From a virus (Duplodnaviria > Heunggongvirae > Uroviricota > Caudoviricetes): a DNA stretch of 64,000 nt. A program made the position numbers and the translations under genes. The stretch is taken from the IMG/VR virus record IMGVR_UViG_3300032053_000007. One strand, 5' to 3'. Below are positions 1 through 64,000 of this stretch, in pieces (position 1 is the first letter of the stretch; every line of letters begins with the position of its first letter). The notes beneath the pieces are model-generated. The model was not told where the DNA came from and made no database searches. It saw only the letters and a list, made by a program, of their open reading frames with translations.

Positions 1-43
1 CAAGAATAAGAACTACCTTCACTCTCCCTCTTTTTCCGCAAGA

Positions 44-51
44 TTTAAATA
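44..51 (+). promoter_or_regulatory. TATA box (promoter without GAGCATGG box)
   Basis: TTTAAATA about 37 nt before ATG 88. Confidence 0.35.
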
Positions 52-87
52 CTTCCTTTACTCTATGTTATCCCTTAGTGAGAAAAT

Positions 88-408
88 ATGCCTAACCCGA
101 AAATTCATGAAGATATTGATTGGAAAATTTTTGGAGAATCTTATCCCGAAGTTCATAAGTGGATAGATGGAACATATAATGGAACTAACGGACGTACTCA
201 TTGGATAGATACACACTATACAATTGCAATTTATGATAAATACAACCCAGAGGATTACCCAGATATAAAACAACGTGAAAGATTTATTGAAGTAGCAAAG
301 ATGCACGTTATGTTCGATTGGGCACTCTATTATAAGAGAATACTTCTACCAATTTCTCGTGACGATGTAATTAGAGAATTAAGGTCCGAGGGTATATTGA
401 TTGAGTGA
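88..408 (+). CDS. hypothetical protein
   Basis: track ORF; TATA upstream; no recognisable domain. Confidence 0.6.
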   Translation: MPNPKIHEDIDWKIFGESYPEVHKWIDGTYNGTNGRTHWIDTHYTIAIYDKYNPEDYPDIKQRERFIEVAKMHVMFDWALYYKRILLPISRDDVIRELRSEGILIE

Positions 409-802
409 ACGAAAGGTATATACAAAGCATGACCTATTAGGTTTCAAATTTACATGTGTTCATGAATGTAGTGAATGGAAACATGATATATGTAAACATT
501 GTCGTTCTCGACATTTATGCAATGACCATGTTCGCCCAGTTTATCTTTCCGAAACTGGGGTTTGTTTTGCAACAGAAACAGTAGAAATTGCTCCCAGATA
601 TTCTCAGGATTTAGGAACATATATTCATGAATTCACAGAAGTTGAGATTATCAAAATCCTAATAAAGTATCGCAAAGATTGGAATGCAGACTTTAACATT
701 AAAGGATATAGAGGAACTTTCATAGCTCACTTCATTTCTTTGTATGGAGTAAATGGCACTTGCCTAGAACCTGTAACAAAGAGAAATAGACCAAGATGGT
801 AA
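401..802 (+). CDS. hypothetical Cys/His-rich protein (paralog of 52399..52782)
   Basis: TTG start overlapping previous stop; YIHEFTEVEI resembles FVHEFNEVAI of 52399 gene. Confidence 0.55.
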   Translation: MSERKVYTKHDLLGFKFTCVHECSEWKHDICKHCRSRHLCNDHVRPVYLSETGVCFATETVEIAPRYSQDLGTYIHEFTEVEIIKILIKYRKDWNADFNIKGYRGTFIAHFISLYGVNGTCLEPVTKRNRPRW

Positions 803-803
803 T

Positions 804-962
804 ATGAGTTTCGAATATGATGGACTTTGGATTCATGCAACCGATAGATATAGTATAGAATGGAAAATGAAGGGCGAAAATCTTATTCCACCAGTTGAGG
901 GATTTCATCATCAATTTATTATTCTGAGACATCTTGGAAAAGAACAGAGACTCGAAAGTTGA
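804..962 (+). CDS. hypothetical small protein (52 aa)
   Basis: ATG 2 nt after previous stop; its TGA is the first 3 nt of the promoter cassette at 960; below track cutoff. Confidence 0.45.
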   Translation: MSFEYDGLWIHATDRYSIEWKMKGENLIPPVEGFHHQFIILRHLGKEQRLES

Positions 963-992
963 GCATGGTCTTTCTAGGGCAAGGTTTATATA
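960..992 (+). promoter_or_regulatory. GAGCATGG-box/TATA promoter cassette
   Basis: tGAGCATGGtctTTCT..TTTATATA; box-to-TATA offset 24; drives 1029 gene. Confidence 0.65.
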
Positions 993-1028
993 GGACGAAT
1001 GCGTGTATATATTCAAGGTAAGAAAAAA

Positions 1029-1298
1029 ATGATAAAACAAATCCGAAGTTGTATGCGGATTCCTTTAGAAAACATAAGCGAAGACGAGAAACGAAAAATC
1101 AAGGAAATGGATGGGCGAATCGTTGTAGTTAATGTTGAAGAACCGTGTCTTACTTGTGGACGACATAAACGTATGAAGTACACACAACATATTGACGGAA
1201 AGCTATTCGTTATTGAGGAATGTCTCTACTGCACAATCAACAACGGGAATGGCAAATTACATGGGATTCTCACATACGCCAATAGACAAACGAAGTAG
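1029..1298 (+). CDS. zinc-ribbon protein
   Basis: track ORF 999..1298 trimmed: ATG 999 lies 7 nt after the TATA box; ATG 1029 fits TSS; CLTC..CLYC. Confidence 0.55.
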   Translation: MIKQIRSCMRIPLENISEDEKRKIKEMDGRIVVVNVEEPCLTCGRHKRMKYTQHIDGKLFVIEECLYCTINNGNGKLHGILTYANRQTK

Positions 1299-1306
1299 AT
1301 GGTTTT

Positions 1307-1537
1307 ATGCCAGATTATATGTCAATGGTTTACATCGGAGAAAAAACTTATCTTGTTGACCGAGAAGCATACTATTTGCTTTGTAAGTTACAAGAGAAGA
1401 AGATGCCGAGAACCCCATATGAGACTATCTATCTAAAAGTTCTTAGCTGGCTAGTGGATAATAAAAAAGCCATTGAATTATCGCAGAAACCAATACAATT
1501 GGTAATACCGCATTTCAATCAATGGAGCGAAGAATAA
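1307..1537 (+). CDS. hypothetical protein
   Basis: track ORF. Confidence 0.55.
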   Translation: MPDYMSMVYIGEKTYLVDREAYYLLCKLQEKKMPRTPYETIYLKVLSWLVDNKKAIELSQKPIQLVIPHFNQWSEE

Positions 1538-1546
1538 AGGTGGTGA

Positions 1547-1933
1547 ATGAGTTTGAACCCTAGATGTCCAGAACCAAAATGTATTAGATTACTGCGAACC
1601 AGAAAACTCATAACTAACTTGGGATTATCCGAATGCCCTAACTGTAAAAGAAGTCAATCTAAGCCATTCATCTTGACCGAGAAAAAGAAAGGTATGCGTA
1701 AATGCTTGAAATGCCGCAAAGATTTCATGCCTAAATGCCGAGAAGGACTCACCAAATATTTCATATGCCAAGACCATCCGTGGCAGAAATTCAAAGTTGG
1801 TGCAGAAGTCATCTCATACAAGACTAAACCAAAGACGGCAGAAGAATTAGTTAGAGATGCTGGCGCAAAGAAACCATTCCAAGCGAAGAAGAAACAGAGG
1901 CAATCTAATGTCCAAATGCGACCACGAGCATAA
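1547..1933 (+). CDS. basic zinc-ribbon protein
   Basis: CPEPKC..CPNC, CLKC; K/R-rich. Confidence 0.6.
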   Translation: MSLNPRCPEPKCIRLLRTRKLITNLGLSECPNCKRSQSKPFILTEKKKGMRKCLKCRKDFMPKCREGLTKYFICQDHPWQKFKVGAEVISYKTKPKTAEELVRDAGAKKPFQAKKKQRQSNVQMRPRA

Positions 1934-2165
1934 GGTCTGCGAAAGTCGTTTGCGTACAGTCCTTAAAGGTGTAACCGCAAAGATGTTGGAAGTAGTATTT
2001 GACTTCATAGTTCTCGACCTTATCTTCCAACGTCCAGCGGAATCTTTAGGCGTAGCAATTGGGATAGAAGGACTTTGTTATGCTATTACCTATTTCAATG
2101 AACGTGGATGGAATAGAATACAATGGGGAAGAAAAATAATCAATGTTGCCACTAATAGAAATTGA
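1908..2165 (+). CDS. hypothetical protein, possibly membrane
   Basis: track ORF 1857..2165 trimmed to ATG 1908; hydrophobic stretches. Confidence 0.35.
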   Translation: MSKCDHEHKVCESRLRTVLKGVTAKMLEVVFDFIVLDLIFQRPAESLGVAIGIEGLCYAITYFNERGWNRIQWGRKIINVATNRN

Positions 2166-3078
2166 GGGCTTCAAAGTTTCTTTCACTCTTCTTTGGGTTA
2201 GAGATGATACCCCATTTTTAGGGAAAGTAGCTAAAGATGTAGTTCTTCTTGTGCCTATTTACAATACTACAAGACGTTGCTGGAAAGTTTTCGAACGAGC
2301 ACTTTATCGCTTAGACCCACAGCCTGAAAAAGTCATCTTCTGCGAAAACAATAGCGTAGATAATACTCTTGAACTGATTGAAAAGTTTCAGTTGCCACAC
2401 GAAGTTATTCGTATTTGGTTCAAAGAAGATGCCGCTAAGGGACAACCTTATGAGCCAATAGCTAATGTTCGTCAACTGCTTTTAACACGGGCAAGAACAT
2501 TTGGTGCAAACATAGCGATATTTCTCGATGATGACTGTATCCCACAGGATAAAGATTTTATTCAAAGGTTTTTGGATAATATTTATTACGACAATAATCT
2601 CGATATTTGTGGCGGGTCATATACTAGGGATTTTCCACAAGAAACTATGGTAGCAACCGTATGGTCTATTGATGCTCCTATTAAGGACATGCCGAAAGGG
2701 ACTGTTCCGATTATAAAACGAGGAATTGCAAAAGAGATAAGAAAAGCCAGACAACTTAATCTTAATGTTCTCGGCTTTAAATATCAAGATTATGACGAGG
2801 GAAAGATATACAAAGCGACTTGCACAAGTGCTGGTGCTTTGGCGTTAAGCAGAAAAATTCTTAATGATAAAAGATTGAATTTTGTTCCTATACGCCATGA
2901 TTTGGCTAAACAAGAAGAGGGGGCAAGCGAAGACTTTGGATTTTGTCTTTTAGCTGGTAGTTTGGGATATTCAGTTCATCTTGATTTCAGAATAAAGTTC
3001 GCTCATTTGGGTGCTATGTCTAATGAAACGGCAAAAAACCGTCCGTGGGCTACCTATGTGAAAGATTTCAAATATTGA
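2143..3078 (+). CDS. glycosyltransferase family 2-like
   Basis: VLLVPIYNT N-terminus, FLDDDC DxD motif; stop TGA inside cassette 3076. Confidence 0.65.
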   Translation: MLPLIEIEGFKVSFTLLWVRDDTPFLGKVAKDVVLLVPIYNTTRRCWKVFERALYRLDPQPEKVIFCENNSVDNTLELIEKFQLPHEVIRIWFKEDAAKGQPYEPIANVRQLLLTRARTFGANIAIFLDDDCIPQDKDFIQRFLDNIYYDNNLDICGGSYTRDFPQETMVATVWSIDAPIKDMPKGTVPIIKRGIAKEIRKARQLNLNVLGFKYQDYDEGKIYKATCTSAGALALSRKILNDKRLNFVPIRHDLAKQEEGASEDFGFCLLAGSLGYSVHLDFRIKFAHLGAMSNETAKNRPWATYVKDFKY

Positions 3079-3108
3079 GCATGGTGTTTTTTACGCAAGA
3101 TTTATATA
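3076..3108 (+). promoter_or_regulatory. GAGCATGG-box/TATA promoter cassette
   Basis: tGAGCATGGtgtTTTT..TTTATATA; offset 24. Confidence 0.65.
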
Positions 3109-3141
3109 GGACGACTGATATAATAGGATAGTGACCTAAAA

Positions 3142-3309
3142 ATGGGTAAAATAACTATAAGGGATTACGAGAGCTTGAGAAGATGGGCACAAAGAAAAAT
3201 AGGCGAATCCTATAATCTTTGGATAATGGAACAAGCTCTTAGGGAAATAAATGAAGCATTCAAAGCCTATATCGTTATGGGAGCCAAATCAGTAGAGGTT
3301 AATGAATAA
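3142..3309 (+). CDS. hypothetical small protein (55 aa)
   Basis: first ATG after cassette; TAATG overlap with next gene. Confidence 0.45.
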   Translation: MGKITIRDYESLRRWAQRKIGESYNLWIMEQALREINEAFKAYIVMGAKSVEVNE

Positions 3310-3698
3310 TGCCAGAAATACCGAAAGTACCAACAATCAAGCCAGTTCTTCCTATCAATCAAGAGAAATGTCCGAAGTGCGGCTCAATAGAAGTCAAACT
3401 TACATATGTTTCAGAAACTTATACAAAGATGGAATGTCGTAAATGTGGTTATCGGGTTGGTGACGATTGGAGACAACCAGCACCACTTAAGGAAGGATGG
3501 GTTTGGTTTCTTAATAGCAAAAAGGCACATTATGTCAAGGAACATCGTGCGCTTTGCGGACGTTGGCTATATCTAGGAAACACTTATGAGTTAGGAAATG
3601 ACGACAGCGTAGATAATTGTGCGGAATGCAAACGAAAATTGCTCAAAACGAATTGGAGAGAAGCAAAGAAATTAGCAAAGGAAGGATTGATACAATAA
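3309..3698 (+). CDS. zinc-ribbon protein
   Basis: CPKCGS..CRKCGY and CAEC. Confidence 0.6.
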   Translation: MPEIPKVPTIKPVLPINQEKCPKCGSIEVKLTYVSETYTKMECRKCGYRVGDDWRQPAPLKEGWVWFLNSKKAHYVKEHRALCGRWLYLGNTYELGNDDSVDNCAECKRKLLKTNWREAKKLAKEGLIQ

Positions 3699-4012
3699 TG
3701 CCAGTAACCATTCATTGTCCACATTGTAACGCAGAACTTCAACTCAAAGAAGAGAATAAAGGTCCAGAAGGTTTACTTGAATGTCCTAAATGTAAATGCA
3801 CATTCAGAGTTTGCTTGGCTACTTTTAATAGAGAATGTTTTGCTAAAATTTATCCAAAAACTGAGTGGAAAGCAGACAAAGACATTCAGATGGAAATTGG
3901 GGAAACTCTTGAGAAACGAAAGCGTGGGCGACCAAAGAAGGATAAAGTAGAATGGCAAGGTGGTCCTATGCAAGAAGTACCAAAAGAGAAGGAAGAAAAA
4001 AATGCCTCTTGA
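3698..4012 (+). CDS. zinc-ribbon protein
   Basis: track ORF 3617.. trimmed to ATG 3698 (TAATG overlap); CPHC..CPKCKC. Confidence 0.55.
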   Translation: MPVTIHCPHCNAELQLKEENKGPEGLLECPKCKCTFRVCLATFNRECFAKIYPKTEWKADKDIQMEIGETLEKRKRGRPKKDKVEWQGGPMQEVPKEKEEKNAS

Positions 4013-4358
4013 ATTGAATTTTCCTAATGCACCACAGATAAAGACAATACGAATAAAAGACAAGTATATATTCAAAGAACCTGATATAGATGAAGACCCC
4101 TATATTATCTGGGTCTGGAACAAAAGACTTCAATCTGGAAATACATTCTATGCAAAGCCTATTAACTTGGTGACGATGAATCTTTATATGGCTAAGAAGA
4201 TGCATGACTGTCCAGAGGATATGGTCGGAATAAGTCAATTCATGAGTGCTGTCTTGGTTGAGGAACTTTCTCATTGTGCAACTCGTTCAATGAAGAATCA
4301 TGAGAATTGGATTAGTTTCTTAGTCAAACTACAGGAGCAACTTCATTATGGCGTATAA
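4002..4358 (+). CDS. hypothetical protein
   Basis: track ORF 3960.. trimmed to ATG 4002. Confidence 0.5.
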   Translation: MPLELNFPNAPQIKTIRIKDKYIFKEPDIDEDPYIIWVWNKRLQSGNTFYAKPINLVTMNLYMAKKMHDCPEDMVGISQFMSAVLVEELSHCATRSMKNHENWISFLVKLQEQLHYGV

Positions 4359-4524
4359 GAGAAAAACTGTTGAAGAAATTCATATGATGATTGATTCTTT
4401 CAAGAAGTTGAGAGAAAAAGCTAAAGTTGACCACGAGTGGGCGATGTTCCATATTTTGAAAAGTTACATAGATTTGTTAGAATGGACTTTAGGAGAAAAA
4501 GAACTCAATGTGCCAAGTAAATGA
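4348..4524 (+). CDS. hypothetical small protein (58 aa)
   Basis: ATG overlapping the end of the previous gene; below cutoff. Confidence 0.4.
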   Translation: MAYKRKTVEEIHMMIDSFKKLREKAKVDHEWAMFHILKSYIDLLEWTLGEKELNVPSK

Positions 4525-4525
4525 A

Positions 4526-4786
4526 ATGAAACTTCACGTTCGGTGCAAGACTCTCGAAGACCCAGCCATTGTTTATATAACTTGGAAAAAGAAGGGTCAA
4601 ATAGGTGTATGTGCCAAATGCTGGGAGCGTATTGCAGATAAGGATTGGGAAACTGGTGATAGTCCCAAATCAACTATGGAAGAAATACTTTCCGATAAAG
4701 CTAGGTTCGGAGAAAATCCAGTAGAAACCGAATACAAACTTAGAGGTAAGAAACTTGAAGAGCAAAAAGACGAAGAAGATTTCTAA
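4526..4786 (+). CDS. hypothetical protein
   Basis: track ORF 4508.. trimmed to ATG 4526 just after previous stop; CAKCW. Confidence 0.5.
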   Translation: MKLHVRCKTLEDPAIVYITWKKKGQIGVCAKCWERIADKDWETGDSPKSTMEEILSDKARFGENPVETEYKLRGKKLEEQKDEEDF

Positions 4787-5030
4787 GTCCTATCGCACAT
4801 TTCTTTTTAAAGAACGCATGATAAACATAATTTCTATAATGCAAAGGTCTAATCCAACAATATGCTACTTTTGTGGTTTGCCTTTTGATGCATCCGATTT
4901 TCCGATTGATGGAAGGGACAAAGTTGATATTCACCATGTTTCTTATTCTCCTGAATATCTAGTATTGGCTCACACAAAATGTCACAAAAAGTTTCACGCC
5001 AAGCAGAAAAAAATCAGAACTAAAGTTTGA
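4755..5030 (+). CDS. HNH endonuclease-like protein
   Basis: CYFCG, DIHHVS, AHTKCHKKFH; start uncertain (alternative ATG 4818). Confidence 0.5.
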   Translation: MKSKKTKKISKSYRTFLFKERMINIISIMQRSNPTICYFCGLPFDASDFPIDGRDKVDIHHVSYSPEYLVLAHTKCHKKFHAKQKKIRTKV

Positions 5031-5096
5031 TAACTATATTATAAAGCATGTTGAAAGCATGGGAAAACGGCGGAGAAGGTTATCAAAACCAATATT

Positions 5097-5112
5097 TTAA
5101 TCAGTTGATTAA
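5097..5112. promoter_or_regulatory. TTAATCA-NN-TGATTAA palindrome (operator candidate)
   Basis: ttaatcagttgattaa, 22 nt upstream of box 5134. Confidence 0.55.
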
Positions 5113-5133
5113 CTGGCATCATAACCTTTAAAT

Positions 5134-5166
5134 TGAGCATGGTTATTCTAGCGTAAGGTTTATAAG
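5134..5166 (+). promoter_or_regulatory. GAGCATGG-box/TATA promoter cassette
   Basis: tGAGCATGGttaTTCT..TTTATAAG; offset 24. Confidence 0.65.
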
Positions 5167-5204
5167 GGACGGAGAGATTATAGTAGTTGGAGTATTGATG
5201 TATA

Positions 5205-5897
5205 ATGGCTCTTAATATAGATATGAGATTTTGGATTAACACGTTAATTTTCAATAATCTAGCTGAAATTTGTCCATTGCTAAGTCTTACTGGCGAAGAC
5301 CGAAAGGTTTATGAAATCTGCATTGAAGACTTTAAGAATTATACTGAATATCTTGACAGAAACCATATGAGTGTTGATAAACAAATATCTCAAGAGTTTC
5401 TACCTTCGCAACAAGTAATCATGGAAGAGATTATATCATTAATTGTAGAAAATTTTGGCGTAACCAAAAATTTGCAAGATATAAAAGACACAGAGGAATT
5501 TGTTCATTTTTGGGTTCAGTCGTGGTGGAAGAAATGGCAATATAGGACGAAAATTATTTTCAAAGACCAACCACATATGATTAATGTTAATTCACACTTT
5601 ACGGTGAATGATTTTACAGGAGAAGAACTTAACGAATTAACTCATGTCGTGACTGACAGACTTATACAATGTGGTGAGATATGCTGTGTCAACATTATGG
5701 CTGATGCCCTTATTAAGAAAGATATTCAAGCCGCTCAAAAATCAGAATGGACCGTTCAAGATAAACTTAATCTGATTCCAAGATTGCAAAGAGAAGTTAA
5801 GGAAATGAGTTATACCCACGGTCCACTCGTGTTCATTAAGGCAAACAAAAGTTACGGACTGAGGGAATGGCGGGATGGCTCAAACAAAATTATATAG
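5205..5897 (+). CDS. hypothetical protein
   Basis: track ORF, 230 aa, no recognisable domain. Confidence 0.6.
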   Translation: MALNIDMRFWINTLIFNNLAEICPLLSLTGEDRKVYEICIEDFKNYTEYLDRNHMSVDKQISQEFLPSQQVIMEEIISLIVENFGVTKNLQDIKDTEEFVHFWVQSWWKKWQYRTKIIFKDQPHMINVNSHFTVNDFTGEELNELTHVVTDRLIQCGEICCVNIMADALIKKDIQAAQKSEWTVQDKLNLIPRLQREVKEMSYTHGPLVFIKANKSYGLREWRDGSNKII

Positions 5898-6021
5898 GCA
5901 AATCCATAATCACAAATTTCGACTTGGAAATAACAAATGCAGAGCGGCTTTAGGATGGTACACTCGTTTTATTATGATGGCAATTAAATTTGTAGAAGAA
6001 GAAAAGGTTACGTTCACATGA
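5875..6021 (+). CDS. VxFT-tail mini-protein (48 aa)
   Basis: ends EEKVTFT, ovl ATGA; W-x-R..A..E motif shared with 6018 and 16732 ORFs. Confidence 0.4.
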   Translation: MAQTKLYRQIHNHKFRLGNNKCRAALGWYTRFIMMAIKFVEEEKVTFT

Positions 6022-6167
6022 AACCAAAAAATACATGGGGATGTATAATACCACCACCGACCACTCAATGTGGTAGTAATCATAGAGCATGTATGAGATG
6101 GTTTGTACGACTTGCTCACGAATATTACAACTATTTTCATAAAATAGAGAAGGTCCAATTCGATTGA
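6018..6167 (+). CDS. VxFT-tail mini-protein (49 aa)
   Basis: ends EKVQFD, ovl TTGA. Confidence 0.55.
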   Translation: MKPKNTWGCIIPPPTTQCGSNHRACMRWFVRLAHEYYNYFHKIEKVQFD

Positions 6168-6343
6168 AATGCCTTAATTGCGGTATCGAATTCGAATGTG
6201 ATGCCAAGTTTAAAGACTGTAGAACCAAAGAATGTTTCTGTAGAAAATGTTGGAAGAAAACTCGTTCGTATATTGAGAATCCCCATGCATTTGATGACTG
6301 TTATAAAGTTCGTGTAGAGTCTGAAAAGGTGAAGTTCGATTGA
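6164..6343 (+). CDS. ZR-F family zinc-ribbon mini-protein (59 aa)
   Basis: CLNCGIEFEC..CFCRKC; ends EKVKFD, ovl TTGA. Confidence 0.6.
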   Translation: MKCLNCGIEFECDAKFKDCRTKECFCRKCWKKTRSYIENPHAFDDCYKVRVESEKVKFD

Positions 6344-6519
6344 TAAAAGAACTTAGAATACGTCCTTCGATGGTTCAAAGAATTTATTGGACAGACCGAA
6401 AGCCTTACTTCTTTATCGAGTTGTTTCTATTTTTAGATATTCCAGAGTTTCCAAAATACCCAGATGACATTATGGTTCTCGTCAATGAATGGTTGACCCT
6501 CTCATTGATTAGAAGTTGA
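6340..6519 (+). CDS. hypothetical small protein (59 aa)
   Basis: TTG in junction; stop TGA opens cassette 6517. Confidence 0.5.
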   Translation: MIKELRIRPSMVQRIYWTDRKPYFFIELFLFLDIPEFPKYPDDIMVLVNEWLTLSLIRS

Positions 6520-6549
6520 GCATGGAGTTTCTGACGCAAAGTTTAAATA
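6517..6549 (+). promoter_or_regulatory. GAGCATGG-box/TATA promoter cassette
   Basis: tGAGCATGGagtTTCT..TTTAAATA; offset 24. Confidence 0.65.
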
Positions 6550-6584
6550 GGACGAGTGCGTAATACCTTTATAGTGATTGAAAT

Positions 6585-7298
6585 ATGAAACAAAAACAGA
6601 AATGTTCATCATGTGGACAAGATTATTTCGTAACAATGTTGAAGGTTTACGTCTTCAAGAAACATACTTGCCCTGACGACAAAACAGAATTGGCGAAGTC
6701 TATTGATGGGAATATTTTTGGTTGCCCTAAATGTAAGAAGGTATTTCGTAAAACTGTTCCAACCGAATGGAATAGTATGGGCACAAAAATTGAGGGTTCA
6801 ACTCGAAGTCTCGAAGAAAAAGGAAAAAGACTAATAAAGGAACCGAACACAGAGGTTGACAATGTTATGATTCCAGAGAAATCAATGTGCCAGAAATGTC
6901 GTAATTGGCAAATTAGAAGCGAACAAGCTACCAAGAATCGTGAACGAAAAATTGCAATGGGTGTGCCTGATGACATAAAGGTGGTTCCAGATTCGATAAG
7001 TAACGCTGATATTTACAAATATGAAATTTTCAGAAAAACCCAGACAGACTATCAGGAAACTAGAAAAGCGGAAGCATATGAACTACAGAAGAAAGAACGT
7101 GCCGCAATGGAAGCTGAACGCCAAGCAAAACTAGCCGAACAATTTAAGAAACCAGAAACTATGATACCCACAAAAGAAGAAATGATACCATTGATTGACC
7201 CCGAAACTGCAAAAATCATAGAAGAAGTAAAGAAGAAAGACGCTCACATAGCCGAACTGAAAAAGAAACTTGAGAAAGCACAAAAGGCTGAGAAGTAA
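6585..7298 (+). CDS. zinc-ribbon / coiled-coil protein
   Basis: CSSC, CPKC, CQKC; K/E-rich helical C-terminus; SD GTGATTGAA. Confidence 0.6.
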   Translation: MKQKQKCSSCGQDYFVTMLKVYVFKKHTCPDDKTELAKSIDGNIFGCPKCKKVFRKTVPTEWNSMGTKIEGSTRSLEEKGKRLIKEPNTEVDNVMIPEKSMCQKCRNWQIRSEQATKNRERKIAMGVPDDIKVVPDSISNADIYKYEIFRKTQTDYQETRKAEAYELQKKERAAMEAERQAKLAEQFKKPETMIPTKEEMIPLIDPETAKIIEEVKKKDAHIAELKKKLEKAQKAEK

Positions 7299-8416
7299 TG
7301 ACAGGCGCAGATAATCCAGACGAAATCTGGAAACCTTCCAAAGTATTCAAAAGGTTGGAGAAATTAGGAAAGAAGATGAGAAAACCACGAAAGATTCCAG
7401 AAGGATTCGAATGGGACCCTAAAGCTAAAGAATTGATTGATACTAGATGTAATAATGCAAAACTGAGAAAGTTGGTTAAGGAATCTGTTAAGGTTGATTT
7501 CGATAAACCAGCCATATGTATATCTCCATTCTTTACTGGAACAAAGAAACGCCAAAAAGAACTTCCGTGGGAACACTACCCTCATATTCCTATTTTGACA
7601 ACTAATGCCAGACTTAGAAGGTCATTGCTCGGACTTAGACTTCAATGGACAATAAAAGAAGATGGTGAAAATGTTACCATATGGAAGAGAAAGAAACCAC
7701 ATACGCGGAAACAGTTCGAGTTTGTCATATCAAGTCATAATCAAGAGATAGCCGCTAAGGATATTCAAGCCAGAGTAAGAAAAGATTGTGTAGAGGATTA
7801 TGAGAAAATCGTAGCACTAATCGAAGCTAATCCAACATTCAGAGTAATTGTAGAAGAATGTGCCAAAGGTGCAAGCGTCACAGGGATAAGAAGGTATGAA
7901 AAGCCTATCCTGTTCGTTGTTGACATCTACGATACCGCACTCAAGAATTTCCTTCCTTATACACAGGTATATCAATATTGTTATCACTCTAAAATTCCAG
8001 TTGTCCAGCTTTACGCATCAACAAGACACAGAACAATAAAGGATTTGATAAAGTTTTCTAATCACGTTCTGGAATACTGTAACACCGAAAAGGATTACGG
8101 CAAAGATGAAGGTATGGTACTGAAAACATTCGATAAAGAAGGAGAGTATATTCAAGCAAAAGTGAAACTAGATATTCCAAAGCCAATAGTCGAACGGATA
8201 CGAGAGGGACCGCCAAAGTTACCACAAATTCCAGAGAGCGAAATCATGGGTGCAATAAGCCATGTCGAAGCGGACTTTGGATTAGATGGTACACCAAAAC
8301 ATGATATGCCACTTATTGCTAAAGCCGTTTCAGAAGAATGCCGAAAACATCTCTACTCAAGTCGTGGAAACTTGTTCACATTCTATGAAGATTACATGGA
8401 GCGAAGAAAGAAATGA
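7298..8416 (+). CDS. ATP-dependent RNA/DNA ligase-like nucleotidyltransferase
   Basis: motif I KEDG (K120), motif IV EGMVLK, motif V AKVK. Confidence 0.6.
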   Translation: MTGADNPDEIWKPSKVFKRLEKLGKKMRKPRKIPEGFEWDPKAKELIDTRCNNAKLRKLVKESVKVDFDKPAICISPFFTGTKKRQKELPWEHYPHIPILTTNARLRRSLLGLRLQWTIKEDGENVTIWKRKKPHTRKQFEFVISSHNQEIAAKDIQARVRKDCVEDYEKIVALIEANPTFRVIVEECAKGASVTGIRRYEKPILFVVDIYDTALKNFLPYTQVYQYCYHSKIPVVQLYASTRHRTIKDLIKFSNHVLEYCNTEKDYGKDEGMVLKTFDKEGEYIQAKVKLDIPKPIVERIREGPPKLPQIPESEIMGAISHVEADFGLDGTPKHDMPLIAKAVSEECRKHLYSSRGNLFTFYEDYMERRKK

Positions 8417-8529
8417 GAAGGTATCCCGTTAACTTTAGACCGTATAATTGTTGTGCAACCTGTGGAAATGAAGAATGCACCCATAGATGGTGGGGAAGTT
8501 GCAGAGAATGGACGGAGAAGAAAAAATGA
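8413..8529 (+). CDS. Cys-rich mini-protein (38 aa)
   Basis: ATGA overlap at both ends; CCATCG..C..C. Confidence 0.45.
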   Translation: MRRYPVNFRPYNCCATCGNEECTHRWWGSCREWTEKKK

Positions 8530-8810
8530 AAGCTACATTTGAAGGAATATTAAATCTTTCTAATGAGGAATGGGAACAGAAAAAGAAAGAGATAGAATCC
8601 TTTCGAAATTGTACTATTTGTAATGCACGGCTTGTTATGAATCTTTGTCATCTTTACGAAGACAAATACTATTGTGAAGAACATTGCCCAGAACATAAAT
8701 GGCAAAGTGATTATGATTGGGTTACAGAATGTGCCAAATGTGGATTACATTACGAACATTATCTCCAAAAACTTCTCGAAGATAATAAAATTTCTTATTT
8801 AAAAAGATGA
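8526..8810 (+). CDS. Cys/His-rich protein
   Basis: track ORF 8487.. trimmed to ATG 8526 (ovl). Confidence 0.55.
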   Translation: MKATFEGILNLSNEEWEQKKKEIESFRNCTICNARLVMNLCHLYEDKYYCEEHCPEHKWQSDYDWVTECAKCGLHYEHYLQKLLEDNKISYLKR

Positions 8811-8839
8811 TGATAGTGATATATGGAGAGTAGAAAGAA

Positions 8840-8956
8840 ATGACCGATGAAGAATTACGAATAATTTCAGAAAGTCTTAAAGAATATTTGGAAGCAAGGC
8901 GAGAATATAACAGAGTCTATAGGTATCTTAAAGTTGTAAAGGTAATGAGAAAATGA
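8840..8956 (+). CDS. hypothetical mini-protein (38 aa)
   Basis: ATGA overlap with 8953 gene. Confidence 0.4.
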   Translation: MTDEELRIISESLKEYLEARREYNRVYRYLKVVKVMRK

Positions 8957-9174
8957 TATGTCCACATTGCAGAAAAGGAGAATTAGTAAATCCCAGACAT
9001 AACGTTCAACTAGATGCCGACCTTTATACTTGTAATGTTTGTCATCGTGGTTGGCATCAGGATAAAAAGAAGAGATGGCACAGTCACTTTGCGGCAGACG
9101 TTGAAGTATATAGTGAAAATGGGCATACTCTAATAGACTGTTCAACTTGGCACATAAATGAGGGAAGAAAATGA
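8953..9174 (+). CDS. zinc-ribbon protein
   Basis: CPHC..CNVC. Confidence 0.6.
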   Translation: MICPHCRKGELVNPRHNVQLDADLYTCNVCHRGWHQDKKKRWHSHFAADVEVYSENGHTLIDCSTWHINEGRK

Positions 9175-9596
9175 ACTGGCTTAAAAAAGCTAAAAAGAGT
9201 CTTAAAGAAAAATATAACCCCGATACACAGATAGATAAATGTGAATTGTGCGTATGTTGCTTCAAGAAATATAGAGAAGAATATGCCGTGGATTTTAACG
9301 ATGTATTTTTGAGGGCTTCTAATCTCGATAGTCGTATTAGTGGGGAATATTCACCTTATTACAACCTTATTAGGTTGAACAAAATGTATTTGAAACGTTT
9401 GTTCCAATTGAAAACCGTTGATGATGTAATTAGCCACGAGTTGGAACATGCATTAATTTATCGAATAATGCGGCGATTTGGTTTTTCAGAAGAAGTAAGC
9501 GATATTGGTTCTCTCTGTGTTTCCAAACCGTCACAATTTGATTTAAAAGATTTACGAGAGAAACTACATAAAAGGAAGCCAAAAAAATATGCCTGA
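9171..9596 (+). CDS. small HExxH metallopeptidase-like protein
   Basis: VISHELEHALIY. Confidence 0.55.
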   Translation: MNWLKKAKKSLKEKYNPDTQIDKCELCVCCFKKYREEYAVDFNDVFLRASNLDSRISGEYSPYYNLIRLNKMYLKRLFQLKTVDDVISHELEHALIYRIMRRFGFSEEVSDIGSLCVSKPSQFDLKDLREKLHKRKPKKYA

Positions 9597-10266
9597 TGAA
9601 GAGAAAAGAAAAGAAATAAGACACCCAAGTTTTGGTGTAATAAATATCTCTAGGGGCGTTTGCTCAGAGAAAATGAATTTGTTTGGAAGCAGTATCCAGC
9701 AGAGAACATTCATCAGAGTAGATATTAGCAAAGCTATTCTTATGAGGGACCTTTACAAAGATTGGATTATGTCGGACCACGGCGTACCGATAGTATCCGT
9801 TTATCTTTCGCCGTCACAGTTTGCAGATGCTATAACATCTTTGAATCAGGGTGAAGGAACCCCATGCACAATACGTTACATGGATGGACATGAAGTAAAA
9901 GAGGCACAATTTGAAAGTAAACGTGTGCAGTTCGATACCGAATTCGAAGATAAGATGAAGGAAGTCGCATCGACTACTAACCAATTTTACACCAAGATTG
10001 CTGGGATACTAGCGAAGCCGAGCATAGGAAAACATGATAGGGAAGAAATTCAAAAGCAACTCGACCAGTTAAAGATGCAGATAGAAAATAATGTTCCTTT
10101 TATAAAAAGACAATTCTCAGAACAGATGGATGAAACTGTAGTCGAAGCAAAGAATGAAGTTACCGCATTCATAGAAGACAAAATAAAGAAGTTGGGCTTA
10201 GAGGGATACAAAAAGGAACTACAGAAATCTTTAGAATTCAAGGAAGAAAAGAAGGAAGAACCATGA
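9589..10266 (+). CDS. hypothetical protein
   Basis: track ORF 225 aa; helical K/E-rich C-terminal half. Confidence 0.6.
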   Translation: MPDEEKRKEIRHPSFGVINISRGVCSEKMNLFGSSIQQRTFIRVDISKAILMRDLYKDWIMSDHGVPIVSVYLSPSQFADAITSLNQGEGTPCTIRYMDGHEVKEAQFESKRVQFDTEFEDKMKEVASTTNQFYTKIAGILAKPSIGKHDREEIQKQLDQLKMQIENNVPFIKRQFSEQMDETVVEAKNEVTAFIEDKIKKLGLEGYKKELQKSLEFKEEKKEEP

Positions 10267-10430
10267 ACTTTAACGAAGCCAGATGGAAAATTCAAGTGGA
10301 CATAATGTTTTTCCTAGATAGAAAAAATATTCCAATGGCTCTTGAAATTAGTCTATGGCTTACAACCCCGATAACTCTTTGGTACTGGATTATAGGAACA
10401 TTCGTCAAATTGGGGATTCTCGATTTATGA
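10263..10430 (+). CDS. small membrane protein (55 aa)
   Basis: ATGA overlap at both ends; W-rich TM segment. Confidence 0.4.
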   Translation: MNFNEARWKIQVDIMFFLDRKNIPMALEISLWLTTPITLWYWIIGTFVKLGILDL

Positions 10431-10615
10431 CCGAGGAAGTTAAACTTCTTAAATGCCCCAAATGTGGTGAATTGCTTATTCGGGTTAATGAAGAGAAGGA
10501 ACGTCAGCGTGTCGATTGCAAATGGATGTGTATTAACCAAGATTGTAGAAAAGGTTTAGAGTTTCCTGTCTATTATGGTTATACACAAAAAGATATTGAC
10601 AATCAGGTGAAATAA
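10427..10615 (+). CDS. zinc-ribbon protein
   Basis: track ORF 10355.. trimmed to ATG 10427; CPKCG..C..C. Confidence 0.5.
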   Translation: MTEEVKLLKCPKCGELLIRVNEEKERQRVDCKWMCINQDCRKGLEFPVYYGYTQKDIDNQVK

Positions 10616-10746
10616 TGGTTGCTATTAAATCTTGTGACCATTGTGGAAACGATGTTCTCGTTCAAGAAGTTCATCTTTACTGGAACGGCACTTCAATGTC
10701 ATGGATATGTGAAGTGTGTTGGAATAAATGTGGTAGTAAAAATTGA
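10615..10746 (+). CDS. zinc-ribbon mini-protein (43 aa)
   Basis: TAATG overlap; CDHCG..CEVCWNKC. Confidence 0.5.
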   Translation: MVAIKSCDHCGNDVLVQEVHLYWNGTSMSWICEVCWNKCGSKN

Positions 10747-10754
10747 ATGAAACA

Positions 10755-10922
10755 ATGAAACAATGGGTTAAGTCGTCTGGTAAAAAATGTAAAAGTTGTA
10801 AAAGAGAATTAACAGAAATCGAAGCGGCATATTGTGAGAATTTGCATACCTGTGCATACTATTGTATTAACTGTCTTTCAAAGAAGTATTATCTAATGCC
10901 AAAATTGCATGAGGACGATTGA
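10755..10922 (+). CDS. Cys-rich mini-protein (55 aa)
   Basis: CKSC..C..C..CINC. Confidence 0.45.
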   Translation: MKQWVKSSGKKCKSCKRELTEIEAAYCENLHTCAYYCINCLSKKYYLMPKLHEDD

Positions 10923-10936
10923 TATGTTCGAAATTT

Positions 10937-10969
10937 TGAGCATGGGCGTTCTACCACAAAGTTTATAAG
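10937..10969 (+). promoter_or_regulatory. GAGCATGG-box/TATA promoter cassette
   Basis: tGAGCATGGgcgTTCT..TTTATAAG; offset 24. Confidence 0.65.
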
Positions 10970-11008
10970 GAATGAATGCGTATTAGTGTGTAGATAGGTG
11001 AAACAGTA

Positions 11009-11404
11009 ATGTTTGAAATCTGGAAAGACCATTTGGCAACTTGTAACATCTTAGAATCTATGACTCCCGAAGGATGGATAATCGTAGATGTTAGAGATAT
11101 AAAGGATGGAACTGGCAACGATATTGAAGCTATAAAAACCAAAATACAAATCATAGCTAACCTTCTTTCTGTCGGGCAAAAAGTTGTAGTTAGATGTTGC
11201 GGCGGAATATCTCGGTCAAATACTATCGCATGTGCCGTAATGGTATTTATGCTTAATATTGACGGCAGAGATTTCGCTTATCATTGGGCAAAAGTTCGAA
11301 AAGCATGTCCACGGGCACTTATAAATATGGGATTCTTTGATGAAGTAAAGAAAGCCTTAGAAGAATTAGGCGTTGAAGAGAAACGGTTATTCTATGATAC
11401 CTAA
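11009..11404 (+). CDS. Cys-based (dual-specificity-type) protein phosphatase
   Basis: C-X5-R signature VVVRCCGGISRSNT. Confidence 0.7.
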   Translation: MFEIWKDHLATCNILESMTPEGWIIVDVRDIKDGTGNDIEAIKTKIQIIANLLSVGQKVVVRCCGGISRSNTIACAVMVFMLNIDGRDFAYHWAKVRKACPRALINMGFFDEVKKALEELGVEEKRLFYDT

Positions 11405-11651
11405 AAAGAAAGTATGGTTAGTCTGGGAATTTCAAATAGTAACTATAGAAACTGCTAAAGTTCAGTTACAGAGTCTTAGAGTTATCGCTGATACGGAAGA
11501 GAAAGGCGTTATCTATAAAGCCATATTTGAAAGAGAGAAACAATGGAAGTTTACTAAAGATGAATTATGGTTTGAACTTGAGGAAAGAGAGGTTAATCAT
11601 ATGTTCGGAATAGAAGACTTGAACAGATATGTGAGTAGAAATAGAATATGA
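11394..11651 (+). CDS. hypothetical protein
   Basis: track ORF 11373.. trimmed to ATG 11394. Confidence 0.5.
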   Translation: MIPKKKVWLVWEFQIVTIETAKVQLQSLRVIADTEEKGVIYKAIFEREKQWKFTKDELWFELEEREVNHMFGIEDLNRYVSRNRI

Positions 11652-12304
11652 ACAAACTTATTTGCTTAATGCCAGTTTACAACTCGGCTGATGTAGTTCT
11701 AGAAGCCTTAAAATCTATAGACGGCAAAGTTGATGAGATATTTTGTCTTGACGGGCGATGGATTGGTACGAGTGGTTTAGACCATTCAACTGATGAAACA
11801 CAGGAAATAATTTTGAATTTTTCTGAACATTCAAAATCTCGTGTTTGTTACACAAGATTACGACCTATGCATCAATGGGAAGCTAGGACAGAATCATTAA
11901 AATTTTGTGGTGATGGAGATTGGGCAATTTTTCTCGACTCAGATGAGATAATAATCATGTGGGGCGATAATGTTCGTAAAACGCTTGAAATATCAAATGA
12001 GAAAGTATATCGTATTTATTGGAAATTTTATAAACCTCATACGGCACTTCTAAGATATGGACTTGTTAAAAAGACAGAAACAATACATTGGTCAACAGAC
12101 CATAGGAGAATATTTGATAAAGATGGTGAATTAGATATAGTACATGCTCCAATAATCAATATTGTATTTGACCATCAAAAAATAGCCGACATAAAGAAGA
12201 TGCGTAAACGAGAGGAAGAATACAAACATTGGCTTCACGAATATGAAACTACACATTGGAATTTAGAAGATGGTCCAGACCCCAATCAAATTGATTTGGG
12301 ATAA
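11648..12304 (+). CDS. glycosyltransferase family 2-like
   Basis: LMPVYNSADVV N-terminus; FLDSDE DxD motif. Confidence 0.6.
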   Translation: MNKLICLMPVYNSADVVLEALKSIDGKVDEIFCLDGRWIGTSGLDHSTDETQEIILNFSEHSKSRVCYTRLRPMHQWEARTESLKFCGDGDWAIFLDSDEIIIMWGDNVRKTLEISNEKVYRIYWKFYKPHTALLRYGLVKKTETIHWSTDHRRIFDKDGELDIVHAPIINIVFDHQKIADIKKMRKREEEYKHWLHEYETTHWNLEDGPDPNQIDLG

Positions 12305-12555
12305 TCAAGATAGGAATTAGGTGGGTAATAAATTTTCCCATCAAAACATGGTATTTCTTTATAGTTCAATTCTTTACAACAAAAGTACCGATGATGACCA
12401 TTCAGAATTATGGCTTTTCCATCTTCACGAAACATTACTCGCAAAGGCTCTTTTAATCCATTAACTCGAATATCTTCAAGTAATACCTTCTCAACTTTGG
12501 GATTTCCTCTTGGAATTATTTTGTCTATGGGAACCATAATTATAGGGATTTTCAA
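12286..12555 (-). CDS. ParB/sulfiredoxin-like N-terminal domain protein (nuclease-type)
   Basis: PLRV..ILNGHHRYFCC..IPC; TTG start in junction. Confidence 0.65.
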   Translation of the reverse strand: MKIPIIMVPIDKIIPRGNPKVEKVLLEDIRVNGLKEPLRVMFREDGKAIILNGHHRYFCCKELNYKEIPCFDGKIYYPPNSYLDYPKSI

Positions 12556-12671
12556 GTGAACTGCACCTTAGTTTTTTCTTTTATATGTTTACAATTCTCA
12601 CAGAGCCATCGTGTCGTCTTTGGCTTCTTGTATAATACTTGAACATCTTTGCCACACCCATCGCAAATCAA
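12552..12671 (-). CDS. zinc-ribbon VxFT-tail mini-protein (39 aa)
   Basis: CDGCGK..CENC; ends TKVQFT; ovl at both ends. Confidence 0.55.
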   Translation of the reverse strand: MICDGCGKDVQVLYKKPKTTRWLCENCKHIKEKTKVQFT

Positions 12672-12850
12672 GTGAACTCGACCTTCTCTCCAAGTTCTCT
12701 ATAACCACATTCTTTAATTTGACCTTTACTTTTACAAGTGCATTTTTTACAAAGACAAACAGAAAGTCCTTTTGACACACTTTCCTCACACACTATATCA
12801 CCTTTACAGAAAAATTCTTTTCCACAATCAACACATTTCATTTTTATCAA
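12668..12850 (-). CDS. ZR-F family zinc-ribbon mini-protein
   Basis: CVDCGKEFFCKGDIVC..CLCKKC; ends EKVEFT. Confidence 0.65.
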   Translation of the reverse strand: MIKMKCVDCGKEFFCKGDIVCEESVSKGLSVCLCKKCTCKSKGQIKECGYRELGEKVEFT

Positions 12851-12960
12851 TCGAACTGCACCTTTACCCTCTCATCTTCTTTTTTCGGAAATTTAGGTTT
12901 CATTTTGTCGGCTGGAAGTAGAACAATGTTGTAATAGTCATCCCAACGATAGTTGCACAT
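12847..12960 (-). CDS. VxFT-tail mini-protein (37 aa)
   Basis: track ORF ..13089 trimmed to ATG 12960, 30 nt from TATA; ends VKVQFD. Confidence 0.45.
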   Translation of the reverse strand: MCNYRWDDYYNIVLLPADKMKPKFPKKEDERVKVQFD

Positions 12961-12985
12961 GGTAATCAATAGAACAATAACCATA

Positions 12986-13016
12986 AGACTTATATATACC
13001 TTTCTCCTTCTATATA
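12986..13016. promoter_or_regulatory. divergent promoter region (TATA boxes for minus operon and 13037 gene)
   Basis: cttatatatac plus ctatatac between divergent starts 12960(-) and 13037(+). Confidence 0.45.
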
Positions 13017-13036
13017 CAGATTGTGTAGTGATAAGC

Positions 13037-13201
13037 ATGGCAAAGCCATTTATTCCTTTGACAAAAGAGGAACAACAGGCTAGAGCCACTAGGATAGCAC
13101 AACGGGTTTGTACTTCATGCCGTTACGACTACGAAACTGGATGCAAAAAATGTATCTGGTATTTCATAATGAATGGAATGATAGGAGAGGAAGAATTTTG
13201 A
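13037..13201 (+). CDS. Cys-rich small protein
   Basis: track ORF 12953.. trimmed to ATG 13037 after SD GTGATAAGC; CTSC..CKKC. Confidence 0.5.
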   Translation: MAKPFIPLTKEEQQARATRIAQRVCTSCRYDYETGCKKCIWYFIMNGMIGEEEF

Positions 13202-13274
13202 GCGAGGAAGAATTAGAAGACGGTTCATTATTCTGGCAAGCATATCTTACTGACAATTGGGTGTTTAATCCTTC

Positions 13275-13481
13275 ATGAATCCCCTCAAGAAACTCTGGAA
13301 TCTTTTCATTACTCTACAGCTTTCTCTAATGTGGTGGCTTCTAACGGCTGTGATTCTTTTCAATTACTTTGGGTTTCTGGGATTGGTATGGGCGTTTTTT
13401 ATCATGTATTATGCCCGATACGCTAAACGAGAAGACCTCAAAAAGATGAGAGAAACCGCAAGGTTTATTAGTGACCGATAG
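13275..13481 (+). CDS. small membrane protein (2 TM)
   Basis: two hydrophobic helices. Confidence 0.55.
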   Translation: MNPLKKLWNLFITLQLSLMWWLLTAVILFNYFGFLGLVWAFFIMYYARYAKREDLKKMRETARFISDR

Positions 13482-13494
13482 ATACATTCTATAG

Positions 13495-14250
13495 ATGACT
13501 AATATGGCAAAATATATGATATGTATTTGCGGTTGGGTAAGTGAAGAATATCCAGATAATTGGATGCCTATAGGTTTAGGCGGAGTATTGGACTGTCCAA
13601 TATGTCATGCTCAACAACGAAATGCTACACTTGAAATGTGTTACGGTCACGTTTCTGTAGTTACCTTAAAGGAACTCAAAATGATTAGAGAATTTGAAGC
13701 AAGAGATATTCCGTGGGAAAAAGCAATATCGTTGTATCATGAAATAAAAATATGGGAAGGAGCTAGTGTGGAAAACTTGGCTAAAACTTATGAAAAACTT
13801 GAAACCAAATCTATTCATTGTCATCTTGCGTGGTTTGGTAGCGAGTTGGTTTGCAAAGAATGTAACCCAGTTTGCTATAAGAATCACCAGATGGGCAACC
13901 CAAATCATCTCAAATGGTGTGGCGAAGAGAAGTGTCCGATAAATCCCGAAAGATTCAAGAAACCAACATTTCCAGTAACATATAACCAAGAATTAGCTGA
14001 CTATCTAAGTTCTCCGCGAGAAGGTGTTTCTCCTAGAGAAAAAAAGGAAATAAAAAAGGGATTAGACGCATTAAAGACAGAAGAGGCTAAACCATTTGTT
14101 CCTGTAATACGTTCTCGAAGTGATGAATGCTGGGAAGAAGAGGAAGAACTGGAAGCAAAAGAGGATGCTATTCGAATGTCAAAGCGCAAGTCAATTCGCA
14201 AGGGTGGAAAATATAAAGAGCGAGGCAAGGAAAAACGGCGTGAACCATGA
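13495..14250 (+). CDS. Cys-rich protein with K/E-rich tail
   Basis: track ORF; several CxxC/CxxH pairs. Confidence 0.6.
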   Translation: MTNMAKYMICICGWVSEEYPDNWMPIGLGGVLDCPICHAQQRNATLEMCYGHVSVVTLKELKMIREFEARDIPWEKAISLYHEIKIWEGASVENLAKTYEKLETKSIHCHLAWFGSELVCKECNPVCYKNHQMGNPNHLKWCGEEKCPINPERFKKPTFPVTYNQELADYLSSPREGVSPREKKEIKKGLDALKTEEAKPFVPVIRSRSDECWEEEEELEAKEDAIRMSKRKSIRKGGKYKERGKEKRREP

Positions 14251-14411
14251 GTGATTGTAATAGATGTCCATATTGTGGTTCTGTTCCTATTCATGACCCA
14301 ATAATGTGTATAAATAAGTGCCCCCATTGTGGACGAATATGGTCTGATATTTACGCTGAGAATTATCTTTCAGATTTTTGGAACCGACCAGTAAAGGTAC
14401 AATTCGACTAA
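14247..14411 (+). CDS. zinc-ribbon VxFT-tail mini-protein (54 aa)
   Basis: CNRCPYCG..CPHCG; ends VKVQFD; stop TAA. Confidence 0.55.
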   Translation: MSDCNRCPYCGSVPIHDPIMCINKCPHCGRIWSDIYAENYLSDFWNRPVKVQFD

Positions 14412-14449
14412 CCGTAAAGTTTATATACTTCTTTTAATACAGTATCTCT

Positions 14450-14735
14450 TAGACACGGGTAATTGTTCACAACTTACATAGATGGACATGCCCCATGTTA
14501 GGACCTTTCGGGTACACGATTGGCGACAACATGATTGGTCGGACAACGAACAAGACCTATAGGAGTTGGGTGAACCCGCCAGCAATGCATTGGGGGTGGC
14601 GAAACCCTGACAAAACCGTGTCATGACCGAAGACCCACGGTGGGAGCGAAACGTACACTATGATATACGGATTGGCAGAACGGCTCGCCGTGATAGCTAT
14701 GGGGTCGGGTGTACTTTACCCGTCCCCACATTCTA
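14450..14735 (+). ncRNA. candidate structured ncRNA, class unknown
   Basis: own TATA (14420-14427); GC-richer than flanks; no + ORF; ends pair (acgggtaa 14455 / ttacccgt 14718); internal hairpins and GATTGG..ACAAC repeats. Confidence 0.45.
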
Positions 14736-14785
14736 TTTCCATAACCTTTAAATACCCGTTTTTCTTCTCATTCTAATGGATAGCA

Positions 14786-15229
14786 ATGGCTAGAATAAAG
14801 AAAAACATCAAAGGTATTCCGTTATTTTTATACGACTTTTTACAAATTTCCTTGTCAGCCTTCAAAGATTATTATCTAAAATTGAAGGTTTCTATAACAG
14901 GAGAAAATTATATTGGTCGTTATGTGGGAATCATTAGTTCATCTGAAAGACGACTTAGTTTTGAGAAATGCATAGCTGGTGGCTATACGGGGTATGTTCA
15001 GATAAAACTTTTCTCAAATCCAGATTGTGATGATTATGAAGAATGTGCAGAAGAAATTCTCAATCATGAAATACTTCATCAAGTGCTTGACAAAGTTGTG
15101 GGGCATGAAGCCAAAATGGGATTAGATAATATTCACAAGTCTTTCTATGTTCTCGATTGCAATGATAATAAGTGGCGGTTTGTGATAAAATTCATTAGCA
15201 AGAAAAAAGGGAATGTAGCCATTATCTGA
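14786..15229 (+). CDS. small HExxH metallopeptidase-like protein
   Basis: ILNHEILHQV; TATA TTTAAATA at 14747. Confidence 0.55.
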   Translation: MARIKKNIKGIPLFLYDFLQISLSAFKDYYLKLKVSITGENYIGRYVGIISSSERRLSFEKCIAGGYTGYVQIKLFSNPDCDDYEECAEEILNHEILHQVLDKVVGHEAKMGLDNIHKSFYVLDCNDNKWRFVIKFISKKKGNVAII

Positions 15230-15301
15230 GGTAAACAAAAACCTATAAGATGAACCGAAAGATTTATATATTAGTTAGAAGTATATAAGTTTGTGATTTC
15301 A

Positions 15302-15679
15302 ATGTCATTAAAAGATAGAAAACAAAAAAGACAATATATGAAAGATTATTGGATAACTCATCCAGAGAAATATGCGGACCAAAAGAAATCCATGACAAAA
15401 TTTCATAGAAAACAAAGACAATCGTTGAGAGTTGAGATTATTCAACTGCTCGGTAGCAAGTGTTCTAATACAGATTGTCCTATTCCACCTGAAAAGATGG
15501 ATATTAGATGTTTGCAAATAGACCATATAAATGGAAACGGAAATAAAGAACGAAGTCAATTTAGCAATTATAACCAATGGTTGAAATTTATCTTACCAAA
15601 AATACAAGTTGGTTCTAAAGATTATCAACTTCTTTGTGCATATTGTAATTGGATAAAACGTTATACTGAAAAATCCTAG
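15302..15679 (+). CDS. HNH endonuclease
   Basis: CLQIDHINGNGN..LLCAYCNWIK; trimmed to ATG 15302; TATA 15263. Confidence 0.65.
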   Translation: MSLKDRKQKRQYMKDYWITHPEKYADQKKSMTKFHRKQRQSLRVEIIQLLGSKCSNTDCPIPPEKMDIRCLQIDHINGNGNKERSQFSNYNQWLKFILPKIQVGSKDYQLLCAYCNWIKRYTEKS

Positions 15680-15727
15680 TATAAAAACCTATCGCAAGAT
15701 GTAAATAGGCGTTATACGTGAATTCTT

Positions 15728-15743
15728 TTAATCATATGATTAA
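15728..15743. promoter_or_regulatory. TTAATCA-NN-TGATTAA palindrome
   Basis: ttaatcatatgattaa. Confidence 0.5.
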
Positions 15744-15845
15744 ACTTTCAAAATGTGCGATTGGGCAAAAAGCGATTTCAAATCTTAACACCGTGGCTCT
15801 GCTCCGCACCATATGTTCAAACCGACTTATAAATGTTGCGGAAAT

Positions 15846-15878
15846 TGAGTATGGAGTTTCTAGCGCAAGGTTTATAAG
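15846..15878 (+). promoter_or_regulatory. GAGCATGG-box/TATA promoter cassette
   Basis: tGAGTATGGagtTTCT..TTTATAAG; offset 24; heads array 1. Confidence 0.65.
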
Positions 15879-15910
15879 GGACGAAAGACATTATTATTCC
15901 CAGATGGAAA

Positions 15911-16153
15911 ATGAGCGACAATCGTAAAACCCCATTCGGAAAACTCAACAGACGAGCAGAGCAAATTGCTGGTGATATTGATACAAAGAAGTTGGAAGAC
16001 GAGATTGGTGAGGCATTAGCAGATGCATGGCAAGCTGGCTATGACGAAGGATGCGGTACAGCACATGATGAGGGTTATCAGGAAGGAAAGGCAGAGGGCA
16101 TAAGGGAAGCCGAAGAGAAGTTTAAAGCCAAAGAGAAAGTGACGTTCACATGA
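15911..16153 (+). CDS. acidic VxFT-tail mini-protein
   Basis: ends EKVTFT, ovl ATGA. Confidence 0.6.
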   Translation: MSDNRKTPFGKLNRRAEQIAGDIDTKKLEDEIGEALADAWQAGYDEGCGTAHDEGYQEGKAEGIREAEEKFKAKEKVTFT

Positions 16154-16287
16154 TGAAGCCACCGAAAGAATGTTTTGTTTGTAGAGGAATTGGTTACGTG
16201 ATAGAAAGAAATCCAGACCCAAAAGGAGATAGATGGATTAGAGTTATGTGTAGAAGATGTAAAGGAGCGGGGTTTCTGAGAGAATGA
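16150..16287 (+). CDS. DnaJ-type CxxCxGxG zinc-finger mini-protein (45 aa)
   Basis: CFVCRGIG and CRRCKGAG; ATGA overlap at both ends. Confidence 0.55.
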   Translation: MMKPPKECFVCRGIGYVIERNPDPKGDRWIRVMCRRCKGAGFLRE

Positions 16288-16502
16288 TTCATTGTGAATG
16301 GAGAGGGTGTTCTAAGAAATCGGAATATGTTATCAATTGGAAAAACGAGCCTAGACCAATAATCATTGAACCTTTTGCGGACCATAACTTTCTTTGTGGA
16401 ACACACTTCAAAAAATTACAGCATGATTTTCCTGAGACAAAACAGAAACCTATAGAAATCTATGAACTTACAGACCCAGTTATAAAGGTGACATTTACTT
16501 GA
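16284..16502 (+). CDS. VxFT-tail mini-protein
   Basis: ends IKVTFT, ovl TTGA. Confidence 0.6.
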   Translation: MIHCEWRGCSKKSEYVINWKNEPRPIIIEPFADHNFLCGTHFKKLQHDFPETKQKPIEIYELTDPVIKVTFT

Positions 16503-16735
16503 ACTTTGACAAAATAAGGGCTGGCGACATTGTAATGTTCGAGCGAGAAGGAAAAATGCTTCATGGCAGAGTGTCAGCTAAAGGTTATCGTTATGTTGTT
16601 AGACCATTTGTGAATACTGATGAGCCAATTCTTTTCATTAGAGTGATTGAACATCCAGAATGGAAGGAAATAACTTTGTCTAGTAAAGAAGTAAAAAATA
16701 TTATCACAATAGGAGAAGTAGTGCATTTCACATGA
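16499..16735 (+). CDS. VxFT-tail mini-protein
   Basis: TTG start; ends EVVHFT. Confidence 0.6.
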   Translation: MNFDKIRAGDIVMFEREGKMLHGRVSAKGYRYVVRPFVNTDEPILFIRVIEHPEWKEITLSSKEVKNIITIGEVVHFT

Positions 16736-16833
16736 ACAGAAAAGATATAGACTATCCTCTCATCTTTAGACGACTTCGCTGGTTTAAACGACTTGCTAAA
16801 GAATATCAGAAAGAAAAGGTGCAGTTCACATGA
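16732..16833 (+). CDS. VxFT-tail mini-protein (33 aa)
   Basis: ends EKVQFT; ovl at both ends. Confidence 0.5.
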   Translation: MNRKDIDYPLIFRRLRWFKRLAKEYQKEKVQFT

Positions 16834-17102
16834 CAATCATACTTAAAAAGAACTTCAAGAAATGTCCTATGTGCGGCTCACGAAATTTAGCCCCTCATCT
16901 TCATAGCCAACATACTGAAAAGGAAGTACCGTGGGTTCGTTGCGAAGATTGTACGGCAATGTTTGTTAGAAGTTGTTCAAGTAATTCCCCAACAGAATCT
17001 ATTGTTATTTGGAATCGTAGAGGAAATGGCACTAAAATTGAGCCTGAAAGCACTAGCGTCTTTGTAACGCCAGAAGACCCAGAGGTTGTGCATTTTACAT
17101 GA
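16830..17102 (+). CDS. Lar-like (restriction-alleviation family) zinc-ribbon protein
   Basis: KCPMCGS..VRCEDC..IVIWNRR pattern; ends EVVHFT. Confidence 0.5.
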   Translation: MTIILKKNFKKCPMCGSRNLAPHLHSQHTEKEVPWVRCEDCTAMFVRSCSSNSPTESIVIWNRRGNGTKIEPESTSVFVTPEDPEVVHFT

Positions 17103-17347
17103 TTGGGTCAACTATTGCTAATATAAGAAAAGACGGACACACTAGATGTGTAGCAATGCATGGTCGGAGTGACCAATGCCCAAAAGAGGCAGAATTCTTA
17201 CTTTACTATAAAATACAAGGAAGAGTTAATGTTGAACCGTTTTGCGAAGATGACGCATATGAATTCTCAATGTATTTCTCGAATTATCTAGGGCTAAAAG
17301 TAATAATCGAAGAGATGAGACTTAAAGAGAGGGTACAATTTACATGA
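17099..17347 (+). CDS. Cys-rich VxFT-tail protein (paralog of 18682)
   Basis: AYEFSMYFSNYLGLKV shared; ends ERVQFT. Confidence 0.6.
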   Translation: MIGSTIANIRKDGHTRCVAMHGRSDQCPKEAEFLLYYKIQGRVNVEPFCEDDAYEFSMYFSNYLGLKVIIEEMRLKERVQFT

Positions 17348-17595
17348 TGAAGAGACCATGTGACAAGTGCAATAATATGTCTGATGCGTTAGTAAGAGTA
17401 CATCCAATTGATAAAAATGGACAAAATTTGGAAACTGTTTATCTTTGCCCAAATTGTCGTGCGGCGTGGGGAAAAGTTTATGATAAGGAAGTAAAGAATG
17501 TTGATTCTATTAAATTCCAAAGTGCGTGGACTAATTCTTGGGAAAACTTTATGAGTGGGAAATATGAAGAACGAGAAGTGGTGCAGTTTACATGA
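17344..17595 (+). CDS. ZR-W family zinc-ribbon mini-protein
   Basis: CDKC..CPNCRAAW; ends EVVQFT. Confidence 0.65.
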   Translation: MMKRPCDKCNNMSDALVRVHPIDKNGQNLETVYLCPNCRAAWGKVYDKEVKNVDSIKFQSAWTNSWENFMSGKYEEREVVQFT

Positions 17596-17774
17596 GTGCT
17601 GAACCAGTTCTTTTAACGCATCCTTCTAAACTGAACGTTAAATGGAGTATTTCGGGATGCACAGTACATAATTCGCTTAACAAAGAATATTGCATAAAAT
17701 CTTGCAGAATAAGAGAACATTGTACGGTTTATGTGTCAATTATGAATGAACGGGAGAAGGTTCAATTCACATGA
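17592..17774 (+). CDS. VxFT-tail mini-protein
   Basis: ends EKVQFT. Confidence 0.55.
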   Translation: MSAEPVLLTHPSKLNVKWSISGCTVHNSLNKEYCIKSCRIREHCTVYVSIMNEREKVQFT

Positions 17775-17998
17775 AACAACTCAAAGTTTTGCATTATGAT
17801 AAAGATTGTGGTTTGGTTCGTTTGACTACGCGAGAACATAGGTCTATACATTCTAATATTTGTTTCGGTTGTGGATATAATGGAGCAATAAAATGGAATT
17901 CTTATAACAAAGTTGTTCAATGTCACAATTGCGGACAGATAATAGCTAAACCAGAAAGTCATCCAGAATTAGAACGAGAGGTAGTGCAATTTACATGA
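17771..17998 (+). CDS. zinc-ribbon VxFT-tail mini-protein
   Basis: CFGCG..CHNCG; ends EVVQFT. Confidence 0.6.
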   Translation: MKQLKVLHYDKDCGLVRLTTREHRSIHSNICFGCGYNGAIKWNSYNKVVQCHNCGQIIAKPESHPELEREVVQFT

Positions 17999-18210
17999 CT
18001 GAACTACTAATTATTGGAATGATAAGTACAATTTGTGGTCTAATTATTGCAATGGTATTAGAGGCAAAAAGACAAAAACGCAAAATGATAAAAAGAGTAA
18101 GAATATATATCAAAGACCGTAATAAAACTTTACGTCTTTCAAAATGGAAAAGAATTGCTACTGAATGGAGAGAAGAATTAAAGAGACCTGTAAAGGTGAA
18201 GTTTACATGA
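17995..18210 (+). CDS. N-terminal-TM VxFT-tail mini-protein
   Basis: hydrophobic N-terminus; ends VKVKFT. Confidence 0.6.
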   Translation: MTELLIIGMISTICGLIIAMVLEAKRQKRKMIKRVRIYIKDRNKTLRLSKWKRIATEWREELKRPVKVKFT

Positions 18211-18560
18211 GCAAATTTTTACGGGCATATCTAGTTCAGGGTAACAAGAAATATGAGGGGATTTCATCAGTCGATATGACAGTAAAAGTGAATGGTGGCG
18301 ACATTTGGGAAATCGAACTTAAAATAGATAACGCACAGAAATTATGTAAAGATTGTGATAATAACAAAATGTTCAGGCTTCATATAGAAAGTACATCAAT
18401 GAAGGATTCAAAACCAATGATTGAAACTACTACAGGGGAAATACTAATAACTGAGATTGAATTTTTATCACAAACTCAATGTCGTGTAAATGGAATCGCA
18501 TCTAATATACGTTGGGCTTCCAGAGAAGGAATCACTAGAGAAAAGGTGCAATTTACGTGA
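18207..18560 (+). CDS. VxFT-tail protein
   Basis: track ORF 18165.. trimmed to junction ATG 18207; ends EKVQFT. Confidence 0.55.
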   Translation: MSKFLRAYLVQGNKKYEGISSVDMTVKVNGGDIWEIELKIDNAQKLCKDCDNNKMFRLHIESTSMKDSKPMIETTTGEILITEIEFLSQTQCRVNGIASNIRWASREGITREKVQFT

Positions 18561-18685
18561 AGTCAAAGTTATTTGATAATTGGGATACAGAAATTCAATA
18601 CAAAGCTAGAGTAATAGATTGGATGCTTGTTGTTGCAATTTGGAGACAGAACAAACACAGAAGGGAAAAGGTGCAGTTTACTTGA
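18557..18685 (+). CDS. VxFT-tail mini-protein (42 aa)
   Basis: GTG in junction ACGTGA; ends EKVQFT. Confidence 0.45.
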   Translation: MKSKLFDNWDTEIQYKARVIDWMLVVAIWRQNKHRREKVQFT

Positions 18686-18930
18686 ATGGTCGTGTTTTAA
18701 CCTGTTGTCTCGCGGTTGATTGTAGAAAAGAATCAGAGATTATTTTGTCATACAAAATGGTGCGAAGCGAAGGGAGCACTCGTGAATTTGCTACAAAAAT
18801 AACACATATATGCCACGATGAATTTTGTGAAGAACATGCTTATGAGTTCGGTATGTATTTTTCAAATTACTTAGGACTAAAAGTAAGAACAAAGAGAATA
18901 AATAGACCAGTAAAGGTGCAGTTTACATGA
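18682..18930 (+). CDS. Cys-rich VxFT-tail protein (paralog of 17099)
   Basis: track ORF 18619.. trimmed to junction TTG; ends VKVQFT. Confidence 0.6.
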   Translation: MNGRVLTCCLAVDCRKESEIILSYKMVRSEGSTREFATKITHICHDEFCEEHAYEFGMYFSNYLGLKVRTKRINRPVKVQFT

Positions 18931-19157
18931 AACGATGGTATCATAAAAAGTGTTGTTATTGCCATTGCAGTTTTATGTGTCACGGAGAATGTGGAATAGA
19001 ACTTAAAGCTAAACAAGAAACTGCTTGCTATTGTGGGGCTTGCATTCAAGAATTTGAGAGAGAGAAGGGTGGCAGAGAAATTGTCTCTGGAAAAGAGCGT
19101 TGTAGAAGTAGAATGGATTTTGGAATTGATGCAAAGGAGAAGGTGGAATTCACATAG
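18927..19157 (+). CDS. Cys-rich VxFT-tail mini-protein
   Basis: ends EKVEFT but stop is TAG (ACATAG), junction start lost. Confidence 0.6.
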   Translation: MKRWYHKKCCYCHCSFMCHGECGIELKAKQETACYCGACIQEFEREKGGREIVSGKERCRSRMDFGIDAKEKVEFT

Positions 19158-19201
19158 CTCTCAATACTTTTGGTTTAAAATTCAACTTCACTAAATGCCC
19201 T

Positions 19202-19405
19202 ATGTGCCATTCACGAAATATAGAAAAGAAAGAAGTATGTATGGAATGTAAAGATTGTCATGCTCAGTTTGTTCGAAGAGTACATCTTTTCGACAAAGAA
19301 TCATTGACGTGTATTTGGAATAGAAAAACAGATGGGACATATTTTGAGCATAGCAACAAAGTTTTTATAGTACCAGAGGACCCAGAGGTAGTGCAGTTCA
19401 CATGA
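19202..19405 (+). CDS. Lar-like zinc-ribbon protein, N-terminally compromised paralog of 16830
   Basis: homology continues upstream (FNFTKCPMC) to ATA 19154; first ATG removes first Cys; ends EVVQFT. Confidence 0.45.
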   Translation: MCHSRNIEKKEVCMECKDCHAQFVRRVHLFDKESLTCIWNRKTDGTYFEHSNKVFIVPEDPEVVQFT

Positions 19406-19692
19406 CTGTTTGGATTTGTCCGTTCTGTAAAAGTGAACTGATATTTACTGGAAAACGAAATGGCATAGGTTGGTTTGGAGATTTAGGCGCGAGTTTCTAT
19501 GCTTGTGAGTGCGGGCACAATATTATTAGCGAGGCATTCAAAAATGAAGATGGGACTCCAAAGATTTTCTATGATAATAAATGGGAACATCTTCTTAATG
19601 ACAAATGGAGATTTTATGATGAAAGGGATATGTGGGGAACGCCTAAAGATGTGCCGAAAGAATTAAAGAGAATAAAGGTGCAGTTTACTTGA
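19402..19692 (+). CDS. zinc-ribbon VxFT-tail protein
   Basis: CPFC..CECG; ends IKVQFT. Confidence 0.6.
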   Translation: MTVWICPFCKSELIFTGKRNGIGWFGDLGASFYACECGHNIISEAFKNEDGTPKIFYDNKWEHLLNDKWRFYDERDMWGTPKDVPKELKRIKVQFT

Positions 19693-19868
19693 CTGAATAT
19701 AAATGTACTTGTTGCACACTTACCAAAGGATGCATATTACGGACTAACAAACATGGAGAAATTTTTTGCACTCATGGTGGTAAAAGTATCAAAATTCCAA
19801 TTGAAAGGGAAATAAAACGTGGGGATTTAAAAGTGATAATACCGAGAGAGGTAGTGCAATTCACATGA
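19689..19868 (+). CDS. Cys-rich VxFT-tail mini-protein (59 aa)
   Basis: TTG junction start; ends EVVQFT. Confidence 0.5.
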   Translation: MTEYKCTCCTLTKGCILRTNKHGEIFCTHGGKSIKIPIEREIKRGDLKVIIPREVVQFT

Positions 19869-20104
19869 GAGCTAATTGGCTTAAAGGTAGAAAATGTGAC
19901 CGTTGTGGAAAAGAATCTGAATTGGTTTTAGGCAAATTTGAACATTTTCTTTGCAGAGAATGTAGTACAGAATGGGGTAATTTTATACAACCATTTCTTT
20001 CCAAACTTCATGATGTAGCGAGAACTCCTAAATGGTCTGAATTATGGGAAAAAATTTACGCCAAGTTTTTGGCTGAATGGATAGAGAAGGTACAATTCAC
20101 TTGA
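19865..20104 (+). CDS. ZR-W family zinc-ribbon mini-protein
   Basis: CDRCGK..CRECSTEW; ends EKVQFT. Confidence 0.65.
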   Translation: MRANWLKGRKCDRCGKESELVLGKFEHFLCRECSTEWGNFIQPFLSKLHDVARTPKWSELWEKIYAKFLAEWIEKVQFT

Positions 20105-20385
20105 CCGAAGAAATAAATCTTGAAAACCTCATTATTAAGGTGCGAAAAAGTACGCCTAAAAATCATAGACGAGCAAAAATTTGGGTTAAAAAAGGTTCGG
20201 CTAAAGTGGAGATTACTGACCAAGAAAAGTGGCTTAATGTAGAAGATATGTGTTGCGTTCTTAATCACGAGTTTCTTCATTGGATAATTACAAATATGAC
20301 AAAAACAAGACCTAAACAATATGACAAATACTTAGAGAGTCTTGGATTGTACTACCACGAAATATTAAGGGAAATATGGCAATAA
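20101..20385 (+). CDS. small HExxH metallopeptidase-like protein
   Basis: track ORF 20077.. trimmed to junction TTG; VLNHEFLHWI. Confidence 0.55.
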   Translation: MTEEINLENLIIKVRKSTPKNHRRAKIWVKKGSAKVEITDQEKWLNVEDMCCVLNHEFLHWIITNMTKTRPKQYDKYLESLGLYYHEILREIWQ

Positions 20386-20564
20386 GGGTAGTGAATAAGA
20401 TACCATTTGAAGAGATAAAGGAACGTGCAAAATGTAAGGAATGTTTAAGGGAAGAATACTGCAAGCGTATTCCAGTAAACGACCTTATCGTTCAGGCAAT
20501 AAAGGAGAATGGCAAGTGCCCAGACTTTATTACAACAGCTTCCCCGCCACCCGCTTCCTTCTGA
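20376..20564 (+). CDS. Cys-rich small protein
   Basis: CKEC..C..C; last gene of array 1. Confidence 0.5.
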   Translation: MAIRVVNKIPFEEIKERAKCKECLREEYCKRIPVNDLIVQAIKENGKCPDFITTASPPPASF

Positions 20565-20978
20565 GCATATACCAACTTTCTCTGGGATAGTCCCCTACCC
20601 CTAGCTCCCCTAGACGTTCAAAACTCCCTGAAAAAAAGACGTTTTCAGTTATTTTCTTTTCTCGAATCCTTAGTAAATCTAAATCGAAATGCTCAGGAAA
20701 TAGGAAATAAAAATAATACCAAAATAACAATCATAACAGAAATCACAAAGTTCGCCGACCAAAATCAAATTTTCGCCTGCGCGCCGCCTATGTGTGGGTA
20801 TGTGGTTTCAAAAAGTGTGACCGATGGTTTTTTCCTAAAGGTTTTTCTGCGTTACCCTTTTCCGTGTTTCCGTCTGGGTCACTTTCGAGGTTACGGTTAG
20901 TGTAACTTTCTGTGTCATTGAAAGTTCAACTCTTCCTTATATAATACGAGTTGCACCATATAAACCTTTCGGTAGTTA

Positions 20979-20994
20979 TTAATCAACTGATTAA
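20979..20994. promoter_or_regulatory. TTAATCA-NN-TGATTAA palindrome
   Basis: ttaatcaactgattaa. Confidence 0.55.
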
Positions 20995-21042
20995 AAGTTT
21001 GGGGCATGGAGCCGAGGGGGTGGAAAAAAGCCATCTGACCCC

Positions 21043-21174
21043 CGAACTGAATCGAACTCGGCAATACGAGCAAATTTCGGGGCGATTTGGCTCCCGCCCT
21101 TTCCCACCGAGAAAATTTCCCATAGGGTGAGTTTCGAACTGAGTCGAATTTCCGAAAACGAGCAAATTTCGAGG
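21043..21174 (+). repeat. two 40-nt imperfect direct repeats (period 92)
   Basis: cgaactgaRtcgaa..acgagcaaatttcgRgg at 21043-21082 and 21135-21174. Confidence 0.6.
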
Positions 21175-21311
21175 CAGATAATTTTTACAGGTCTCGCAAA
21201 TGACCATCACTTTTTTGCTGGTTGGGGATGTTTGTATGGAGAGAATGGCTTTCGAAATTTTTCGAAGTGCCAAAAAAGCTCCCAACCCTGCTGGTCATGG
21301 AAACCGAATGT

Positions 21312-21327
21312 TTAATCAACTGATTAA
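21312..21327. promoter_or_regulatory. TTAATCA-NN-TGATTAA palindrome
   Basis: ttaatcaactgattaa. Confidence 0.55.
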
Positions 21328-21392
21328 AATAGTTCCTTTTATGACCTTCGGCATGGAGAAGTCCATGCAAACCAGCGATACTCATAGGGTTT

Positions 21393-21425
21393 TGAGCATG
21401 GGAGTTCTTACTAAACCTTTATATA
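21393..21425 (+). promoter_or_regulatory. GAGCATGG-box/TATA promoter cassette
   Basis: tGAGCATGGgagTTCT..TTTATATA; offset 24. Confidence 0.65.
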
Positions 21426-21459
21426 GGGGAAAGCTATATCTCTAGGTAGTGACCGATTA

Positions 21460-21681
21460 ATGGGAAAAGTTAGAGATACAATGAAGCAGATAGGAATCAG
21501 GAACAGACCGAAAACCAATCTCGATAATGCTCAATGTCTCATTCAATGGGTTGCAAAGAAACACCCAAAAGTCTTAACTGAATATCTTGACTCCGAATTT
21601 TTCAAGATTCTAACGAGAACAAACCAATACGTTAGCGTCATGGAAGCAATGCACTTTCTTGATACAGGGAAGGATGAATAA
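21460..21681 (+). CDS. hypothetical protein
   Basis: track ORF. Confidence 0.55.
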   Translation: MGKVRDTMKQIGIRNRPKTNLDNAQCLIQWVAKKHPKVLTEYLDSEFFKILTRTNQYVSVMEAMHFLDTGKDE

Positions 21682-22337
21682 TGATTGAGGAAAAGAGAAA
21701 GAAAATTATAGTTACAATGGAACGGTTGCAAGACCTTCACCATTTAGCTATTCGACACCCGTTTCGTGTGAGTAGAAAAGGTACAACAGATGAATATTAT
21801 GACGTTCTTGATGAACTCGGTGAAGTTTTTCTAGCGTTAGTAAAGAAGTCTTTCGAGAACTCGGACATACCTTATCCGTGGTATCCGACAGGTAGATGGA
21901 TTTGGTCACACCAATATTGGTCATGCCTTCTTTCTCTCAGAGGGGAGATTGACGCTCAAACACCCGAATACATGGAAACTGTCGAACATTACCTAAATAC
22001 AATTCATCAATTCATGGAAAGAGAAAAACTCGAATCTTTCTATATGCACTCTGGTTATTCAACTTATGACAAGAAACAGCATGAAGAAAATCCCATGCGA
22101 AGTATGTTGTATGTCTATTATCCGAAAAGTAAAAGATGGGATTTGACAAAGTTCTGGGCTGAACGGGAATTGGAATATTGGAAGAAAGAACTAGCCGATG
22201 ATTTGGAACAAGTCAGGAAAGCAAAAAAAGATAAGGGACAATTCGTAAAAGTAAACGTCAACTATTATGAACGAAACACATATTACGATAGAAGAAGAAT
22301 AAAGGAATTGAAGGAGATAATAAATGGTGAAGCATAG
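21681..22337 (+). CDS. hypothetical protein
   Basis: track ORF 218 aa; TAATG overlap with previous. Confidence 0.6.
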   Translation: MIEEKRKKIIVTMERLQDLHHLAIRHPFRVSRKGTTDEYYDVLDELGEVFLALVKKSFENSDIPYPWYPTGRWIWSHQYWSCLLSLRGEIDAQTPEYMETVEHYLNTIHQFMEREKLESFYMHSGYSTYDKKQHEENPMRSMLYVYYPKSKRWDLTKFWAERELEYWKKELADDLEQVRKAKKDKGQFVKVNVNYYERNTYYDRRRIKELKEIINGEA

Positions 22338-22428
22338 ATTCATTCCGCGTCCTTTCATTGAGGACGATGAACGCCCGACTAGACCGATGCCTCACGGGAA
22401 TCCATTCGACTTAGGAGAACTTGATTAA
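22324..22428 (+). CDS. hypothetical mini-protein (34 aa)
   Basis: TAATG overlap with 22428 gene. Confidence 0.35.
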   Translation: MVKHRFIPRPFIEDDERPTRPMPHGNPFDLGELD

Positions 22429-22661
22429 TGCCTAAGAAATTCTACGCGCGTTGTGGTTTGTGCAAGAAAAACTTTGCAACAAAGAGAGGCGTTGATACTC
22501 ATTTTAAAAGTGAAGAACATCTCAGACGACTTGCAAGATGGTATGAACTTTGTACGGAAGGTAAAGAAAAAGGATTCACTTATATTTTAGGAAACATGGA
22601 AGGAAGTGCAAAGGAAGTTCTTGCAGAAGAGGAACGTCCAGAAGTTGTTAGCTTTGACTAA
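22428..22661 (+). CDS. C2H2 zinc-finger protein with VxFD tail
   Basis: C-x2-C-x12-H-x5-H (CGLCKKNF..HFKSEEH); ends EVVSFD. Confidence 0.55.
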   Translation: MPKKFYARCGLCKKNFATKRGVDTHFKSEEHLRRLARWYELCTEGKEKGFTYILGNMEGSAKEVLAEEERPEVVSFD

Positions 22662-22893
22662 AAGAAACTGTGAGAAATGTGGACGAGTTTTCACGGTGAC
22701 AGAAGATAAACTAAAATATCCTCATTCTATAGACGCTATTCTTTGTGGTTCTTGTCTAAGAAAATGGCTAGAGTTTTTTGCTGACCATAATACATTTTTT
22801 GTTGCTAAATATCCTAAGAAAATAAACCCAACTTGGGAAGTATTTAAGGGGAAAATTGCAGACTATACTAGAGAGAAGGTTGTGTTCACTTGA
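22654..22893 (+). CDS. ZR-W family zinc-ribbon mini-protein
   Basis: track ORF 22606.. trimmed to TTG 22654; CEKCG..CGSCLRKW; ends EKVVFT. Confidence 0.6.
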   Translation: MTKRNCEKCGRVFTVTEDKLKYPHSIDAILCGSCLRKWLEFFADHNTFFVAKYPKKINPTWEVFKGKIADYTREKVVFT

Positions 22894-23078
22894 CGACTTG
22901 GCAAATTGTTAAGTGTGACGTTTGCGGACGGTCTTATGAACAATACGGGGACGCTCACGATATTGGTGAACAAAACTTCTGCTGTGAACATTGCCTCTGG
23001 ACAGCAGTTAGTAATAGTGGAGAACCACAACCTAGACATACTTGCATAGAGGTAAAGGAAAAGGTGAACTTTACTTGA
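22890..23078 (+). CDS. zinc-ribbon VxFT-tail mini-protein
   Basis: CDVCG..CCEHC; ends EKVNFT. Confidence 0.6.
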   Translation: MTTWQIVKCDVCGRSYEQYGDAHDIGEQNFCCEHCLWTAVSNSGEPQPRHTCIEVKEKVNFT

Positions 23079-23263
23079 GTGGTTTATCAATTAATCGTGG
23101 TTGCTTCAACTGTAAGAAATACAAAAATTGTCGTGGTTCCATAGATAGTGAAAAAGGAATAGACCCAAAAGAAATTCAGAAAGGTAGAAATAATATACCT
23201 TATCGTGCTGGCTGTTGTTGCCAAAATTACGAGTTTGTCAAAGAAAAGGTGCTGTTCACATGA
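23075..23263 (+). CDS. GCFNC family mini-protein
   Basis: trimmed to junction TTG; RGCFNCKKYKNC..YRAGCCC; ends EKVLFT. Confidence 0.6.
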   Translation: MSGLSINRGCFNCKKYKNCRGSIDSEKGIDPKEIQKGRNNIPYRAGCCCQNYEFVKEKVLFT

Positions 23264-23535
23264 TTTGTGCTAAATGCGGAAAGGAAAACGGAAAAGCCAC
23301 GATGTTTAGGGAAACGGGGACAACCAACATTCTTAAACTAAATCCTGTATTTTATATTGGTGCTGATTGTGGTTGTTTTTGGAAGTGGTTGAAATTTCTT
23401 AAAGAGAAAGACCCAAATATCAAAATTGAAAAGAAAAGATGGGGCGCGTCTATAATATTTTCAAAGGGAATAGGTGAAGCAAACGAATTAGCCAAAGAGT
23501 TCGCGGACGATTTTGTGAAGGTGCAATTCACTTGA
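23260..23535 (+). CDS. zinc-ribbon VxFT-tail protein
   Basis: trimmed to junction ATG; ICAKCGK..CGCFWKW; ends VKVQFT. Confidence 0.6.
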   Translation: MICAKCGKENGKATMFRETGTTNILKLNPVFYIGADCGCFWKWLKFLKEKDPNIKIEKKRWGASIIFSKGIGEANELAKEFADDFVKVQFT

Positions 23536-23735
23536 AATGCCAAATTCCGATGTGCAATAAAGAAGCTGTAAAAGAAGTTCACGTTTACAAAAAGGTGAAC
23601 AGAGTAGAAATAATTTTTCTTTGTGAAGAACATTTTAAACAAGAAAATAAATGGCTCAGATATAAGAATATACAGCGAGAGATTTTCGACTTGAAACCTA
23701 AAGTGGATGATAGAATAAGGGTGCAATTTACTTGA
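23532..23735 (+). CDS. VxFT-tail mini-protein
   Basis: CQIPMC..CEEH; ends IRVQFT. Confidence 0.6.
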   Translation: MKCQIPMCNKEAVKEVHVYKKVNRVEIIFLCEEHFKQENKWLRYKNIQREIFDLKPKVDDRIRVQFT

Positions 23736-23968
23736 AACCGAAAAATAGACAAAACGTAAAATGTCCTAAATGTGGAAACGGATGGAATGAATGGGGATTT
23801 GCTTTTGAGCAAAAAGACATAAAATGGGTTCCGAACGGACATAAATTCTTAATGGGATATAAAGTTGTTGAAGGACACGACCCTTATCCTCTTAAAGTAA
23901 CTTGCAAGAAATGTGGTAAAGTTTTCAGAATAGAGTATGTTGATAAGGAAAAGGTCGAGTTCACTTGA
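23732..23968 (+). CDS. zinc-ribbon VxFT-tail mini-protein
   Basis: CPKCG..CKKCG; ends EKVEFT. Confidence 0.6.
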   Translation: MKPKNRQNVKCPKCGNGWNEWGFAFEQKDIKWVPNGHKFLMGYKVVEGHDPYPLKVTCKKCGKVFRIEYVDKEKVEFT

Positions 23969-24288
23969 CTTACTATTGTCCCTTCTGCAAACAAAAAATG
24001 TTTCATCAACCGAACAACCAAAGCGTAACTCAAGACGAAAAACTGAAAGCCAAAGTTGGAGACACTTTCAAATGTAGTTGCAGTATTTTTCAAGAAGATT
24101 CAGACGGGCAAGTTTACCAACTAAATTCGTGGAAACTTGAAAATGATGGATGGTATCATTTCGGCTCAACAAACGGCAAACCAATTAGAGAACATTTTCA
24201 CATGCACAACGAAAATGAGTGGGTAAAAATTTGTGGCAGAACTAGCGAACCATTTGATACACTTCCAGAGGTTGTGAGTTTTACTTGA
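23965..24288 (+). CDS. zinc-ribbon VxFT-tail protein
   Basis: CPFC..CSC; ends EVVSFT. Confidence 0.6.
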   Translation: MTYYCPFCKQKMFHQPNNQSVTQDEKLKAKVGDTFKCSCSIFQEDSDGQVYQLNSWKLENDGWYHFGSTNGKPIREHFHMHNENEWVKICGRTSEPFDTLPEVVSFT

Positions 24289-24443
24289 GCAAAAGAATCA
24301 CTATGAGTATAGACTACGCTGACATTCAGAAAGCCATAGAAATAATGGAGAAAGACGGGTTCTTGGTTGCTATTAGAGGAGATAAAATGATTGTCATGGG
24401 AAAACCAATAAAGGATACAAAGGAGAAGGTACAGTTTACATGA
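24285..24443 (+). CDS. VxFT-tail mini-protein (52 aa)
   Basis: junction TTG; ends EKVQFT. Confidence 0.5.
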   Translation: MSKRITMSIDYADIQKAIEIMEKDGFLVAIRGDKMIVMGKPIKDTKEKVQFT

Positions 24444-24580
24444 CCGAACTTCCAGAACATAAGTGCAAAGGTTGTCAAATGGATTGTTGGGGCAAAGAAT
24501 GGGACGATGAGAAGAAACAATATTTCTGTATAGCTGACGGATTTTATATTCAACAGAAAGAAAGAGTTGAGTTTACTTGA
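24440..24580 (+). CDS. Cys-rich VxFT-tail mini-protein (46 aa)
   Basis: CKGCQMDC; ends ERVEFT. Confidence 0.5.
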   Translation: MTELPEHKCKGCQMDCWGKEWDDEKKQYFCIADGFYIQQKERVEFT

Positions 24581-24870
24581 CAGACCTGAAAATTTGTTCT
24601 GTTTGTAATGAGGAAAAGACATGCCATTCTATTGCCCCATATACTATATGTAAAGATTGTTTTTCAAAATGGACACACTTTCTTGACAAAGGAAGTAGAA
24701 TACAAAGATTAAATGATGCTCGTAAAAATTATAACAATAGTGCAAAATTTGGAAATGATAACGATGAGGGTGAAAAAGCGTGGAAAGAATTCAGCGAAAT
24801 TTGGAACAAATATTTTGAAGAGTTTTTGAAAAACATAGAAACCAGAAAAGAGAAGGTTGCATTTACATGA
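24577..24870 (+). CDS. ZR-W family zinc-ribbon mini-protein
   Basis: CSVC..CKDCFSKW; ends EKVAFT. Confidence 0.65.
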   Translation: MTDLKICSVCNEEKTCHSIAPYTICKDCFSKWTHFLDKGSRIQRLNDARKNYNNSAKFGNDNDEGEKAWKEFSEIWNKYFEEFLKNIETRKEKVAFT

Positions 24871-25013
24871 ATGCCAAAATCACTATGGCTTATACAGGAT
24901 TAACGTGTGACGGATGCGGAAGAAAACAGATTGTGGTAGTTCTTAAAGGAAGAAAGTGGCTTTGTTATGACTGTATGCACAAAATGGACGTGGAGAAAGT
25001 AACCTTTACTTGA
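24867..25013 (+). CDS. zinc-ribbon VxFT-tail mini-protein (48 aa)
   Basis: CDGCG..CYDC; ends EKVTFT; TGA opens cassette 25011. Confidence 0.55.
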   Translation: MNAKITMAYTGLTCDGCGRKQIVVVLKGRKWLCYDCMHKMDVEKVTFT

Positions 25014-25043
25014 GCATGGTTCTTCTACCACAACCTTTATATA
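25011..25043 (+). promoter_or_regulatory. GAGCATGG-box/TATA promoter cassette
   Basis: offset 24; downstream only a 31-aa ORF (25071..25166) or noncoding RNA. Confidence 0.55.
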
Positions 25044-25369
25044 GTAGTTTGCACATACTACTTCTCAGCTATGGGTGATAGCATGGAAAACTACACCACA
25101 ACGAATCGTCTGAATGCTAGAATAGGACTTGAAACAACGATTACTGTTTCCATTATATATATTTAATGAATTGGTATATAGAATTAAAATGCGTGTAGAA
25201 AGAAACACGTACTTCTAGCCTAATCGTGCCCGTCCCGTTCAAGTGGACGAAGCGAAACCCCCTAACGGCTGTTCCGTTTTGGATGTTTCATTTTCAATTT
25301 TTCTACGTTAGTTTTTTTTCGAATGCTCAAAATTTTGCGCGAGCGCGACTCACCCGATTTTTCGAATTT

Positions 25370-25385
25370 TTAATCAGTTGATTAA
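25370..25385. promoter_or_regulatory. TTAATCA-NN-TGATTAA palindrome
   Basis: ttaatcagttgattaa. Confidence 0.55.
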
Positions 25386-25420
25386 TTATCCTATATTGTC
25401 CATGCAATATACGACCACGG

Positions 25421-25436
25421 TTAATCACCTGATTAA
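25421..25436. promoter_or_regulatory. TTAATCA-NN-TGATTAA palindrome
   Basis: ttaatcacctgattaa. Confidence 0.55.
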
Positions 25437-25439
25437 AAT

Positions 25440-25762
25440 TCTAAAATATAATTTTAATATTTTTTATATCTATGTCCTTTTGTCAAACGGGGCATTCTTA
25501 TGGCTTCTCTGGGCAATCGGATAGTTATTTTAATCCATAAAATCCTAAATAATTATATTTTCTTTTCGAAAATTGTTCGAATAGTCTATGGTAAAAGTAT
25601 GGACTTTTTGATGTTTCGAACTAACTCCGAAATCTATCAAGGATTATATTTAGGATTTATGGAATAGTTTATAACCTATGGGAAAAGACCATGAAAAATT
25701 ATATAACAGTCCCATTAAATCTTAAATTTAATTCATATACTTTTTCGAACTAACTTCGAAAC
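25440..25762. other. AT-rich noncoding block with inverted and direct repeats (origin-like)
   Basis: IR arms 25534-25558 / 25643-25663; tttcgaactaacYYcgaaa at 25614 and 25743. Confidence 0.35.
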
Positions 25763-25795
25763 TGAGCATGGCAATTCTTAGGGAAAGTTTATAAG
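25763..25795 (+). promoter_or_regulatory. GAGCATGG-box/TATA promoter cassette
   Basis: tGAGCATGGcaaTTCT..TTTATAAG; offset 24. Confidence 0.65.
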
Positions 25796-25827
25796 GGACA
25801 TTGCTATCTTAGTGTGTAGTGATTGAA

Positions 25828-26235
25828 ATGAACGACAAGAAATCAACTCAAGTCGTAGTAAAAACCTATGGAACTTCGTGGATAACTTCGCTGATTATCG
25901 CACTCATAGTCGGTGCTGTCGGCTTTCTAATTACGTCAAGCATACAAGGATTCATAGTCGGCTTCGTTATGGTTTTCCTGACTGAACTCATAATGCTGGC
26001 TTCGCTTATTCCCTACGTTGGCATATATCTCTATTGGGTCTGGGCGATACAACTAAATCAATTACTGATTAGTCTGGGAAACTTTACAACTGCACAAACA
26101 GCAACCTTCACAAACTTGCTAATCTATGCCCCATTGATTTACTGCCTGATTATCGGAATAATTCTTTTTGCCGTTTCAACACTCGTAGTCACGGTGTTCA
26201 TAGGAGCTTTGATAGGAGCATTGCTATCTCGATGA
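25828..26235 (+). CDS. polytopic membrane protein
   Basis: ATG after SD GTGATTGAA; about 4 TM helices. Confidence 0.6.
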   Translation: MNDKKSTQVVVKTYGTSWITSLIIALIVGAVGFLITSSIQGFIVGFVMVFLTELIMLASLIPYVGIYLYWVWAIQLNQLLISLGNFTTAQTATFTNLLIYAPLIYCLIIGIILFAVSTLVVTVFIGALIGALLSR

Positions 26236-26429
26236 ACACGATAAAAACCAAAAAACTTCACCTTTTTTTAGAAGGAAAGAAAATAAAACAAACGTCCGAA
26301 GAAAAAGAATGGGAAGCACATGAAGCTGGATTTTCAGAGGGTTATGACGCTGGCGCGGACGATTTTGAAGAGGTTGCAAGACGTAAAGCAAAACTTAGAG
26401 CAAAAGGAATCCCCGTGATGCACGATTAA
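26232..26429 (+). CDS. hypothetical acidic small protein
   Basis: track ORF; ATGA overlap. Confidence 0.5.
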   Translation: MNTIKTKKLHLFLEGKKIKQTSEEKEWEAHEAGFSEGYDAGADDFEEVARRKAKLRAKGIPVMHD

Positions 26430-26430
26430 T

Positions 26431-26463
26431 CGAGCATGGACGTTCTAACGCAAAGTTTATAAG
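26431..26463 (+). promoter_or_regulatory. GAGCATGG-box/TATA promoter cassette
   Basis: cGAGCATGGacgTTCT..TTTATAAG; offset 24. Confidence 0.65.
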
Positions 26464-26498
26464 TCACATTGAGATAGTATAGAAGTAAAGTGATTGAA

Positions 26499-26657
26499 AT
26501 GGTTGACAGAGATACGAAAAAGATAGATACCAAGTCCGAGAAGATTTGGATAACACAAATTCAACAAAGACATGGCTACGATACGTTAGTCACGATGCTT
26601 GTTCCAAACCCGAATTTGGGTGGAAAAAAGAACAAACGAAAACGTAGAGAAGATTAG
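26499..26657 (+). CDS. hypothetical small protein (52 aa), basic C-terminus
   Basis: ATG after SD GTGATTGAA. Confidence 0.45.
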   Translation: MVDRDTKKIDTKSEKIWITQIQQRHGYDTLVTMLVPNPNLGGKKNKRKRRED

Positions 26658-26658
26658 A

Positions 26659-26928
26659 ATGCAAGTAGAAAAACACGACAAATGGAATGCAAAAATAGGT
26701 TTCATAGTTCCAGAAGAGAAGCAACGGGGAGCAGAGTATCATTATACTGCTTATGCAGAAGGGAAAACTCCTAAAGAGTTGCGAAAAGCGATACGCGAGA
26801 AGATAAAATATCTTGAAAACAACGGAAGAGTAGTGAAAACGATTGAATTAGTTCACGATGTTAGTTTGGCTCTTATTTTTTCAAAAGAAGAATATCTAAG
26901 CGGAAAGGCAAAGGGGAAAAGAGAATGA
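26659..26928 (+). CDS. hypothetical protein
   Basis: track ORF 26599.. trimmed to ATG 26659. Confidence 0.5.
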   Translation: MQVEKHDKWNAKIGFIVPEEKQRGAEYHYTAYAEGKTPKELRKAIREKIKYLENNGRVVKTIELVHDVSLALIFSKEEYLSGKAKGKRE

Positions 26929-27242
26929 TAGACCCCTCAATGCTTTTCAACATTTCTAACATTCTCTTTCTGCTTGGCACATCTGCGCTGATTAGGGCAG
27001 TATTGAAGAACCGAAACATCTTGAAAGGCTACGATTGGCTAGGGGCATTGCTAACTTTGTCGGCGATGGCTTGCGTTCAGGGAGCGTATATTGTCTTTAT
27101 CGGACAGGGTTTGGGAAATTATTGGGTTTCATTTTTCTTCGCTCTTCCAACAGTTGCATATTGGGTTCTAGTCACAGTTTACTCGGTAAAGAACAAAATA
27201 CAAAAAGGCAAAATCGAAATCAAAGAAATAGAGGACGATTGA
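26925..27242 (+). CDS. small 3-TM membrane protein
   Basis: three hydrophobic helices; ATGA overlap. Confidence 0.55.
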   Translation: MIDPSMLFNISNILFLLGTSALIRAVLKNRNILKGYDWLGALLTLSAMACVQGAYIVFIGQGLGNYWVSFFFALPTVAYWVLVTVYSVKNKIQKGKIEIKEIEDD

Positions 27243-27243
27243 A

Positions 27244-27477
27244 ATGTTCGGATGGGGAAAGAAAGATAAATGCGATAGTTGTCCAACAGCGAAAATTTTA
27301 GAGGACGCAATGAGATTAGAGAGCGAAACGATTCGTACTTACCGCGACAGAATGGAAACACTTACGAATTATCTTCACCATTTCGAATTACGATACTTAG
27401 ACTTGAAAGAGGAAAACGAAGGTTTAAGAAAAGAGTTAAAGAAGTTGACGGGAAAAGAAAAGGTTCAATTCACTTGA
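27244..27477 (+). CDS. coiled-coil VxFT-tail protein
   Basis: heptad-like LKEENEGLRKELKKL; ends EKVQFT. Confidence 0.6.
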   Translation: MFGWGKKDKCDSCPTAKILEDAMRLESETIRTYRDRMETLTNYLHHFELRYLDLKEENEGLRKELKKLTGKEKVQFT

Positions 27478-27487
27478 GTTGATTGAA

Positions 27488-27679
27488 ATGTCCGAAATAA
27501 AATTCGTAGGTACTTTCCATTTAGGCGAAAGATTCTACGCGATGCTTTCTAATCTAGCTTTCTATTTCCAGATAGGCATAGTTCCAAACCCAAAGATAGA
27601 ACATTTTATCTATTTGCAGATAGACTTTGAGGACAAGAAGATTCATTGGAGATTCTTTAAATTCACTAATTTAAGGTGA
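27488..27679 (+). CDS. hypothetical protein
   Basis: ATG after GTTGATTGAA. Confidence 0.5.
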   Translation: MSEIKFVGTFHLGERFYAMLSNLAFYFQIGIVPNPKIEHFIYLQIDFEDKKIHWRFFKFTNLR

Positions 27680-27684
27680 TTGAA

Positions 27685-27894
27685 ATGTCTGAAAAACAAA
27701 AAGCACAAGCACAGGGAATACTAGACGCGCTGAAAGAATTAGGTTACTTGTCGATTGAATATGATTGTGGACATAGAGTAACCGTTTCTATAAGTGCTGG
27801 CGATGCACAGCGTTCAAGACCGAAAGCAACTGCGCTGGCTGTTGTAAAACTTCGAGAAATTATCCTTCAAGCGATAGTAAAGACAGAGGAATAA
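27685..27894 (+). CDS. hypothetical protein
   Basis: ATG after GGTGATTGAA. Confidence 0.5.
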   Translation: MSEKQKAQAQGILDALKELGYLSIEYDCGHRVTVSISAGDAQRSRPKATALAVVKLREIILQAIVKTEE

Positions 27895-27896
27895 AA

Positions 27897-28841
27897 ATGA
27901 GCGAAGAACAAAGTAAAAAAGAACTAGAGGAAAGAGCTAAATCTGTAATGGAGAGAATGGAAGAGATAATCGCTAAGGCTCAGAATGATGGAACGCTAGA
28001 GAGTTTTAACAAACCAATTCAACTTACTAAAGACTTTCTGACCACTAGACCGAACGATGCAAAGATAAAGACACAAATAGCATTATTCAAAAGCAGAACC
28101 TTCCTAGACAATTTCTTCTTAGACAAAGACGATAAACCTATGGGGGGCATTCCGAAAGTTGCACAGATAGGTGTGGTCGGAAACCCAGATGTCGGCAAGT
28201 CTTTAATCGCTCAGGAAGTTGCGCTCAGATTAGCTAGTGACGGAAACAAAGTTATTTTCACAACTAGCGAAGATATTTTCCAAGCTGACAACGACAGATT
28301 TGATTTGCAGAGTCGAATGAAACAGATGGCAACTTTTCTGGGACTGAGTTGGGAAAACATAAAGCAGAATCTTTTTGTGCTGGACGTTATTGCACACGGC
28401 GAACTTAGAGAATGGAATACACTTGTTTCAACTTATCGCGTACTCGTAGAACAGGAAAAGGCTGAGTTTCTAATTGTCGATTCGTTAACTCTCCTAGATG
28501 ATTATCGTGCTGGACTGAAATTCCACTTAGGCGAATTTGTCCGCTATAATCAGAAGAAAGGCGTGACAGGAATCTTTATCTCACAGAAAGCAAATGAGGA
28601 ATCAGTTGACCAACACGGACTTGCAGGGGGCATTGCATTAAGCCATTTGCTAGACGTGGAGTTTGAAATCAACTTTAAGAAACTCTCAAGTTGGGACGCT
28701 CAAATGAAAATCGACACCGAAGCAAAACAAGGCGAACTTCTACACTTCATACGGGTTCTCAAGTGTCGGCTAGGCAAGGCTGATATGCGATACCACAAAC
28801 TCCAAATAAGTAAAGATGGGATACTTCAATTAATCAAGTGA
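27897..28841 (+). CDS. KaiC/RadA-like RecA-superfamily ATPase
   Basis: Walker A GNPDVGKS, Walker B FLIVDSLT. Confidence 0.7.
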   Translation: MSEEQSKKELEERAKSVMERMEEIIAKAQNDGTLESFNKPIQLTKDFLTTRPNDAKIKTQIALFKSRTFLDNFFLDKDDKPMGGIPKVAQIGVVGNPDVGKSLIAQEVALRLASDGNKVIFTTSEDIFQADNDRFDLQSRMKQMATFLGLSWENIKQNLFVLDVIAHGELREWNTLVSTYRVLVEQEKAEFLIVDSLTLLDDYRAGLKFHLGEFVRYNQKKGVTGIFISQKANEESVDQHGLAGGIALSHLLDVEFEINFKKLSSWDAQMKIDTEAKQGELLHFIRVLKCRLGKADMRYHKLQISKDGILQLIK

Positions 28842-28846
28842 TTAAT

Positions 28847-28963
28847 ATGTTGACCGAACTTCAATTCTACGGCTTGATGGCTCTCTACTTTCTCGGTGTG
28901 GTTATATTCGCTCACTTGAAGTATGAGAAGCACAAACCCCCAGAACCGTTCAAACGTGATTGA
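28847..28963 (+). CDS. small TM protein (38 aa)
   Basis: hydrophobic core; TGA opens cassette 28961. Confidence 0.45.
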   Translation: MLTELQFYGLMALYFLGVVIFAHLKYEKHKPPEPFKRD

Positions 28964-28993
28964 GTATGGTCTTTCTAGGGAAACCTTTATTAG
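28961..28993 (+). promoter_or_regulatory. GAGCATGG-box/TATA promoter cassette
   Basis: tGAGTATGGtctTTCT..TTTATTAG; offset 24. Confidence 0.6.
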
Positions 28994-29028
28994 TTACGCT
29001 GTTATAACATAAGTATAAAGTGGTTGAA

Positions 29029-29136
29029 ATGACAAAGAAGATATTGGGCTACACAACTCAATTCGGAAAAGTTTGCGAAATCGTTGAGAAGGATAAAGAA
29101 ATAGTTGTCGAAGAAACAAACATAGATAGTGACTGA
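29029..29136 (+). CDS. hypothetical mini-protein (35 aa)
   Basis: ATG after GTGGTTGAA. Confidence 0.4.
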   Translation: MTKKILGYTTQFGKVCEIVEKDKEIVVEETNIDSD

Positions 29137-29138
29137 AG

Positions 29139-29408
29139 ATGGAAACAAGAAAACGAAAACTCGAAAGCGAATTGACGAAGATTGCAGAGATGGAAAAAGA
29201 ATCAAAACAACTCAGAACTTTTGAATCTTTTACAGACAAAGAAAAGATAGAATATTTCCGTAAAGTTTACGCATTCGCCAAAAAAATCATGGACGAAAAA
29301 CTCGGCGAAGATTGGTGTGAAGATAACGATAATGACCACTATGCTTTCGAGTTAGTTATGGAAATCTTCGGCAAAGACATTTGGAAACTCTACAATGGAA
29401 GCGATTAA
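29139..29408 (+). CDS. hypothetical protein
   Basis: track ORF. Confidence 0.55.
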   Translation: METRKRKLESELTKIAEMEKESKQLRTFESFTDKEKIEYFRKVYAFAKKIMDEKLGEDWCEDNDNDHYAFELVMEIFGKDIWKLYNGSD

Positions 29409-29409
29409 A

Positions 29410-29586
29410 ATGAAGTGTCCTAATTGCGGAAGTTCAAAAATCGCATACGATGTGAATCGTTCAAAGTTATCGAAGAAAGCAAAGGCAGAAGCGTACAGGC
29501 ATATTGAGGGAATAGTAAAGTCAGAGGGTCGGACAGATTTTCACGCAACATGTAAAAAGTGTGGCTATAAAGGAGAAATAAGATAA
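29410..29586 (+). CDS. zinc-ribbon protein
   Basis: CPNCGS..CKKCGY; alternative start 29395. Confidence 0.55.
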   Translation: MKCPNCGSSKIAYDVNRSKLSKKAKAEAYRHIEGIVKSEGRTDFHATCKKCGYKGEIR

Positions 29587-29843
29587 TGGCACACGTTAGA
29601 CTTAGAAATCGGGAAACTCCAAAGAGTGAAATAGAATGTCAAATAGGGGAAACGGTTAACCCAAAAAAGGTTTGTCCGAAATGTGCTTATGCAACGGGAT
29701 GCTCTGATTATGAGAATTATCTAAGCGAAAGGCATAGACGACATCAGGTATTAACAAAAATCAAACTAGAATTACAATATCGGTATTGGCAACTTAGAGT
29801 TTGGCTTGACAACTACAAACTGAGGTATTGGAACTATGAATAG
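29586..29843 (+). CDS. hypothetical protein
   Basis: track ORF; CPKC. Confidence 0.5.
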   Translation: MAHVRLRNRETPKSEIECQIGETVNPKKVCPKCAYATGCSDYENYLSERHRRHQVLTKIKLELQYRYWQLRVWLDNYKLRYWNYE

Positions 29844-30057
29844 CGGTTGTAACTGTCACGAGTGCAACGGTTGTCGTGAAGTTCCCCGTAAAATGCTCAA
29901 AGAAAGACTGAAAATAATTCGAACACAAGATAAACGAATCGAAAGGGATTTAGAAAAAATGATTGCTCAAGAAACCATTCGAATACTGATAATGAATATA
30001 GGTGAACTAATAGAATATTCAGACCTATACCTAGAAAGCAAAGGTGTTTTCAGATGA
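29836..30057 (+). CDS. hypothetical protein
   Basis: track ORF. Confidence 0.5.
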   Translation: MNSGCNCHECNGCREVPRKMLKERLKIIRTQDKRIERDLEKMIAQETIRILIMNIGELIEYSDLYLESKGVFR

Positions 30058-30317
30058 GCGAATGTCGAGAACATCATTGGGGTTCTAACGGGCGATGCTC
30101 AGTTTGCAGTATGCAAGCTAGATATTACGGTGAAGGTATGGGAAATTTGAGGGCTTGGTCGAAAAGAGAAATTGTTGGCGATAAGGCTCATTATGAAAGT
30201 TGTCTTGAATCTATGAAGTGTCATCCTCACGTTCATTGGTTACACACATCTCACATAATGTTGCCAACTGAGAAATCTCCACTAGCACAACTTTACAATA
30301 TGGAAGGGAACCAATAA
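30054..30317 (+). CDS. hypothetical Cys/His-rich protein
   Basis: track ORF; ATGA overlap. Confidence 0.5.
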   Translation: MSECREHHWGSNGRCSVCSMQARYYGEGMGNLRAWSKREIVGDKAHYESCLESMKCHPHVHWLHTSHIMLPTEKSPLAQLYNMEGNQ

Positions 30318-30469
30318 TGAACAAAATAAATTGGAAGAAAGAAATCCGAGATTGGCGAAATTGGGTGTGGATTGGTATGTCTAGCTTTGGAACTTGGATA
30401 TGGTTTCTTAGTTGGGTTACTTCACCACAGGGACAGCAATTCATTCAACATCTGGGGCGTTTAGCATGA
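30317..30469 (+). CDS. Trp-rich small membrane protein (50 aa)
   Basis: TAATG and ATGA overlaps. Confidence 0.4.
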   Translation: MNKINWKKEIRDWRNWVWIGMSSFGTWIWFLSWVTSPQGQQFIQHLGRLA

Positions 30470-30678
30470 ACGTAAGATGTATGAATAGGGGACAATTACG
30501 AAAACATCTTGCCATTTGGGATTATCTGGGAATATCCGAAGAGGAATTTCGAAAACGTGCGCTATATGGGTCGTGTGTCAAATGCGGTCAAACAGCAAGA
30601 GTACCAGATTCTTGTTTGTGTTTAGCGCACACGAGAGGATACCACAAATGGAGAAACACTAGAGAGCGAAAACTATGA
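30466..30678 (+). CDS. hypothetical protein
   Basis: track ORF 30412.. trimmed to ATG 30466; CVKCG. Confidence 0.5.
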   Translation: MNVRCMNRGQLRKHLAIWDYLGISEEEFRKRALYGSCVKCGQTARVPDSCLCLAHTRGYHKWRNTRERKL

Positions 30679-30839
30679 ATCAAGACGAACGCCGAGCATT
30701 GAAACTTCTTCGTGAACGATGCTTCTTAGTTGACGAAATGGAATTTAGAAAGTGGTGCGATAGCAGAGTAAAAGGCGAACGTGAAGGGCAATTACAAATA
30801 TCAGAACTTTGGTTAGCAAGGAATAGGTTGAATCAATGA
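30675..30839 (+). CDS. hypothetical small protein (54 aa)
   Basis: ATGA overlap at both ends. Confidence 0.45.
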   Translation: MNQDERRALKLLRERCFLVDEMEFRKWCDSRVKGEREGQLQISELWLARNRLNQ

Positions 30840-31060
30840 CTAAAGAAAGACATTGTATTCGATGCGGACGGAGAATCTTTAATCCTTCGGACACTTGTTT
30901 TGAATGCAATAAAGAATGGCAGACGTATATGAAAACTCATCCTTTGAAAACTAACATAGATTATTCCAGAGATAACGTAGAACAAAAACTTAGAGAAATG
31001 AGAGAGGAATCAAACAAACGCTGGAAAGGCTTTATTAGCGAAAAGGTGATGTTCACTTGA
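30836..31060 (+). CDS. ZR-W family zinc-ribbon mini-protein
   Basis: CIRCG..CFECNKEW; ends EKVMFT. Confidence 0.6.
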   Translation: MTKERHCIRCGRRIFNPSDTCFECNKEWQTYMKTHPLKTNIDYSRDNVEQKLREMREESNKRWKGFISEKVMFT

Positions 31061-31197
31061 AGTGGACAGTTGTAACTAGCAAACGTAAATTTGAAGTTAA
31101 GGCTAAAAGAAAAGCAGACGCGGAGCGAGAGGCGTGGAAACTAGCCGAGAAAGGCGAAGAAATTCTTTTTGTCGTTCCTAAATTTCCCTCTGACTAA
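31057..31197 (+). CDS. hypothetical mini-protein (46 aa), paralog of 37318
   Basis: VTSKR..EILF shared with 37318..37482. Confidence 0.45.
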   Translation: MKWTVVTSKRKFEVKAKRKADAEREAWKLAEKGEEILFVVPKFPSD

Positions 31198-31213
31198 TTA
31201 ATCAGGTGTTTAA
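31198..31213. promoter_or_regulatory. degenerate TTAATCA-NN-TGATTAA palindrome
   Basis: ttaatcaggtgtttaa. Confidence 0.4.
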
Positions 31214-31215
31214 CC

Positions 31216-31485
31216 GTGAGTGAAAAAGTAAAACAATATCTGCAATGTGGATGCAAAACAAAATTTATTCTTCTTGCTAGAGAGGAACACGAGAAACTTC
31301 ACAGAGATGCGTTTATACATTCTCTTGCACTATATAATGGTGCGATTGTTCACAACAACGTGGCACTACTTCATAGCGGAGAATCTTATTATCCTTCTAT
31401 TTCACTTAATTTAGGGGTTCGCCGTTTAGCTTGGCAAAGACGAGTTGAAATCTGGAACGAACCCGAACGTGTTCAATTTACTTGA
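31216..31485 (+). CDS. VxFT-tail protein
   Basis: GTG start; ends ERVQFT; TGA opens cassette 31483. Confidence 0.55.
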   Translation: MSEKVKQYLQCGCKTKFILLAREEHEKLHRDAFIHSLALYNGAIVHNNVALLHSGESYYPSISLNLGVRRLAWQRRVEIWNEPERVQFT

Positions 31486-31515
31486 ACATGGACTTTCTTA
31501 GCGAAGGTTTATAAG
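31483..31515 (+). promoter_or_regulatory. GAGCATGG-box/TATA promoter cassette
   Basis: tGAACATGGactTTCT..TTTATAAG; offset 24. Confidence 0.6.
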
Positions 31516-31553
31516 TGACGCTGATAACTTACTTTCAGTAAGGTCGAGAATAA

Positions 31554-32450
31554 ATGAGAAATATACTAAAGAATAAAAACGGCGAATGGAGCATTATTCG
31601 AATTGCTATTGTTGTCATCATTTCCGCATTTCTAGTGTTGACAGGCGTTCTAGGAATCAGGACTGTTCCAAGCGGTTACATAGGCGTTTCTACTCAATTC
31701 GGGCAAATTACAGGCACAACGGGTGAAGGCATTCATTGGGTCAACATTTGGTTTGGACAAGACATAGTGAACATTGACTTGCAGATTCATAAAGCAGAAC
31801 TAGCAAACATGTCTTGTGGAACTAACGACATGCAAGAAGTCACAACCACAGTTGCAATAAACTATCGAATTGAGTCTGGATTTGCAGAGGATATTTACAG
31901 AACACTCCGCACAGATTGGGAATCACGGGTTATAATCAACAACATGCAAGAAAGTCTAAAAGGTTCAATCTCTACTTTCAAAGCAGAAGAACTTCTCCAA
32001 AAACGAGATGCAGTAAAAGTTCTCTTTTTAGACACACTTCGCTCACGAATAAAGGATTATCACATAACAGTCGTTGACGTTCAGCTAGAGAACTTCGCAT
32101 TCTCAACAAAGTTCAACGAAGCCATTGAGAACAAAGTAACAGCCGAACAGCAAGCAATCACAGAAAAGAACAACTTAGAAATAGTTCGCTATCAACAGGA
32201 ACAGGAAATTCTCAAGCAACAAGCACAAGCAAACATGACAAGAATTGAAGCAGACGCATACGCATACGCAACTTTGGCAAAAGCCAATGCAGACGCGGAA
32301 GCATTGCAATTAATCGCACAGAAACTAAATGTTAGCCCAGAATATCTTCAATATCTCTATCTGCAACAATGGGACGGCAAACTGCCGACCTATTACGGAA
32401 GCGGTATAATTCCGTTCTTCCAACTGCCAACCAATTCGACAACTCCATAA
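31554..32450 (+). CDS. SPFH/band-7 (prohibitin-like) membrane protein
   Basis: N-terminal TM, RTVPSGYIGVSTQFGQ SPFH core, A/Q/E-rich coiled C-terminus. Confidence 0.75.
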   Translation: MRNILKNKNGEWSIIRIAIVVIISAFLVLTGVLGIRTVPSGYIGVSTQFGQITGTTGEGIHWVNIWFGQDIVNIDLQIHKAELANMSCGTNDMQEVTTTVAINYRIESGFAEDIYRTLRTDWESRVIINNMQESLKGSISTFKAEELLQKRDAVKVLFLDTLRSRIKDYHITVVDVQLENFAFSTKFNEAIENKVTAEQQAITEKNNLEIVRYQQEQEILKQQAQANMTRIEADAYAYATLAKANADAEALQLIAQKLNVSPEYLQYLYLQQWDGKLPTYYGSGIIPFFQLPTNSTTP

Positions 32451-32451
32451 A

Positions 32452-32470
32452 ATCTTCCTTTCTTTTTTTG
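32452..32470 (+). terminator. oligo-T terminator
   Basis: cttcctttctttttttg directly after stop. Confidence 0.5.
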
Positions 32471-32501
32471 TATATGGGTTTTCTTAGTAAACATTTATAT
32501 A
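32470..32501 (+). promoter_or_regulatory. degenerate box/TATA promoter cassette
   Basis: gtatATGGgttTTCT..TTTATATA; offset 24. Confidence 0.5.
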
Positions 32502-32537
32502 GAGGATTGTTATAGTATTCTAGTAAGGTCGAGAAAA

Positions 32538-33218
32538 ATGAAAAAAAGAAATTTGATAATAATCGCGCTTTTGATTGCGTTAGTGATACCAATAGTGATA
32601 GTTCCAGCATTTGCTTCTGACGACAATGATAAGCCAAATTGCAATGACGGTGACGATGGCAACTCTTGTAACAACAAGACCAAAATAATCTACGTGGACA
32701 GAATTGTTTACGTCAACCAAACGGTTGAAGTTCCTGTTTACGTGGACAGAATAGTGTACGTTGACAGAGTTGTTGAGAAAATCGTTTACAAAGACAGAAT
32801 AGTGGAAAAGACTGTTTACATTGACAGAATAGTTGAAAAGATTGTCTATGTTGACAAAGTTGTTGAAACAGTCGTTTACGTTGAAGTGCCAATAGAGGTC
32901 ATCAAAGAAGTCATTAAGGAAGTGCCTGTCGAAGTCATCAAGGAAGTCGAAATAATCAAATACTGCAACAACACGGTCTATATCGAAGTGCCAAAAGAAG
33001 TCATCAAGTACATCGAGAAAGTCCTTTACGTGAACAGAGTTGTTTACGTTGACAAGCCATTCTACGTCTATATCACCGACAACAAGAAAGACTGTAACCC
33101 ATGTTGGCTCTTGATAATCATACTGACTTTCATACTAGGACTGATAATTGGGGCATTGCTCAACAATCGAAAGTGTGTTTGCGTCAAAGAAACCAAAAAC
33201 AAAAATACCAAACAATAG
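32538..33218 (+). CDS. secreted/anchored repeat protein (x-V-Y-x-D-R-I-V-E-K decapeptide repeats)
   Basis: N-terminal signal/TM, Cys/Asp/Asn-rich stretch, about 10 repeats, then (E)VIKEV repeats, C-terminal TM. Confidence 0.65.
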   Translation: MKKRNLIIIALLIALVIPIVIVPAFASDDNDKPNCNDGDDGNSCNNKTKIIYVDRIVYVNQTVEVPVYVDRIVYVDRVVEKIVYKDRIVEKTVYIDRIVEKIVYVDKVVETVVYVEVPIEVIKEVIKEVPVEVIKEVEIIKYCNNTVYIEVPKEVIKYIEKVLYVNRVVYVDKPFYVYITDNKKDCNPCWLLIIILTFILGLIIGALLNNRKCVCVKETKNKNTKQ

Positions 33219-33256
33219 AGCATTTTTTTAATTGCTCTCTATATTTCTCTTTTTTA
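33217..33256 (+). terminator. hairpin plus T-run terminator
   Basis: agagca-tttttttaat-tgctct then tttctctttttt. Confidence 0.55.
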
Positions 33257-33388
33257 ATCTAGTTATCCATTTTAGGGCATACTGCTTTAATTTTCTGTAA
33301 CTTTAAAACATAACAAACTCTTCTGGTTTTATATATGAACCCTTCTTAAACACTACTACTGTGGGCGGAACGGCAAATTTGAGAAATT

Positions 33389-33404
33389 TTAATCAGTTGA
33401 TTAA
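33389..33404. promoter_or_regulatory. TTAATCA-NN-TGATTAA palindrome
   Basis: ttaatcagttgattaa. Confidence 0.55.
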
Positions 33405-33446
33405 TTAATTTATTGGAAAGACCGTGGAATTTTTTCCAAAGTCGAG

Positions 33447-33462
33447 TTAATCAACTGTTTAA
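33447..33462. promoter_or_regulatory. degenerate palindrome
   Basis: ttaatcaactgtttaa. Confidence 0.45.
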
Positions 33463-33506
33463 AAAAGTGGCTTTTGATGGCACAAGGGCTTGGACAGACG
33501 GTTATA

Positions 33507-33539
33507 TTGGCATGGATGTTCTAGGCAAAAGTTTATAAG
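33507..33539 (+). promoter_or_regulatory. GAGCATGG-box/TATA promoter cassette
   Basis: ttGGCATGGatgTTCT..TTTATAAG; offset 24; leaderless ATG 33563. Confidence 0.6.
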
Positions 33540-33562
33540 GGACGCTGATAATATATCCTAAT

Positions 33563-33853
33563 ATGACAACAAGAGAAGATGCAATAAAGCACATTCAGAA
33601 TTATAACAAGCCAAACGAACATATCTGTCTAATAATTTGGAATGTTGAGGACGTTCTGGGACGGGCAAAAGACAGGGGTATGAAAATTACCAAAAATGAA
33701 GCAGAGGAAATTATTGACATAATGGAACATAGACATGACGCAACAATAGGTGTAACTTGGGATACTATTGACTGTTATCTAGGAGATTTAGATGACAAAC
33801 GCCAAGAAGAGGAAAAGGCAAAGAATGGGGCAGAAAAGGTGTCCTTCACTTGA
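33563..33853 (+). CDS. VxFT-tail protein
   Basis: ends EKVSFT; TGA opens cassette 33851. Confidence 0.6.
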   Translation: MTTREDAIKHIQNYNKPNEHICLIIWNVEDVLGRAKDRGMKITKNEAEEIIDIMEHRHDATIGVTWDTIDCYLGDLDDKRQEEEKAKNGAEKVSFT

Positions 33854-33883
33854 GTATGGGGTTTTAGGGCAAAGGTTTATAAG
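33851..33883 (+). promoter_or_regulatory. GAGCATGG-box/TATA promoter cassette
   Basis: tGAGTATGGggtTTTA..TTTATAAG; offset 24. Confidence 0.6.
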
Positions 33884-33916
33884 GGTCGATGCTATTAATA
33901 ATTCAGGGTAGATTAG

Positions 33917-34174
33917 ATGACAAAGAAAAAAGAAACATTAATGCGTGATTTGAGTGTTAATCCAGAAAACGAAATGGATATTGAAACGGCAGTTCAAAAG
34001 CTAAAAGAAAGACAACGTAGAGCAATGCTTGTTCGAGATAAACGTATGGAAGAGTTTTCAATGTTCCGTTCGAAGAAACTTGCGTGTTTTTGGATTTTCG
34101 GGGGTTTGTTGTTAGCTTTGGCATTCATAGAGTTTATGAATGTACTATTAAGCAGTATGGCAACACCACTTTAG
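33917..34174 (+). CDS. C-terminal-TM small protein
   Basis: track ORF; hydrophobic C-terminus. Confidence 0.55.
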   Translation: MTKKKETLMRDLSVNPENEMDIETAVQKLKERQRRAMLVRDKRMEEFSMFRSKKLACFWIFGGLLLALAFIEFMNVLLSSMATPL

Positions 34175-34183
34175 GTGAATGGA

Positions 34184-35041
34184 ATGACCGAAACAGAAAA
34201 TAAAATCGCGGTTGAAATATCTGAACCCGATAAGGTTCAAGAAATGAGCGATGCAATACTTGAAATGATAGTGAAGAACCTAGTCGATAACGGAAGATTG
34301 CTTGTTATTGGGCTAGGGGGAACGGGCAAGACAAACGCCGTGAAGCACATAGTAAGATACATTCGAAACTCACAAAGATATAAAGAGGGAAAAATAGTAA
34401 TTCGAATAGGCGATAGTGCTAATACATGGAAACTCACATTTGATGAAATACCCTACGTTGACATAACAAAGAAACCGAGCATTCCAGAGGACGAGAAAAC
34501 AGTTTTGCTTGATTTGGGATTCTTATCAACTGCAAAAAATGTTAGCCTAGTCGAAAACTTAGTCGGACAAGACTATTACATTCAGAGAGAATCAATGAAC
34601 AAGAACAACGGGACGGCAGAAATCCAGAGAATCTACGTTCTGGAAGAGATTCAGAACTTGTTTGGTTCTTACAAGAAATCTGACTTCTGGTTGAAGATTT
34701 GGAGCGAATCAAGAAATTATAGTCAATTCTTCATAGGAATAGGTCAACGTCTGAGTGACATTTCTACTCAGATAGTTGAGCGCACAAAATATCTACTGAT
34801 AGGTTCTCTCGCTGGCGATAACGACATCTCGAAATTGAAAAGGGCATTTGGTTCAGAGAAGGGACAGAGAATAGCAAATGTAGTTATGAGTTTGCGAAAA
34901 GGCGAATTTCTCTGGGTTGACAGAGAGGGCGAAAACTCTATGAAAATTTCGTTTCCAAAGTTCGAACAGAACGGTAAACCTTATGAATTTAACGACAAAA
35001 CCATTAACACAAGGATTCATGCCGAGAGAGTTTTCCTATGA
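34184..35041 (+). CDS. P-loop NTPase (FtsK/HerA/A32-type candidate)
   Basis: Walker A GLGGTGKT, Walker B-like RIYVLEE; ATG 34184 after SD AGGTGA (track used GTG 34175). Confidence 0.6.
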   Translation: MTETENKIAVEISEPDKVQEMSDAILEMIVKNLVDNGRLLVIGLGGTGKTNAVKHIVRYIRNSQRYKEGKIVIRIGDSANTWKLTFDEIPYVDITKKPSIPEDEKTVLLDLGFLSTAKNVSLVENLVGQDYYIQRESMNKNNGTAEIQRIYVLEEIQNLFGSYKKSDFWLKIWSESRNYSQFFIGIGQRLSDISTQIVERTKYLLIGSLAGDNDISKLKRAFGSEKGQRIANVVMSLRKGEFLWVDREGENSMKISFPKFEQNGKPYEFNDKTINTRIHAERVFL

Positions 35042-35187
35042 ATTTCTGGAAAGTTTATCAGAAATGGGTTTTGGTTACGGGCAATATTATTGCCTATTAC
35101 ACCCATTCTGAATTTCTTCTTTTCCTTTTTTTCCTTCTCAATGACCCATTAATAGTTTTAGCATTGAAAGGGAGAACAACAGAATGA
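35038..35187 (+). CDS. small hydrophobic protein (49 aa)
   Basis: ATGA overlap at both ends. Confidence 0.4.
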   Translation: MNFWKVYQKWVLVTGNIIAYYTHSEFLLFLFFLLNDPLIVLALKGRTTE

Positions 35188-35405
35188 TTAAGGTCAGATG
35201 TGCGAATTGCAAAAAAGAATTTTACTGTAATGGTAATGATATGTGTTCTGTCGGCATTCGAGTTTCACAATTTCACAAAAAGATACATGAATGTTATTGT
35301 GAAGAATGTACGAGAAAACAACGCTTAGATACCGCGAAAGGAATTAAAAAATGCGGTTACAGAAAAGTTGAGGACGTAGAACCAGAAATGGTGAAATTCA
35401 CATGA
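35184..35405 (+). CDS. ZR-F family zinc-ribbon mini-protein
   Basis: CANCKKEFYCNGNDMC..CYCEEC; ends EMVKFT. Confidence 0.65.
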   Translation: MIKVRCANCKKEFYCNGNDMCSVGIRVSQFHKKIHECYCEECTRKQRLDTAKGIKKCGYRKVEDVEPEMVKFT

Positions 35406-35725
35406 TTGTCGGATTAAAAATCTTAGATGATTTTCAAGTTGGGGACGCGGAAGAGTTAGTCGAACAACTGAGAAAACGCGGTTTGCTAGATTTGACTCTT
35501 GAACAAGTGAAAGAGAAAGTTAAGAAAGAATATAATGGCACAGATTTTGAGGACGTAGTTTGTAACGATGATTGTATAGACTATATTCTCAAAGATTTAG
35601 CTGACGGTTGTTTTTATTGGGAATACCACAATAGTTCAGAACAATTTACGATAAACATAATTGACCCTAATAAACCATTCACTAAAGACGGTAAAGAACC
35701 AAAGGTTAAGGTGCAATTCAGTTGA
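35402..35725 (+). CDS. acidic VxFS-tail protein
   Basis: ends VKVQFS (AGTTGA junction). Confidence 0.6.
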   Translation: MIVGLKILDDFQVGDAEELVEQLRKRGLLDLTLEQVKEKVKKEYNGTDFEDVVCNDDCIDYILKDLADGCFYWEYHNSSEQFTINIIDPNKPFTKDGKEPKVKVQFS

Positions 35726-35949
35726 GTTTACCAACACAGGGCTGTTTCAACTGTTTGTTTAACAACCGAAAAAAAGGATATTGTGATACGAAAGGAGAAC
35801 AATATGGAACGAGATATGAGAATATAGGAAAACACAGCGAAAAATCCATTAAGACGACAGGAAGCAGTTGTATAACTTGGAAACAAGGAATAGACCTTTT
35901 CGCAAAATGGGATAAAGAGAAAGTAAAGGAAAGGGTGAAGTTTACTTGA
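35722..35949 (+). CDS. GCFNC family mini-protein
   Basis: QGCFNC..GSSC; ends ERVKFT. Confidence 0.6.
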   Translation: MSLPTQGCFNCLFNNRKKGYCDTKGEQYGTRYENIGKHSEKSIKTTGSSCITWKQGIDLFAKWDKEKVKERVKFT

Positions 35950-36119
35950 AGTGTAAAAATTGTAAAAAAGAGTTTAATTGCAAGCAATCATGTGATGCGA
36001 AAAATAGAAAGATGAACCAATGTTTATGTCCTGATTGTTGGGTGAAAAAGAAAGAAAGACTTGTAGAATGTCTTAAAGTCAAGCAACCAAATGAAAGGGA
36101 AATAGTGATGTTCACTTGA
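35946..36119 (+). CDS. ZR-F family zinc-ribbon mini-protein (57 aa)
   Basis: CKNCKKEFNCKQSC..CLCPDC; ends EIVMFT. Confidence 0.6.
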   Translation: MKCKNCKKEFNCKQSCDAKNRKMNQCLCPDCWVKKKERLVECLKVKQPNEREIVMFT

Positions 36120-36265
36120 ACAAAATAATACCCAGAGGACAAGCCAACAGAGAAGAGTTGAAAGTTGGAGATGTCTTTCACAAAAACGGTTATCGTTATC
36201 TGGTTCAAAAAATAGTTCATGGGATTCCATATTTAGAAGAACAAGAGGAAGTGCAATTCACTTGA
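36116..36265 (+). CDS. VxFT-tail mini-protein (49 aa)
   Basis: ends EEVQFT. Confidence 0.5.
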   Translation: MNKIIPRGQANREELKVGDVFHKNGYRYLVQKIVHGIPYLEEQEEVQFT

Positions 36266-36390
36266 ATCGAGAACAGATAATCAAAAATCTAAAATCTGTT
36301 CCAACAGGAAATGTCCAACAGAATCAGCAAATAATTGCTCAGGCATTAATTTACATCTTGGAGAATAAAGAAAAGGTGTCCTTCACTTGA
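36262..36390 (+). CDS. VxFT-tail mini-protein (42 aa)
   Basis: ends EKVSFT. Confidence 0.5.
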   Translation: MNREQIIKNLKSVPTGNVQQNQQIIAQALIYILENKEKVSFT

Positions 36391-36551
36391 GAAGAATGCA
36401 ACTGCAAGCTAACATAAAAACGGGCGTAACTACTCTGAAAGTTTTGATATGCACAAACTATTTACAAGACAGATGCCAAAAGTGTGACATGTATTCTGTG
36501 TGCGATGTTAGTGGCAAAAAGCCTAAAAAGGAAGTTGTGTGTTTCACTTGA
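36387..36551 (+). CDS. Cys-rich VxFT-tail mini-protein (54 aa)
   Basis: CQKCDMYSVC; ends EVVCFT. Confidence 0.5.
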   Translation: MRRMQLQANIKTGVTTLKVLICTNYLQDRCQKCDMYSVCDVSGKKPKKEVVCFT

Positions 36552-36763
36552 CCGAAAAAATTCCGCTAGAAGAAGATTATGACCCCCCAGATTATAGAGA
36601 GAAACTTACTTGTTATAATTGTGAGAAGTTCGCAAGTAGTATTAGAGAAATAGGCAATGGGGGAAGAGTAAAATTTGCTCACAAGTTTTGGTGGCTTTGT
36701 CCCGAATGTTTCAAAAAGCTAATTTTGAAAGAAAAAAGAAAAGAGAGGGTTGAGTTCACATGA
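36548..36763 (+). CDS. zinc-ribbon VxFT-tail mini-protein
   Basis: trimmed to junction TTG; CYNC..CPEC; ends ERVEFT. Confidence 0.6.
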   Translation: MTEKIPLEEDYDPPDYREKLTCYNCEKFASSIREIGNGGRVKFAHKFWWLCPECFKKLILKEKRKERVEFT

Positions 36764-37047
36764 CACGTAAAGTTAGTTTAAGATGGCTTGCGTATTCTAA
36801 TGACCCTCTTGCAGTAAAATTTAGAGGGGGTATAAGTGGGGGTTCAGAGGAATGTGCTCTTTGCTCTATGTTTTTTGAAGATGACTACGATGACGGAGAA
36901 CATATATCTAAATGTTCATTTGAAGAGATACACGAAAGCGAGATAGAACACTTTCAACAGATGGCAGATGAGATGATTTTGGATATTAAAATTACTTCAC
37001 TAGGCGATATAAGGAACGCTATAAAAGAAGTAGTTCAGTTCACTTGA
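36760..37047 (+). CDS. VxFT-tail protein
   Basis: ends EVVQFT; TGA opens cassette 37045. Confidence 0.6.
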   Translation: MTRKVSLRWLAYSNDPLAVKFRGGISGGSEECALCSMFFEDDYDDGEHISKCSFEEIHESEIEHFQQMADEMILDIKITSLGDIRNAIKEVVQFT

Positions 37048-37077
37048 GTATGGTAGTTCTGGGCTAAGGTTTATATA
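37045..37077 (+). promoter_or_regulatory. GAGCATGG-box/TATA promoter cassette
   Basis: tGAGTATGGtagTTCT..TTTATATA; offset 24. Confidence 0.6.
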
Positions 37078-37108
37078 GGACGATGCTAATATACTCTTGT
37101 TGATAAAA

Positions 37109-37318
37109 ATGGACTCCGAAGTTGATTTGATTATCGCCTACGAATCAGGCGAACTAGACGAACAGAAAACTCTGGAACTTTTCTCGATGCTAGTGAAAAA
37201 CGGACACGCTTGGAGTTTACAGGGAACCTACGGACGCATGGCTCACCAATTAATCGAAGCTGGCTACCTAGATAAACAGGGAAATATAACTCGAACATTC
37301 GAAGAGGACGAAGGTTAA
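37109..37318 (+). CDS. hypothetical protein
   Basis: trimmed to ATG 37109. Confidence 0.5.
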   Translation: MDSEVDLIIAYESGELDEQKTLELFSMLVKNGHAWSLQGTYGRMAHQLIEAGYLDKQGNITRTFEEDEG

Positions 37319-37482
37319 TGCCTGAACCGAAATTCAAAATAGTTACGAGTAAACGCAATTGGGTTGAGAAAGCGAAGGACAAGCAAACAGCCTACATACA
37401 GGCAGAGAAAAAGTTGGACAGGGACGAAAAGATTCTCTTCAACTTAGCATGGAATCAGGAAGCAAAACTTAGCGGTGAATGA
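37318..37482 (+). CDS. hypothetical small protein (54 aa), paralog of 31057
   Basis: TAATG overlap. Confidence 0.45.
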   Translation: MPEPKFKIVTSKRNWVEKAKDKQTAYIQAEKKLDRDEKILFNLAWNQEAKLSGE

Positions 37483-37483
37483 A

Positions 37484-37618
37484 ATGCCAAAAACCCTTTA
37501 TGATGTTGTCTTAAAGGAATTGGACAAACAATTGAAATACTACGGAGAAGATGTCGATTCAGAAATAGTTGCTTCGGAGATTGTAAAAAAAGTTGAGAAG
37601 TTTCTAGGAGAAAAGTAA
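37484..37618 (+). CDS. hypothetical mini-protein (44 aa)
   Basis: ATG 1 nt after previous stop. Confidence 0.4.
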   Translation: MPKTLYDVVLKELDKQLKYYGEDVDSEIVASEIVKKVEKFLGEK

Positions 37619-37619
37619 A

Positions 37620-37790
37620 ATGCCAAAACAAGCAACAGATGAACAAGTAAAAGACCTAGTTCGAAAGATAGACTTTCGGTCAAGAGTTTACGAAAGACTC
37701 AGAGTTCTAGGCTATTCAAAAGAAGATGCAACAGAAATAGTTATCGAATTAAGAAAAGCAATGGAGAAAATAGACGATGCCAACGCTTGA
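37620..37790 (+). CDS. hypothetical small helical protein (56 aa)
   Basis: ATG 1 nt after previous stop. Confidence 0.4.
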   Translation: MPKQATDEQVKDLVRKIDFRSRVYERLRVLGYSKEDATEIVIELRKAMEKIDDANA

Positions 37791-38013
37791 ATCTTCGATT
37801 TACATTGAAGCCCAAAAGAAAAAGAAAGACCCGAATGCAGAACTTAGACGAATGAAGGGAACGGCGATTCTTTTCATCTGCGATAATCCGACCCCGATAT
37901 TCACACGACAATTTAATGCGGAGAAACAAGCCGTTTCCGAGTTGGCGTTTTCGGAAGAAATGGTTGAGAACCCCGAAAAAAGGAAGGAAAGACTTAGAGG
38001 TTACGTTTGCTGA
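37777..38013 (+). CDS. hypothetical protein
   Basis: track ORF; TGA opens cassette 38011. Confidence 0.5.
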   Translation: MPTLESSIYIEAQKKKKDPNAELRRMKGTAILFICDNPTPIFTRQFNAEKQAVSELAFSEEMVENPEKRKERLRGYVC

Positions 38014-38043
38014 GTACGTTCGTTCTAGGCATACATTTATATA
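38011..38043 (+). promoter_or_regulatory. GAGCATGG-box/TATA promoter cassette (variant box)
   Basis: tGAGTACGTtcgTTCT..TTTATATA; offset 24; heads 17-gene array. Confidence 0.6.
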
Positions 38044-38076
38044 GGACGAACACATAGACATAACTGAGTGTCTGCA

Positions 38077-38343
38077 ATGGAAGGAAGTAAAGCGTTTCGC
38101 GCTCAGATAGACAAACTTGTTAAGCAACGAACAAAACTTAAACTAGACGATGACGTAAAAATATTGAGGGGGGAAAACAAAGGCAAGATAGGGTTCATTG
38201 ACAAAATAGGCTCTATAACAGACATTAAAGACGTAAATTCTACACACGTTCAATATCTTGTTCGTGTTGGCAAAGACCTTCTTGCATACGATGATTTTGA
38301 ATTACAGGTAACAATGAAACCTGAGAAAGTGGACTTCACATGA
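38077..38343 (+). CDS. VxFT-tail protein
   Basis: trimmed to ATG 38077; ends EKVDFT. Confidence 0.6.
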   Translation: MEGSKAFRAQIDKLVKQRTKLKLDDDVKILRGENKGKIGFIDKIGSITDIKDVNSTHVQYLVRVGKDLLAYDDFELQVTMKPEKVDFT

Positions 38344-38606
38344 TGTTGAAAACGGATTGTCTAAAATGTGGTGCATGGGTTCCTGAATATAATCGGGACG
38401 ATGATATGATAGACGTTTCTTTGTGCAAAGATTGTCTTGCGATGTGGCACAAATTTCATCACAAATATGGAAGGGATATTGAAAGAAAATATACTCAGGG
38501 CATAAATGGACATCACGCAAGTTGGGCTGTTTTTCTAGGCGAACTTCCTAACTTCTGGGATAAGAGTATAGACAAACCTAAAAAAGAACGAGTGCAATTT
38601 ACATGA
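38340..38606 (+). CDS. ZR-W family zinc-ribbon mini-protein
   Basis: CLKCG..CKDCLAMW; ends ERVQFT. Confidence 0.65.
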   Translation: MMLKTDCLKCGAWVPEYNRDDDMIDVSLCKDCLAMWHKFHHKYGRDIERKYTQGINGHHASWAVFLGELPNFWDKSIDKPKKERVQFT

Positions 38607-38761
38607 ATAACCCCGATTGTGAAAAGTGTCATTGCAACGGTTGTGCTAACTTCTGCTATAAAACTTGTAAAAGTCATTCATGTGGTGCTGACAGAGAAAA
38701 TTATCCTTACAAAATTTTGTGCAGAGAAATCAAAATCAGAGAGAAGGTATTGTTCACTTGA
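38603..38761 (+). CDS. Cys-rich VxFT-tail mini-protein (52 aa)
   Basis: 9 Cys; ends EKVLFT. Confidence 0.5.
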   Translation: MNNPDCEKCHCNGCANFCYKTCKSHSCGADRENYPYKILCREIKIREKVLFT

Positions 38762-38985
38762 AGTGCGCTAAATGTCACAAAGAAATTCAGGGACGAGAAG
38801 TTAAGATAGGAGAATCTAAAGAAACTATGAGAATTATTTGTATGGGGTGCAGAACAGTTTGGATAAAAATTTATGAGAAAAAGATTCAGATATTAGAAGG
38901 TTTCCAACTTCAAAATAAAGTTTGGAAAGAAGAGTATCACAAGTTCATAGGAATTATAGACAAAGAACAGGTAGAATTTACATGA
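38758..38985 (+). CDS. ZR-W family zinc-ribbon mini-protein
   Basis: trimmed to junction TTG; CAKC..CMGCRTVW; ends EQVEFT. Confidence 0.6.
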   Translation: MKCAKCHKEIQGREVKIGESKETMRIICMGCRTVWIKIYEKKIQILEGFQLQNKVWKEEYHKFIGIIDKEQVEFT

Positions 38986-39128
38986 ATCGAAACGAACAAC
39001 CTGATTATTGCAAAAAGTGTGAGTTGGATTGTGAGGGAAGAGTATGGGATTCAAAAAGAGGATTGTGGTATTGCACAAGTTGGACTTGCTTTATTCCAGA
39101 TAACAGAGAGCGAGTTGAGTTTACTTGA
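38982..39128 (+). CDS. Cys-rich VxFT-tail mini-protein (48 aa)
   Basis: trimmed to junction ATG; CKKCELDC; ends ERVEFT. Confidence 0.55.
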   Translation: MNRNEQPDYCKKCELDCEGRVWDSKRGLWYCTSWTCFIPDNRERVEFT

Positions 39129-39505
39129 GTGGCACTTTTTCGAATTGGACTTTACGCAAAGAACCTGAGTTTGAAACCGAACTAACAGATATTATGGAAG
39201 AATATTCAGATGACACGATAGAGAAAAATATCCTTATCATTTTGAAACGGGAGAAATTATGGGATAAGGGGTTTGAACTGATTTTTCCTATTGGAGCTTT
39301 CAAAGAGATAGATAAAGAAAATGATAGCTACCAATTTGACTATGAGATTTGGAAGGGCGATAAGGTAATTGCTAGTGGAACTTGTTACGGGACTGTCACA
39401 ACCGACTTGGCATATTCAGAAATTTTAGATATGACACTAGAAATAAATGAGGGATATAGCGAACTTGTACGTTTACATTCAAAAGAAAAGGTTGAGTTTA
39501 CATGA
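39125..39505 (+). CDS. acidic VxFT-tail protein
   Basis: ends EKVEFT. Confidence 0.6.
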   Translation: MSGTFSNWTLRKEPEFETELTDIMEEYSDDTIEKNILIILKREKLWDKGFELIFPIGAFKEIDKENDSYQFDYEIWKGDKVIASGTCYGTVTTDLAYSEILDMTLEINEGYSELVRLHSKEKVEFT

Positions 39506-39717
39506 TAGTCCCCGAACTTTTCAAAAGAACTTGTAGAACGTGTGGACGAATTTTTTACTGTGATAATGATTGTGGAAAACTTGAAAAGAGCAAACATAGT
39601 AATGGTTGTGAATGTGGATTATGCCACGCAAAAACAGTAAGGGAAAATGGTCGTTCTTGCGAAGAACGAATGGAGCGAAACAAATATCGTTATCAAGAGG
39701 TTGTACAATTTACATGA
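39502..39717 (+). CDS. ZR-F family zinc-ribbon mini-protein
   Basis: CRTCGRIFYCDNDC..CECGLC; ends EVVQFT. Confidence 0.65.
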   Translation: MIVPELFKRTCRTCGRIFYCDNDCGKLEKSKHSNGCECGLCHAKTVRENGRSCEERMERNKYRYQEVVQFT

Positions 39718-39815
39718 ACCATCTACAACATATTTTTACAAAATATAGAAGTCTCAAAAAATGGTATGACCGTTTTGAAATTGAGAAAGAACCCGTGAGA
39801 GTGCAATTCACATGA
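39714..39815 (+). CDS. VxFT-tail mini-protein (33 aa)
   Basis: trimmed to junction ATG; ends VRVQFT. Confidence 0.5.
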   Translation: MNHLQHIFTKYRSLKKWYDRFEIEKEPVRVQFT

Positions 39816-40027
39816 CACAAAAATCCTATAATCGTATTTGTGAAAAATGCGGTGAATCTTTTCAAACGAATAACGATATTCTTTGTCAAAAATGCAGAGA
39901 AAAATGGTATAATTTTTACGAACTTCACAAAAACGATGCCGACATTCCAGAATCCGAAGCAAAAGCAACCTTTCTCTGGGACAAGTTTATTAAAAGGGTA
40001 GATAAAGAGGTAGTGCAATTTACATGA
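39812..40027 (+). CDS. ZR-W family zinc-ribbon mini-protein
   Basis: CEKCG..CQKCREKW; ends EVVQFT. Confidence 0.65.
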   Translation: MTQKSYNRICEKCGESFQTNNDILCQKCREKWYNFYELHKNDADIPESEAKATFLWDKFIKRVDKEVVQFT

Positions 40028-40233
40028 AGAAATATCCATTAGCTCTAACAAAGAAGTGCGGTAATTGTGGTAGAACTTTCACTTGTAAAGGGAGAGGATG
40101 GACTAAATCTTCAATAACGGGAAAATGTCCTCACGAATATAGCGTTTGTTGGTGTGAAAAATGCAATCATGGGTCGGGTCGTCCAGAAGGTTGCGAAGAG
40201 GTTGACTTAAAAGAAGTGGTGCAATTCACATGA
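40024..40233 (+). CDS. ZR-F family zinc-ribbon mini-protein
   Basis: CGNCGRTFTCKG..CWCEKC; ends EVVQFT. Confidence 0.65.
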   Translation: MKKYPLALTKKCGNCGRTFTCKGRGWTKSSITGKCPHEYSVCWCEKCNHGSGRPEGCEEVDLKEVVQFT

Positions 40234-40373
40234 CGGAAATATACTGCGCTGGAAAAATAATTTACTGCGATGTCGGGGAGATAAATCATTATGACGATTT
40301 TTGTCAAAAGAGTTGCAGACAACGTTCGATTTGTGAAGTGAGAAAACAAAAAGAAGAGGTTCAATTCACTTGA
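40230..40373 (+). CDS. Cys-rich VxFT-tail mini-protein (47 aa)
   Basis: ends EEVQFT. Confidence 0.5.
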   Translation: MTEIYCAGKIIYCDVGEINHYDDFCQKSCRQRSICEVRKQKEEVQFT

Positions 40374-40567
40374 AAGAAATGACGTGCCAAGTTTGCGGAA
40401 AAAAGTTCTTCTGTAATTGTGACGAAGAATGTTCCCCAGACGCTACATTATGCTATTGTAAAGAATGTTCAATCAAAAAATGGGGAACAAAATTTACTGA
40501 AGATATAGGGTCACTTGAATTGTGCTATGGGGGAATACCCGAAAAAGAGAAGGTGTTATTCACTTGA
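40370..40567 (+). CDS. ZR-F family zinc-ribbon mini-protein
   Basis: CQVCGKKFFCNC..CYCKEC; ends EKVLFT. Confidence 0.65.
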   Translation: MKEMTCQVCGKKFFCNCDEECSPDATLCYCKECSIKKWGTKFTEDIGSLELCYGGIPEKEKVLFT

Positions 40568-40773
40568 CAAACAAACTCGTTGATAAAGAAGAACTTCCAG
40601 ATTTTTGTCCCGTGTGCGGAGAAAAGAATAACGGAAAATGGGCGTTTCTTTGTATAAAATGTTGGATGGTTTTTGTCAAGTGGAGTCATGAAAAATATCC
40701 GAATGACATAATAATTTCAGACCATATTCCAGAATATTTAGCCAAACTCAAAGAGAAGGTAGAGTTCACTTGA
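40564..40773 (+). CDS. ZR-W family zinc-ribbon mini-protein
   Basis: trimmed to junction TTG; CPVCG..CIKCWMVF; ends EKVEFT. Confidence 0.6.
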   Translation: MTNKLVDKEELPDFCPVCGEKNNGKWAFLCIKCWMVFVKWSHEKYPNDIIISDHIPEYLAKLKEKVEFT

Positions 40774-41048
40774 AATGTTCGAAATGTGGAAAACCAATAA
40801 CTGTAACTCTTCCAAAAAAGAAATGGTTCCACGTAAGCAATTCTAATAATTTTGAACATAAAGACGAAGATACCAAAACGATAGATGCGGTTTTAATCTT
40901 TTTAGTAAATAGCGGATTTAAACATAACATCTGGATTTGTAGAGGATGTTATGACGAATGGGGCATCTTTCATGGGAAACATTTTGGAAGATGGGAATAT
41001 TGCTGGAATCTCTGGTTTAATATGAGAGAGGTTGTTCGATTCACATGA
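40770..41048 (+). CDS. ZR-W family zinc-ribbon mini-protein
   Basis: CSKCGK..CRGCYDEW; ends EVVRFT. Confidence 0.65.
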   Translation: MKCSKCGKPITVTLPKKKWFHVSNSNNFEHKDEDTKTIDAVLIFLVNSGFKHNIWICRGCYDEWGIFHGKHFGRWEYCWNLWFNMREVVRFT

Positions 41049-41260
41049 ACAAAATTTGTGGAAAATGCGGAAAACATTTCGTGTGCAATAATGGGTGCGC
41101 TAGATTAGGTCTTAGTCATGGCAAAGTGCAATACGGGGGTTGTTATTGCTCCGATTGTGCGCGAAAGTTTGAGAAATCCGAAGTTGGGGAATACCCAAAA
41201 GATTTGAAAGAAGTTTGTTCACGATTCTGTAAAGCTAAAGAAACGGTGTCATTCACATGA
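41045..41260 (+). CDS. ZR-F family zinc-ribbon mini-protein
   Basis: CGKCGKHFVCNNGC..CYCSDC; ends ETVSFT. Confidence 0.65.
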   Translation: MNKICGKCGKHFVCNNGCARLGLSHGKVQYGGCYCSDCARKFEKSEVGEYPKDLKEVCSRFCKAKETVSFT

Positions 41261-41487
41261 CCCATAAATCTCCGCTTGCACAATGGAAAAAGAAACCACT
41301 TGTCGAATTGAAAAGTGAAATTCATACTTTACAAGCATTGAGCAACCGATTAACTAGGTCTGCGGAACTACATAAAAAAGAGAGAAATTTTCCAATGCAA
41401 ATGGTTTGTCTGATAAAGAAGAGAAAAGTCGATATTAGAATTTCTGAACTTATGTTTCGGATTCCAGAAAAGGTGAGTTTCGATTGA
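41257..41487 (+). CDS. VxFD-tail protein
   Basis: ends EKVSFD. Confidence 0.6.
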   Translation: MTHKSPLAQWKKKPLVELKSEIHTLQALSNRLTRSAELHKKERNFPMQMVCLIKKRKVDIRISELMFRIPEKVSFD

Positions 41488-41624
41488 CAGAAGAGAAAAT
41501 GATAGAATGTTTTAGATGTGGAAAACTTTGGTTCTGCAAACCCTTCGCTGGAAGTCGTGCACTTTTTTGTCCCGAATGTCTAAAACTATTGTATAAACAA
41601 AAAGAGAAAGTTCGGTTCGATTAG
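41484..41624 (+). CDS. zinc-ribbon VxFD-tail mini-protein (46 aa)
   Basis: CFRCGKLWFC..CPEC; ends EKVRFD; stop TAG, last gene of array. Confidence 0.55.
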   Translation: MTEEKMIECFRCGKLWFCKPFAGSRALFCPECLKLLYKQKEKVRFD

Positions 41625-41729
41625 TCCCCTACCCCTAGCTACATTTGACAGGTAAATAGACTAGGGAAAAAGACGTTCTGGATGCTAGGGCGAAGCCAAT
41701 GGGAACTGAAGCCTGAAGTCGGTGCTTTT

Positions 41730-41745
41730 TTAATCAGTTGATTAA
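41730..41745. promoter_or_regulatory. TTAATCA-NN-TGATTAA palindrome
   Basis: ttaatcagttgattaa. Confidence 0.55.
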
Positions 41746-41899
41746 AAGTCTGGGGAATACGTTGGGGGCTGGCAGAGGGCTTCACCATAAACCGAAATCT
41801 AATTGGGAAGAAAAAACGCCTATGTGCGTTATGTGACACTCAGGATTCTACTAAAAATTTAATTTTCGAGGGGACGGAAAGTTACACCGAAAGTGTGAC

Positions 41900-42031
41900 C
41901 TAGCCTTCGTCCTCTAGTGCTTCCTCAAGTTCTGACGGGTCGGGACAACCAACGGGTCGCCTGAAAGTTTTAACTACTTTTGCAAGAACAATTAAACCTA
42001 TTATGAAACCCAGAGTATCAAACGGAAACAT
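41900..42031 (-). CDS. small membrane protein (43 aa)
   Basis: MFPFDTLGFIIGLIVLAKVV..; ATG about 12 nt after TSS predicted from minus-strand cassette 42067-42099. Confidence 0.4.
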   Translation of the reverse strand: MFPFDTLGFIIGLIVLAKVVKTFRRPVGCPDPSELEEALEDEG

Positions 42032-42066
42032 ATTTGTGCCTCTTTGTGAATACTACAACACGGTAG

Positions 42067-42099
42067 CTTATAAATCTTTCCCTAAAAACGCCATGCTCA
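42067..42099 (-). promoter_or_regulatory. GAGCATGG-box/TATA promoter cassette (minus strand)
   Basis: reverse complement reads tGAGCATGGcgtTTTT..TTTATAAG; offset 24. Confidence 0.55.
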
Positions 42100-42164
42100 A
42101 TTTCCAGCACAGCTTTCACAATGGTCGCTTTTGCCAAACGGGACGCGGTGCGAGGCGCATTTAA

Positions 42165-42180
42165 TTAATCAGGTGATTAA
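42165..42180. promoter_or_regulatory. TTAATCA-NN-TGATTAA palindrome
   Basis: ttaatcaggtgattaa. Confidence 0.55.
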
Positions 42181-42230
42181 CTGCTTCACGCCCCTTCACG
42201 CCGAGGCACGATGCGAACTGTTGAGCTTAT

Positions 42231-42246
42231 TTAATCAAATGATTAA
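42231..42246. promoter_or_regulatory. TTAATCA-NN-TGATTAA palindrome
   Basis: ttaatcaaatgattaa. Confidence 0.5.
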
Positions 42247-42340
42247 TTTCAAAACTCGAAGCCTTTACATTCGAAGTCTGCGCGTTGCCGTTTTCCAAGA
42301 CTGATTTTCCAAAACGAACCCGAACGAAACCCAGATTCCA

Positions 42341-42520
42341 TAGGACTGATGGTCTTTTTAACATCGTTTCCATTGGTCGAAAAGCATTATTTGAGCCTCT
42401 TCGAACAAAAGAAGGACACTCGTTCAATATCGTTTATATATGTTCGAAATTATTGAACGATTTGCCCCGAAGAGAACGCTCAGGGGATGAAATTGAGAGT
42501 CGGGCATTATCCACAGTCCT
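42341..42520 (+). repeat. conserved 180-nt noncoding element, copy 1 (candidate structured RNA)
   Basis: collinear with 56347-56526: taggactgatg .. hairpin cgttcaat/attgaacg .. cgggcattatccacagtcct. Confidence 0.5.
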
Positions 42521-42629
42521 TTGGGGGACACTACTTCGGGGCACAGTTAAACTCTAGGTGTAATAAAAGTTTCGACCATGCCTTTGACCATCAACATTTA
42601 AGTCACTCAGAGTGCAACCTTTCACTTTT

Positions 42630-42645
42630 TTAAACAGTTGATTAA
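42630..42645. promoter_or_regulatory. palindrome (one mismatch)
   Basis: ttaaacagttgattaa, 7 nt upstream of box. Confidence 0.5.
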
Positions 42646-42651
42646 CTAAAA

Positions 42652-42684
42652 CGAGCATGGTCGTTCTGGGGAAACCTTTATAAG
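42652..42684 (+). promoter_or_regulatory. GAGCATGG-box/TATA promoter cassette
   Basis: cGAGCATGGtcgTTCT..TTTATAAG; offset 24; leader cgctggcatctata shared with 44919 cassette. Confidence 0.65.
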
Positions 42685-42714
42685 CTACGCTGGCATCTAT
42701 AAAGGTGTGGAAAA

Positions 42715-44442
42715 ATGACAAAGCAGAAACAAGCAAAGACGAACAACTTCTCTAAGATACTTGACGAGATGAGGAATCTTGCCATAGCAATTACGAAGGA
42801 CAAACGGATTCGTATCAAGTATATTCCAGAACAACCAACTTCTGCTTTCAATATGGAAAACTTTGAGATTTCTTTGAGTTTACAGAGTTATCCCGATTTC
42901 GTGAAAACATCGCCCCGTCTATTCCGAAAAATCCTAGACGGTGACATGGTTCACGAGTGCGGTCATCTGATTCTAACAAAACCGAATTGGGAATTTTTCA
43001 ACAATTGGACAACAAAAATCAAACGACAGAGAGGATTTTACAAGCTGGCTCACGAAGTTTGCAACATAGTTGAAGATAAGCGCGTGAATCATTTCATAAT
43101 TCTCAGATACAGGTTTGATGTCGGCAAGAGGCTACTTTTGGCGAATTTGATACTAAAAGACATGATAGACAACACAATTGAAAAGCCACAAATAGCCATG
43201 TCAACCATCTTACCGAAGGGCGAAAACTTAGGCGAAAACGAAATTCCAAACATGACAATTCAAGCTGGACAACAAGACGGGGTTTACATGGTTGCAATTT
43301 TGTGCAATGAAGGTCTATATGAGGCTAAATGCACAGAGTTATGGAACAAACTAAGCCCAGATGCTAGAAAGGACTGTGAAACAGCCCTTAAAGTGCTAGA
43401 GGGGACGAAATATCAACGTGTCAAACTCGACATAATAAGGTCTTGCCAAACGATTTATGAATTGGTAGCTAAACACTTGAACGCTGACTATACGACAAAG
43501 GAATATGTCGTTTCTAGAAGAGGGGGCAACGTAAAGGGCAAAATATCGGACAGACTTAGGCAATTACTAGAAAAAGAGGAAGAGCAAGAAAAGGCAGAAG
43601 AGGACAAGAAGAAACACCTAGAAGATTTGCAGAAAGGTTCGGGTGCTGGCGAAGGCACAGGCGAAGAGATTCCAGCCCCAGACCCAGATTTTGAGGCGTA
43701 TTCGAAACTTCTGGACGAATGCAAGCCTGAAATTTCCGAGCTATTGAATCAACTAAAGAAGAAAATGAAACCGAGAGTTCAACGGGACATTTTCCAGAAA
43801 CGCGGAAAAATGATGAGTCCAATTGTTCCACGCATCTACACAAACAGCTTTAGGGGAACCGTTCGCAATGTGTATCTGCGTACAACAACAAAATTTGAGA
43901 AGGAACAAGTCGCAATTCAATTTTGGTTCGATTTCTCAGGGTCAGTTAGTCGAATAGAGGCTGAAAAGATAACCACTATACTGAATGAGGTCTTTGGACA
44001 TTACGTTGACGATTACGGGTTCAGTATTGGGTGCTTTGGGGCAGATACCCAGAAAGTAAAGACTTTCTTTGAAACCTTCGAAAACACACGGGCAAGAATT
44101 GGAGCTATTTCGGTGAATGCTGGCGGTACTGAGGTTTCCGTTGGATTAGAGGCAAGCCTGAGAATGTTCAATACGATTAAAGGCGAACGCCGAAAGATTC
44201 TGGTCATTGCGTCCGATTTCTGCTTCTGTGGTGATGAAGAAACGAAAGCAGAGGAATTAATCGACCAATATGCGAAAGCTGGAATTGAATGTATCTTCAT
44301 AGGTTTCTGTGACTGTGAGAATGTAGAAACCTTCGCAAGCAAAGTGAAAAACTTGAAGTGCTCACGAACACGGATAAACCAAATATCCGAATTACCTCAG
44401 AGATTCCTAAACGTGTATCTAAACGTAGAAACCCAGAAGTGA
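42715..44442 (+). CDS. vWA-domain protein with N-terminal HExxH putative metallopeptidase domain
   Basis: MVHECGHLI; MIDAS-like FDFSGSVS; E/K-rich linker; architecture as in metallopeptidase-plus-VWA proteins partnered with MoxR ATPases. Confidence 0.65.
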   Translation: MTKQKQAKTNNFSKILDEMRNLAIAITKDKRIRIKYIPEQPTSAFNMENFEISLSLQSYPDFVKTSPRLFRKILDGDMVHECGHLILTKPNWEFFNNWTTKIKRQRGFYKLAHEVCNIVEDKRVNHFIILRYRFDVGKRLLLANLILKDMIDNTIEKPQIAMSTILPKGENLGENEIPNMTIQAGQQDGVYMVAILCNEGLYEAKCTELWNKLSPDARKDCETALKVLEGTKYQRVKLDIIRSCQTIYELVAKHLNADYTTKEYVVSRRGGNVKGKISDRLRQLLEKEEEQEKAEEDKKKHLEDLQKGSGAGEGTGEEIPAPDPDFEAYSKLLDECKPEISELLNQLKKKMKPRVQRDIFQKRGKMMSPIVPRIYTNSFRGTVRNVYLRTTTKFEKEQVAIQFWFDFSGSVSRIEAEKITTILNEVFGHYVDDYGFSIGCFGADTQKVKTFFETFENTRARIGAISVNAGGTEVSVGLEASLRMFNTIKGERRKILVIASDFCFCGDEETKAEELIDQYAKAGIECIFIGFCDCENVETFASKVKNLKCSRTRINQISELPQRFLNVYLNVETQK

Positions 44443-44448
44443 GTAAAA

Positions 44449-44613
44449 ATGGTTTGCATAATTGACGATAAAGAATGTAGAAAATTGGCAGACGAAATTT
44501 CTAAAGACCTCTTCGAATACAATAAACACAAGATAAAGCTAACCAAAAAATTCTTGTGGACTATGCTTTATTGCGAATTGAAACGAAGTAAACTTAACAA
44601 AACTCGAATGTGA
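44449..44613 (+). CDS. hypothetical small protein (54 aa)
   Basis: ATG 6 nt after vWA stop. Confidence 0.4.
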   Translation: MVCIIDDKECRKLADEISKDLFEYNKHKIKLTKKFLWTMLYCELKRSKLNKTRM

Positions 44614-44619
44614 TAACTT

Positions 44620-44847
44620 GTGAAATATAAAAGACATTGCACACATTGTAAGAACAATTTTTTCTGCAACGGAAAATGCAAAAGTGATAGACTTAAAAAT
44701 CCGAATGACTGTTATTGTCTTGAGTGTGTAAAAAAAGTTTCGGAAGAGTTTTCAAAGTTGTCTGGGGCAGACTCTACTTATGAATCTTTTAACGTTGTTC
44801 AATTTCATTGCCAAGAATCGGGCAGAGAAGAAGTGCAATTTACTTAA
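44620..44847 (+). CDS. ZR-F family zinc-ribbon mini-protein
   Basis: CTHCKNNFFCNGKC..CYCLEC; ends EEVQFT with TAA and no downstream gene. Confidence 0.65.
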   Translation: MKYKRHCTHCKNNFFCNGKCKSDRLKNPNDCYCLECVKKVSEEFSKLSGADSTYESFNVVQFHCQESGREEVQFT

Positions 44848-44896
44848 ACTTTTGGTGCAACCTTTGGTTCGGGCGGGAGAGGGGTTTTGAGAAATT

Positions 44897-44912
44897 TTAA
44901 TCAGTTGATTAA
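44897..44912. promoter_or_regulatory. TTAATCA-NN-TGATTAA palindrome
   Basis: ttaatcagttgattaa, 7 nt upstream of box. Confidence 0.55.
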
Positions 44913-44918
44913 CTAAAA

Positions 44919-44951
44919 TGAACATGGTCTTTCTAAGCAAACATTTAAATA
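44919..44951 (+). promoter_or_regulatory. GAGCATGG-box/TATA promoter cassette
   Basis: tGAACATGGtctTTCT..TTTAAATA; offset 24. Confidence 0.65.
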
Positions 44952-44985
44952 GGACGCTGGCATCTATACTCGTAAGGTAATAAAG

Positions 44986-45873
44986 ATGAACTCAGAATTT
45001 GAAAAGATTCATGCAAAGGTCGAATCAGCACTTGAAGGTGCTGGCATCTACGTCAAAGGCATCGAGTTCGTGGACGAACATGGCTACATTGAAAAGTCAA
45101 GAGCGATTCTTGAAATTGTCGGCAACCTTAGATTAGTCGGCGAAACGGGGACGGGCAAAACAACTCTTGTTCACAAGTTGGCTGAATTGTTAGAGGTTCC
45201 GCTTTTTGAAATTGTCTTAACACGGGACGTGACAAAGTGGGATTTGCTGGCATGTGATACTCTGAAAGCTGGAAGCACAGAAACAAGAGATGGAATCATA
45301 ATTCAATGGTTGAACAGCGAGAAAGGTCTGCTTTACATAGACGGGTTCAACTATGCAGAACCATCGATAATTTCACTTCTGGAATCATTGGCAGACTTTA
45401 GGGGAAACGTGTATATTCCAGAATACAAGAAGCAATTCACACGGACAGCACAGCACTATCTCGTTATCAGCTATAACCCCTCAGAAAAATCGGGTTACTC
45501 TGGGACATTCATCGAGAACATTGCAACCATTAGACGATTTGAAGGTCTGATAATCGAATACCTTAGCCCCCAGAAAGAACGCGAATTGGTAAAGAAGTTC
45601 TCTGGAAACTATGACTTTTCTGCGAAGTTCGTAGAAATTGCCAAAAAGACGCGAACCGAATACGAGAACGGAAAACTTAGAACGCCCCTCACGACAGGCA
45701 ACCTAATAAACTACGGCAAACTCTACAAAGCGAAGATGTCCGAAGAGGACATAATCGATATAGCAAGTTCGCTTTACACCGCAAGAGAAGAGCGCAATTT
45801 ATTTAGGTCGTTCTTCGAAGATAGCTCTGAGATAGACGTAGAAAAGTTGAAAAAGAAAGAAGAGGATACCTAA
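44986..45873 (+). CDS. AAA+ ATPase, MoxR/CbbQ/CobS-like (AAA_5 type)
   Basis: Walker A GETGTGKTT; LLYIDGFNYA Walker B region (Gly where Glu is expected); IRRFEG like the MoxR DRF motif. Confidence 0.7.
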   Translation: MNSEFEKIHAKVESALEGAGIYVKGIEFVDEHGYIEKSRAILEIVGNLRLVGETGTGKTTLVHKLAELLEVPLFEIVLTRDVTKWDLLACDTLKAGSTETRDGIIIQWLNSEKGLLYIDGFNYAEPSIISLLESLADFRGNVYIPEYKKQFTRTAQHYLVISYNPSEKSGYSGTFIENIATIRRFEGLIIEYLSPQKERELVKKFSGNYDFSAKFVEIAKKTRTEYENGKLRTPLTTGNLINYGKLYKAKMSEEDIIDIASSLYTAREERNLFRSFFEDSSEIDVEKLKKKEEDT

Positions 45874-46200
45874 ATGAATAGATTCTTTTGCAATAGAAAA
45901 ATTATAGTAGCGAACCCTGCTGGCGAAGAACCCCCAACACCACAACCGACACGAAAAACTTTGCAGAAACCGTTTGACCCCAAAAACCCCCCGAAAGGTA
46001 TCTGTGAAATTTGCCTAGACCCGAAACACAAAACTGCACATTGCGAAGCACACGGACGGATTCACTATATTCACAAAAAATGCCACAAAATTGCAGATGG
46101 AAAACTTCTCGAATTCATACGTCATTTCTACTGTAAAGAATTCGAAGAGTTACCAATTGAACAACGTGCAATTTGGCTATGGCTACACGATAAATGGTAA
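45874..46200 (+). CDS. Cys/His-rich (zinc-binding?) protein
   Basis: CEIC..HC..H..C..H; starts right after AAA+ stop. Confidence 0.5.
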   Translation: MNRFFCNRKIIVANPAGEEPPTPQPTRKTLQKPFDPKNPPKGICEICLDPKHKTAHCEAHGRIHYIHKKCHKIADGKLLEFIRHFYCKEFEELPIEQRAIWLWLHDKW

Positions 46201-46233
46201 ACCCAAAATTCCACTTTTTTGAGGAAAACCAAA

Positions 46234-46386
46234 ATGACTGATTATATTGAAGAGGCGTTAGCGCGAAGAGAAATGCAAGAATTTCTAATCGAGAGAAGAA
46301 AAGACTATCAGAAAAAATACGCTCAAACTCACAAACGAAAATCGAAACCGAAAAAGAAAGTTGAACGGGAAATTTTCCATTGGTGA
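46234..46386 (+). CDS. basic small protein (50 aa)
   Basis: below cutoff; K/R-rich. Confidence 0.4.
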   Translation: MTDYIEEALARREMQEFLIERRKDYQKKYAQTHKRKSKPKKKVEREIFHW

Positions 46387-46390
46387 AAAA

Positions 46391-46606
46391 ATGACATATA
46401 TCGGGCAAGACGAAGAATTAACGATAGAGCGTGGTTGTTTTAATTGCGCTCGATTCAAAAAATGTCATCTTATTGAGGGACAAAGAAGAAATGGAATTAA
46501 TTTTATGGAGATTTTGAAGGACGGTGCGGAAGATTATCGTTATGGTTGTTGTTGCACAACTTATCTAGCAGAATCCGAAGCTAGAGAACAGGTGCAATTT
46601 ACTTGA
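46391..46606 (+). CDS. GCFNC family mini-protein
   Basis: trimmed to ATG 46391; RGCFNCARFKKC..YRYGCCC; ends EQVQFT. Confidence 0.6.
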   Translation: MTYIGQDEELTIERGCFNCARFKKCHLIEGQRRNGINFMEILKDGAEDYRYGCCCTTYLAESEAREQVQFT

Positions 46607-46890
46607 TTCAAAATTGTCCGTCTTGCGGTTCAATTCGCTTGACTCGAAAATGTCCGTCTTGTGGTTCTATTCTGGAAGAACAAAGTGGAACACTTTTTTT
46701 CACAGATAGTTTTTCACAACACGATAGACAAAAAATAAGGGAAACTCACTTTTTGCATTATTTTTGCGAAGTTTGTCGTAAAAATGATTTGCCTTTTGAC
46801 TTTTTATTTTTCAAAGGAAAACAATTCATTTATGATAAGGGCAGATGGAACCTCTTAGCTCCTGAGAGAGAATGTGTTCAATTCACCTAA
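46603..46890 (+). CDS. zinc-ribbon VxFT-tail protein
   Basis: CPSCGS..CPSCGS; ends ECVQFT encoded GAATGTGTTCAATTCACCTAA (no SD, TAA stop). Confidence 0.6.
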   Translation: MIQNCPSCGSIRLTRKCPSCGSILEEQSGTLFFTDSFSQHDRQKIRETHFLHYFCEVCRKNDLPFDFLFFKGKQFIYDKGRWNLLAPERECVQFT

Positions 46891-46946
46891 TTAATCAACC
46901 ATAAGACTTAAATACTTAATTAACCATCTATTAATTAGTGTTTCAA

Positions 46947-47300
46947 ATGAAATGTCAAGACTGTGAAAAAGAAACAAATACAAAATCTCAAAGATGTCCT
47001 GAATGCCAAAAGATATATCACCAAAAATGGCTAGAAGAATTAAAACTCTGGGCGATTCAAAAGTTAGGCGATAAGTGTTTTCATTGCGATAAACATTTTG
47101 ATTCTTGTGTTTATGATTTTCACCATGAAGGAAACGATACATGGCTTCGTTGCAATGAACAACAAAAAAATGCGAATCGAAGAGTAAAAGAATTGGTTCG
47201 TTGGAGAAGGGCAGAGAAAATTCCAGAGGACGTTCGATTAGTCTGCGCGAATTGTCACAGAATTATTAGTCATAAATCGTTTAATCACCTGATTAAGTAA
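46947..47300 (+). CDS. HNH endonuclease
   Basis: CFHCDK..DFHHEGN..LVCANCHRIISH; 3-prime end encodes palindrome 47281 (FNHLIK). Confidence 0.65.
   Translation: MKCQDCEKETNTKSQRCPECQKIYHQKWLEELKLWAIQKLGDKCFHCDKHFDSCVYDFHHEGNDTWLRCNEQQKNANRRVKELVRWRRAEKIPEDVRLVCANCHRIISHKSFNHLIK
47281..47296. promoter_or_regulatory. TTAATCA-NN-TGATTAA palindrome
   Basis: ttaatcacctgattaa inside end of HNH CDS, 7 nt upstream of box. Confidence 0.55.
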
Positions 47301-47302
47301 AA

Positions 47303-47335
47303 TGAGAATGGAGATTCCTAGCAAACGTTTATATA
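47303..47335 (+). promoter_or_regulatory. GAGCATGG-box/TATA promoter cassette
   Basis: tGAGAATGGagaTTCC..TTTATATA; offset 24. Confidence 0.6.
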
Positions 47336-47352
47336 GGACGCTGTATTTATAG

Positions 47353-47368
47353 TTAATCAAGTGATTAA
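47353..47368. promoter_or_regulatory. TTAATCA-NN-TGATTAA palindrome on predicted TSS
   Basis: ttaatcaagtgattaa centred about 27 nt after TATA centre. Confidence 0.55.
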
Positions 47369-47369
47369 A

Positions 47370-48059
47370 ATGGCTGACCAAAAAACGACAAACAAACTCA
47401 TCATAGACGAAAAGGCTCTTGAATCGTTAGGACTACACGGCGAAACGATTTATACAATAGAGTATGACCTTTACAGCGAGAAATATCTGACGGACGCGGA
47501 AAAGAAAAAGTTGACAAAAGAACAACGGGACGCAAACACGCGATTCAACAAACTTGCGCGAATTTTCAGAAACGCAATTGTGTTCGCTCTGAAATTCAAG
47601 CTGGACGCTGTGAAACATCTCGAAAGCAGTTGGCTTCTGGACGGCGATAAGCTGGACTTAGCTGTTGCAGAAATTGAAGAGATAAAGGCAAAGGCAAAGA
47701 GCAAAGGATTTGAGGACATCGACAGACGCATAAAAATCATTCCGATTTTCACGACCCCAGAAGGATTCGAAAACTACAAAGACAAGAAAGCAGAGTTCAT
47801 TCTTAACTTCATAATGGAACACGTCAAGATGGCAGAGGACGGGTTAAAAGACAAACGCATGGCTCAGAGCACACTTTGGAGATGTCGAAAAGCAGTTGAG
47901 ATTTGCAATTCACACATCGAAAGCATGAAGGGACACGAGCGATATAACGAAATGTTAGACACCGTGAATATGCTGGACGAATTGAACGGGCAATGCGAAA
48001 GTTTTCTCTGTGACCAAAAGGCAGAAAAGGCAAAGAAGAACAAGAAAGAAGAGGACTGA
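47370..48059 (+). CDS. hypothetical helical protein
   Basis: trimmed to ATG 47370; K/E-rich. Confidence 0.55.
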   Translation: MADQKTTNKLIIDEKALESLGLHGETIYTIEYDLYSEKYLTDAEKKKLTKEQRDANTRFNKLARIFRNAIVFALKFKLDAVKHLESSWLLDGDKLDLAVAEIEEIKAKAKSKGFEDIDRRIKIIPIFTTPEGFENYKDKKAEFILNFIMEHVKMAEDGLKDKRMAQSTLWRCRKAVEICNSHIESMKGHERYNEMLDTVNMLDELNGQCESFLCDQKAEKAKKNKKEED

Positions 48060-48091
48060 AAACTTAGACAAAAATTCGAGCGTGAAAGAAA

Positions 48092-48370
48092 ATGTTTCAA
48101 TTCAATATAATTTCAACCAAAGAAATAGAAGAGGACGCTAAACTGTTCTCAAACCTTAAAGTACCATGTTCTCTGTTGCTCATTAGAAAAGACGGTTTCG
48201 ACATAGAAGAACAGGAAGATATTGACCTTATATGCAACCTTCTTTCTCAATTTGAATATGAGGTTAGTACCGAGTCCACTTTTTATGTTTCGACAAAAGA
48301 CATAGGCAAAATTAAAGAAGTCTTAGTTGCCTACGGAATTGCATTAAATCCACACATTAAGGAAGATTAA
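48092..48370 (+). CDS. hypothetical acidic protein
   Basis: track ORF. Confidence 0.5.
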   Translation: MFQFNIISTKEIEEDAKLFSNLKVPCSLLLIRKDGFDIEEQEDIDLICNLLSQFEYEVSTESTFYVSTKDIGKIKEVLVAYGIALNPHIKED

Positions 48371-48373
48371 AAA

Positions 48374-48490
48374 ATGAGTAAAGAACTAACGGGCTACGAA
48401 ATATTTCGTAAAATCTTTAGTGAAACTGAGGGTGGCAAAAAGTTTTCAGAACACCCGTTAGCGAAAAAAATCTTTAAGGAACGGACGTGA
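48374..48490 (+). CDS. hypothetical mini-protein (38 aa)
   Basis: GTGA overlap with next. Confidence 0.35.
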   Translation: MSKELTGYEIFRKIFSETEGGKKFSEHPLAKKIFKERT

Positions 48491-48648
48491 AAACTTTGAC
48501 AAAACAACCTTCGTGGACGGATAACCGAATTTTGACACGCAACGAAGTTAGACGGGGATTAGTAGAAAATTGGCTGAACGGTTGTGAATTTTCCGAAGCG
48601 TTTCTTAATTCAGACCTTTACAAACTAGAGAACAAGAGCGTGAAATAA
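48487..48648 (+). CDS. hypothetical small protein (53 aa)
   Basis: GTG start; TAATG overlap with next. Confidence 0.4.
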   Translation: MKTLTKQPSWTDNRILTRNEVRRGLVENWLNGCEFSEAFLNSDLYKLENKSVK

Positions 48649-48803
48649 TGTCTAAAAAGAAATTCTTAGTTACATACGAAGGGGACGACCCCCCGACATT
48701 GCTCGACATGAAAGACTGTCTGTTATCAAACGGAATGGACGAAGGGGGCATTCTCACAGTCGTAGAGGTCAAACGGACGAAGGAAAAGGTTGCATTTACA
48801 TGA
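48648..48803 (+). CDS. VxFT-tail mini-protein (51 aa)
   Basis: ends EKVAFT. Confidence 0.5.
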   Translation: MSKKKFLVTYEGDDPPTLLDMKDCLLSNGMDEGGILTVVEVKRTKEKVAFT

Positions 48804-49021
48804 ATCAAATAATAAAAGCTGGCGATTTTGTACGGTTGCTTAAATCAAATAATCCTTACGTTCCCGTAGGCACGATACTAGAAGTTGAATCAATTACAAA
48901 AAAAACCCCACTTGTTTTTACCGTGTGTGTGGTAAAACGAAAATGGTCAAAGTATTTCGTTCACGGTGACATAATTCGAAAGGTGAAATTCATGGTTCCT
49001 GAGAGGGTTGAATTTACATGA
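48800..49021 (+). CDS. VxFT-tail mini-protein
   Basis: ends ERVEFT. Confidence 0.6.
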   Translation: MNQIIKAGDFVRLLKSNNPYVPVGTILEVESITKKTPLVFTVCVVKRKWSKYFVHGDIIRKVKFMVPERVEFT

Positions 49022-49266
49022 CTGATTTGAAGAACGTAGCTCGAAAACTTGGGCATATTGGATTTGGAGTTCGAATTGAGGGGGACAAACTAATCGTTTA
49101 TGAGGGATGGATGAAAGATTGTCTGCTCATTCTGGGCGTTAAATCCTATAAGGACGGGCTGGCGAAGAGGGCGAAGCAATTAGAGGCTGAATATGGGCTT
49201 AAACTCGAAAGTTGTAAGATACGGAACAGTATTTCGAGAATGGTCTTTCTGGAACAACCTTTATAA
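49018..49266 (+). CDS. hypothetical protein
   Basis: track ORF; reads through cassette 49235 and stops in its TATA (tttaTAAg). Confidence 0.5.
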   Translation: MTDLKNVARKLGHIGFGVRIEGDKLIVYEGWMKDCLLILGVKSYKDGLAKRAKQLEAEYGLKLESCKIRNSISRMVFLEQPL

Positions 49267-49267
49267 G
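49235..49267 (+). promoter_or_regulatory. GAGCATGG-box/TATA promoter cassette
   Basis: cGAGAATGGtctTTCT..TTTATAAG; offset 24. Confidence 0.6.
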
Positions 49268-49284
49268 TCACGGTGTTGTTCTAG

Positions 49285-49300
49285 TTAATCAGGTGATTAA
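49285..49300. promoter_or_regulatory. TTAATCA-NN-TGATTAA palindrome on predicted TSS
   Basis: ttaatcaggtgattaa. Confidence 0.55.
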
Positions 49301-49464
49301 TACGGGAAAACTTCATAGGATAAAGCGCAAACTCGCAAAACGCAAAGTCACGGGGGTCTGCCGTTGAACGTCCGAAAACTTAGACGTTTCTATTCAAGTC
49401 TGCCGACAGGCTCACATCACGGTCAACCGTTCGCACATGGCAAGTTTAGAGAGGGGTTGAAAGC

Positions 49465-49662
49465 GTGACGGATTTAAACTTAAAGGCTCTTCTGAAAAAT
49501 CACGATGTCCCTATTTGCATTGATGAGGCAGAATGTCCTCATAAGGTTCACAGAAAGAACCCCTATAAACCTCTATGCTTATTGCCTTTTCTTAACTATA
49601 AACATAAAGAATGCAAAGCGCAAAGATACCCAGACGCAAAGGAAAAGGTGAACTTTACATGA
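49465..49662 (+). CDS. VxFT-tail mini-protein
   Basis: GTG start; ends EKVNFT. Confidence 0.55.
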   Translation: MTDLNLKALLKNHDVPICIDEAECPHKVHRKNPYKPLCLLPFLNYKHKECKAQRYPDAKEKVNFT

Positions 49663-49952
49663 CGGGTAAATGGGTCTGGGATGGAACTAATTCGTGGAGA
49701 ATAGGAACCGAATTTCTTAGTTTAGACGTTTATGAAGATTGTGAAACTCATACTCCCAATGAATGTGAGTGCACAGAGATTTGGCTCAGAGATGATAAAA
49801 CAGGAAAATACGATACTGAGGGAATCTTTAACACTTATGAAGAGGCAAAAAGTCATGCTGAACAATTTATGAGAGAAAATCCGAATGGATGGCTTTTAAA
49901 GGACAGTTTAAAAACAGAATACGACAAAAGGGAAAAGGTGACGTTTACATGA
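49659..49952 (+). CDS. VxFT-tail protein
   Basis: trimmed to junction ATG; ends EKVTFT. Confidence 0.6.
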   Translation: MTGKWVWDGTNSWRIGTEFLSLDVYEDCETHTPNECECTEIWLRDDKTGKYDTEGIFNTYEEAKSHAEQFMRENPNGWLLKDSLKTEYDKREKVTFT

Positions 49953-50068
49953 CTGACTGTGCTATAATAGTGTTCGACAAAGATACAGGAAAACTTAGAT
50001 GTTTCATTCATACGGCAGAGTTTAATCGCTGGCTAGACAGAAGAAAAGAACGGGTGATTTTCTCGTGA
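49949..50068 (+). CDS. VxFS-tail mini-protein (39 aa)
   Basis: ends ERVIFS, GTGA junction. Confidence 0.45.
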   Translation: MTDCAIIVFDKDTGKLRCFIHTAEFNRWLDRRKERVIFS

Positions 50069-50259
50069 CGTTTCAAGTTGGCGATAAGGCAAAGCTAAAA
50101 TACGCTGGCTTTAGGCATTGCCCCAAAGGTTCATTTGTTAAAATTACAAGAATTATGTCAAACAGAACCATTGATATAAGATATAAAACCGAAAGGTATG
50201 TTGTATCTGATACAGATTTAATCGAATTACAACAAAAGGAGAAGGTATGTTTCACATGA
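50065..50259 (+). CDS. VxFT-tail mini-protein
   Basis: ends EKVCFT. Confidence 0.6.
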   Translation: MTFQVGDKAKLKYAGFRHCPKGSFVKITRIMSNRTIDIRYKTERYVVSDTDLIELQQKEKVCFT

Positions 50260-50462
50260 CAACAATAGACGATAACGGTTATATCGAGTACGATTATGAG
50301 GATTTGTGTACGGAATGCAAGATGCACGATAAATGTCACGAAAACAGTATTGATTATGATGAAATTGATAAATGTTGTCAAGAACTTAATTCTCAAATGA
50401 AAGCGCGAGGAACCAAACTATATAAAACCCCAGAGCCAAAAGAGAAGGTGTTATTCACATGA
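50256..50462 (+). CDS. acidic Cys-rich VxFT-tail mini-protein
   Basis: trimmed to junction ATG; CTECKMHDKC; ends EKVLFT. Confidence 0.6.
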   Translation: MTTIDDNGYIEYDYEDLCTECKMHDKCHENSIDYDEIDKCCQELNSQMKARGTKLYKTPEPKEKVLFT

Positions 50463-50605
50463 CGGGCGTTCTCGTTATACCGTGTTCAAAATGTGGCAGA
50501 CCTCTCAATATTCCCGTTAAAAACTATGCGGATGCAAAGAAGATAGGTTCAAGAATGTGTAAGCAATGCAACAACAAAGGAAGAGAAAAGGTCTGTTTCA
50601 CATGA
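50459..50605 (+). CDS. zinc-ribbon VxFT-tail mini-protein (48 aa)
   Basis: CSKCG..CKQC; ends EKVCFT. Confidence 0.55.
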   Translation: MTGVLVIPCSKCGRPLNIPVKNYADAKKIGSRMCKQCNNKGREKVCFT

Positions 50606-50820
50606 TTTGTTCTAAATGTGGAAACGAGTTCAAACAACGAATTAACGAGAAATTATGCTTTAATTGTATGATGTACGAGCTAGACAGGCTCAGAGAGCAA
50701 GGCGAACGCATAGACAAGTTACTTTCCGATAACCCAGAGATAATGGAACTCTTAGACAAAATGAAGGCGCGAGAGATTATTAACCGTCTAAAGGGACGGG
50801 AAACGGTGACGTTCACATGA
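50602..50820 (+). CDS. zinc-ribbon VxFT-tail mini-protein
   Basis: trimmed to junction ATG; CSKCG..CFNC; ends ETVTFT. Confidence 0.6.
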   Translation: MICSKCGNEFKQRINEKLCFNCMMYELDRLREQGERIDKLLSDNPEIMELLDKMKAREIINRLKGRETVTFT

Positions 50821-50996
50821 TTTGTAAAGTTTGTGGAAAGAGATTCACTTGCAATAATATATGTGATAGTTTGCATAAATTGAGCGCGAACGTGTGTTAT
50901 TGCAAACCATGTTCAATAGAAAGAGGATTCAAAGGCAATACCCTAAATGTTTGTTATAAAAAGGCTAACGAAAAAGAACAGGTCGAGTTCACATGA
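50817..50996 (+). CDS. ZR-F family zinc-ribbon mini-protein (59 aa)
   Basis: CKVCGKRFTCNNIC..CYCKPC; ends EQVEFT. Confidence 0.6.
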   Translation: MICKVCGKRFTCNNICDSLHKLSANVCYCKPCSIERGFKGNTLNVCYKKANEKEQVEFT

Positions 50997-51232
50997 TAAA
51001 TTCAAACCGTAAAAAGTGTTGTATTTGCGGTAAAAAAGGTTATGCAAATTATCACGATATACAGACTGAGGAAAAACTTTATCTTTGCGACTCACATGGT
51101 ATTTTGTGGGAAAAATCACAAGAACGACATGACTTCTTTCACGATAGAAGAGATAATACTTGGGAGTCTTTTTTCAAAAAGTGGCTATTAAAACGCAAAG
51201 TAACAACAAAAGAGAAGGTCAATTTCACTTGA
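50993..51232 (+). CDS. zinc-ribbon VxFT-tail mini-protein (ZR-W-like)
   Basis: CCICGK..CDSHGILW; ends EKVNFT. Confidence 0.6.
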   Translation: MINSNRKKCCICGKKGYANYHDIQTEEKLYLCDSHGILWEKSQERHDFFHDRRDNTWESFFKKWLLKRKVTTKEKVNFT

Positions 51233-51456
51233 AAGAGAAAGGTTGCTTTAACTGTTCGAACAAGAGGAATCTCGACAAGATTTATTATAAATGCACAGAG
51301 ATGCGCTCACAACCTAACTTAACTGAACCGAACGGGAAAGCTACAGGATTTTTAAGGGACGTGAAAACTCCGTTAGGTAGTCCTAGACATTCTTATCGTT
51401 TAGGTTGTTCATGTGAGTATTGGAAGAGTGAACGGGAAACGGTTGAATTTACATGA
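51229..51456 (+). CDS. GCFNC family mini-protein
   Basis: trimmed to junction TTG; KGCFNC..YRLGCSC; ends ETVEFT. Confidence 0.6.
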   Translation: MKEKGCFNCSNKRNLDKIYYKCTEMRSQPNLTEPNGKATGFLRDVKTPLGSPRHSYRLGCSCEYWKSERETVEFT

Positions 51457-51695
51457 CAAAATTTAAAGGACGTTGTAGAAAATGCAAAAGAATAGTTAGC
51501 GGTCAATTTCCAATTAAACTATTATTGGCTGTTCTCTGCGAAAGTTGTAACGAAGAATGGAAGAGATATTTTTCAAAAAGGTTTGACAAAGAACATGGGA
51601 CGCTTTTAGGTTTTCATACGCCCATTGAAGAATGGGAAAAGGAAAAGTGGTTTAAGGATTTTCTCAACAGCAAAGAGAAGGTAGAGTTTACATGA
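51453..51695 (+). CDS. ZR-W family zinc-ribbon mini-protein
   Basis: CRKCK..CESCNEEW; ends EKVEFT. Confidence 0.65.
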   Translation: MTKFKGRCRKCKRIVSGQFPIKLLLAVLCESCNEEWKRYFSKRFDKEHGTLLGFHTPIEEWEKEKWFKDFLNSKEKVEFT

Positions 51696-51907
51696 TTCAA
51701 CTAACAAAAACCGATTATAATATTTGTATTTCATCAATAAGCTATTATAGTTGCACTAATTGTTGGAAAAACAGCCTAAAAGTTTATCGTTTGAAAGGAA
51801 AAGTACAAGAAAGAGGAAAAATTGGCATAACTTTAACGTGGCTCTGCCCTGACTGTTTCGAAAAAATCATCAAAAAGAAAGACATAGAACAGGTTCAATT
51901 TACATAA
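51692..51907 (+). CDS. zinc-ribbon VxFT-tail mini-protein
   Basis: CTNC..CPDC; ends EQVQFT with ACATAA (no start formed). Confidence 0.6.
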   Translation: MIQLTKTDYNICISSISYYSCTNCWKNSLKVYRLKGKVQERGKIGITLTWLCPDCFEKIIKKKDIEQVQFT

Positions 51908-51948
51908 ACCATAACCTTTATAAGCAACTTCTACTATTTTATCTTTAG

Positions 51949-52275
51949 ATGATTCAGATGCGATTAAAGTCTATTGGAAATTTTGACGTTGAAATAAAAG
52001 AGAAAACTGAATCACAAAAAAAGAGACAACGAGAACAAATAAAAATGTGGGGAAAAAAACACCCAGAGCGAACTAAAATGAAGAATGCAAAACGGCGAGA
52101 ATTAGGGTTTGACCCTTTTAATGGGAGATTTATTGGCTCTGTTGCTCATCATATAGATTTTGAATGTGTTATCTATATTCCCAGAGAACTTCATATTTCT
52201 ATTCATCATTGCGTTTGGACAGGTCAGGGTATGGCAGAAATAAATGATAAAGTTTTCGAATGGCTTACCACATAA
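51949..52275 (+). CDS. HNH-like protein (weak)
   Basis: VAHHIDFE..LHISIHH; TATA 51917; alternative ATG 51958. Confidence 0.4.
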   Translation: MIQMRLKSIGNFDVEIKEKTESQKKRQREQIKMWGKKHPERTKMKNAKRRELGFDPFNGRFIGSVAHHIDFECVIYIPRELHISIHHCVWTGQGMAEINDKVFEWLTT

Positions 52276-52305
52276 ACGTGGCGACAAGTGGTTTTTAGCG
52301 AATTT

Positions 52306-52321
52306 TTAATCAGTTGATTAA
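52306..52321. promoter_or_regulatory. TTAATCA-NN-TGATTAA palindrome
   Basis: ttaatcagttgattaa, 3 nt upstream of box. Confidence 0.55.
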
Positions 52322-52323
52322 CT

Positions 52324-52356
52324 CGAACATGGACGTTCTAGGCGAAACTTTATATA
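52324..52356 (+). promoter_or_regulatory. GAGCATGG-box/TATA promoter cassette
   Basis: cGAACATGGacgTTCT..TTTATATA; offset 24. Confidence 0.6.
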
Positions 52357-52370
52357 GCGCGCTGTACTGA

Positions 52371-52386
52371 TTAATCAGTTGATTAA
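52371..52386. promoter_or_regulatory. TTAATCA-NN-TGATTAA palindrome on predicted TSS
   Basis: ttaatcagttgattaa. Confidence 0.55.
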
Positions 52387-52398
52387 TTGGTGAACGCG

Positions 52399-52782
52399 AT
52401 GAACACGGAGAAAATTTACTTCGATAACGCTGAACTCGATGGAACAGCTTTGGCTTCTGGGACTATTTCAAGATATGATACTAAAATTACCAAAGTTATC
52501 TATTCCATTGACGGTATAATCGCTGATGATATTGGTGCTGAGTTGTTCGTTCACGAATTCAATGAAGTTGCAATTTATGAAGTATTGAATCGAATTCTTC
52601 CATACGAAAGTTTATCAGCTATTTCTCACAACTTGAACGCTGAAAGCGATAACGAGTATGTAGAAGAGAGAAACCTTTTACATGGTTATGTAAAGAGCGA
52701 TAGACTTCCAGCTATTGACAAAGTTTTCACACAACAAGAAACAGACGAGTTTAGGGCAAGAGCAAACAAACCTAGACGATAA
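52399..52782 (+). CDS. hypothetical protein (paralog of 401..802)
   Basis: trimmed to ATG 52399 after SD TGGTGA; FVHEFNEVAIYEVL. Confidence 0.55.
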   Translation: MNTEKIYFDNAELDGTALASGTISRYDTKITKVIYSIDGIIADDIGAELFVHEFNEVAIYEVLNRILPYESLSAISHNLNAESDNEYVEERNLLHGYVKSDRLPAIDKVFTQQETDEFRARANKPRR

Positions 52783-52783
52783 A

Positions 52784-52816
52784 CGAGCATGGACTTTTTC
52801 CCGAAACATTTATATA
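52784..52816 (+). promoter_or_regulatory. GAGCATGG-box/TATA promoter cassette
   Basis: cGAGCATGGactTTTT..TTTATATA; offset 24. Confidence 0.6.
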
Positions 52817-52837
52817 CTTGATTGACATCTGTAATAA

Positions 52838-53090
52838 CATGACGCACTCGCGTCTAACTAAAGGGCGCGTAAGACCGAAGGACGCACAACGTCCAAAAAC
52901 TTACCGACCCTTCAAAGTCGCTAGGGTTACGTTCGAAATAAGCGACAAGAACGGAACCGCACAAGACCGAAGGTTTGTCTCGCGGTAAAACGGGGCATTC
53001 CACCAACTTGTGCTTCAACTGACAAAAAAACCACAAACCACGTCCGAAAACGGGGCATGGCACACTCTCCATGCCCCCTCTCTCCTTTTT
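52838..53090 (+). other. promoter-to-terminator unit: GC-rich RNA or leaderless 49-aa basic ORF (52838..52987)
   Basis: ATG at predicted TSS; atypically GC-rich; repeats aagaccgaagg x2 and aaacggggcat x2; ends in hairpin plus T5. Confidence 0.35.
53052..53090 (+). terminator. hairpin plus T-run terminator
   Basis: ggggcatgg-cacactct-ccatgcccc ..ccttttt. Confidence 0.55.
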
Positions 53091-53122
53091 AAGTATGGTC
53101 TTTCTATGACAAGGTTTATATA
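53091..53122 (+). promoter_or_regulatory. GAGCATGG-box/TATA promoter cassette (variant box)
   Basis: aAGTATGGtctTTCT..TTTATATA; offset 24. Confidence 0.55.
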
Positions 53123-53144
53123 GGACGCAGACATATTACTTTTG

Positions 53145-53262
53145 GGTTCGTGCGGAACACTCTCAGATAGTCGGCGAGTTAATGAGCCATGAAAAACCGC
53201 TAGGGTATGGGAGTTAGGCGTGGGTAATGGCACTCACGGTGTATCAGCCACACGAACTCACT
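53145..53262 (+). ncRNA. candidate small RNA (about 120 nt)
   Basis: cassette-driven; no ORF over 11 aa; terminal 10-bp stem gttcgtgcgg / ccacacgaac. Confidence 0.4.
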
Positions 53263-53265
53263 AAT

Positions 53266-53298
53266 TGAATATGGTCTTTCTTAGCGAAAGTTTATATA
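53266..53298 (+). promoter_or_regulatory. GAGCATGG-box/TATA promoter cassette (variant box)
   Basis: tGAATATGGtctTTCT..TTTATATA; offset 24. Confidence 0.55.
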
Positions 53299-53319
53299 GT
53301 TGGGTGTGTATTATACTCT

Positions 53320-53436
53320 TCCGCACGTTGAAAAATCCTTATGCGGTGCGATACGACATAGGGCAAATTTCAACCTCTACATTAAATAAAACTAGGGTCA
53401 CGGCGAAACGCACTAGCCAAGACCCCCCTAAAATTT
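53320..53436 (+). ncRNA. candidate small RNA (about 115 nt)
   Basis: cassette-driven; no ORF over 6 aa before next cassette. Confidence 0.4.
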
Positions 53437-53469
53437 TGAGCACGTTCTTTCTTAGCAAACCTTTATATA
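53437..53469 (+). promoter_or_regulatory. GAGCATGG-box/TATA promoter cassette (variant box)
   Basis: tGAGCACGTtctTTCT..TTTATATA; offset 24. Confidence 0.6.
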
Positions 53470-53503
53470 GGACGGCGAACACTACATCTCAAAGGTTGAA
53501 ACT

Positions 53504-53893
53504 ATGAAATTGCAAGAACTTAGGGAAAAGTTGACATCGAAGGACGTTAAACCCTCAGAGTCATGGCTAGAAAATCAATATCCAGCACAACCATCTGAAC
53601 GATACTCTAAGCTAACATATTTGAACCTAGCGAACATTGAGGACAATTTCGGCAAAGAGGCAAAAGAACAACTAGAAAAATATCTTCTAAAGAACCCAGA
53701 AAAACGTGTCGTTGTTCTCGCGGAACTCACAGAGAAGGGCAATGTCAAAAAGCGACCCAGAATCTTCGTAGATTCAGGTGTTGGTTATGACAACTTTGCG
53801 TCATACTACGGAATCTATGAGCTATTCGCGTGTTCCGTTCACATGCACGGATTCATTGAAGTTTTCCAGAATATCAAAGACGGACAACAATAG
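53504..53893 (+). CDS. hypothetical protein
   Basis: track ORF. Confidence 0.6.
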   Translation: MKLQELREKLTSKDVKPSESWLENQYPAQPSERYSKLTYLNLANIEDNFGKEAKEQLEKYLLKNPEKRVVVLAELTEKGNVKKRPRIFVDSGVGYDNFASYYGIYELFACSVHMHGFIEVFQNIKDGQQ

Positions 53894-53904
53894 GTGACTG
53901 AGCA

Positions 53905-54252
53905 ATGAAGAACTTCCTAACATCAAAAGACAAATTCCCACCCGTCCATTGCAATGTTTTCCAAGACTATGACAGATTAGACGCGCTGGCAAAGAAACGG
54001 GGCTACCACGCTATTGAACTAGGAAATGACGACAAAATTACGACCCGTTCAGGCACAGGGCTTCAAAATGAACACCTTCATTCTGGATGGATAACAACTA
54101 TGGGTGAATCTGGAACAGACCCGAAAGCAATGACCGAATTGCTGAAAGACAAGATAAAAGAGTGCGAAACGCGCGGAGAAACCGTTATTATTGGCTTCTG
54201 CCAAACGGGATGGTTCTCAGTCGGATATACGCTTTACTTGAAGGACGCTTAA
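53905..54252 (+). CDS. hypothetical protein
   Basis: track ORF. Confidence 0.6.
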   Translation: MKNFLTSKDKFPPVHCNVFQDYDRLDALAKKRGYHAIELGNDDKITTRSGTGLQNEHLHSGWITTMGESGTDPKAMTELLKDKIKECETRGETVIIGFCQTGWFSVGYTLYLKDA

Positions 54253-54255
54253 GCC

Positions 54256-54435
54256 ATGATGGACAAAGAGTTTAAGGTCAAAATAACCCCTAAACAAGCT
54301 CGATACGTCATAAAGCTCTTGAAAGATGCCGTAAAGACGAAAAGACGCAAAAAACAGCAAAACATCGACAGCATTGAAATACTCGTCACGGACATCGACA
54401 TTCAGGTATCAACCGAGAACACACGATTTCTCTAA
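54256..54435 (+). CDS. small basic protein (59 aa), possible DNA binder
   Basis: below cutoff; KVKITPKQARYVIKLLKD strand-helix pattern (weak). Confidence 0.4.
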   Translation: MMDKEFKVKITPKQARYVIKLLKDAVKTKRRKKQQNIDSIEILVTDIDIQVSTENTRFL

Positions 54436-54450
54436 CCTTCTCTTTTTTTG
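54436..54450 (+). terminator. oligo-T terminator
   Basis: ccttctctttttttg. Confidence 0.5.
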
Positions 54451-54481
54451 TGCATGGACGTTCTACCACAATCTTTATATA
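54449..54481 (+). promoter_or_regulatory. GAGCATGG-box/TATA promoter cassette (variant box)
   Basis: tGTGCATGGacgTTCT..TTTATATA; offset 24; about 105-nt leader. Confidence 0.55.
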
Positions 54482-54608
54482 GCTGTTTGATTATTGTATT
54501 ACTCGTATGAGCACGGGAACAAGGTTTCCAAACTACGTCCTTAGCTGACGAGTGATGGACGCTTATTGGAGAATCGTCCGTGTTCCGCGCTAATCTAAGT
54601 GGTCTAAA

Positions 54609-54746
54609 ATGATAACACTAAAAACCGTGATTAAGAAAGTAAAAGAGAACGCTGGCATAATCATGGCATTTGCCCCGATAGCCTTTTTCGTAGTTGTAAT
54701 AGCTCTAATACTTTCTGGAATACTCAAAGTTCACATTGAATTTTGA
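54609..54746 (+). CDS. small TM protein (45 aa)
   Basis: hydrophobic core; TGA opens cassette 54744. Confidence 0.45.
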   Translation: MITLKTVIKKVKENAGIIMAFAPIAFFVVVIALILSGILKVHIEF

Positions 54747-54776
54747 GCATGGACGTTCTTAGGAAACCTTTATATA
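54744..54776 (+). promoter_or_regulatory. GAGCATGG-box/TATA promoter cassette
   Basis: tGAGCATGGacgTTCT..TTTATATA; offset 24. Confidence 0.65.
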
Positions 54777-54809
54777 GCTCGGTGTTGTTGTTATTATCAA
54801 GTGAACAAG

Positions 54810-55028
54810 ATGGTCAAGCAAAAAATAGGATTCTTTAAGTGGCTCTACACAAGAACCATCGAAGTCATACGTGACCCTCTAACCCAAAGTATAGGGGCAA
54901 TTCTGGGTGGAATTTTCATTTTCGCTTTTTCTGCTACTTTTGGTGCGCTATTCTCGCCTCTTCTATTTTTGGGTGTCCCTGTTGGAATATTGGTACTACT
55001 CTACGGAGTCTATAAAGTCGAACACTAG
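54810..55028 (+). CDS. small 2-TM membrane protein
   Basis: trimmed to ATG 54810. Confidence 0.55.
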   Translation: MVKQKIGFFKWLYTRTIEVIRDPLTQSIGAILGGIFIFAFSATFGALFSPLLFLGVPVGILVLLYGVYKVEH

Positions 55029-55031
55029 ATT

Positions 55032-55064
55032 CGAGCATGGTCTTTCTACCACAACCTTTATATA
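55032..55064 (+). promoter_or_regulatory. GAGCATGG-box/TATA promoter cassette
   Basis: cGAGCATGGtctTTCT..TTTATATA; offset 24; no CDS downstream. Confidence 0.6.
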
Positions 55065-55089
55065 CCCGTTTGACATACTACTCTATCAA

Positions 55090-55147
55090 GGGCGAAGGGA
55101 TATTGTTCCATTTTTTCACCGTCCTTTCTCGCGCTTTCCCTTCGCCC
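55090..55147 (+). other. 11-bp perfect hairpin at 5-prime end of a noncoding transcript
   Basis: gggcgaaggga (55090) / tcccttcgccc (55137), followed by C/T-rich tract to about 55330. Confidence 0.4.
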
Positions 55148-55335
55148 GTTCTACTCATTCCTTCTAACCTCTCTAACCCTCTACAAACTTAGACGATTTC
55201 ACTAACACTTTTTGTTAAAGACCTCAGAACCCCCGACCCAGAGAGCCTTTACACTTTTTGATTTCACCACGTCAACCGAAACTGACCCAAGTTCTGCCCA
55301 AGCCGTCTTGAGCCTCTCTCACGAAACCCAGATTT

Positions 55336-55351
55336 TTAATCAACTGATTAA
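55336..55351. promoter_or_regulatory. TTAATCA-NN-TGATTAA palindrome
   Basis: ttaatcaactgattaa. Confidence 0.55.
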
Positions 55352-55672
55352 CGAATCGTAGCTCGTAACGAGGCTGTGCACCCTTTACCCCGACCTCTAA
55401 CCATATAACACAAATTGTTAAGCAAATTCCCGAACCCCAGAGAACCCACGTCCGACCCCTAACCCAGACCCTCTAACGACCTCTAATCACTAACCCCCCC
55501 AAGAGAGCCATATACCCCCAAAAGTGGAGTCCATGCTTAAAAGAAATGCTCGATAAAAGATACTGATGACCTTTACATACGTAAAGGAAAGGGTTGTCAT
55601 ACGTAAAGGGTCTATGGAGTGGAATGTTGGCATACGACAACGGCGTGATTGACATAGTGCTGTAGCTCTATT

Positions 55673-55688
55673 TTAAACAGGTGATTAA
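55673..55688. promoter_or_regulatory. palindrome (one mismatch)
   Basis: ttaaacaggtgattaa. Confidence 0.5.
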
Positions 55689-55813
55689 CGACCCCATTAT
55701 AAAGAAGTCCCCCCCCTCTAGCTCCCCTGAATGCCAAAACAAGCCTAGAAAAAAGACGTTTTGGCAAACGGTGACTTTATTATCCGAAAGGCTCGCGGAA
55801 CTGTGGAGAATTT

Positions 55814-55829
55814 TTAATCAGGTGATTAA
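55814..55829. promoter_or_regulatory. TTAATCA-NN-TGATTAA palindrome
   Basis: ttaatcaggtgattaa. Confidence 0.55.
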
Positions 55830-56192
55830 GCAGGGCGAACCGACAGGTAGAAGGGACGGCGTGAACTCTCTGACCAGAAAATAATTGGAACCAAAAAAAC
55901 GCCTATGTGCGCTTATGTGATATTCTCAGTTGCATTCTATGGACAATTTCCTGTTAACCGAGGCGTTACCCCAAAAGTTGCACTTTTTGTTACACTAGAA
56001 GTTGTGCTAGACCAAAACGTTTATATACCCCCTATTTAAGCGTATCGCCGATAGCCTTATATAGTAGCTATTTAAACCTATCGGTTGCTTATATATGTGC
56101 AAACTTAGCAAAATTCGAACCATAAAGTACAACTCTCTATTATCACGTCCTTCGAACCATATACCGCAACTCTTATATAGATGCCATACTTA

Positions 56193-56225
56193 CTTATAAA
56201 CGTTTGCCCAGAACGACCATGCTCG
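56193..56225 (-). promoter_or_regulatory. GAGCATGG-box/TATA promoter cassette (minus strand)
   Basis: reverse complement reads cGAGCATGGtcgTTCT..TTTATAAG; offset 24; no convincing CDS downstream. Confidence 0.5.
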
Positions 56226-56346
56226 ATTTAGAGGCTGATTCAGGGCGGAAACAACTAACGGAGCACACTTACAGATTCGAACTCGCGCCGATGACTAGCT
56301 CTGAGACTGATTAACTAAAACGAACGTCATCGAACGGTGAATTCAT

Positions 56347-56526
56347 TAGGACTGATGACAATTTTGACGTTCTAACATTACCCCGAACTCCACGATTTAG
56401 CCTTATTCGACTAAACGGGGCGTACTCGCTCAATATCGTTGAGCAAATATAAAGGGAATTGAGCGTATTGCTCCGAACGACCCGCTCACAGGTTGATTTT
56501 AGAAAACGGGCATTATCCACAGTCCT
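56347..56526 (+). repeat. conserved 180-nt noncoding element, copy 2
   Basis: same landmarks and spacing as 42341-42520; hairpin cgctcaat/attgagcg shows a compensatory T-A to C-G change. Confidence 0.5.
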
Positions 56527-56792
56527 ACCCGCCATTGCTGGCGCGAACGGGCTTCGAACTTGGTTGTACTTTGAGTTACATTGAATATACATCATGCGTT
56601 ACTATGTAATATACGCTTAACGCGAACAACTCCAACTCTCTCAAACATACGTTCTCAGCGCACTATATATACGTTTGCTTTTTCCTGTACGACACATCTA
56701 CAAGTCAATGGTCGAACTGTTGGTTTAAGCTACACTTTAATGGAAACGTTTATAAGAGAGGGTGCGAACGTTATTCTAAGGACGTGAAACAC

Positions 56793-57287
56793 TTGAACGA
56801 TAAGGACGAATTGACACGACTTGAAAACTTAGCGCAAAAACTAGGTTTTACCGTGATATATAATTTAACCCTTAGCTGGAATCATTCGAAGGTTTCCTTT
56901 TATCCATGTCGAAGAATCCTTATCGGAACTAAGAACTATTCACCAAATTCAAATATCGGTTATGGAACCATACCTGATAAGGTTAAAGCGTTAATTCTGA
57001 ATCACGAGCTAGGGCATATTGTCGTATATGAAACGCTTTACCCTAACATGGATTTAGCTGATTTTTGTCTCTCAAATGATTCAAAATTCTTGGTACAACA
57101 AGAGATGTACGCATGGAAAACCGCAATAAATGAATCGCTCGATGATAATTCTGACCCTCTAGTGTTGGAATTGATACAAGAATCGATAAACCAATACATT
57201 TATTGTGAGTATATCGGAACATGCACAATAGAATCTCAGCAAGAACTACAGCAAAAAATAATTACTAAGTTTACACGTACAAAATAG
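56793..57287 (+). CDS. small HExxH metallopeptidase-like protein
   Basis: LNHELGHIVVYE; TTG 56793 six nt after AAGGACGTG (track used GTG 56784). Confidence 0.55.
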   Translation: MNDKDELTRLENLAQKLGFTVIYNLTLSWNHSKVSFYPCRRILIGTKNYSPNSNIGYGTIPDKVKALILNHELGHIVVYETLYPNMDLADFCLSNDSKFLVQQEMYAWKTAINESLDDNSDPLVLELIQESINQYIYCEYIGTCTIESQQELQQKIITKFTRTK

Positions 57288-57340
57288 TACACAAAGGTTT
57301 ATTAAGGACGGTGCTATTATACTCTTAAGGACGTGGAAAG

Positions 57341-57634
57341 ATGGTCGAAATAAAAATCTATGTCGTAACAACGGAAAACCCAGATAAGACAAAACTAGAT
57401 TCTGTGAAAGTTCAACTATGCGGTGCATTCGGCGGTTTAACCGTCATTAATAACTGTGAGGGTCTATGGCTAGATAACGGAAAATTATACGCGGACAACG
57501 TACAGATTTGGCTCATAGAAAGTTCAACTGTGGTTTCTCCTGAACAAATAATGAAATATGGTGAAGACTTAAAGGCAATATGCAAACAAAAATCTCAAAT
57601 GATAAGCATAAACGGACACCCATATTTTGTTTGA
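57341..57634 (+). CDS. hypothetical protein
   Basis: own TATA, tatact initiator region, AAGGACGTG SD. Confidence 0.6.
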   Translation: MVEIKIYVVTTENPDKTKLDSVKVQLCGAFGGLTVINNCEGLWLDNGKLYADNVQIWLIESSTVVSPEQIMKYGEDLKAICKQKSQMISINGHPYFV

Positions 57635-57645
57635 AACAATTTCCC

Positions 57646-57655
57646 TCTTTTTTTG
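57646..57655 (+). terminator. oligo-T terminator
   Basis: ctctttttttg after stop 57634. Confidence 0.45.
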
Positions 57656-57708
57656 ATATAAACCTTTATATAGAACGCTGACATTATACTATTGAAGGAC
57701 GTGTGAAC

Positions 57709-58302
57709 GTGGAACACTTACAACTTAGCGCAATATGCGAACACTTAACACAACTAGAGGACACGGACGCGGAAGGACTCTTCGATTTAAGCCTAGAATC
57801 ACAAGTGCAGTTCTTAGAATTCTTTAAACACTATAAGGACTGTGAAAAAGGCAAGGCTAAAGGAAAGGGCTTTGGAAATTGCTGGAAATTGAATTCTAAG
57901 CGTAATCCTAACGTATTTACCCATTTAGAGGCACAATTTAAGAGATTAGTGGACGACTTTAACCTAGAGTTGAACCATGAGGTACGCATAAAAGTTAAGG
58001 ATAGGTGCAACCGCTGGCACATTTTCAAATTAGACTTCTTTGACCCTAAGACCCAAATTGACATAGAAATAAGCCCAAATTGGCACAAGAATTACCTTTT
58101 AGTCGTAAGACGTGACGCATTGCGTAGAAGGCTCTTAAAACGGGTCGGGATTCGAAGTCTAACGGTTCCTGTAGTATATAAGGGCAAACACGGACACATA
58201 GATTATATAAGAGCGAAACGAATAATAAAGATAATCAAAAGTGCAACCGTCAGCCCTAACTCACTAGACTACTATACAACTAATAAAGAGGTGAATGAAT
58301 AA
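57709..58302 (+). CDS. endonuclease-fold protein (DUF559/Vsr-like, weak)
   Basis: KLDFFDPKTQIDIEISPNWH resembles DF..(h)IE.DG..H core; GTG 57709 after AAGGACGTG. Confidence 0.4.
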   Translation: MEHLQLSAICEHLTQLEDTDAEGLFDLSLESQVQFLEFFKHYKDCEKGKAKGKGFGNCWKLNSKRNPNVFTHLEAQFKRLVDDFNLELNHEVRIKVKDRCNRWHIFKLDFFDPKTQIDIEISPNWHKNYLLVVRRDALRRRLLKRVGIRSLTVPVVYKGKHGHIDYIRAKRIIKIIKSATVSPNSLDYYTTNKEVNE

Positions 58303-58535
58303 TGGAATATTTCGGAAATTGTCCCAAATGCAGACACCACACGATAGTTAAATCCGTGAAGGCTATAAAAAGTGCAACTGCGAGACTACCACAGCGTACA
58401 AGCGAATGTATCAACTGCGGAACAACTGCAAGAATAACCATAATCGGCGAAATAGTTAAACTTGCAGGGATAACTAACGTGGTCAACCCAGAGTTTGCAA
58501 CGGTAAACAGACTTGTGGTGCGCCTGTGGAGTTAA
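58302..58535 (+). CDS. zinc-ribbon protein
   Basis: CPKCRHH..CINCGT; TAATG overlap. Confidence 0.55.
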   Translation: MEYFGNCPKCRHHTIVKSVKAIKSATARLPQRTSECINCGTTARITIIGEIVKLAGITNVVNPEFATVNRLVVRLWS

Positions 58536-58537
58536 AC

Positions 58538-58577
58538 CACCGTGACATGCACGGTGCAACTTTCCCTTCTTTTTTTA
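58538..58577 (+). terminator. hairpin plus T-run terminator
   Basis: caccgtg-acatg-cacggtg ..cttcttttttt. Confidence 0.55.
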
Positions 58578-58642
58578 GTACAACTTTCTATTAACTGAAA
58601 ACTTAGCGAATTTTTAATTTTCTTCCCTGTTCGAATATTGTC

Positions 58643-58762
58643 TTCGATTCACCACAATGACGTGCTATTGAACCATACTCTCCATTGTGATGAATTTGTG
58701 TCCCACTTCGAGGTATGGTCTTTTCCCATGCTTTTCTTCGAATGTTGACTTCGATTCATCAC
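58643..58762. repeat. TTCGATTCAYCAC iteron-like repeats with hairpin
   Basis: ttcgattcaccac 58643, gtgatgaat 58687 (inverted), ttcgattcatcac 58750; related set at 59592-59780. Confidence 0.5.
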
Positions 58763-58830
58763 GAATTTTGGAAACATTGTTGGCATGGATGGAACGGTAC
58801 GGCGGAGCCGTGCGGCGAACTTAGCATTTT

Positions 58831-58846
58831 TTAATCAACTGATTAA
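58831..58846. promoter_or_regulatory. TTAATCA-NN-TGATTAA palindrome
   Basis: ttaatcaactgattaa, 20 nt upstream of TATA 58867. Confidence 0.55.
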
Positions 58847-58909
58847 CTCAGGACTGAGTAGGAATGTTTATAAGACTCGATGCTATTATACTCTTAAGGA
58901 CGTGGAATA

Positions 58910-59170
58910 ATGGCAAGAATCTTTAAAGTGAATGAAACCACAGAAATACTCTGTGAATTTGTGAGCACAAGAAGCGGTTTTAGACATGATGCAAGGCTGT
59001 TCAAAAATGGCAATGAATACGAAAAGGCTAAAGTATGCTACGTAAACAGAACATGGGAGAAATTTGACTTCGAAACCGTCATACATAAACTGCTAGAAAA
59101 GACGGACGCTTTGACCGAAACAGAAAAAGAGCAATTCAGAACCGAATTAAACAACAAATACGGCTATTAA
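58910..59170 (+). CDS. hypothetical protein
   Basis: TATA 58867, AAGGACGTG SD. Confidence 0.6.
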   Translation: MARIFKVNETTEILCEFVSTRSGFRHDARLFKNGNEYEKAKVCYVNRTWEKFDFETVIHKLLEKTDALTETEKEQFRTELNNKYGY

Positions 59171-59206
59171 CCCCCCTACCCCCTTTTTGTTTTTTTGGTG
59201 ATAATC

Positions 59207-59308
59207 ATGGAACAAAAAAGACGAATTCGGACACAACCGAAATTAAAAGGAAATCTCGGCAAACTGTTTAATAAGCGATTTTTTGAACTGCTCGAACAGA
59301 ACCGATAA
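59207..59308 (+). CDS. basic mini-protein (33 aa)
   Basis: SD TGGTGATAATC-ATG; flanked by T-run terminators. Confidence 0.4.
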   Translation: MEQKRRIRTQPKLKGNLGKLFNKRFFELLEQNR

Positions 59309-59445
59309 AACTCCCTCTTTTTTTGACTTGCAAACTTAGCGGAAAAACAAATTTTAACTTAATATATACCTATGTGCGTTACACCCCAGACAGTTACCCC
59401 CAGAAGTTCAACTTTCGGTTGACCACAACCTTTATATAGGTCGCC

Positions 59446-59497
59446 ATACCGAAACGTTTATATACTACCCTATACCGAAACCCTTATATACTACCTA
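59446..59497 (+). repeat. two 26-bp tandem repeats each carrying a TATA box
   Basis: ataccgaaacSYttatatactaccYt x2. Confidence 0.55.
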
Positions 59498-59591
59498 TTT
59501 GACTTCATAGTTCCTGTTCTAACCATACAACACCGTCACTTATAAACCTTCCTATTTAACTGTTCAACAATAATACAGTTAGTACATTGTG

Positions 59592-59780
59592 TTCGATTCA
59601 TCACAACGATGAGAGCGAAAATTTCGTTCGAGAAAATATACATGAAAACACCATAGTACGAGTAACCACTTCGAAAACACACATATGGGGCAATAAAAAG
59701 ACCATTGTGGTGAATCGTAGCCAATTTCGAAGCATGGGAAAAGCATGGTAAATTCTCGAATCGTGACTTCGATTCACCAC
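59592..59780. repeat. TTCGATTCAYCAC iteron-like repeats (second set)
   Basis: 59592 (+), 59707 (inverted), 59768 (+); central ttcgaagcatgggaaaagcatgg resembles reverse complement of 58716-58752. Confidence 0.5.
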
Positions 59781-60024
59781 GCATAGGAACAAAAGTTCAC
59801 CGTGAGTTCAACTGTGGGTGACATTCAATTCAAGTGATGCGTGTCCATGTAATATACGCTTAACGCGAGGCTCTGGTTATGAACGTGGGCACGGGACTAT
59901 TTAAACGTTTGCTTTTAACTGTTTAACGTGACTACACATGACCATATAAACTGTATATTTGACCTACACTTTAAAGCCAACCTTTAAATACTACGTTCGA
60001 CACGTTACCTAATGGTGAACAAGG

Positions 60025-60498
60025 ATGCCAATAAAAACCGTGGAATTTGTCTTATATCTCTCGGACGTTGTAAACTTAGGCTTTTCAGAATTGACGATTC
60101 AAAAAATTAAGCAGAGATTGATAGACCACTTTTCATTTGGTACGAATTTACCAGAGAATTACGTTGTAATTTATCCTCATATTGTAGCGTTTGAGATGCA
60201 CAACGAGGATAAAATTGTTCGCAAATTTAACTATACAGTTCTGCATGAATTGATACACGGATTACTTGAAGAGAGTGAACTTAATACAGAAGAGATGTGC
60301 CACGCTTGGAGTATGATACTAACCGATGACCGTGAATCAAATGTAAGCGGTCAAGGACACCACTATTATCAAATGTTAAAAGGACGAACAGAAATCGTTG
60401 TAAACGAAGAACCCAAATTCGAGGCGGAAAAGCTAAACGCGGCGCGGAATTTGTCCAGAATGCGATTAGTGAAACACCATGAGCTAACAGGACTTTAA
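60025..60498 (+). CDS. small HExxH metallopeptidase-like protein
   Basis: VLHELIHGLLEE. Confidence 0.55.
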   Translation: MPIKTVEFVLYLSDVVNLGFSELTIQKIKQRLIDHFSFGTNLPENYVVIYPHIVAFEMHNEDKIVRKFNYTVLHELIHGLLEESELNTEEMCHAWSMILTDDRESNVSGQGHHYYQMLKGRTEIVVNEEPKFEAEKLNAARNLSRMRLVKHHELTGL

Positions 60499-60581
60499 AC
60501 CGCGAAGTATATAAACCTTCTGGTTTTACCCAAACCTTTATTAATGACCGTGCTATATTATATCTCAAGGATGTTGAAAAA

Positions 60582-60884
60582 ATGGCAAACGTATTTAGTG
60601 TTAAACACTACGTAAAAATTGCCGAGCTAATAGGCAAGGCAAAAGACTTAGACGAATTTTACAGATTTTTCGTAAAGTTCGCACAAGCCGAAAACCCAAA
60701 ATTCTCTATTGAGAAGTTCTATAAAGCGGTTCAGAAAAGCCACCAATTCGGCGGAATCGGGTGCGGTGCGCCCGAATTAGCCGAGAAACCCCAAAAAGAG
60801 TGGGAATTTCCTCAAGAGGCTATAGAATCGGACGGTCAACCTGACGAAGCCCAAGAATGGCACGATTTCGACCCTGACGCTTAA
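60582..60884 (+). CDS. hypothetical protein
   Basis: own TATA (tttattaa); track ORF. Confidence 0.6.
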   Translation: MANVFSVKHYVKIAELIGKAKDLDEFYRFFVKFAQAENPKFSIEKFYKAVQKSHQFGGIGCGAPELAEKPQKEWEFPQEAIESDGQPDEAQEWHDFDPDA

Positions 60885-60901
60885 AGCGTCCCTCTTTTTT
60901 T
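60876..60901 (+). terminator. hairpin plus T-run terminator
   Basis: gacgc-ttaaa-gcgtc cctcttttttt (overlaps stop). Confidence 0.55.
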
Positions 60902-60992
60902 ATCCATAACATGTAACATAACATGTTTTCCATGCTTTGACCATGCCTGACATGACATAAAGGTTTATATAAGTCGGTTGATATAGTAGTAC

Positions 60993-61166
60993 ATGGCGAG
61001 AAAAATGAACACACACAACAACACACAAGTAAAAACTCATGTCGGGACTTTTCAAGTGAAATACCACCGTGACGGCGGAAAAGTCGGCAGTACGAGCGTG
61101 ATTATCCGAAAGAAGCTCGTTTATGAACCCTATGACATTTTAGCCTATAAATTCGGAGCAAAATAA
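60993..61166 (+). CDS. hypothetical small protein (57 aa), leaderless
   Basis: ATG 22 nt after TATA 60964-60971. Confidence 0.45.
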   Translation: MARKMNTHNNTQVKTHVGTFQVKYHRDGGKVGSTSVIIRKKLVYEPYDILAYKFGAK

Positions 61167-61168
61167 AA

Positions 61169-61291
61169 ATGCCAAAAACTTGTTTAGGAAATTTGACTCG
61201 TGACTGTTCTGGGACATGTCCAGATTATCAGGAATGCCTTAAAAAATACATGGACATGGAAATAAGAACGTCAGAACATAACAGAGATTAA
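61169..61291 (+). CDS. Cys-rich mini-protein (40 aa)
   Basis: C..C..C..C; ATG 2 nt after previous stop. Confidence 0.4.
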   Translation: MPKTCLGNLTRDCSGTCPDYQECLKKYMDMEIRTSEHNRD

Positions 61292-61522
61292 TGCAACCGA
61301 GGCGGTTCACGGGAAGTTTAACTTTAAGTTGGTTTCTAATCATGGTATCCGTGTCCATGTAATATCCCGTTTTTTCTCGCGCTGAGGTTGTCGCCCTCAA
61401 TAGTAACGTGTGCATCGAGGTATATAAACGTTTGCTTTCAAGTGTAGAACAGGACTACAGTTTAGCTACACAACAACGTTTATAAGTCACGGTGATATAA
61501 TATAGTTAAGGACGTGTGTGAC

Positions 61523-62035
61523 ATGGACGCATTAAAAAAAGCTCTTGCGGTTAAGCGTAAAATGATTCACCCAGAACGACAAAATTTTTGTCTAAACAAA
61601 CTTAGTGAATTCTCGAAACGCTTAATATTAGGAATTCAAGACACACCTTATATTTTGCTTCCTGACCAAAAACAAACCTATTCTATCGATTTGAACCTTA
61701 AGCAATGCCGAAAAGCTAAACGGGACGGTTTACAGAACGTAATTCGTGCATCATGGTCAAATCTGCCTTTTAGAAATAAAAGCGAATTTGATATTATTTA
61801 TGCTGATAATTTCGGCGATAGAAAAGACATTAACGAAATAGCGCACGAAGTAAATCGACTGAAAACCAAAAAGCTCATCGTTTTAGGTGCGGCTAGAGCA
61901 TTCAGGAAGCCAGCGAAGCGTAAATGGAAATATCTGCTCAAAACGAGGTTCCCTAAGCTAAAGCTCCAAGAATTACGGAAGGACGGCGGTTATTGTTCCA
62001 CGGTGCAATGGACAGCAATACTGTATAAGCGTTGA
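61523..62035 (+). CDS. hypothetical protein
   Basis: trimmed to ATG 61523 after AAGGACGTG; NLPFRNKSEFDIIYAD only weakly methyltransferase-like. Confidence 0.55.
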   Translation: MDALKKALAVKRKMIHPERQNFCLNKLSEFSKRLILGIQDTPYILLPDQKQTYSIDLNLKQCRKAKRDGLQNVIRASWSNLPFRNKSEFDIIYADNFGDRKDINEIAHEVNRLKTKKLIVLGAARAFRKPAKRKWKYLLKTRFPKLKLQELRKDGGYCSTVQWTAILYKR

Positions 62036-62091
62036 ACACTTAAATAGGAACGTTTATATAGCTCGCCGCATACGTTACTATTGGTGAAAAA

Positions 62092-62223
62092 ATGACCAAC
62101 AACAAAAAGCCCAAAAAGTTGAGCACGGAAGACTTTAACGCGATATTTGACGCGATAAGGAACACGGAAAAACACCCAAAAATAAAATTCTCATGTCGAA
62201 CGTTCAGAGGAGTCAGGGACTAA
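62092..62223 (+). CDS. hypothetical mini-protein (43 aa)
   Basis: TATA 62053, SD TGGTGA, T-run after stop. Confidence 0.45.
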   Translation: MTNNKKPKKLSTEDFNAIFDAIRNTEKHPKIKFSCRTFRGVRD

Positions 62224-62310
62224 AACCCTTTTTCTTTTGTAGTTCTGTTGTACACTTGAATCGAAAGGTATATAAGGAACGGTGTACACATACTATTGAG
62301 GGAAAAACTC

Positions 62311-62538
62311 ATGGCAAGGACAATAAGGGTTAACGTGGTTGTGTGCTACAGAAATAGGCTTACAAGAATGTTTAAAAACGTTGAACTTGACATAACACAC
62401 ATAAACGAACTTAATAACCGTAACATGTCAAGAGCGTTCGAAGAACAATACCCTAAACTCGTGGCAAAAATCCCAACGTGGACGGACAACCGAGGGTTTA
62501 CTTTTAGGGCTAACTTCGAATGTGAACCGCTCTACTAA
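62311..62538 (+). CDS. hypothetical protein
   Basis: trimmed to ATG 62311; TATA 62266; T-run after stop. Confidence 0.55.
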   Translation: MARTIRVNVVVCYRNRLTRMFKNVELDITHINELNNRNMSRAFEEQYPKLVAKIPTWTDNRGFTFRANFECEPLY

Positions 62539-62758
62539 AACCCCAATTTTTTGTGTATTTCTGTTCTACAGTTAAAAGCGAAGGTTTAAATAGGTCGGCG
62601 ATATACTATATTTGTCGAGCGCGGGACTCGGCGGCGCGAGCTATCGGATATTACATGGGCACGGACGGCAAGAATCCACCGAAACGTTTATAAGCAACCG
62701 CCTCACCAGAACCTTTATAAGTCTCTGTGCTATACTATTCTATAAGGACTGTGAAAAC

Positions 62759-63052
62759 ATGATAGACATGAATAAGGTCAGTATGGCGTTAACTCTAACA
62801 AACGCGAAGTTAAACGCTCTCTCAACAGAAAAATACAACACACTAAAAGCCTCTGTTGACGTACCACTTGAACCGCTGGAAATAGTGAAATATCAGAATC
62901 TAAAAGCTATCGCCCAAATAGAACAGAAAATTTCACTCGAAGTTGCACTCTGGATATACACGGCAATTGAGCATTGGGCAAAAACGACACTAGGAGAAAA
63001 AATTCTGATAACTCAAATGATAGCTGGCTGGGCTGGGATTCTTCGCAAATAA
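62759..63052 (+). CDS. hypothetical protein
   Basis: track ORF 62612.. trimmed: its 5-prime part covers two TATA boxes and a GC-rich hairpin. Confidence 0.55.
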   Translation: MIDMNKVSMALTLTNAKLNALSTEKYNTLKASVDVPLEPLEIVKYQNLKAIAQIEQKISLEVALWIYTAIEHWAKTTLGEKILITQMIAGWAGILRK

Positions 63053-63141
63053 ACCCTTTCTTTTCTGTATTATTGTTCTACAGTCAAAAGCAAACGTTTA
63101 AATACCTCTCTGAACATATACTATTATTGGTGAAAAGCGCA

Positions 63142-63288
63142 ATGAGAAACCGAAAAAGAGAATTTAGTTATGAAGAGCAACCTAGACAAATAGCTCTAGC
63201 ATTTGAACGTGAGCTATTGATAATCTGCGCTCAAGTAGAACAAGCCGAAAAAATCGAAGCACAAAAAAGACGAGGTTATCAAGTATGA
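63142..63288 (+). CDS. hypothetical mini-protein (48 aa)
   Basis: track ORF 62974.. trimmed to ATG 63142 after TATA 63097 and SD TGGTGA. Confidence 0.45.
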   Translation: MRNRKREFSYEEQPRQIALAFERELLIICAQVEQAEKIEAQKRRGYQV

Positions 63289-63377
63289 GCGAATTACTAA
63301 TAGCTCTCTTAGGCATCTTTTCAGCGTGGTTTATCTCTGACCAACTGATACAGAACGTAGGCAAAAAGAAAAAGTAA
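63285..63377 (+). CDS. TM mini-protein (30 aa)
   Basis: ATGA overlap; LLIALLGIFSAWFI. Confidence 0.4.
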   Translation: MSELLIALLGIFSAWFISDQLIQNVGKKKK

Positions 63378-63393
63378 GAGGGCTTCAATACAG

Positions 63394-63412
63394 CACGGGC
63401 TAATTGCCCGTG
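63394..63412 (+). terminator. terminator-like hairpin
   Basis: cacgggc-taatt-gcccgtg. Confidence 0.4.
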
Positions 63413-63573
63413 TTCCTAGTGATTAGCCTCTAGGTAGAATATAGCTAACTGATGAACCTTATAGGCTATGGTTTATAGGGTCAAGGTTGTTGCACTACAC
63501 TTGCAAGCTAGAGGCTATCACACAATAATACTTTTAGTACAACTAATTAGTTACACTTTTAGTTATACCAAAT

Positions 63574-63751
63574 CCTTATATACTAGCCTGTTTCACTTGT
63601 GCACAACACTACTATATAAACCTTTCACAACCCTTATATACTAGAGCCTCACTCACGAGCACAGCACTACTATATAAGGCTTACGCAACCCTTATATACT
63701 ACACCCTACCCCCTACCCCTATTTAAACTTATCGCAACGCTTATATACTAG
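63574..63751. repeat. 58-bp tandem repeats carrying inverted pairs of TATA boxes
   Basis: ccttatatactag at 63574, 63632, 63690 (and 63739); ctactatataa at 63610, 63668. Confidence 0.6.
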
Positions 63752-64000
63752 ACCCGCCCCTCTACCCCCTTATAAAGCTATCGGACAATTCTCAGTTGCA
63801 CTTTCGGTTGCACCCACAAGAGCACTAACAATTATCACAAAAAGTACAACTTTCAGTTACATCAACAAGTCCCCCGCCAGTTCCACCCACAGGCGAATCA
63901 GAGGTAATATAGTCCCCCCCTAAACACAGGAATTCGATTTTGGTGGATGGGACTAAGCTGGGTAAATTGCCCTATGTTTCAACTGGGTCATGATGTTTCA

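What the first reader, a model, noticed from the sequence alone, without database searches (positions are those of the whole stretch)
960..997. Rigid bipartite promoter cassette GAGCATGG-N3-TTCT-N9-TTTATA(T/A)A, 31 copies with an invariant 24-bp offset, often containing the upstream stop codon
I located 29 plus-strand and 2 minus-strand copies.
- Plus strand: 960, 3076, 5134, 6517, 10937, 15846, 21393, 25011, 25763, 26431, 28961, 31483, 32470, 33507, 33851, 37045, 38011, 42652, 44919, 47303, 49235, 52324, 52784, 53091, 53266, 53437, 54449, 54744, 55032.
- Minus strand: 42067, 56193.

In every case I checked, the distance from the G of GAGCATGG to the first T of the TATA box is exactly 24 bp. 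(A)GGACG is frequently conserved just after the TATA.

Start codons, or leaderless ATGs, fall where an archaeal transcription start about 27 nt after the TATA centre predicts.

In about 10 cases the T before the box completes the TGA stop of the preceding gene. One ~45-bp element therefore ends one operon and starts the next.

The upstream box is too far from the TATA to be a BRE. It looks like a binding site for a dedicated activator or for an element-specific transcription factor.
Basis: partly seen in the sequence, partly recalled or inferred. Interest (0 to 1): 0.8.

Follow-up and report, generated by a model that had tools for sequence, protein, structure and literature searches.

The report
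Repeated promoter cassette of archaeal virus
A 45-base signal repeated 31 times in this stretch is the main gene "on-switch" of a large uncultivated virus that most likely infects archaea; it joins a standard archaeal promoter to a virus-specific upstream box at a fixed distance, a known kind of design seen here in an unusually clear form.

Summary
The 24-bp offset between box and TATA is invariant.

The element is an archaeal BRE/TATA core promoter (A at -3 in 31/31, TTTATAWA) fused to an upstream box, TGAGCATGG-N3-TTCT. In 25 of 31 copies a start codon lies 30-50 nt after the TATA, usually behind a GGTGA ribosome-binding site.

The window belongs to a contig of at least 152 kb from a family of large peat and sediment viruses. 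Relatives carry archaeal-type tRNAs (C1-G72 tRNA-Tyr, short introns) and a PolB closest to Saccharolobus PolB1. One promoter copy sits in a Bathyarchaeia chromosome.

The box never occurs without the TATA. It drifts between related viruses while the TATA stays fixed. Other boxes occupy the same position in a second promoter class and probably a third. It is therefore best read as the binding site of a class-specific regulator, probably virus-encoded. Whether that regulator activates or represses is unresolved.

The claim that the cassette ends one operon is only stop-codon overlap; I found no terminator signal.

This is a new variant of a known kind, comparable to the SIRV2 early regulatory sequences and the HF2 intergenic repeats.

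The parts
960..997 (+). class I promoter copy (TGAGCATGG-N3-TTCT-N9-TTTATATA-GGACG); TATA first T at 985; ATG at 1029
   Evidence: PWM 56.4 bits; start at +44 and upstream stop TGA at -25
3076..3113 (+). class I promoter copy; TATA at 3101; ATG 3142
   Evidence: PWM 47.1; stop of the 311-aa glycosyltransferase gene is the TGA of the box
5134..5171 (+). class I promoter copy; TATA at 5159; ATG 5205
   Evidence: PWM 51.1
6517..6554 (+). class I promoter copy; TATA at 6542; ATG 6585 (operon with RNA ligase-like gene)
   Evidence: PWM 45.9; Pfam RNA_ligase
10937..10974 (+). class I promoter copy; TATA at 10962; ATG 11009
   Evidence: PWM 43.4
15846..15883 (+). class I promoter copy; TATA at 15871; heads the array of about 24 tiny genes 15911-20564
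   Evidence: PWM 50.4; gene map
21393..21430 (+). class I promoter copy; TATA at 21418; heads genes 21460-25013
   Evidence: PWM 44.6
25011..25048 (+). class I promoter copy; TATA at 25036; no convincing ORF for about 750 nt
   Evidence: PWM 44.8
25763..25800 (+). class I promoter copy; TATA at 25788; ATG 25828
   Evidence: PWM 43.5
26431..26468 (+). class I promoter copy; TATA at 26456; ATG 26499 (operon with KaiC-like ATPase)
   Evidence: PWM 50.0; Pfam
28961..28998 (+). class I promoter copy; TATA at 28986; ATG 29029
   Evidence: PWM 49.1
31483..31520 (+). class I promoter copy; TATA at 31508; ATG 31554 (SPFH protein)
   Evidence: PWM 52.1; Pfam Band_7
32469..32506 (+). class I promoter copy, weakest (GTATATGG box); TATA at 32494; ATG 32538
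   Evidence: PWM 32.9
33507..33544 (+). class I promoter copy; TATA at 33532; ATG 33563 (31 nt, leaderless-like)
   Evidence: PWM 46.0
33851..33888 (+). class I promoter copy; TATA at 33876; heads genes 33917-37047
   Evidence: PWM 44.3
37045..37082 (+). class I promoter copy; TATA at 37070; ATG 37109
   Evidence: PWM 52.4
38011..38048 (+). class I promoter copy (GAGTACGTT variant); TATA at 38036; heads tiny-gene array 38077-41624
   Evidence: PWM 36.9
42062..42099 (-). class I promoter copy on the minus strand; TATA first T at 42074; ATG 42031 (43-aa ORF)
   Evidence: PWM 37.6
42652..42689 (+). class I promoter copy; TATA at 42677; ATG 42715 (575-aa vWA protein); palindrome TTAAACAGTTGATTAA 47 nt upstream of the TATA
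   Evidence: PWM 52.5; promoter also present at the orthologous position in L028 and L033
44919..44956 (+). class I promoter copy; TATA at 44944; ATG 44986 (MoxR-type AAA ATPase)
   Evidence: PWM 51.3; orthologous promoter in L028, L033 and L031
47303..47340 (+). class I promoter copy; TATA at 47328; ATG 47370 (conserved 229-aa protein); palindromes at -47 and +25
   Evidence: PWM 46.6
49235..49272 (+). class I promoter copy; TATA at 49260; first ORF only at 49465
   Evidence: PWM 44.5
52324..52361 (+). class I promoter copy; TATA at 52349; ATG 52399
   Evidence: PWM 50.8
52784..52821 (+). class I promoter copy; TATA at 52809; ATG 52839 (30 nt) or a structured RNA
   Evidence: PWM 36.1
53090..53127 (+). 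class I promoter copy; TATA at 53115; no ORF; predicted transcript 53143-53262 folds into a closed structure
   Evidence: PWM 48.5; fold z = -2.1
53266..53303 (+). class I promoter copy; TATA at 53291; no good ORF; predicted transcript 53319-53436
   Evidence: PWM 47.0; fold z = -3.4
53437..53474 (+). class I promoter copy (GAGCACGTT variant); TATA at 53462; ATG 53504
   Evidence: PWM 50.3
54449..54486 (+). class I promoter copy; TATA at 54474; no ORF within 90 nt
   Evidence: PWM 42.2; fold z = -2.3
54744..54781 (+). class I promoter copy; TATA at 54769; ATG 54810
   Evidence: PWM 55.9
55032..55069 (+). class I promoter copy; TATA at 55057; no ORF
   Evidence: PWM 44.6; fold z = -3.3
56188..56225 (-). 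class I promoter copy on the minus strand; TATA first T at 56200; marks the boundary with the class II promoter region
   Evidence: PWM 48.0

Best explanation
The motif is the dominant promoter class ('class I') of a large double-stranded DNA virus, at least 152 kb, whose host is most likely an archaeon of the Bathyarchaeia or another TACK lineage.

**Anatomy.** Each copy is a composite of two parts.
1. A near-consensus archaeal core promoter. It has a BRE with invariant A at -4/-3 and G/C at -7, the TATA box TTTATAWA, a frequent (G)GACG just downstream, and an AT-rich stretch before the start site.
2. A 15-bp asymmetric box, TGAGCATGG-N3-TTCT, locked 24 bp upstream of the TATA.

**Inferred mechanism.** Host TBP, TFB and RNA polymerase initiate about 29-31 nt after the first T of the TATA. 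The resulting transcripts have 8-15-nt leaders carrying a GGTGA-type ribosome-binding site. Many are long polycistronic messages of up to about 24 tiny, translationally coupled genes.

The upstream box is inferred to be the docking site of a class-specific DNA-binding regulator, probably virus-encoded, that touches the TFB/TBP complex from a fixed position. This would set the roughly 25 class I transcription units apart from the virus's other promoter classes, which keep the same core but carry other flanking elements. I lean slightly towards positive control (recruitment or stabilisation of TFB/TBP) over shut-off by a repressor.

**What is shown and what is inferred.** The sequence shows that this is a promoter class and that the box is under selection. 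Factor binding, the direction of regulation and the timing (probably early) are inferred.
For: **Promoter**
- The 31 copies are co-oriented with the genes. 25 of them have a start codon 30-50 nt downstream.
- The core matches the archaeal consensus: TTT at 0-2 and A at 3 in 31/31, A-3 in 31/31 here and 145/145 family-wide. The literature rule that A at -3 and G at -6 favour TFB binding is quoted in PMC11065993.
- Promoters are kept at orthologous positions upstream of the vWA, MoxR and 229-aa genes in relatives with 59-68% vWA protein identity.

**Selection rather than recent copying**
- Across 145 distinct instances from many metagenomes, the information content comes in blocks. The N3 and N5 spacers carry about 0 bits.

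**Box tied to the core**
- The box never occurs without the TATA.
- The spacing is exactly 24 bp in 70/70 instances.

**Class specificity**
- About 45 further BRE/TATA cores lack the box.
- Ten of those, all at 56.6-63.1 kb, carry a different, dyad-symmetric box (TGTAG-N7-CTACA..TTaAA) at the same place. The expected number is 0.21.
- A probable third class, with only four copies seen, lies just beyond the window.

**Co-evolution**
- The box reads GAGCATGG-N3-TTCT here, GAGCATGTT-N2-TTCT in L028, (A/T)(G/C)CAT-T-rich in L033 and CTCTATGGCAG in L031. The TATA stays unchanged throughout.

**Not a general host element**
- A scan of 185,579 species genomes gives chance-level single hits, apart from one Bathyarchaeia locus.

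**Archaeal host**
- Family member L032 carries a tRNA-Tyr with C1-G72 and a short variable arm, plus tRNAs with 25-130-nt introns.
- The PolB of the L028 virus matches Saccharolobus PolB1 (1S5J) at E = 3e-83, with no phage PolB among the 60 best matches listed.
- An Hjc-related endonuclease is encoded in the family.
- One promoter copy lies in a Bathyarchaeia chromosome next to thiolase and HMG-CoA synthase genes.

**Position**
- Known archaeal activators (Ptr2, TFB-RF1, EarA) bind directly upstream of the BRE (PMC5569661, PMC5937170, PMC5512572).
Against: - No transcript or binding data exist, and no candidate regulator was identified. Pfam scans of most window ORFs of at least 55 aa, and of 150 ORFs from relatives, found no TFIIB, TBP or HTH protein. 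The output lists only 25 of the 58 families it found.
- The core promoter is already strong. Characterised archaeal activators work on promoters with a weak BRE or TATA (PMC5937170). This argues against a need for activation and favours the repressor reading.
- In halovirus HF2, mutating the conserved region upstream of the BRE did not change promoter activity in a reporter assay (PMC8707807).
- The archaeal assignment of the window itself is indirect. It rests on relatives and on one host-genome copy. The window has no tRNA genes.
Confidence: 0.55

Rival explanations
1. The core promoter is the same, but the box is the operator of a virus-encoded repressor. Class I would then be a strong early promoter that fires with host factors alone and is later shut off, as proposed for SIRV2 early and anti-defence genes and the wHTH protein Aca8.
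For: - The BRE/TATA core is near consensus and should not need an activator.
- Class I drives mostly tiny orphan genes in one orientation, which is typical of early or anti-defence gene sets.
- There is a precedent: conserved regulatory sequences around a strong core precede early genes of archaeal viruses and are thought to bind Aca8 (PMC11065993).
Against: - The box lies wholly upstream of the BRE and does not overlap the BRE/TATA or the start site, where archaeal repressors usually act.
- The box is asymmetric, whereas most repressor operators are dyads.
- The separate palindrome TTAATCA-NN-TGATTAA, which overlaps the predicted start site in three promoters, looks more like a repressor operator.
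Confidence: 0.27
2. The box has no dedicated factor. It is an extended core-promoter element, like a bacterial UP element, that contacts the host's general machinery (TFB, TBP, RNA polymerase or TFE) or shapes the DNA, and simply makes these promoters very strong.
For: - The rigid spacing fits direct contact with the pre-initiation complex.
- No regulator gene was found.
- Single copies occur in cellular contigs, where host factors alone would have to use them.
Against: - The box changes between closely related viruses while the BRE/TATA does not. General factors are too conserved to explain that.
- Other promoter classes in the same genome carry different boxes at the same position.
- The motif is not a common feature of host genomes.
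Confidence: 0.1
3. The element belongs to a bacteriophage. The weak TG-N-TAnnnT stretch 14-22 nt after the TATA would be an extended -10. The TTTATA plus box would be bound by a phage activator in place of a -35, as at T4 middle promoters with MotA.
For: - A TG at +14/+15 and a T at +19 are moderately conserved.
- This reading predicts the same transcription start.
- MoxR, RNR class II and SPFH homologues also occur in bacteriophages.
Against: - The supposed -10 is far less conserved than the TATA (at most 1 bit per position against about 1.9 bits). No -35 exists at 17 bp.
- Family members carry archaeal-type tRNA-Tyr and intron-containing tRNAs, a crenarchaeal-type PolB1 and an Hjc-related endonuclease.
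- The motif occurs in a Bathyarchaeia chromosome.
Confidence: 0.03
4. The repeat is mainly a recombination or cassette-boundary element, like the promoter-stem-loop repeats that shuffle early genes in T4-type phages, or a terminator for the upstream operon. Promoter activity would be secondary.
For: - The motif flanks blocks of variable small genes.
- The stop codon of the upstream gene lies inside the motif in 16 of 31 copies.
- Gene content between conserved promoters differs among relatives.
Against: - The spacer positions are fully degenerate, so the copies are not kept alike by recombination.
- There are no flanking repeats or hairpins.
- Oligo-T runs occur upstream of only 6/31 copies.
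- The strict orientation and the fixed distance to start codons point to transcription.
Confidence: 0.05

Closest known systems
Consensus early-gene regulatory sequences of Sulfolobales viruses (SIRV2 and others; Bhoobalan-Chitty et al. 2024, PMC11065993)
   Same: - Many copies per genome of a highly conserved sequence built around a strong BRE plus TTTAWATA core.
- The copies precede small orphan genes whose coding sequences are unrelated.
- The flanking conserved parts are virus-specific and thought to bind a virus-encoded regulator.
   Different: - Here the extra element is a discrete, asymmetric box wholly upstream of the BRE at a rigid 24-bp offset.
- There are 31 copies in 56 kb, and many head long polycistronic arrays rather than single genes.
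- The host lineage is different and uncultivated. Timing and regulator are unknown.
Class I intergenic repeats (58 bp) of halovirus HF2 (Russ, Pfeiffer and Dyall-Smith 2021, PMC8707807)
   Same: - A large archaeal virus genome with intergenic repeats shown to carry promoters.
- Blocks of conserved bases sit upstream of (alpha), at (beta) and downstream of (gamma) the TATA.
- Positions are conserved among related viruses.
- A second repeat class exists in the same genome.
   Different: - HF2 has 7 copies, against 31 here.
- The sequences are unrelated.
- In HF2 the upstream block was dispensable in a reporter assay. Nothing has been tested here.
Archaeal upstream activator sites (Ptr2 of Methanocaldococcus, TFB-RF1 of Pyrococcus, EarA of Methanococcus/Pyrococcus)
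   Same: The site lies directly upstream of the BRE, in a fixed relation to the core promoter. Those factors act by recruiting TBP or TFB.
   Different: - Those activators serve promoters with a weak BRE or TATA, at one or a few cellular operons.
- Here the core is strong, the element is viral and present in dozens of copies.
- No binding protein is known.
Temporal promoter classes of large bacteriophages and giant viruses (T4 early/middle/late promoters; mimivirus AAAATTGA early motif)
   Same: - One genome holds several promoter classes, each a conserved motif repeated tens of times.
- The most abundant class heads clusters of small genes of unknown function.
   Different: Those systems use bacterial sigma-factor remodelling or a viral RNA polymerase. 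Here the core is an archaeal TATA/BRE read by host TBP and TFB.
GTC element downstream of the TATA box in SIRV1/SIRV2 promoters (Kessler et al. 2004, cited in PMC5569661)
   Same: A virus-specific short element lies immediately downstream of the TATA. Here it is (G)GACG at +8..+12, and it is shared by class I and class II promoters.
   Different: The sequence differs. In this virus it is not class-specific, so it looks like part of the common core rather than the class signal.

Membership tests
Archaeal BRE/TATA core promoter | An 8-bp AT-rich TATA box of the TTTAWATA type | tested here: met
   TTTA at positions 0-3 in 31/31 copies; TTTATAWA or TTTATAAG in nearly all.
Archaeal BRE/TATA core promoter | A purine-rich BRE directly upstream of the TATA (A at -3, G at -6 favoured) | tested here: met
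   A-3 in 31/31 here and 145/145 family-wide; A-4 in 30/31; G/C at -7 in 30/31; G-6 in only 12/31. Rule as quoted in PMC11065993.
Archaeal BRE/TATA core promoter | Co-oriented with the gene, with the start codon a short distance beyond the expected start site (about 25-30 nt after the TATA) | tested here: met
   25/31 copies have a start codon 30-50 nt after the first T of the TATA, mode 41-43, mostly with GGTGA/AAGGT 6-10 nt upstream.
Archaeal BRE/TATA core promoter | Transcription actually initiates there with TBP, TFB and RNA polymerase | not testable with these tools
   No transcriptome or biochemical data are available.
Archaeal BRE/TATA core promoter | The genome belongs to an archaeon or an archaeal virus | tested here: met
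   The evidence is indirect for the window itself.
- Relatives carry archaeal tRNA-Tyr (C1-G72, class I) and intron-bearing tRNAs.
- A relative's PolB is closest to Saccharolobus PolB1.
- An Hjc-related endonuclease is present in the family.
- One motif copy lies in a Bathyarchaeia chromosome.
Upstream activator site of the Ptr2 / TFB-RF1 / EarA kind | Site located directly upstream of the BRE in fixed register | tested here: met
   The box spans -25..-10 from the TATA. Spacing is invariant in 70/70 instances.
Upstream activator site of the Ptr2 / TFB-RF1 / EarA kind | Target promoter has a weak BRE or TATA that needs help to recruit TFB/TBP | tested here: not met
   The class I core is near consensus. 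TFB-RF1 acts on weak-BRE promoters (PMC5937170).
Upstream activator site of the Ptr2 / TFB-RF1 / EarA kind | A sequence-specific protein binds the site and raises transcription | not testable with these tools
   No candidate was found by Pfam or PHROGs scans.
Virus-specific multi-copy regulatory sequence of archaeal viruses (SIRV2 early-gene type / HF2 intergenic-repeat type) | Many copies in one viral genome, conserved far beyond the BRE/TATA, upstream of unrelated genes | tested here: met
   31 copies; conserved blocks over about 45 bp; the downstream genes are unrelated orphans.
Virus-specific multi-copy regulatory sequence of archaeal viruses (SIRV2 early-gene type / HF2 intergenic-repeat type) | Sequence and genomic positions conserved in related viruses | tested here: met
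   L028 has about 19 copies. Orthologous promoters lie upstream of the vWA, MoxR and 229-aa genes. About 60 metagenomic loci hold true copies.
Virus-specific multi-copy regulatory sequence of archaeal viruses (SIRV2 early-gene type / HF2 intergenic-repeat type) | The genes under its control are expressed as one temporal class (early) | not testable with these tools
   This needs an infection time course or metatranscriptomes.
Bacterial sigma-70 / extended -10 promoter | The -10 hexamer is the best-conserved element, with a -35 at 17 +/- 1 bp or TGn directly before the -10 | tested here: not met
   The -10-like stretch carries at most about 1 bit per position, against 1.9 for the TATA. There is no -35, and the distance from TG to the T varies.

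The most novel reading that the evidence does not exclude
This family of large archaeal viruses may run a promoter-class system comparable to a phage sigma or MotA cascade, built on the archaeal TBP/TFB core. Interchangeable upstream boxes at one rigid position would each be read by its own virus-encoded specificity factor, either a docking partner of TFB/TBP or a TFB-like protein, and would define the temporal classes.

A further possibility: single class I copies sit in front of orphan genes inside cellular defence islands, next to Dcm/Vsr plus a GHKL ATPase, an MTase-Mrr fusion plus NERD, and GmrSD. These could be infection-responsive switches or captured viral genes that respond to the viral factor.
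Probability: 0.2. Interest if true: 0.8.

Novelty: new variant of a known kind. Interest (0 to 1): 0.55.

Why it matters
**Transcription control.** Regulation of transcription in archaeal viruses is known from a handful of small viruses of Sulfolobales and haloarchaea, and mostly involves repressors. This element gives a clean, sequence-defined handle on gene regulation in a much larger virus of at least 152 kb from an uncultivated and very abundant sediment and peat lineage. It consists of one core promoter with at least two alternative upstream boxes at a fixed position.

**What it could establish.** If a factor binds the box, this would be a clear natural case of promoter-class switching on an archaeal, eukaryote-like transcription machinery. 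The invariant 24-bp spacing makes it directly testable in vitro.

**Practical uses**
- The motif can recognise members of this virus family in metagenomes. About 60 loci were recovered with one pattern.
- It delimits transcription units in a genome where over 90% of genes have no annotation.
- By analogy with SIRV2, it nominates candidate early or anti-defence genes.

Tried and rejected
- **Alternative genetic code.** The short ORFs made me test stop-codon reassignment. The standard code gives the most strand-asymmetric ORF set, so I kept it.
- **Similarity to known phages.**
  - No megablast hit.
  - No tblastn hit for the KaiC-like ATPase or the 285-aa ATPase.
  - MoxR and RNR hits are spread over bacterial and haloarchaeal viruses and say little about the host.
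- **IMG/VR.** The motif pattern gave one chance hit. The vWA protein gave no relatives.
- **Host regulon idea.** A scan of 185,579 genomes gave 16 single hits, about the number expected by chance. Only the Bathyarchaeia locus matched the rest of the motif.
- **Regulator hunt.** Pfam and PHROGs scans of the larger window ORFs (most of those of at least 55 aa; the tiny array genes after 29.8 kb were left out) and of 150 ORFs from related loci found no TFIIB, TBP, HTH or RHH protein. The only hint was a faint TFIIB-type zinc-ribbon hit (E = 0.003) in a 63-aa protein at 29395-29586.
- **Known RNA families.** Rfam found nothing in the window, and ARAGORN found no tRNA.
- **tRNAs on motif-bearing loci.** None were found in 50 metagenomic loci with the motif.
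- **Terminator function.** No oligo-T enrichment worth the name.
- **Long repeats.** A self-BLAST of the window shows only the promoter copies, so this is not a mobile element with conserved flanks.
- **Bacterial reading.** I considered an extended -10 reading of the TG..TAnnnT stretch and rejected it.
Full report

Yes. All 31 listed positions hold the motif.

I built a position-weight matrix from the copies and scanned both strands. It returns exactly these 31 sites at 32.9-56.4 bits. Nothing else scores above 8 bits, and the best score in shuffled sequence is 4.2 bits.

The strict consensus string matches only 5 copies, with 0 expected. Column counts give this picture:
- T-26 24/31, T-25 24/31, G-24 29/31, A-23 28/31, G-22 26/31, C-21 21/31, A-20 31/31, T-19 29/31, G-18 31/31, G-17 29/31.
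- Three free positions.
- T-13 31/31, T-12 31/31, C-11 27/31, T-10 29/31.
- Five nearly free positions, except G/C at -7 in 30/31.
- A-4 30/31, A-3 31/31.
- Two free positions.
- TTTA in 31/31, followed by (T)A(T/A)(A/G).

GGACG follows the TATA in 12 copies and ACG in 16.

The 24-bp offset is not an artefact of an ungapped scan. I took every distinct GAGCATG heptamer in the window and related contigs and looked for the next TTTAWA within 8-60 nt. In 70 of 70 cases it lies at exactly +24.

**2. What surrounds it?**

The window is 37% G+C. Nearly all genes are on the + strand up to about 56 kb. It holds about 213 mostly tiny ORFs under the standard code.

The motif always sits between genes and is co-oriented with them.
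- In 25 of 31 copies a start codon lies 30-50 nt after the first T of the TATA, with a mode of 41-43 nt. It is usually preceded by GGTGA, GTGAT or AAGGT.
- Two copies, at 30 and 31 nt, would give leaderless messages.
- About six copies have no ORF.
- In 10 copies the stop codon of the upstream ORF falls at -25, within the first triplet of the box: nine are the TGA of TGAGCATGG and one is a TAA. In 16 copies some stop codon lies inside the motif.

Several copies head long arrays of translationally coupled tiny genes, for example 15911-20564, 21460-25013, 33917-37047 and 38077-41624. The 31 promoters thus define roughly 25 transcription units over 55 kb.

**3. Whose genome is it?**

The window is part of ENA metagenome contigs of 86 and 152 kb. 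The flanks encode glycosyltransferases, sugar-nucleotide enzymes, a class II ribonucleotide reductase, dCMP deaminase and HNH nucleases. There is no similarity to sequenced phages at the DNA level.

The 575-aa vWA protein has 77 homologues at 31-95% identity, on contigs up to 147 kb from peat and freshwater sediment. This is therefore a whole family of large viruses.

Four lines of evidence make the family archaeal.
1. **tRNAs.** L032 shares three genes and the family's palindrome with the window. It carries a tRNA cluster. Its tRNA-Tyr has a short variable arm and a C1-G72 pair, which is the archaeal/eukaryal type; bacteria have a long arm and G1-C72. Several of its tRNAs have 25-130-nt introns, some at non-canonical positions. 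CCA is encoded.
2. **DNA polymerase.** The virus represented by L028, L029, L058 and L079 is syntenic with the window, at 60-84% protein identity, and has the same promoters. It encodes a family B DNA polymerase whose best solved relative by far is Saccharolobus solfataricus PolB1 (1S5J, E = 3e-83; the next hit is 1e-26). No phage polymerase appears among the 60 best matches listed.
3. **Resolvase-type nuclease.** An endonuclease related to the archaeal Holliday-junction resolvase is encoded in the family.
4. **Host-genome copy.** A scan of one genome per species (185,579 genomes) for the motif gave 16 single hits, the number expected by chance. One of them also matches the rest of the motif at 43.8 bits, and is 72% identical over 93 nt to copy 1. 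It lies in a Bathyarchaeia MAG contig next to thiolase and HMG-CoA synthase genes. The same contig is 159 kb long in a JGI metagenome.

Ribosome-binding sites and ATGA start/stop overlaps argue against a eukaryotic virus. A bacterial extended -10 reading fails because the -10-like stretch is much less conserved than the TATA and there is no -35.

**4. What is the element?**

The downstream half is a textbook archaeal core promoter. It has a BRE with A at -3 in every one of 145 distinct instances, and TTTATAWA. A start site about 29-31 nt after the first T would give 8-15-nt leaders.

The upstream half, TGAGCATGG-N3-TTCT, lies outside the BRE. Five results bear on its nature.

- **(a) It never occurs alone.** A half-matrix scan finds no box without a TATA. 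By contrast, about 45 further BRE/TATA cores lack the box.
- **(b) It is under base-specific selection, not recent copying.** In 145 distinct instances from many metagenomes the spacer positions carry about 0 bits, while the blocks are nearly invariant.
- **(c) It is class-specific.**
  - Ten cores at 56.6-63.1 kb, on both strands, carry a different, dyad-symmetric box (tGTAg-N-cTGTTCTACAcTTaAA) at the same place. The expected number is 0.21.
  - Four cores just beyond the window share ACCGCAA-cc-TTTAWATA plus a downstream TTcCCC..TTTT.
  - ACG after the TATA is shared between class I and class II, so it belongs to the common core.
- **(d) It co-evolves with the virus lineage.** The box is GAGCATGTT-N2-TTCT in L028 (68% vWA identity), (A/T)(G/C)CAT followed by a T-run in L033 (59%), and aACGCTCTATGGcAG in L031 (42%). 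The TATA is unchanged and the promoters sit at orthologous positions.
- **(e) It is not a general host element**.

Taken together, the box is best explained as the site of a dedicated regulator, probably virus-encoded, that works in fixed register with TFB/TBP.

**5. Activator or repressor?**

The position is that of known archaeal activators: directly upstream of the BRE, asymmetric, rigidly spaced. Examples are Ptr2, TFB-RF1 and EarA (PMC5569661, PMC5937170, PMC5512572).

Several points weigh the other way.
- Those activators serve weak cores, whereas this core is strong.
- The closest viral precedent is the conserved regulatory sequence around a strong BRE/TATA in front of early and anti-defence genes of SIRV2 and other viruses. 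It is thought to be shut off by the wHTH protein Aca8 (PMC11065993).
- In halovirus HF2, whose 58-bp intergenic repeats carry promoters, mutating the conserved block upstream of the BRE did not change reporter activity (PMC8707807).

I could not find a candidate factor. I therefore commit to 'class-specific regulator site', with a slight lean towards positive control, and treat the direction as open.

**6. What of 'ends one operon and starts the next'?**

The stop-codon overlap is real. However, oligo-T runs, the archaeal termination signal, precede only 6 of 31 copies, against 9.6% of random windows. The motif has no hairpin. This is genome compaction, and read-through is likely.

A separate palindrome, TTAATCA-NN-TGATTAA, occurs 24 times against about 1 expected. 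It lies 43-47 nt upstream of the TATA in four promoters and over the predicted start site in three others. It is the most abundant repeat in relatives L033 and L034. It may be the terminator or operator element of these junctions.

**7. Comparison and novelty.**

The kind is known: multi-copy, virus-specific promoter cassettes exist in SIRV2 and other Sulfolobales viruses and in HF2, and, in other domains, as the T4 and mimivirus promoter classes.

Several things are new here.
- The scale: 31 copies.
- The discrete upstream box at an invariant offset.
- At least one, and probably two, further promoter classes on the same core.
- The lineage: a very large, almost entirely unannotated virus family, probably of Bathyarchaeia.

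I rate it a new variant of a known kind, with interest 0.55.

The most novel reading not excluded is a virus-encoded promoter-specificity cascade on the archaeal TBP/TFB core. In that reading, the single class I copies in cellular defence islands act as infection-responsive switches. I give it a probability of about 0.2.

Noticed in passing
window 16150-20385, 22645-25013, 35184-37047, 38340-41624, 48800-49266, 49659-51907: Long tandem arrays of tiny genes (about 40-110 aa, many with CxxC zinc-finger pairs and otherwise unrelated).
- Nearly every gene ends in the same C-terminal peptide, (K/R)-E-(K/V)-V-x-F-T, followed by ATGA or TTGA, so its stop codon overlaps the next start.
- Codon third positions vary synonymously, so the tail seems selected at the protein level as well as serving as a GGTG ribosome-binding site.
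- Relatives have their own versions: L033 AGAGAAGGTnnTGTTAACATGA, L034 AAGGTTAAGGTGATnCTnnTTTGA.
   Followed up: partly
window, 24 sites, e.g. 5097, 20979, 21312, 25370, 33389, 42165, 44897, 47281, 47353, 49285, 52306, 52371, 55814, 58831: Perfect palindrome TTAATCA-NN-TGATTAA, 24 copies against about 1 expected.
- It lies 43-47 nt upstream of the TATA in four class I promoters.
- It lies 22-25 nt downstream, over the predicted start site and ribosome-binding site, in three others.
- It is the most abundant repeat in relatives L033 and L034, often inside a T-run/A-run.
- It could be an operator of a dimeric regulator, a bidirectional terminator, or an RNA hairpin hiding the ribosome-binding site.
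   Followed up: partly
window 56666-63102, both strands (TATA first T at 56671-, 56749+, 59546-, 59905-, 59983+, 61428-, 62053+, 62269+, 62585+, 63097+): A second promoter class with the same BRE/TATA core but a different, dyad-symmetric upstream box (tGTAg-N-cTGTTCTACAcTTaAA). There are ten copies against 0.21 expected, confined to the region where GC skew flips and genes run both ways.
   Followed up: partly
L003 14152, 14552, 14968, 18785 (equivalent to window coordinates 65675, 66075, 66491, 70308, beyond the window end): A probable third promoter class: aACCGCAAcc-TTTAWATA followed by cagTTcCCC..TTTT. It lies upstream of the dCMP deaminase / ribonucleotide reductase region.
   Followed up: no
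window 56780, 57329, 57697, 58898, 61510: AAGGACGTG sits 5-8 nt before the start codons of genes in the 56.7-62 kb (class II) region, just after a conserved TGcTATTATACTcTT stretch. It resembles a ribosome-binding site (AGGAGGTGA) but always has C in the middle. The same GGACG follows the TATA in many class I promoters.
   Followed up: no
window 52837-55400 (also 25064-25780): A cluster of class I promoters with no ORF behind them. The predicted transcripts fold better than shuffles: 53143-53262 z = -2.1 with a closing stem, 53319-53436 z = -3.4, 54502-54650 z = -2.3, 55085-55234 z = -3.3. No Rfam family or tRNA matches. These may be virus-encoded small RNAs.
   Followed up: partly
L020 4239-4954 (= L038); L086 10808-11200; L096 3043-4520; L142 2724-3500; L146 1355-2050: Single class I promoter copies in cellular-looking contigs, each driving an orphan or defence-type gene inside what look like defence islands.
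- L096: a 475-aa GHKL-ATPase-like gene beside Dcm and Vsr.
- L086: a 104-aa ORF between an MTase-Mrr fusion and a NERD gene.
- L020, L142 and L146: a 209-244-aa protein; in L142 it lies beside GmrSD, and in L020 the contig is a Bathyarchaeia chromosome.

   Followed up: partly
L032 9145-11807: A relative in the family carries a cluster of at least 11 tRNA genes. They include an archaeal-type tRNA-Tyr and several with short introns at canonical and non-canonical positions. TATA boxes lie between them.
   Followed up: yes
window 59431-59480 and 62687-62721: Closely spaced tandem TATA-like boxes (ccgaaacgTTTATATActaccctataccgaaaccCTTATATA; two TTTATAAG boxes 27 nt apart) in the bidirectional 56-64 kb region. 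These could be a complex regulatory or origin region.
   Followed up: no
window 15302-15679, 46947-47300, 51949-52275; homologues in L028 (four copies), L031 and many metagenomic loci: Small HNH-type endonuclease genes are the most widely scattered genes of the family, with up to 15 related loci. Several vWA homologues elsewhere (P0005, P0011, P0018-P0020, P0059) are about 900 aa long; three of them have intein/LAGLIDADG domains on record. Selfish nucleases are therefore common in these genomes.
   Followed up: no

What the first reader, a model, noticed from the sequence alone, without database searches (positions are those of the whole stretch)
9171..9596. Six small proteins with an HExxH motif scattered through the element
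Six proteins of 94-164 aa contain a single HExxH in a similar central position, with little other similarity by eye:
- 9171 (HELEH)
- 14786 (HEILH)
- 20101 (HEFLH)
- 56793 (HELGH)
- 60025 (HELIH)
- the N-terminus of the vWA protein (HECGH)

Multiple minimal zincin-like proteins in one mobile element is unusual. They could be ImmA/IrrE-like regulators that cleave repressors, SprT-like or WLM-like proteases, or anti-defence proteases.
Basis: partly seen in the sequence, partly recalled or inferred. Interest (0 to 1): 0.55.

Follow-up and report, generated by a model that had tools for sequence, protein, structure and literature searches.

The report
Several small zinc-protease-like phage genes
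A long stretch of small accessory genes from a large uncultivated phage carries five unrelated small proteins and one larger protein with the zinc-protease motif HExxH; this is far more than chance and at least three to four look like real zincin-type proteases, but having several such genes is already a described habit of very large phages.

Summary
Seven + strand ORFs contain HExxH where about one is expected (P about 5e-4). Six of them have the hydrophobic zincin context, against 0.1 expected. The seventh (31216-31485) is a chance hit.

The six are not paralogues and differ in how well they are supported:
- 9171-9596 is SprT-like, just under the Pfam cut-off in three family members.
- 60025-60498 weakly matches the minimal zincin 3e11/Zincin_1.
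- The vWA protein shares an N-terminal HExxH...ED.R domain with phage 'CobT' proteins and sits beside a MoxR/CobS-like AAA_5 ATPase.
- 14786-15229 and 20101-20385 rest on the conserved motif only (one fold prediction failed, the other was not run).

The families are narrow; one has 4 representatives among 1.84 billion proteins.

The element is a phage of at least 152 kb. Jumbo phages are already reported to carry 1-3 SprT-like peptidases and a MoxR-vWA-peptidase pair, so I rate this as new members of a known kind, of modest interest. Substrates are unknown; host-directed proteolysis is inferred.

More striking, and unexplained: 75 small ORFs in the window share the C-terminal tail E-K-V-x-F-T.

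The parts
9171..9596 (+). 141-aa SprT-like small zincin candidate. HELEH is at residues 89-93. E107, D111 and C116 downstream are invariant, as is an N-terminal CxCC cluster (C27, C29, C30).
   Evidence: Pfam SprT-like E=2.4e-4, 21.4 bits against a cut-off of 25.6, covering profile positions 4-78 of 108. Homologues P0004 and P0003 score 24.7 and 24.2 bits. NCBIfam SprT E=0.0027. Alignment A1 of 4 sequences down to 49% identity keeps the motif. In the related contig L011 an unrelated ORF occupies this slot.
14786..15229 (+). 147-aa HExxH protein of unresolved fold. AGGY, HE.LHQV, G106 and L113-D114-x-I116 are invariant. It has its own promoter-like CCTTTAAATA element, preceded by a hairpin.
   Evidence: Alignment A4 has 10 sequences down to 40% identity. 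AF2 failed with pLDDT 42.6. Pfam and PDB searches give only noise.
20101..20385 (+). 94-aa minimal HExxH protein (102 aa from the ATG at 20077), with HEFLH followed by YDK and YYHE. It is translationally coupled to the upstream gene through an ACTTGA junction.
   Evidence: Only 79-88% identical homologues were found, so conservation says little. No family or PDB hit.
42715..44442 (+). 575-aa protein. The N-terminal domain has HECGH (80-84) and NIVEDKRVN (E120, D121, R123). The C-terminal vWA domain has the MIDAS-like DFSGS.
   Evidence: VWA E=2.4e-4, 21.8 bits against a cut-off of 23.8. The N-terminus aligns with the 'CobT' protein of Ochrobactrum phage OC and with Cantare gp56; H, E, H, V, E, D and R are invariant. 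There is no Pfam hit for the N-terminus.
44986..45873 (+). 295-aa MoxR/CobS-like AAA_5 ATPase, the partner of the vWA protein.
   Evidence: Pfam AAA_5 1.1e-13 with a CbbQ_C trace. phrog_249 'porphyrin biosynthesis' 8.9e-28. tblastn hits to phage CobS-like genes that lie next to CobT-like vWA genes.
56793..57287 (+). 164-aa gluzincin-like protein, 167 aa from the GTG at 56784 (numbering below follows the 167-aa form). HExGH is at 74-78. The invariant E107-x2-A110-W111-K112 lies on a later helix. Structurally it is nearest the M78 (CapP/IrrE) and ArdC proteases.
60025..60498 (+). 157-aa HExxH protein. YTVxHELIH and E89-E90-x2-H93 are invariant. It is a borderline match to minimal zincins (Zincin_1 / PDB 3e11).
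   Evidence: Alignment A6 has homologues at 52% and 43% identity in L012 and L008. The profile against PDB gives a single hit, 3e11_A 'predicted zincin-like metalloprotease', E=0.013. Weak Pfam hits to SprT-like, Tox-MPTase3 and Zincin_1 at E 0.02-0.05. phrog_1233 at 2e-4.
31216..31485 (+). 89-aa ORF whose HEKLH is best read as a chance occurrence. It is not part of the zincin set.
   Evidence: The motif is at residue 25 in a charged context (REEHEKLHRD). There are no family hits. The protein ends in ERVQFT and so belongs to the tail-tagged small-ORF set.

Best explanation
The window is a co-directional array of about 170-200 small accessory genes from a large uncultivated phage (contigs of at least 152 kb) found in environmental metagenomes. 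Scattered in it are five mutually unrelated, lineage-restricted small proteins and one vWA fusion protein that carry a zincin-type HExxH active-site helix.

Most likely they are stand-alone zinc metallopeptidases. The two His residues and a downstream acidic or His residue would hold Zn2+, and the motif Glu would act as general base. Candidate third ligands are E107 in 56793-57287, E107 or D111 in 9171-9596, E89, E90 or H93 in 60025-60498, D114 in 14786-15229, and E120 or D121 in the vWA protein.

The small ones are most plausibly variable host-directed (takeover or counter-defence) proteases, each with its own substrate. The vWA-peptidase would work with the adjacent MoxR/CobS-like AAA_5 ATPase as a chaperone-plus-processing pair.

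Shown here: motif enrichment, motif conservation within each family, a zincin-like predicted fold for one protein, and near-threshold family hits for two more.

Inferred, not shown: metal binding, catalysis, substrates, and the zincin fold of 14786-15229 and 20101-20385.
For: Enrichment: 7 HExxH against 1.06 expected. Six lie in zincin context against 0.10 expected, and there are none in minus-strand ORFs.

Conservation: HExxH and a downstream acidic residue are invariant in every family alignment.

9171-9596: three family members score 21-25 bits on SprT-like, against a cut-off of 25.6.

60025-60498: the only PDB profile hit is a minimal zincin, E=0.013.

vWA protein: N-terminal motifs collinear with phage CobT-like partners of CobS-like ATPases.

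Phage context: PHROG hits, Lar, HNH, RNA ligase, and flanking RNR and dCMP deaminase genes.

Variability: the 9171 slot holds an unrelated gene in a close relative.

Literature: jumbo phages carry 1-3 variable SprT-like MPTases proposed to cleave host proteins, and a MoxR-vWA pair with an N-terminal MPTase (PMC7824862). ArdC-like proteins are reported in huge phages (10.1101/2025.02.27.640493).
Against: - No hit passes a curated Pfam or NCBIfam threshold for any of the six.
- AF2 failed for 14786-15229. Three small proteins and the vWA N-terminus have no structural test.
- The 9171-9596 family lacks the conserved third His of SprT/Spartan.
- No substrate, partner or host is known.
- The strict-context motif statistic was defined post hoc.
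- No structural phage genes were seen within the stretches read, so 'phage' rests on gene content.
Confidence: 0.55

Rival explanations
1. HExxH occurs by chance in helical small proteins, and none or few of these are metallopeptidases.
For: One of the seven (31216-31485) clearly looks like chance. 20101-20385 and 14786-15229 have no fold or family support. No curated threshold is passed by any of the six.
Against: The motif is about 7-fold enriched, and about 60-fold with hydrophobic context. It is invariant in alignments down to 29-49% identity, together with a downstream acidic residue. One protein has a zincin-like predicted fold. All weak family hits point to zincin families.
Confidence: 0.07
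2. They are ImmA/IrrE/CapP-type regulatory proteases that cleave a cognate HTH repressor to switch phage or host gene expression.
For: The nearest structures to 56793-57287 are CapP, PrpR and IrrE, all M78. P0023 gives weak M78 and capP HMM hits.
Against: No HTH or other recognisable partner lies next to any of the genes. There is no lysogeny module in the window. M78 Pfam scores are far below threshold: 13.7 bits against 22. The proteins lack the extra sensor domains of CapP and IrrE, being 164 aa against 240-278 aa for the matched chains.
Confidence: 0.1
3. The small proteins, 9171-9596 above all, act on DNA-bound proteins. That would mean SprT/Spartan-like removal of DNA-protein crosslinks, or ArdC-like protection of incoming DNA from restriction.
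Against: No DNA-binding domain is detectable: there is no ArdC N-terminal domain and no SprT zinc ribbon hit. The third His ligand of SprT is missing.
Confidence: 0.13
4. They are virion-maturation or assembly proteases that act on phage proteins. For the vWA/AAA_5 pair the alternative is a CobS/CobT-like chelatase, as database annotations say.
For: Iyer et al. propose that the MoxR-vWA-peptidase pair works in virion assembly. Phage homologues are annotated CobT/CobS or porphyrin biosynthesis.
Against: The small genes lie among variable early-type accessory ORFs, not structural genes. One is replaced by an unrelated gene in a close relative, which is unlike essential maturation proteases. No CobN or cobalamin pathway is seen in the window.
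Confidence: 0.12

Closest known systems
SprT-like metallopeptidases present in 1-3 variable copies in group 2.2 jumbo phages (Iyer et al. 2021, PMC7824862)
   Same: They are small stand-alone zincin proteins in large phage genomes, variable between close relatives and present in several copies. 9171-9596 gives SprT-like hits over profile positions 4-78.
   Different: Here there are five mutually unrelated families, not copies of one family. Scores fall just under the Pfam cut-off. No conserved third His is present.
ImmA/IrrE (peptidase M78) proteases, including CapP of CBASS operons (PDB 7t5t) and IrrE/PprI (8sln)
   Same: These are the best structural matches of the 56793-57287 model. The HExGH motif and a Glu about 29 residues downstream on a later helix also agree.
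   Different: There is no adjacent HTH substrate and no C-terminal sensor domain. Sequence hits are at noise level. The family is an orphan one with 4 representatives.
ArdC C-terminal metalloprotease domain (R388 plasmid, PDB 6sna; PMC7213743)
   Different: No ssDNA-binding N-terminal domain is present, and there is no sequence similarity.
Phage MoxR/CobS-like AAA_5 ATPase plus vWA 'CobT' protein with an N-terminal metallopeptidase domain (Ochrobactrum phage vB_OspM_OC QIG65680/QIG65679; Brevibacterium phage Cantare gp55/gp56; described in PMC7824862)
   Same: The two genes are adjacent, in the same order as in phage OC. The N-terminal HExxH...V..x.ED.R motif, the C-terminal vWA domain and the overall length all agree.
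   Different: Sequences are very divergent: tblastn against 50,697 phage records finds nothing, and the pairwise BLASTP score is only 32 bits.
Minimal zincins: Zincin_1/DUF1025 (PDB 3e11) and the minigluzincins proabylysin and projannalysin (4jiu, 4jix)
   Different: The matches are borderline, and none passes a family threshold.

Membership tests
SprT-like (PF10263), for 9171-9596 | Score at or above the Pfam gathering threshold (25.6 bits) | tested here: not met
   21.4 bits for the window protein, 24.7 for P0004 and 24.2 for P0003. The scores are consistent but all just under the threshold. A precomputed PF10263 hit is on record for P0004.
SprT-like (PF10263), for 9171-9596 | N-terminal alpha/beta region plus an HExxH helix collinear with the family profile | tested here: met
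   The alignment covers profile positions 4-78 of 108, ending at HELEH. HELEH is invariant in A1.
SprT-like (PF10263), for 9171-9596 | Third zinc ligand is a His a short distance after HExxH, as in SprT/Spartan (from my own knowledge of the family) | tested here: not met
   No invariant His lies downstream. The invariant residues are E107, D111 and C116. Profile positions 79-108 are not matched.
ImmA/IrrE peptidase M78 (PF06114), for 56793-57287 | Score at or above the Pfam gathering threshold (22 bits) | tested here: not met
   The best family member, P0023, scores 13.7 bits (E=0.055) over profile positions 4-93 of 123. One other member reaches E=0.2.
ImmA/IrrE peptidase M78 (PF06114), for 56793-57287 | HExxH plus a Glu third ligand on a following helix, in a zincin fold like solved M78 structures | tested here: met
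ImmA/IrrE peptidase M78 (PF06114), for 56793-57287 | A cognate HTH repressor or substrate encoded next to the protease | tested here: not met
   The neighbours 56581-56784, 57341-57631, 57703-58299 and 58302-58532 have no HTH hit at E<=0.1.
Zincin_1 / DUF1025 (PF06262; PDB 3e11), for 60025-60498 | Significant sequence or profile match that includes the strand-helix region before HExxH | tested here: inconclusive
   The A6 profile against PDB gives a single hit, 3e11_A, at E=0.013 over 44 residues ending at HE..H. Pfam Zincin_1 scores 14 bits against a cut-off of 22.4 for the L012 homologue.
DUF2201_N (PF13203), for the N-terminus of 42715-44442 | Pfam match to the putative metallopeptidase domain | tested here: not met
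   No hit at E<=1 for the whole protein or for residues 1-200.
Phage MoxR/CobS-vWA('CobT') pair with N-terminal peptidase, for 42715-44442 and 44986-45873 | An AAA_5 ATPase adjacent to a vWA protein whose N-terminus carries HExxH and a downstream ED.R motif | tested here: met
   AAA_5 at 1.1e-13. The genes are adjacent. An alignment with two phage proteins has invariant H80, E81, H84, V115, E120, D121 and R123. The vWA hit itself is sub-threshold at 21.8 against 23.8 bits, but DFSGS is present.
Zincin fold, for 14786-15229 | Predicted or solved structure with the HExxH on the active-site helix after a mixed beta-sheet | tested here: inconclusive
   AF2 with 10 sequences gave pLDDT 42.6 and pTM 0.27. 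No fold search was run because the model is unusable.
Zincin fold, for 20101-20385, 9171-9596, 60025-60498 and the vWA N-terminus | Predicted or solved structure with the HExxH on the active-site helix | not tested

The most novel reading that the evidence does not exclude
The phage carries a battery of at least five unrelated, lineage-specific mini-zincins. Each would be a dedicated protease that inactivates a different host immune or housekeeping protein: a protease-based counter-defence arsenal sitting among Lar-like and other anti-defence genes. A more speculative variant links them to the 75 small proteins in the same region that share the C-terminal tail E-K-V-x-F-T, as processing or turnover enzymes for that tag.
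Probability: 0.15. Interest if true: 0.7.

Novelty: new member of a known kind. Interest (0 to 1): 0.33.

Why it matters
If these proteins are active, they add several unannotated, very narrow families to the zincin superfamily. One of them has only 4 representatives among 1.84 billion proteins.

They would also give concrete candidates for phage proteases that cut host proteins. That activity has been proposed for jumbo phages, but few substrates are known. For genome annotation, the result shows that HExxH enrichment together with within-family conservation can flag such genes where Pfam, PHROGs and NCBIfam all fail.

The general phenomenon, several small zincins plus a MoxR-vWA-peptidase pair in large phages, is already in the literature. 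The gain is therefore incremental unless substrates are found.

Tried and rejected
Searches and tests that led nowhere:
- Nucleotide searches of the vWA/AAA region against phage and plasmid collections found no match.
- tblastn against phages found nothing for 9171-9596, the vWA protein or the KaiC-like ATPase.
- IMG/VR scans found no relatives with the vWA protein, 60025-60498, A4, A1 or A6.
- GTDB genome scans with A6 and A4 found none.
- The one metagenome scan, for 20077-20385, returned only 82-87% identical copies.
- PDB sequence or profile searches gave nothing relevant for A1, A3, A4, A7 or the vWA protein.
- PADLOC gave only a weak capP hit, for P0023.
- AF2 of 14786-15229 failed.
- The afdb50 fold library was unavailable.
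- Foldseek against PDB was not significant.

Ideas considered and rejected:
- That the six are diverged paralogues. This is rejected for lack of evidence: BLASTP and hhalign align only the motif helix. The best pairs are 9171/56784 at 55% (27% with the larger alignment) and 14786/20077 at 32%.
- A split FtsH-like AAA-plus-zincin pair for 14786-15229. A 454-aa AAA gene is coupled upstream of the homologue in L010, but it is absent from the window and from L011, so the association is not conserved.
- ImmA/ImmR-type modules, because there are no HTH neighbours.
- 31216-31485 as a zincin, because of its charged context and its membership of the tail family.

Full report
**What is there**

- 9171-9596: 141 aa, HELEH at residue 89.
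- 14786-15229: 147 aa, HEILH at 94.
- 20077-20385: 102 aa, HEFLH at 64.
- 42715-44442: 575 aa, HECGH at 80.
- 56784-57287: 167 aa, HELGH at 74.
- 60025-60498: 157 aa, HELIH at 74.

20101 is the TTG of an ACTTGA stop/start junction, a junction used by dozens of genes here. 56793 is a TTG that aligns with the ATG of three other copies of a promoter/RBS element, and homologues start there. The size range of 94-164 aa therefore holds for five proteins. The sixth is a 575-aa protein.

**Is it more than chance?**

A non-overlapping + strand ORF set of 169 ORFs (17,212 aa) has 7 HExxH. Within-protein shuffling gives 1.06 (P about 5e-4). Control motifs are at background, and 10,763 aa of minus-strand ORFs have none.

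Six of the seven have hydrophobic residues at the positions that pack the zincin active-site helix (HE[LIVMFC]xHx[LIVMFYW]). Shuffling gives 0.10, and 0 of 5000 shuffles reach six. That pattern was chosen after seeing the sequences.

The seventh motif (REEHEKLHRD) lacks this context. Its protein belongs to an unrelated set of tail-tagged small ORFs. I treat it as chance.

**What the element is**

- The window has about 170-200 short, co-directional ORFs, GC 0.37 and no tRNA.
- It has no nucleotide match to isolated phages or plasmids.
- Pfam and PHROG hits include two GT2 glycosyltransferases, an RNA ligase, a DSPc phosphatase, a KaiC-like ATPase, an SPFH protein, Lar-like restriction alleviation, HNH endonucleases, many zinc ribbons and a CobS-like AAA_5 ATPase.
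- Identical proteins occur on metagenomic contigs of 86-152 kb.
- Upstream of the window those contigs carry sugar-modification genes, ParB_N and Trypsin_2. Downstream they carry dCMP deaminase, the ribonucleotide reductase large subunit and HNH.

This is the accessory region of a large, possibly jumbo, uncultivated phage. No structural gene was seen in the stretches I could read, so 'phage' rests on gene content.

**Are the six related to each other?**

No. BLASTP finds nothing beyond the motif. hhalign between the family alignments aligns only the HExxH helix. The best pairs are 9171/56784 (probability 55% with A3, 27% with the larger A5) and 14786/20077 (32%). They are separate families, not recent paralogues.

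**Protein by protein**

*56793-57287*
- Eleven homologues down to 29% identity keep H74, E75, G77, H78 and E107-x2-A110-W111-K112 invariant (numbering from 56784).
- An exhaustive HMMER search of 1.84 billion representatives found only four, so this is an orphan family.
- AlphaFold2 gave pLDDT 86.5 and pTM 0.85. The order of elements is helix, three strands, the long HExxH helix (65-85), a short helix, then the helix carrying E107 (100-118).
- Foldseek against PDB is not significant, although its two best hits are Spartan and BlaR1. BFVD gives weak matches to small phage 'IrrE', 'Peptidase' and 'SprT-like' proteins.
- The most divergent member gives weak M78, M48 and capP HMM hits.
- Conclusion: a gluzincin-type fold nearest M78. 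It is not a demonstrable M78 member, and it has no HTH neighbour.

*9171-9596*
- Only four homologues exist, down to 49% identity. HELEH, E107, D111 and C116 are invariant, as is an N-terminal CxCC cluster.
- Three members score 21.4, 24.7 and 24.2 bits on Pfam SprT-like (cut-off 25.6), over profile positions 4-78 of 108. NCBIfam SprT gives E=0.0027.
- The part of the profile that holds the third His is not matched, and no downstream His is conserved.
- In the related contig L011 the flanking RNA ligase and 225-aa gene are about 80% identical, yet the slot holds an unrelated 147-aa ORF without HExxH. The gene is a variable cassette.

*60025-60498*
- Homologues at 52% and 43% identity keep YTVxHELIH and E89-E90-x2-H93.
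- The family profile's only PDB hit is 3e11_A, 'predicted zincin-like metalloprotease', at E=0.013. The match covers the strand-helix region that ends at the motif.
- Weak Pfam hits all name zincin families: SprT-like, Tox-MPTase3 and Zincin_1.

*42715-44442*
- The C-terminus is a sub-threshold vWA domain (E=2.4e-4) with DFSGS.
- The gene precedes an AAA_5 (MoxR/CobS-like) ATPase at 44986-45873.
- The distant phage homologues of that ATPase sit beside long vWA proteins: 'CobT' of Ochrobactrum phage vB_OspM_OC and gp56 of Brevibacterium phage Cantare.
- The N-termini of those two proteins align with the window protein. H80, E81, H84, V115, E120, D121 and R123 are invariant.
- Pfam does not recognise the N-terminal domain in any of the three, so DUF2201_N is not supported.

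*14786-15229*
- Ten homologues down to 40% identity keep AGGY, HE.LHQV, G106 and L113-D114-x-I116.
- AlphaFold failed (pLDDT 42.6). Pfam and PDB searches give noise.

*20101-20385*
- Only 79-88% identical copies were found, and there is no family hit.

For these last two proteins, the zincin assignment rests on motif context only.

**How it most likely works**

The conserved His-Glu-x-x-His plus a downstream acidic or His residue is the standard zincin arrangement for holding one Zn2+ and activating water. I infer single-domain metallopeptidases.

Several features fit host-directed proteases with different substrates:
- The genes sit among early-type accessory ORFs and anti-restriction genes.
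- The families are very narrow.
- One of them is swapped out in a close relative.

Iyer et al. proposed exactly this for the 1-3 variable SprT-like peptidases of group 2.2 jumbo phages. The same paper describes the MoxR-vWA pair with an N-terminal peptidase and suggests a role in assembly and processing (PMC7824862). ArdC-like metalloprotease proteins are also reported in huge phages (10.1101/2025.02.27.640493), and ArdC counters restriction (PMC7213743).

Catalysis, metal binding and substrates are all untested.

**Expression context**

Four of the genes (14786, 42715, 56793 and 60025) are directly preceded by a recurrent promoter-like element..TTTA(T/A)A(T/A)A.., about 40-50 nt before the start. 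9171 and 20101 are coupled to upstream genes.

**Verdict**

- The zincin interpretation is supported for three to four of the six and open for two.
- The ImmA-type regulator and DUF2201_N ideas are not supported.
- Several small zincins plus a peptidase-vWA/MoxR pair is a described property of very large phages. What is new here is several previously unannotated families and a somewhat higher count than reported.
- Interest is modest.

**A side observation that may deserve its own follow-up**

Seventy-five of 203 + strand ORFs between 5.9 and 51.9 kb end in the same peptide, [K/R/P]-E-[K/V]-V-x-F-T. It is usually followed by a TGA that overlaps the next start codon.
- Conservation is three-periodic: codon positions 1-2 are fixed and position 3 is free. 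This points to selection on the peptide, although GARAAGGT also resembles a Shine-Dalgarno site.
- With the tail removed, the proteins fall into 56 groups with no BLAST link between them.
- The tail recurs in related contigs and is absent from unrelated phages.
- I found no literature on it.
- None of the six zincin candidates carries it.

Noticed in passing
window 5875-51907 (75 ORFs, e.g. 17344-17595, 19865-20104, 40024-40233, 50247-50462): 75 of 203 + strand ORFs (median 74 aa, many with CxxC pairs) end in the same C-terminal peptide [KRP]-E-[KV]-V-x-F-T. In 68 of the 75 a TGA stop overlaps the next ATG or TTG. Conservation is three-periodic, which points to selection on the peptide. Without the tail the proteins fall into 56 BLAST-unlinked groups. 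The tail also occurs in related contigs (L010 29/60 ORFs, L011 20/46, L014 8/15) and is absent from unrelated phages. No literature was found. Its function is unknown; it could be a tag, a docking motif, or a recombination or translation-coupling junction.
   Followed up: partly
window, at least 22 copies, e.g. 961-1001, 42652-42717, 44919-44984, 52325-52365, 54745-54785: A recurrent intergenic element, GAGCATGG-N4-TTCT-N8-10-..TTTATA(T/A)AGGACG, lies about 40-60 nt before gene starts. It is probably a phage-specific promoter. Copies sit directly before the vWA and AAA_5 genes.
   Followed up: partly
window 56745-56795, 57294-57344, 58863-58913, 61475-61525: A second repeated upstream element, TTTATAAG..TATTATACTCTTAAGGACGTG(N5-6)ATG, occurs only in the last 8 kb or so. 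There GC is higher, GC skew drops and the tail-tagged ORFs stop, which suggests a different transcription class.
   Followed up: no
L011 4250-4693 versus window 8487-9596: In a related contig the flanks are about 80% identical at the protein level. Yet the three ORFs that include the SprT-like gene are replaced by one unrelated 147-aa ORF. This is cassette replacement at a fixed position.
   Followed up: yes
L010 8640-10004: In one relative a 454-aa classical AAA (PF00004) gene is translationally coupled upstream of the 14786-15229 homologue. It is absent from the window and from L011. Those carry instead about 370 nt of non-coding DNA with a GGGGTCGGG...CCCGTCCCC hairpin (window about 14701-14727) followed by a promoter-like CCTTTAAATA.
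   Followed up: partly
L008 3750-3896: A 48-aa ORF in a related contig carries HEIGHEFGNH, the extended metzincin-type HExxHxxGxxH motif. It looks like a fragment of yet another zincin gene, and it has no counterpart in the window.
   Followed up: no
window 27897-28841, 31554-32450, 7298-8416, 11009-11404, 2143-3078, 11648-12304: Other recognisable genes are a KaiC/RecA-like ATPase, an SPFH/Band 7 protein (phage homologues are annotated prohibitin or 'protease'), an RNA ligase, a dual-specificity phosphatase and two GT2 glycosyltransferases. Lar-like, DUF7417, DUF7569 and several HNH hits also occur but were not mapped to ORFs.
   Followed up: partly
L010 16659-16985 and 14714-15376: A close relative carries a weak Acb5 (anti-CBASS) hit and a transglutaminase-core protein in the equivalent region. 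That is consistent with an anti-defence or accessory island.
   Followed up: no
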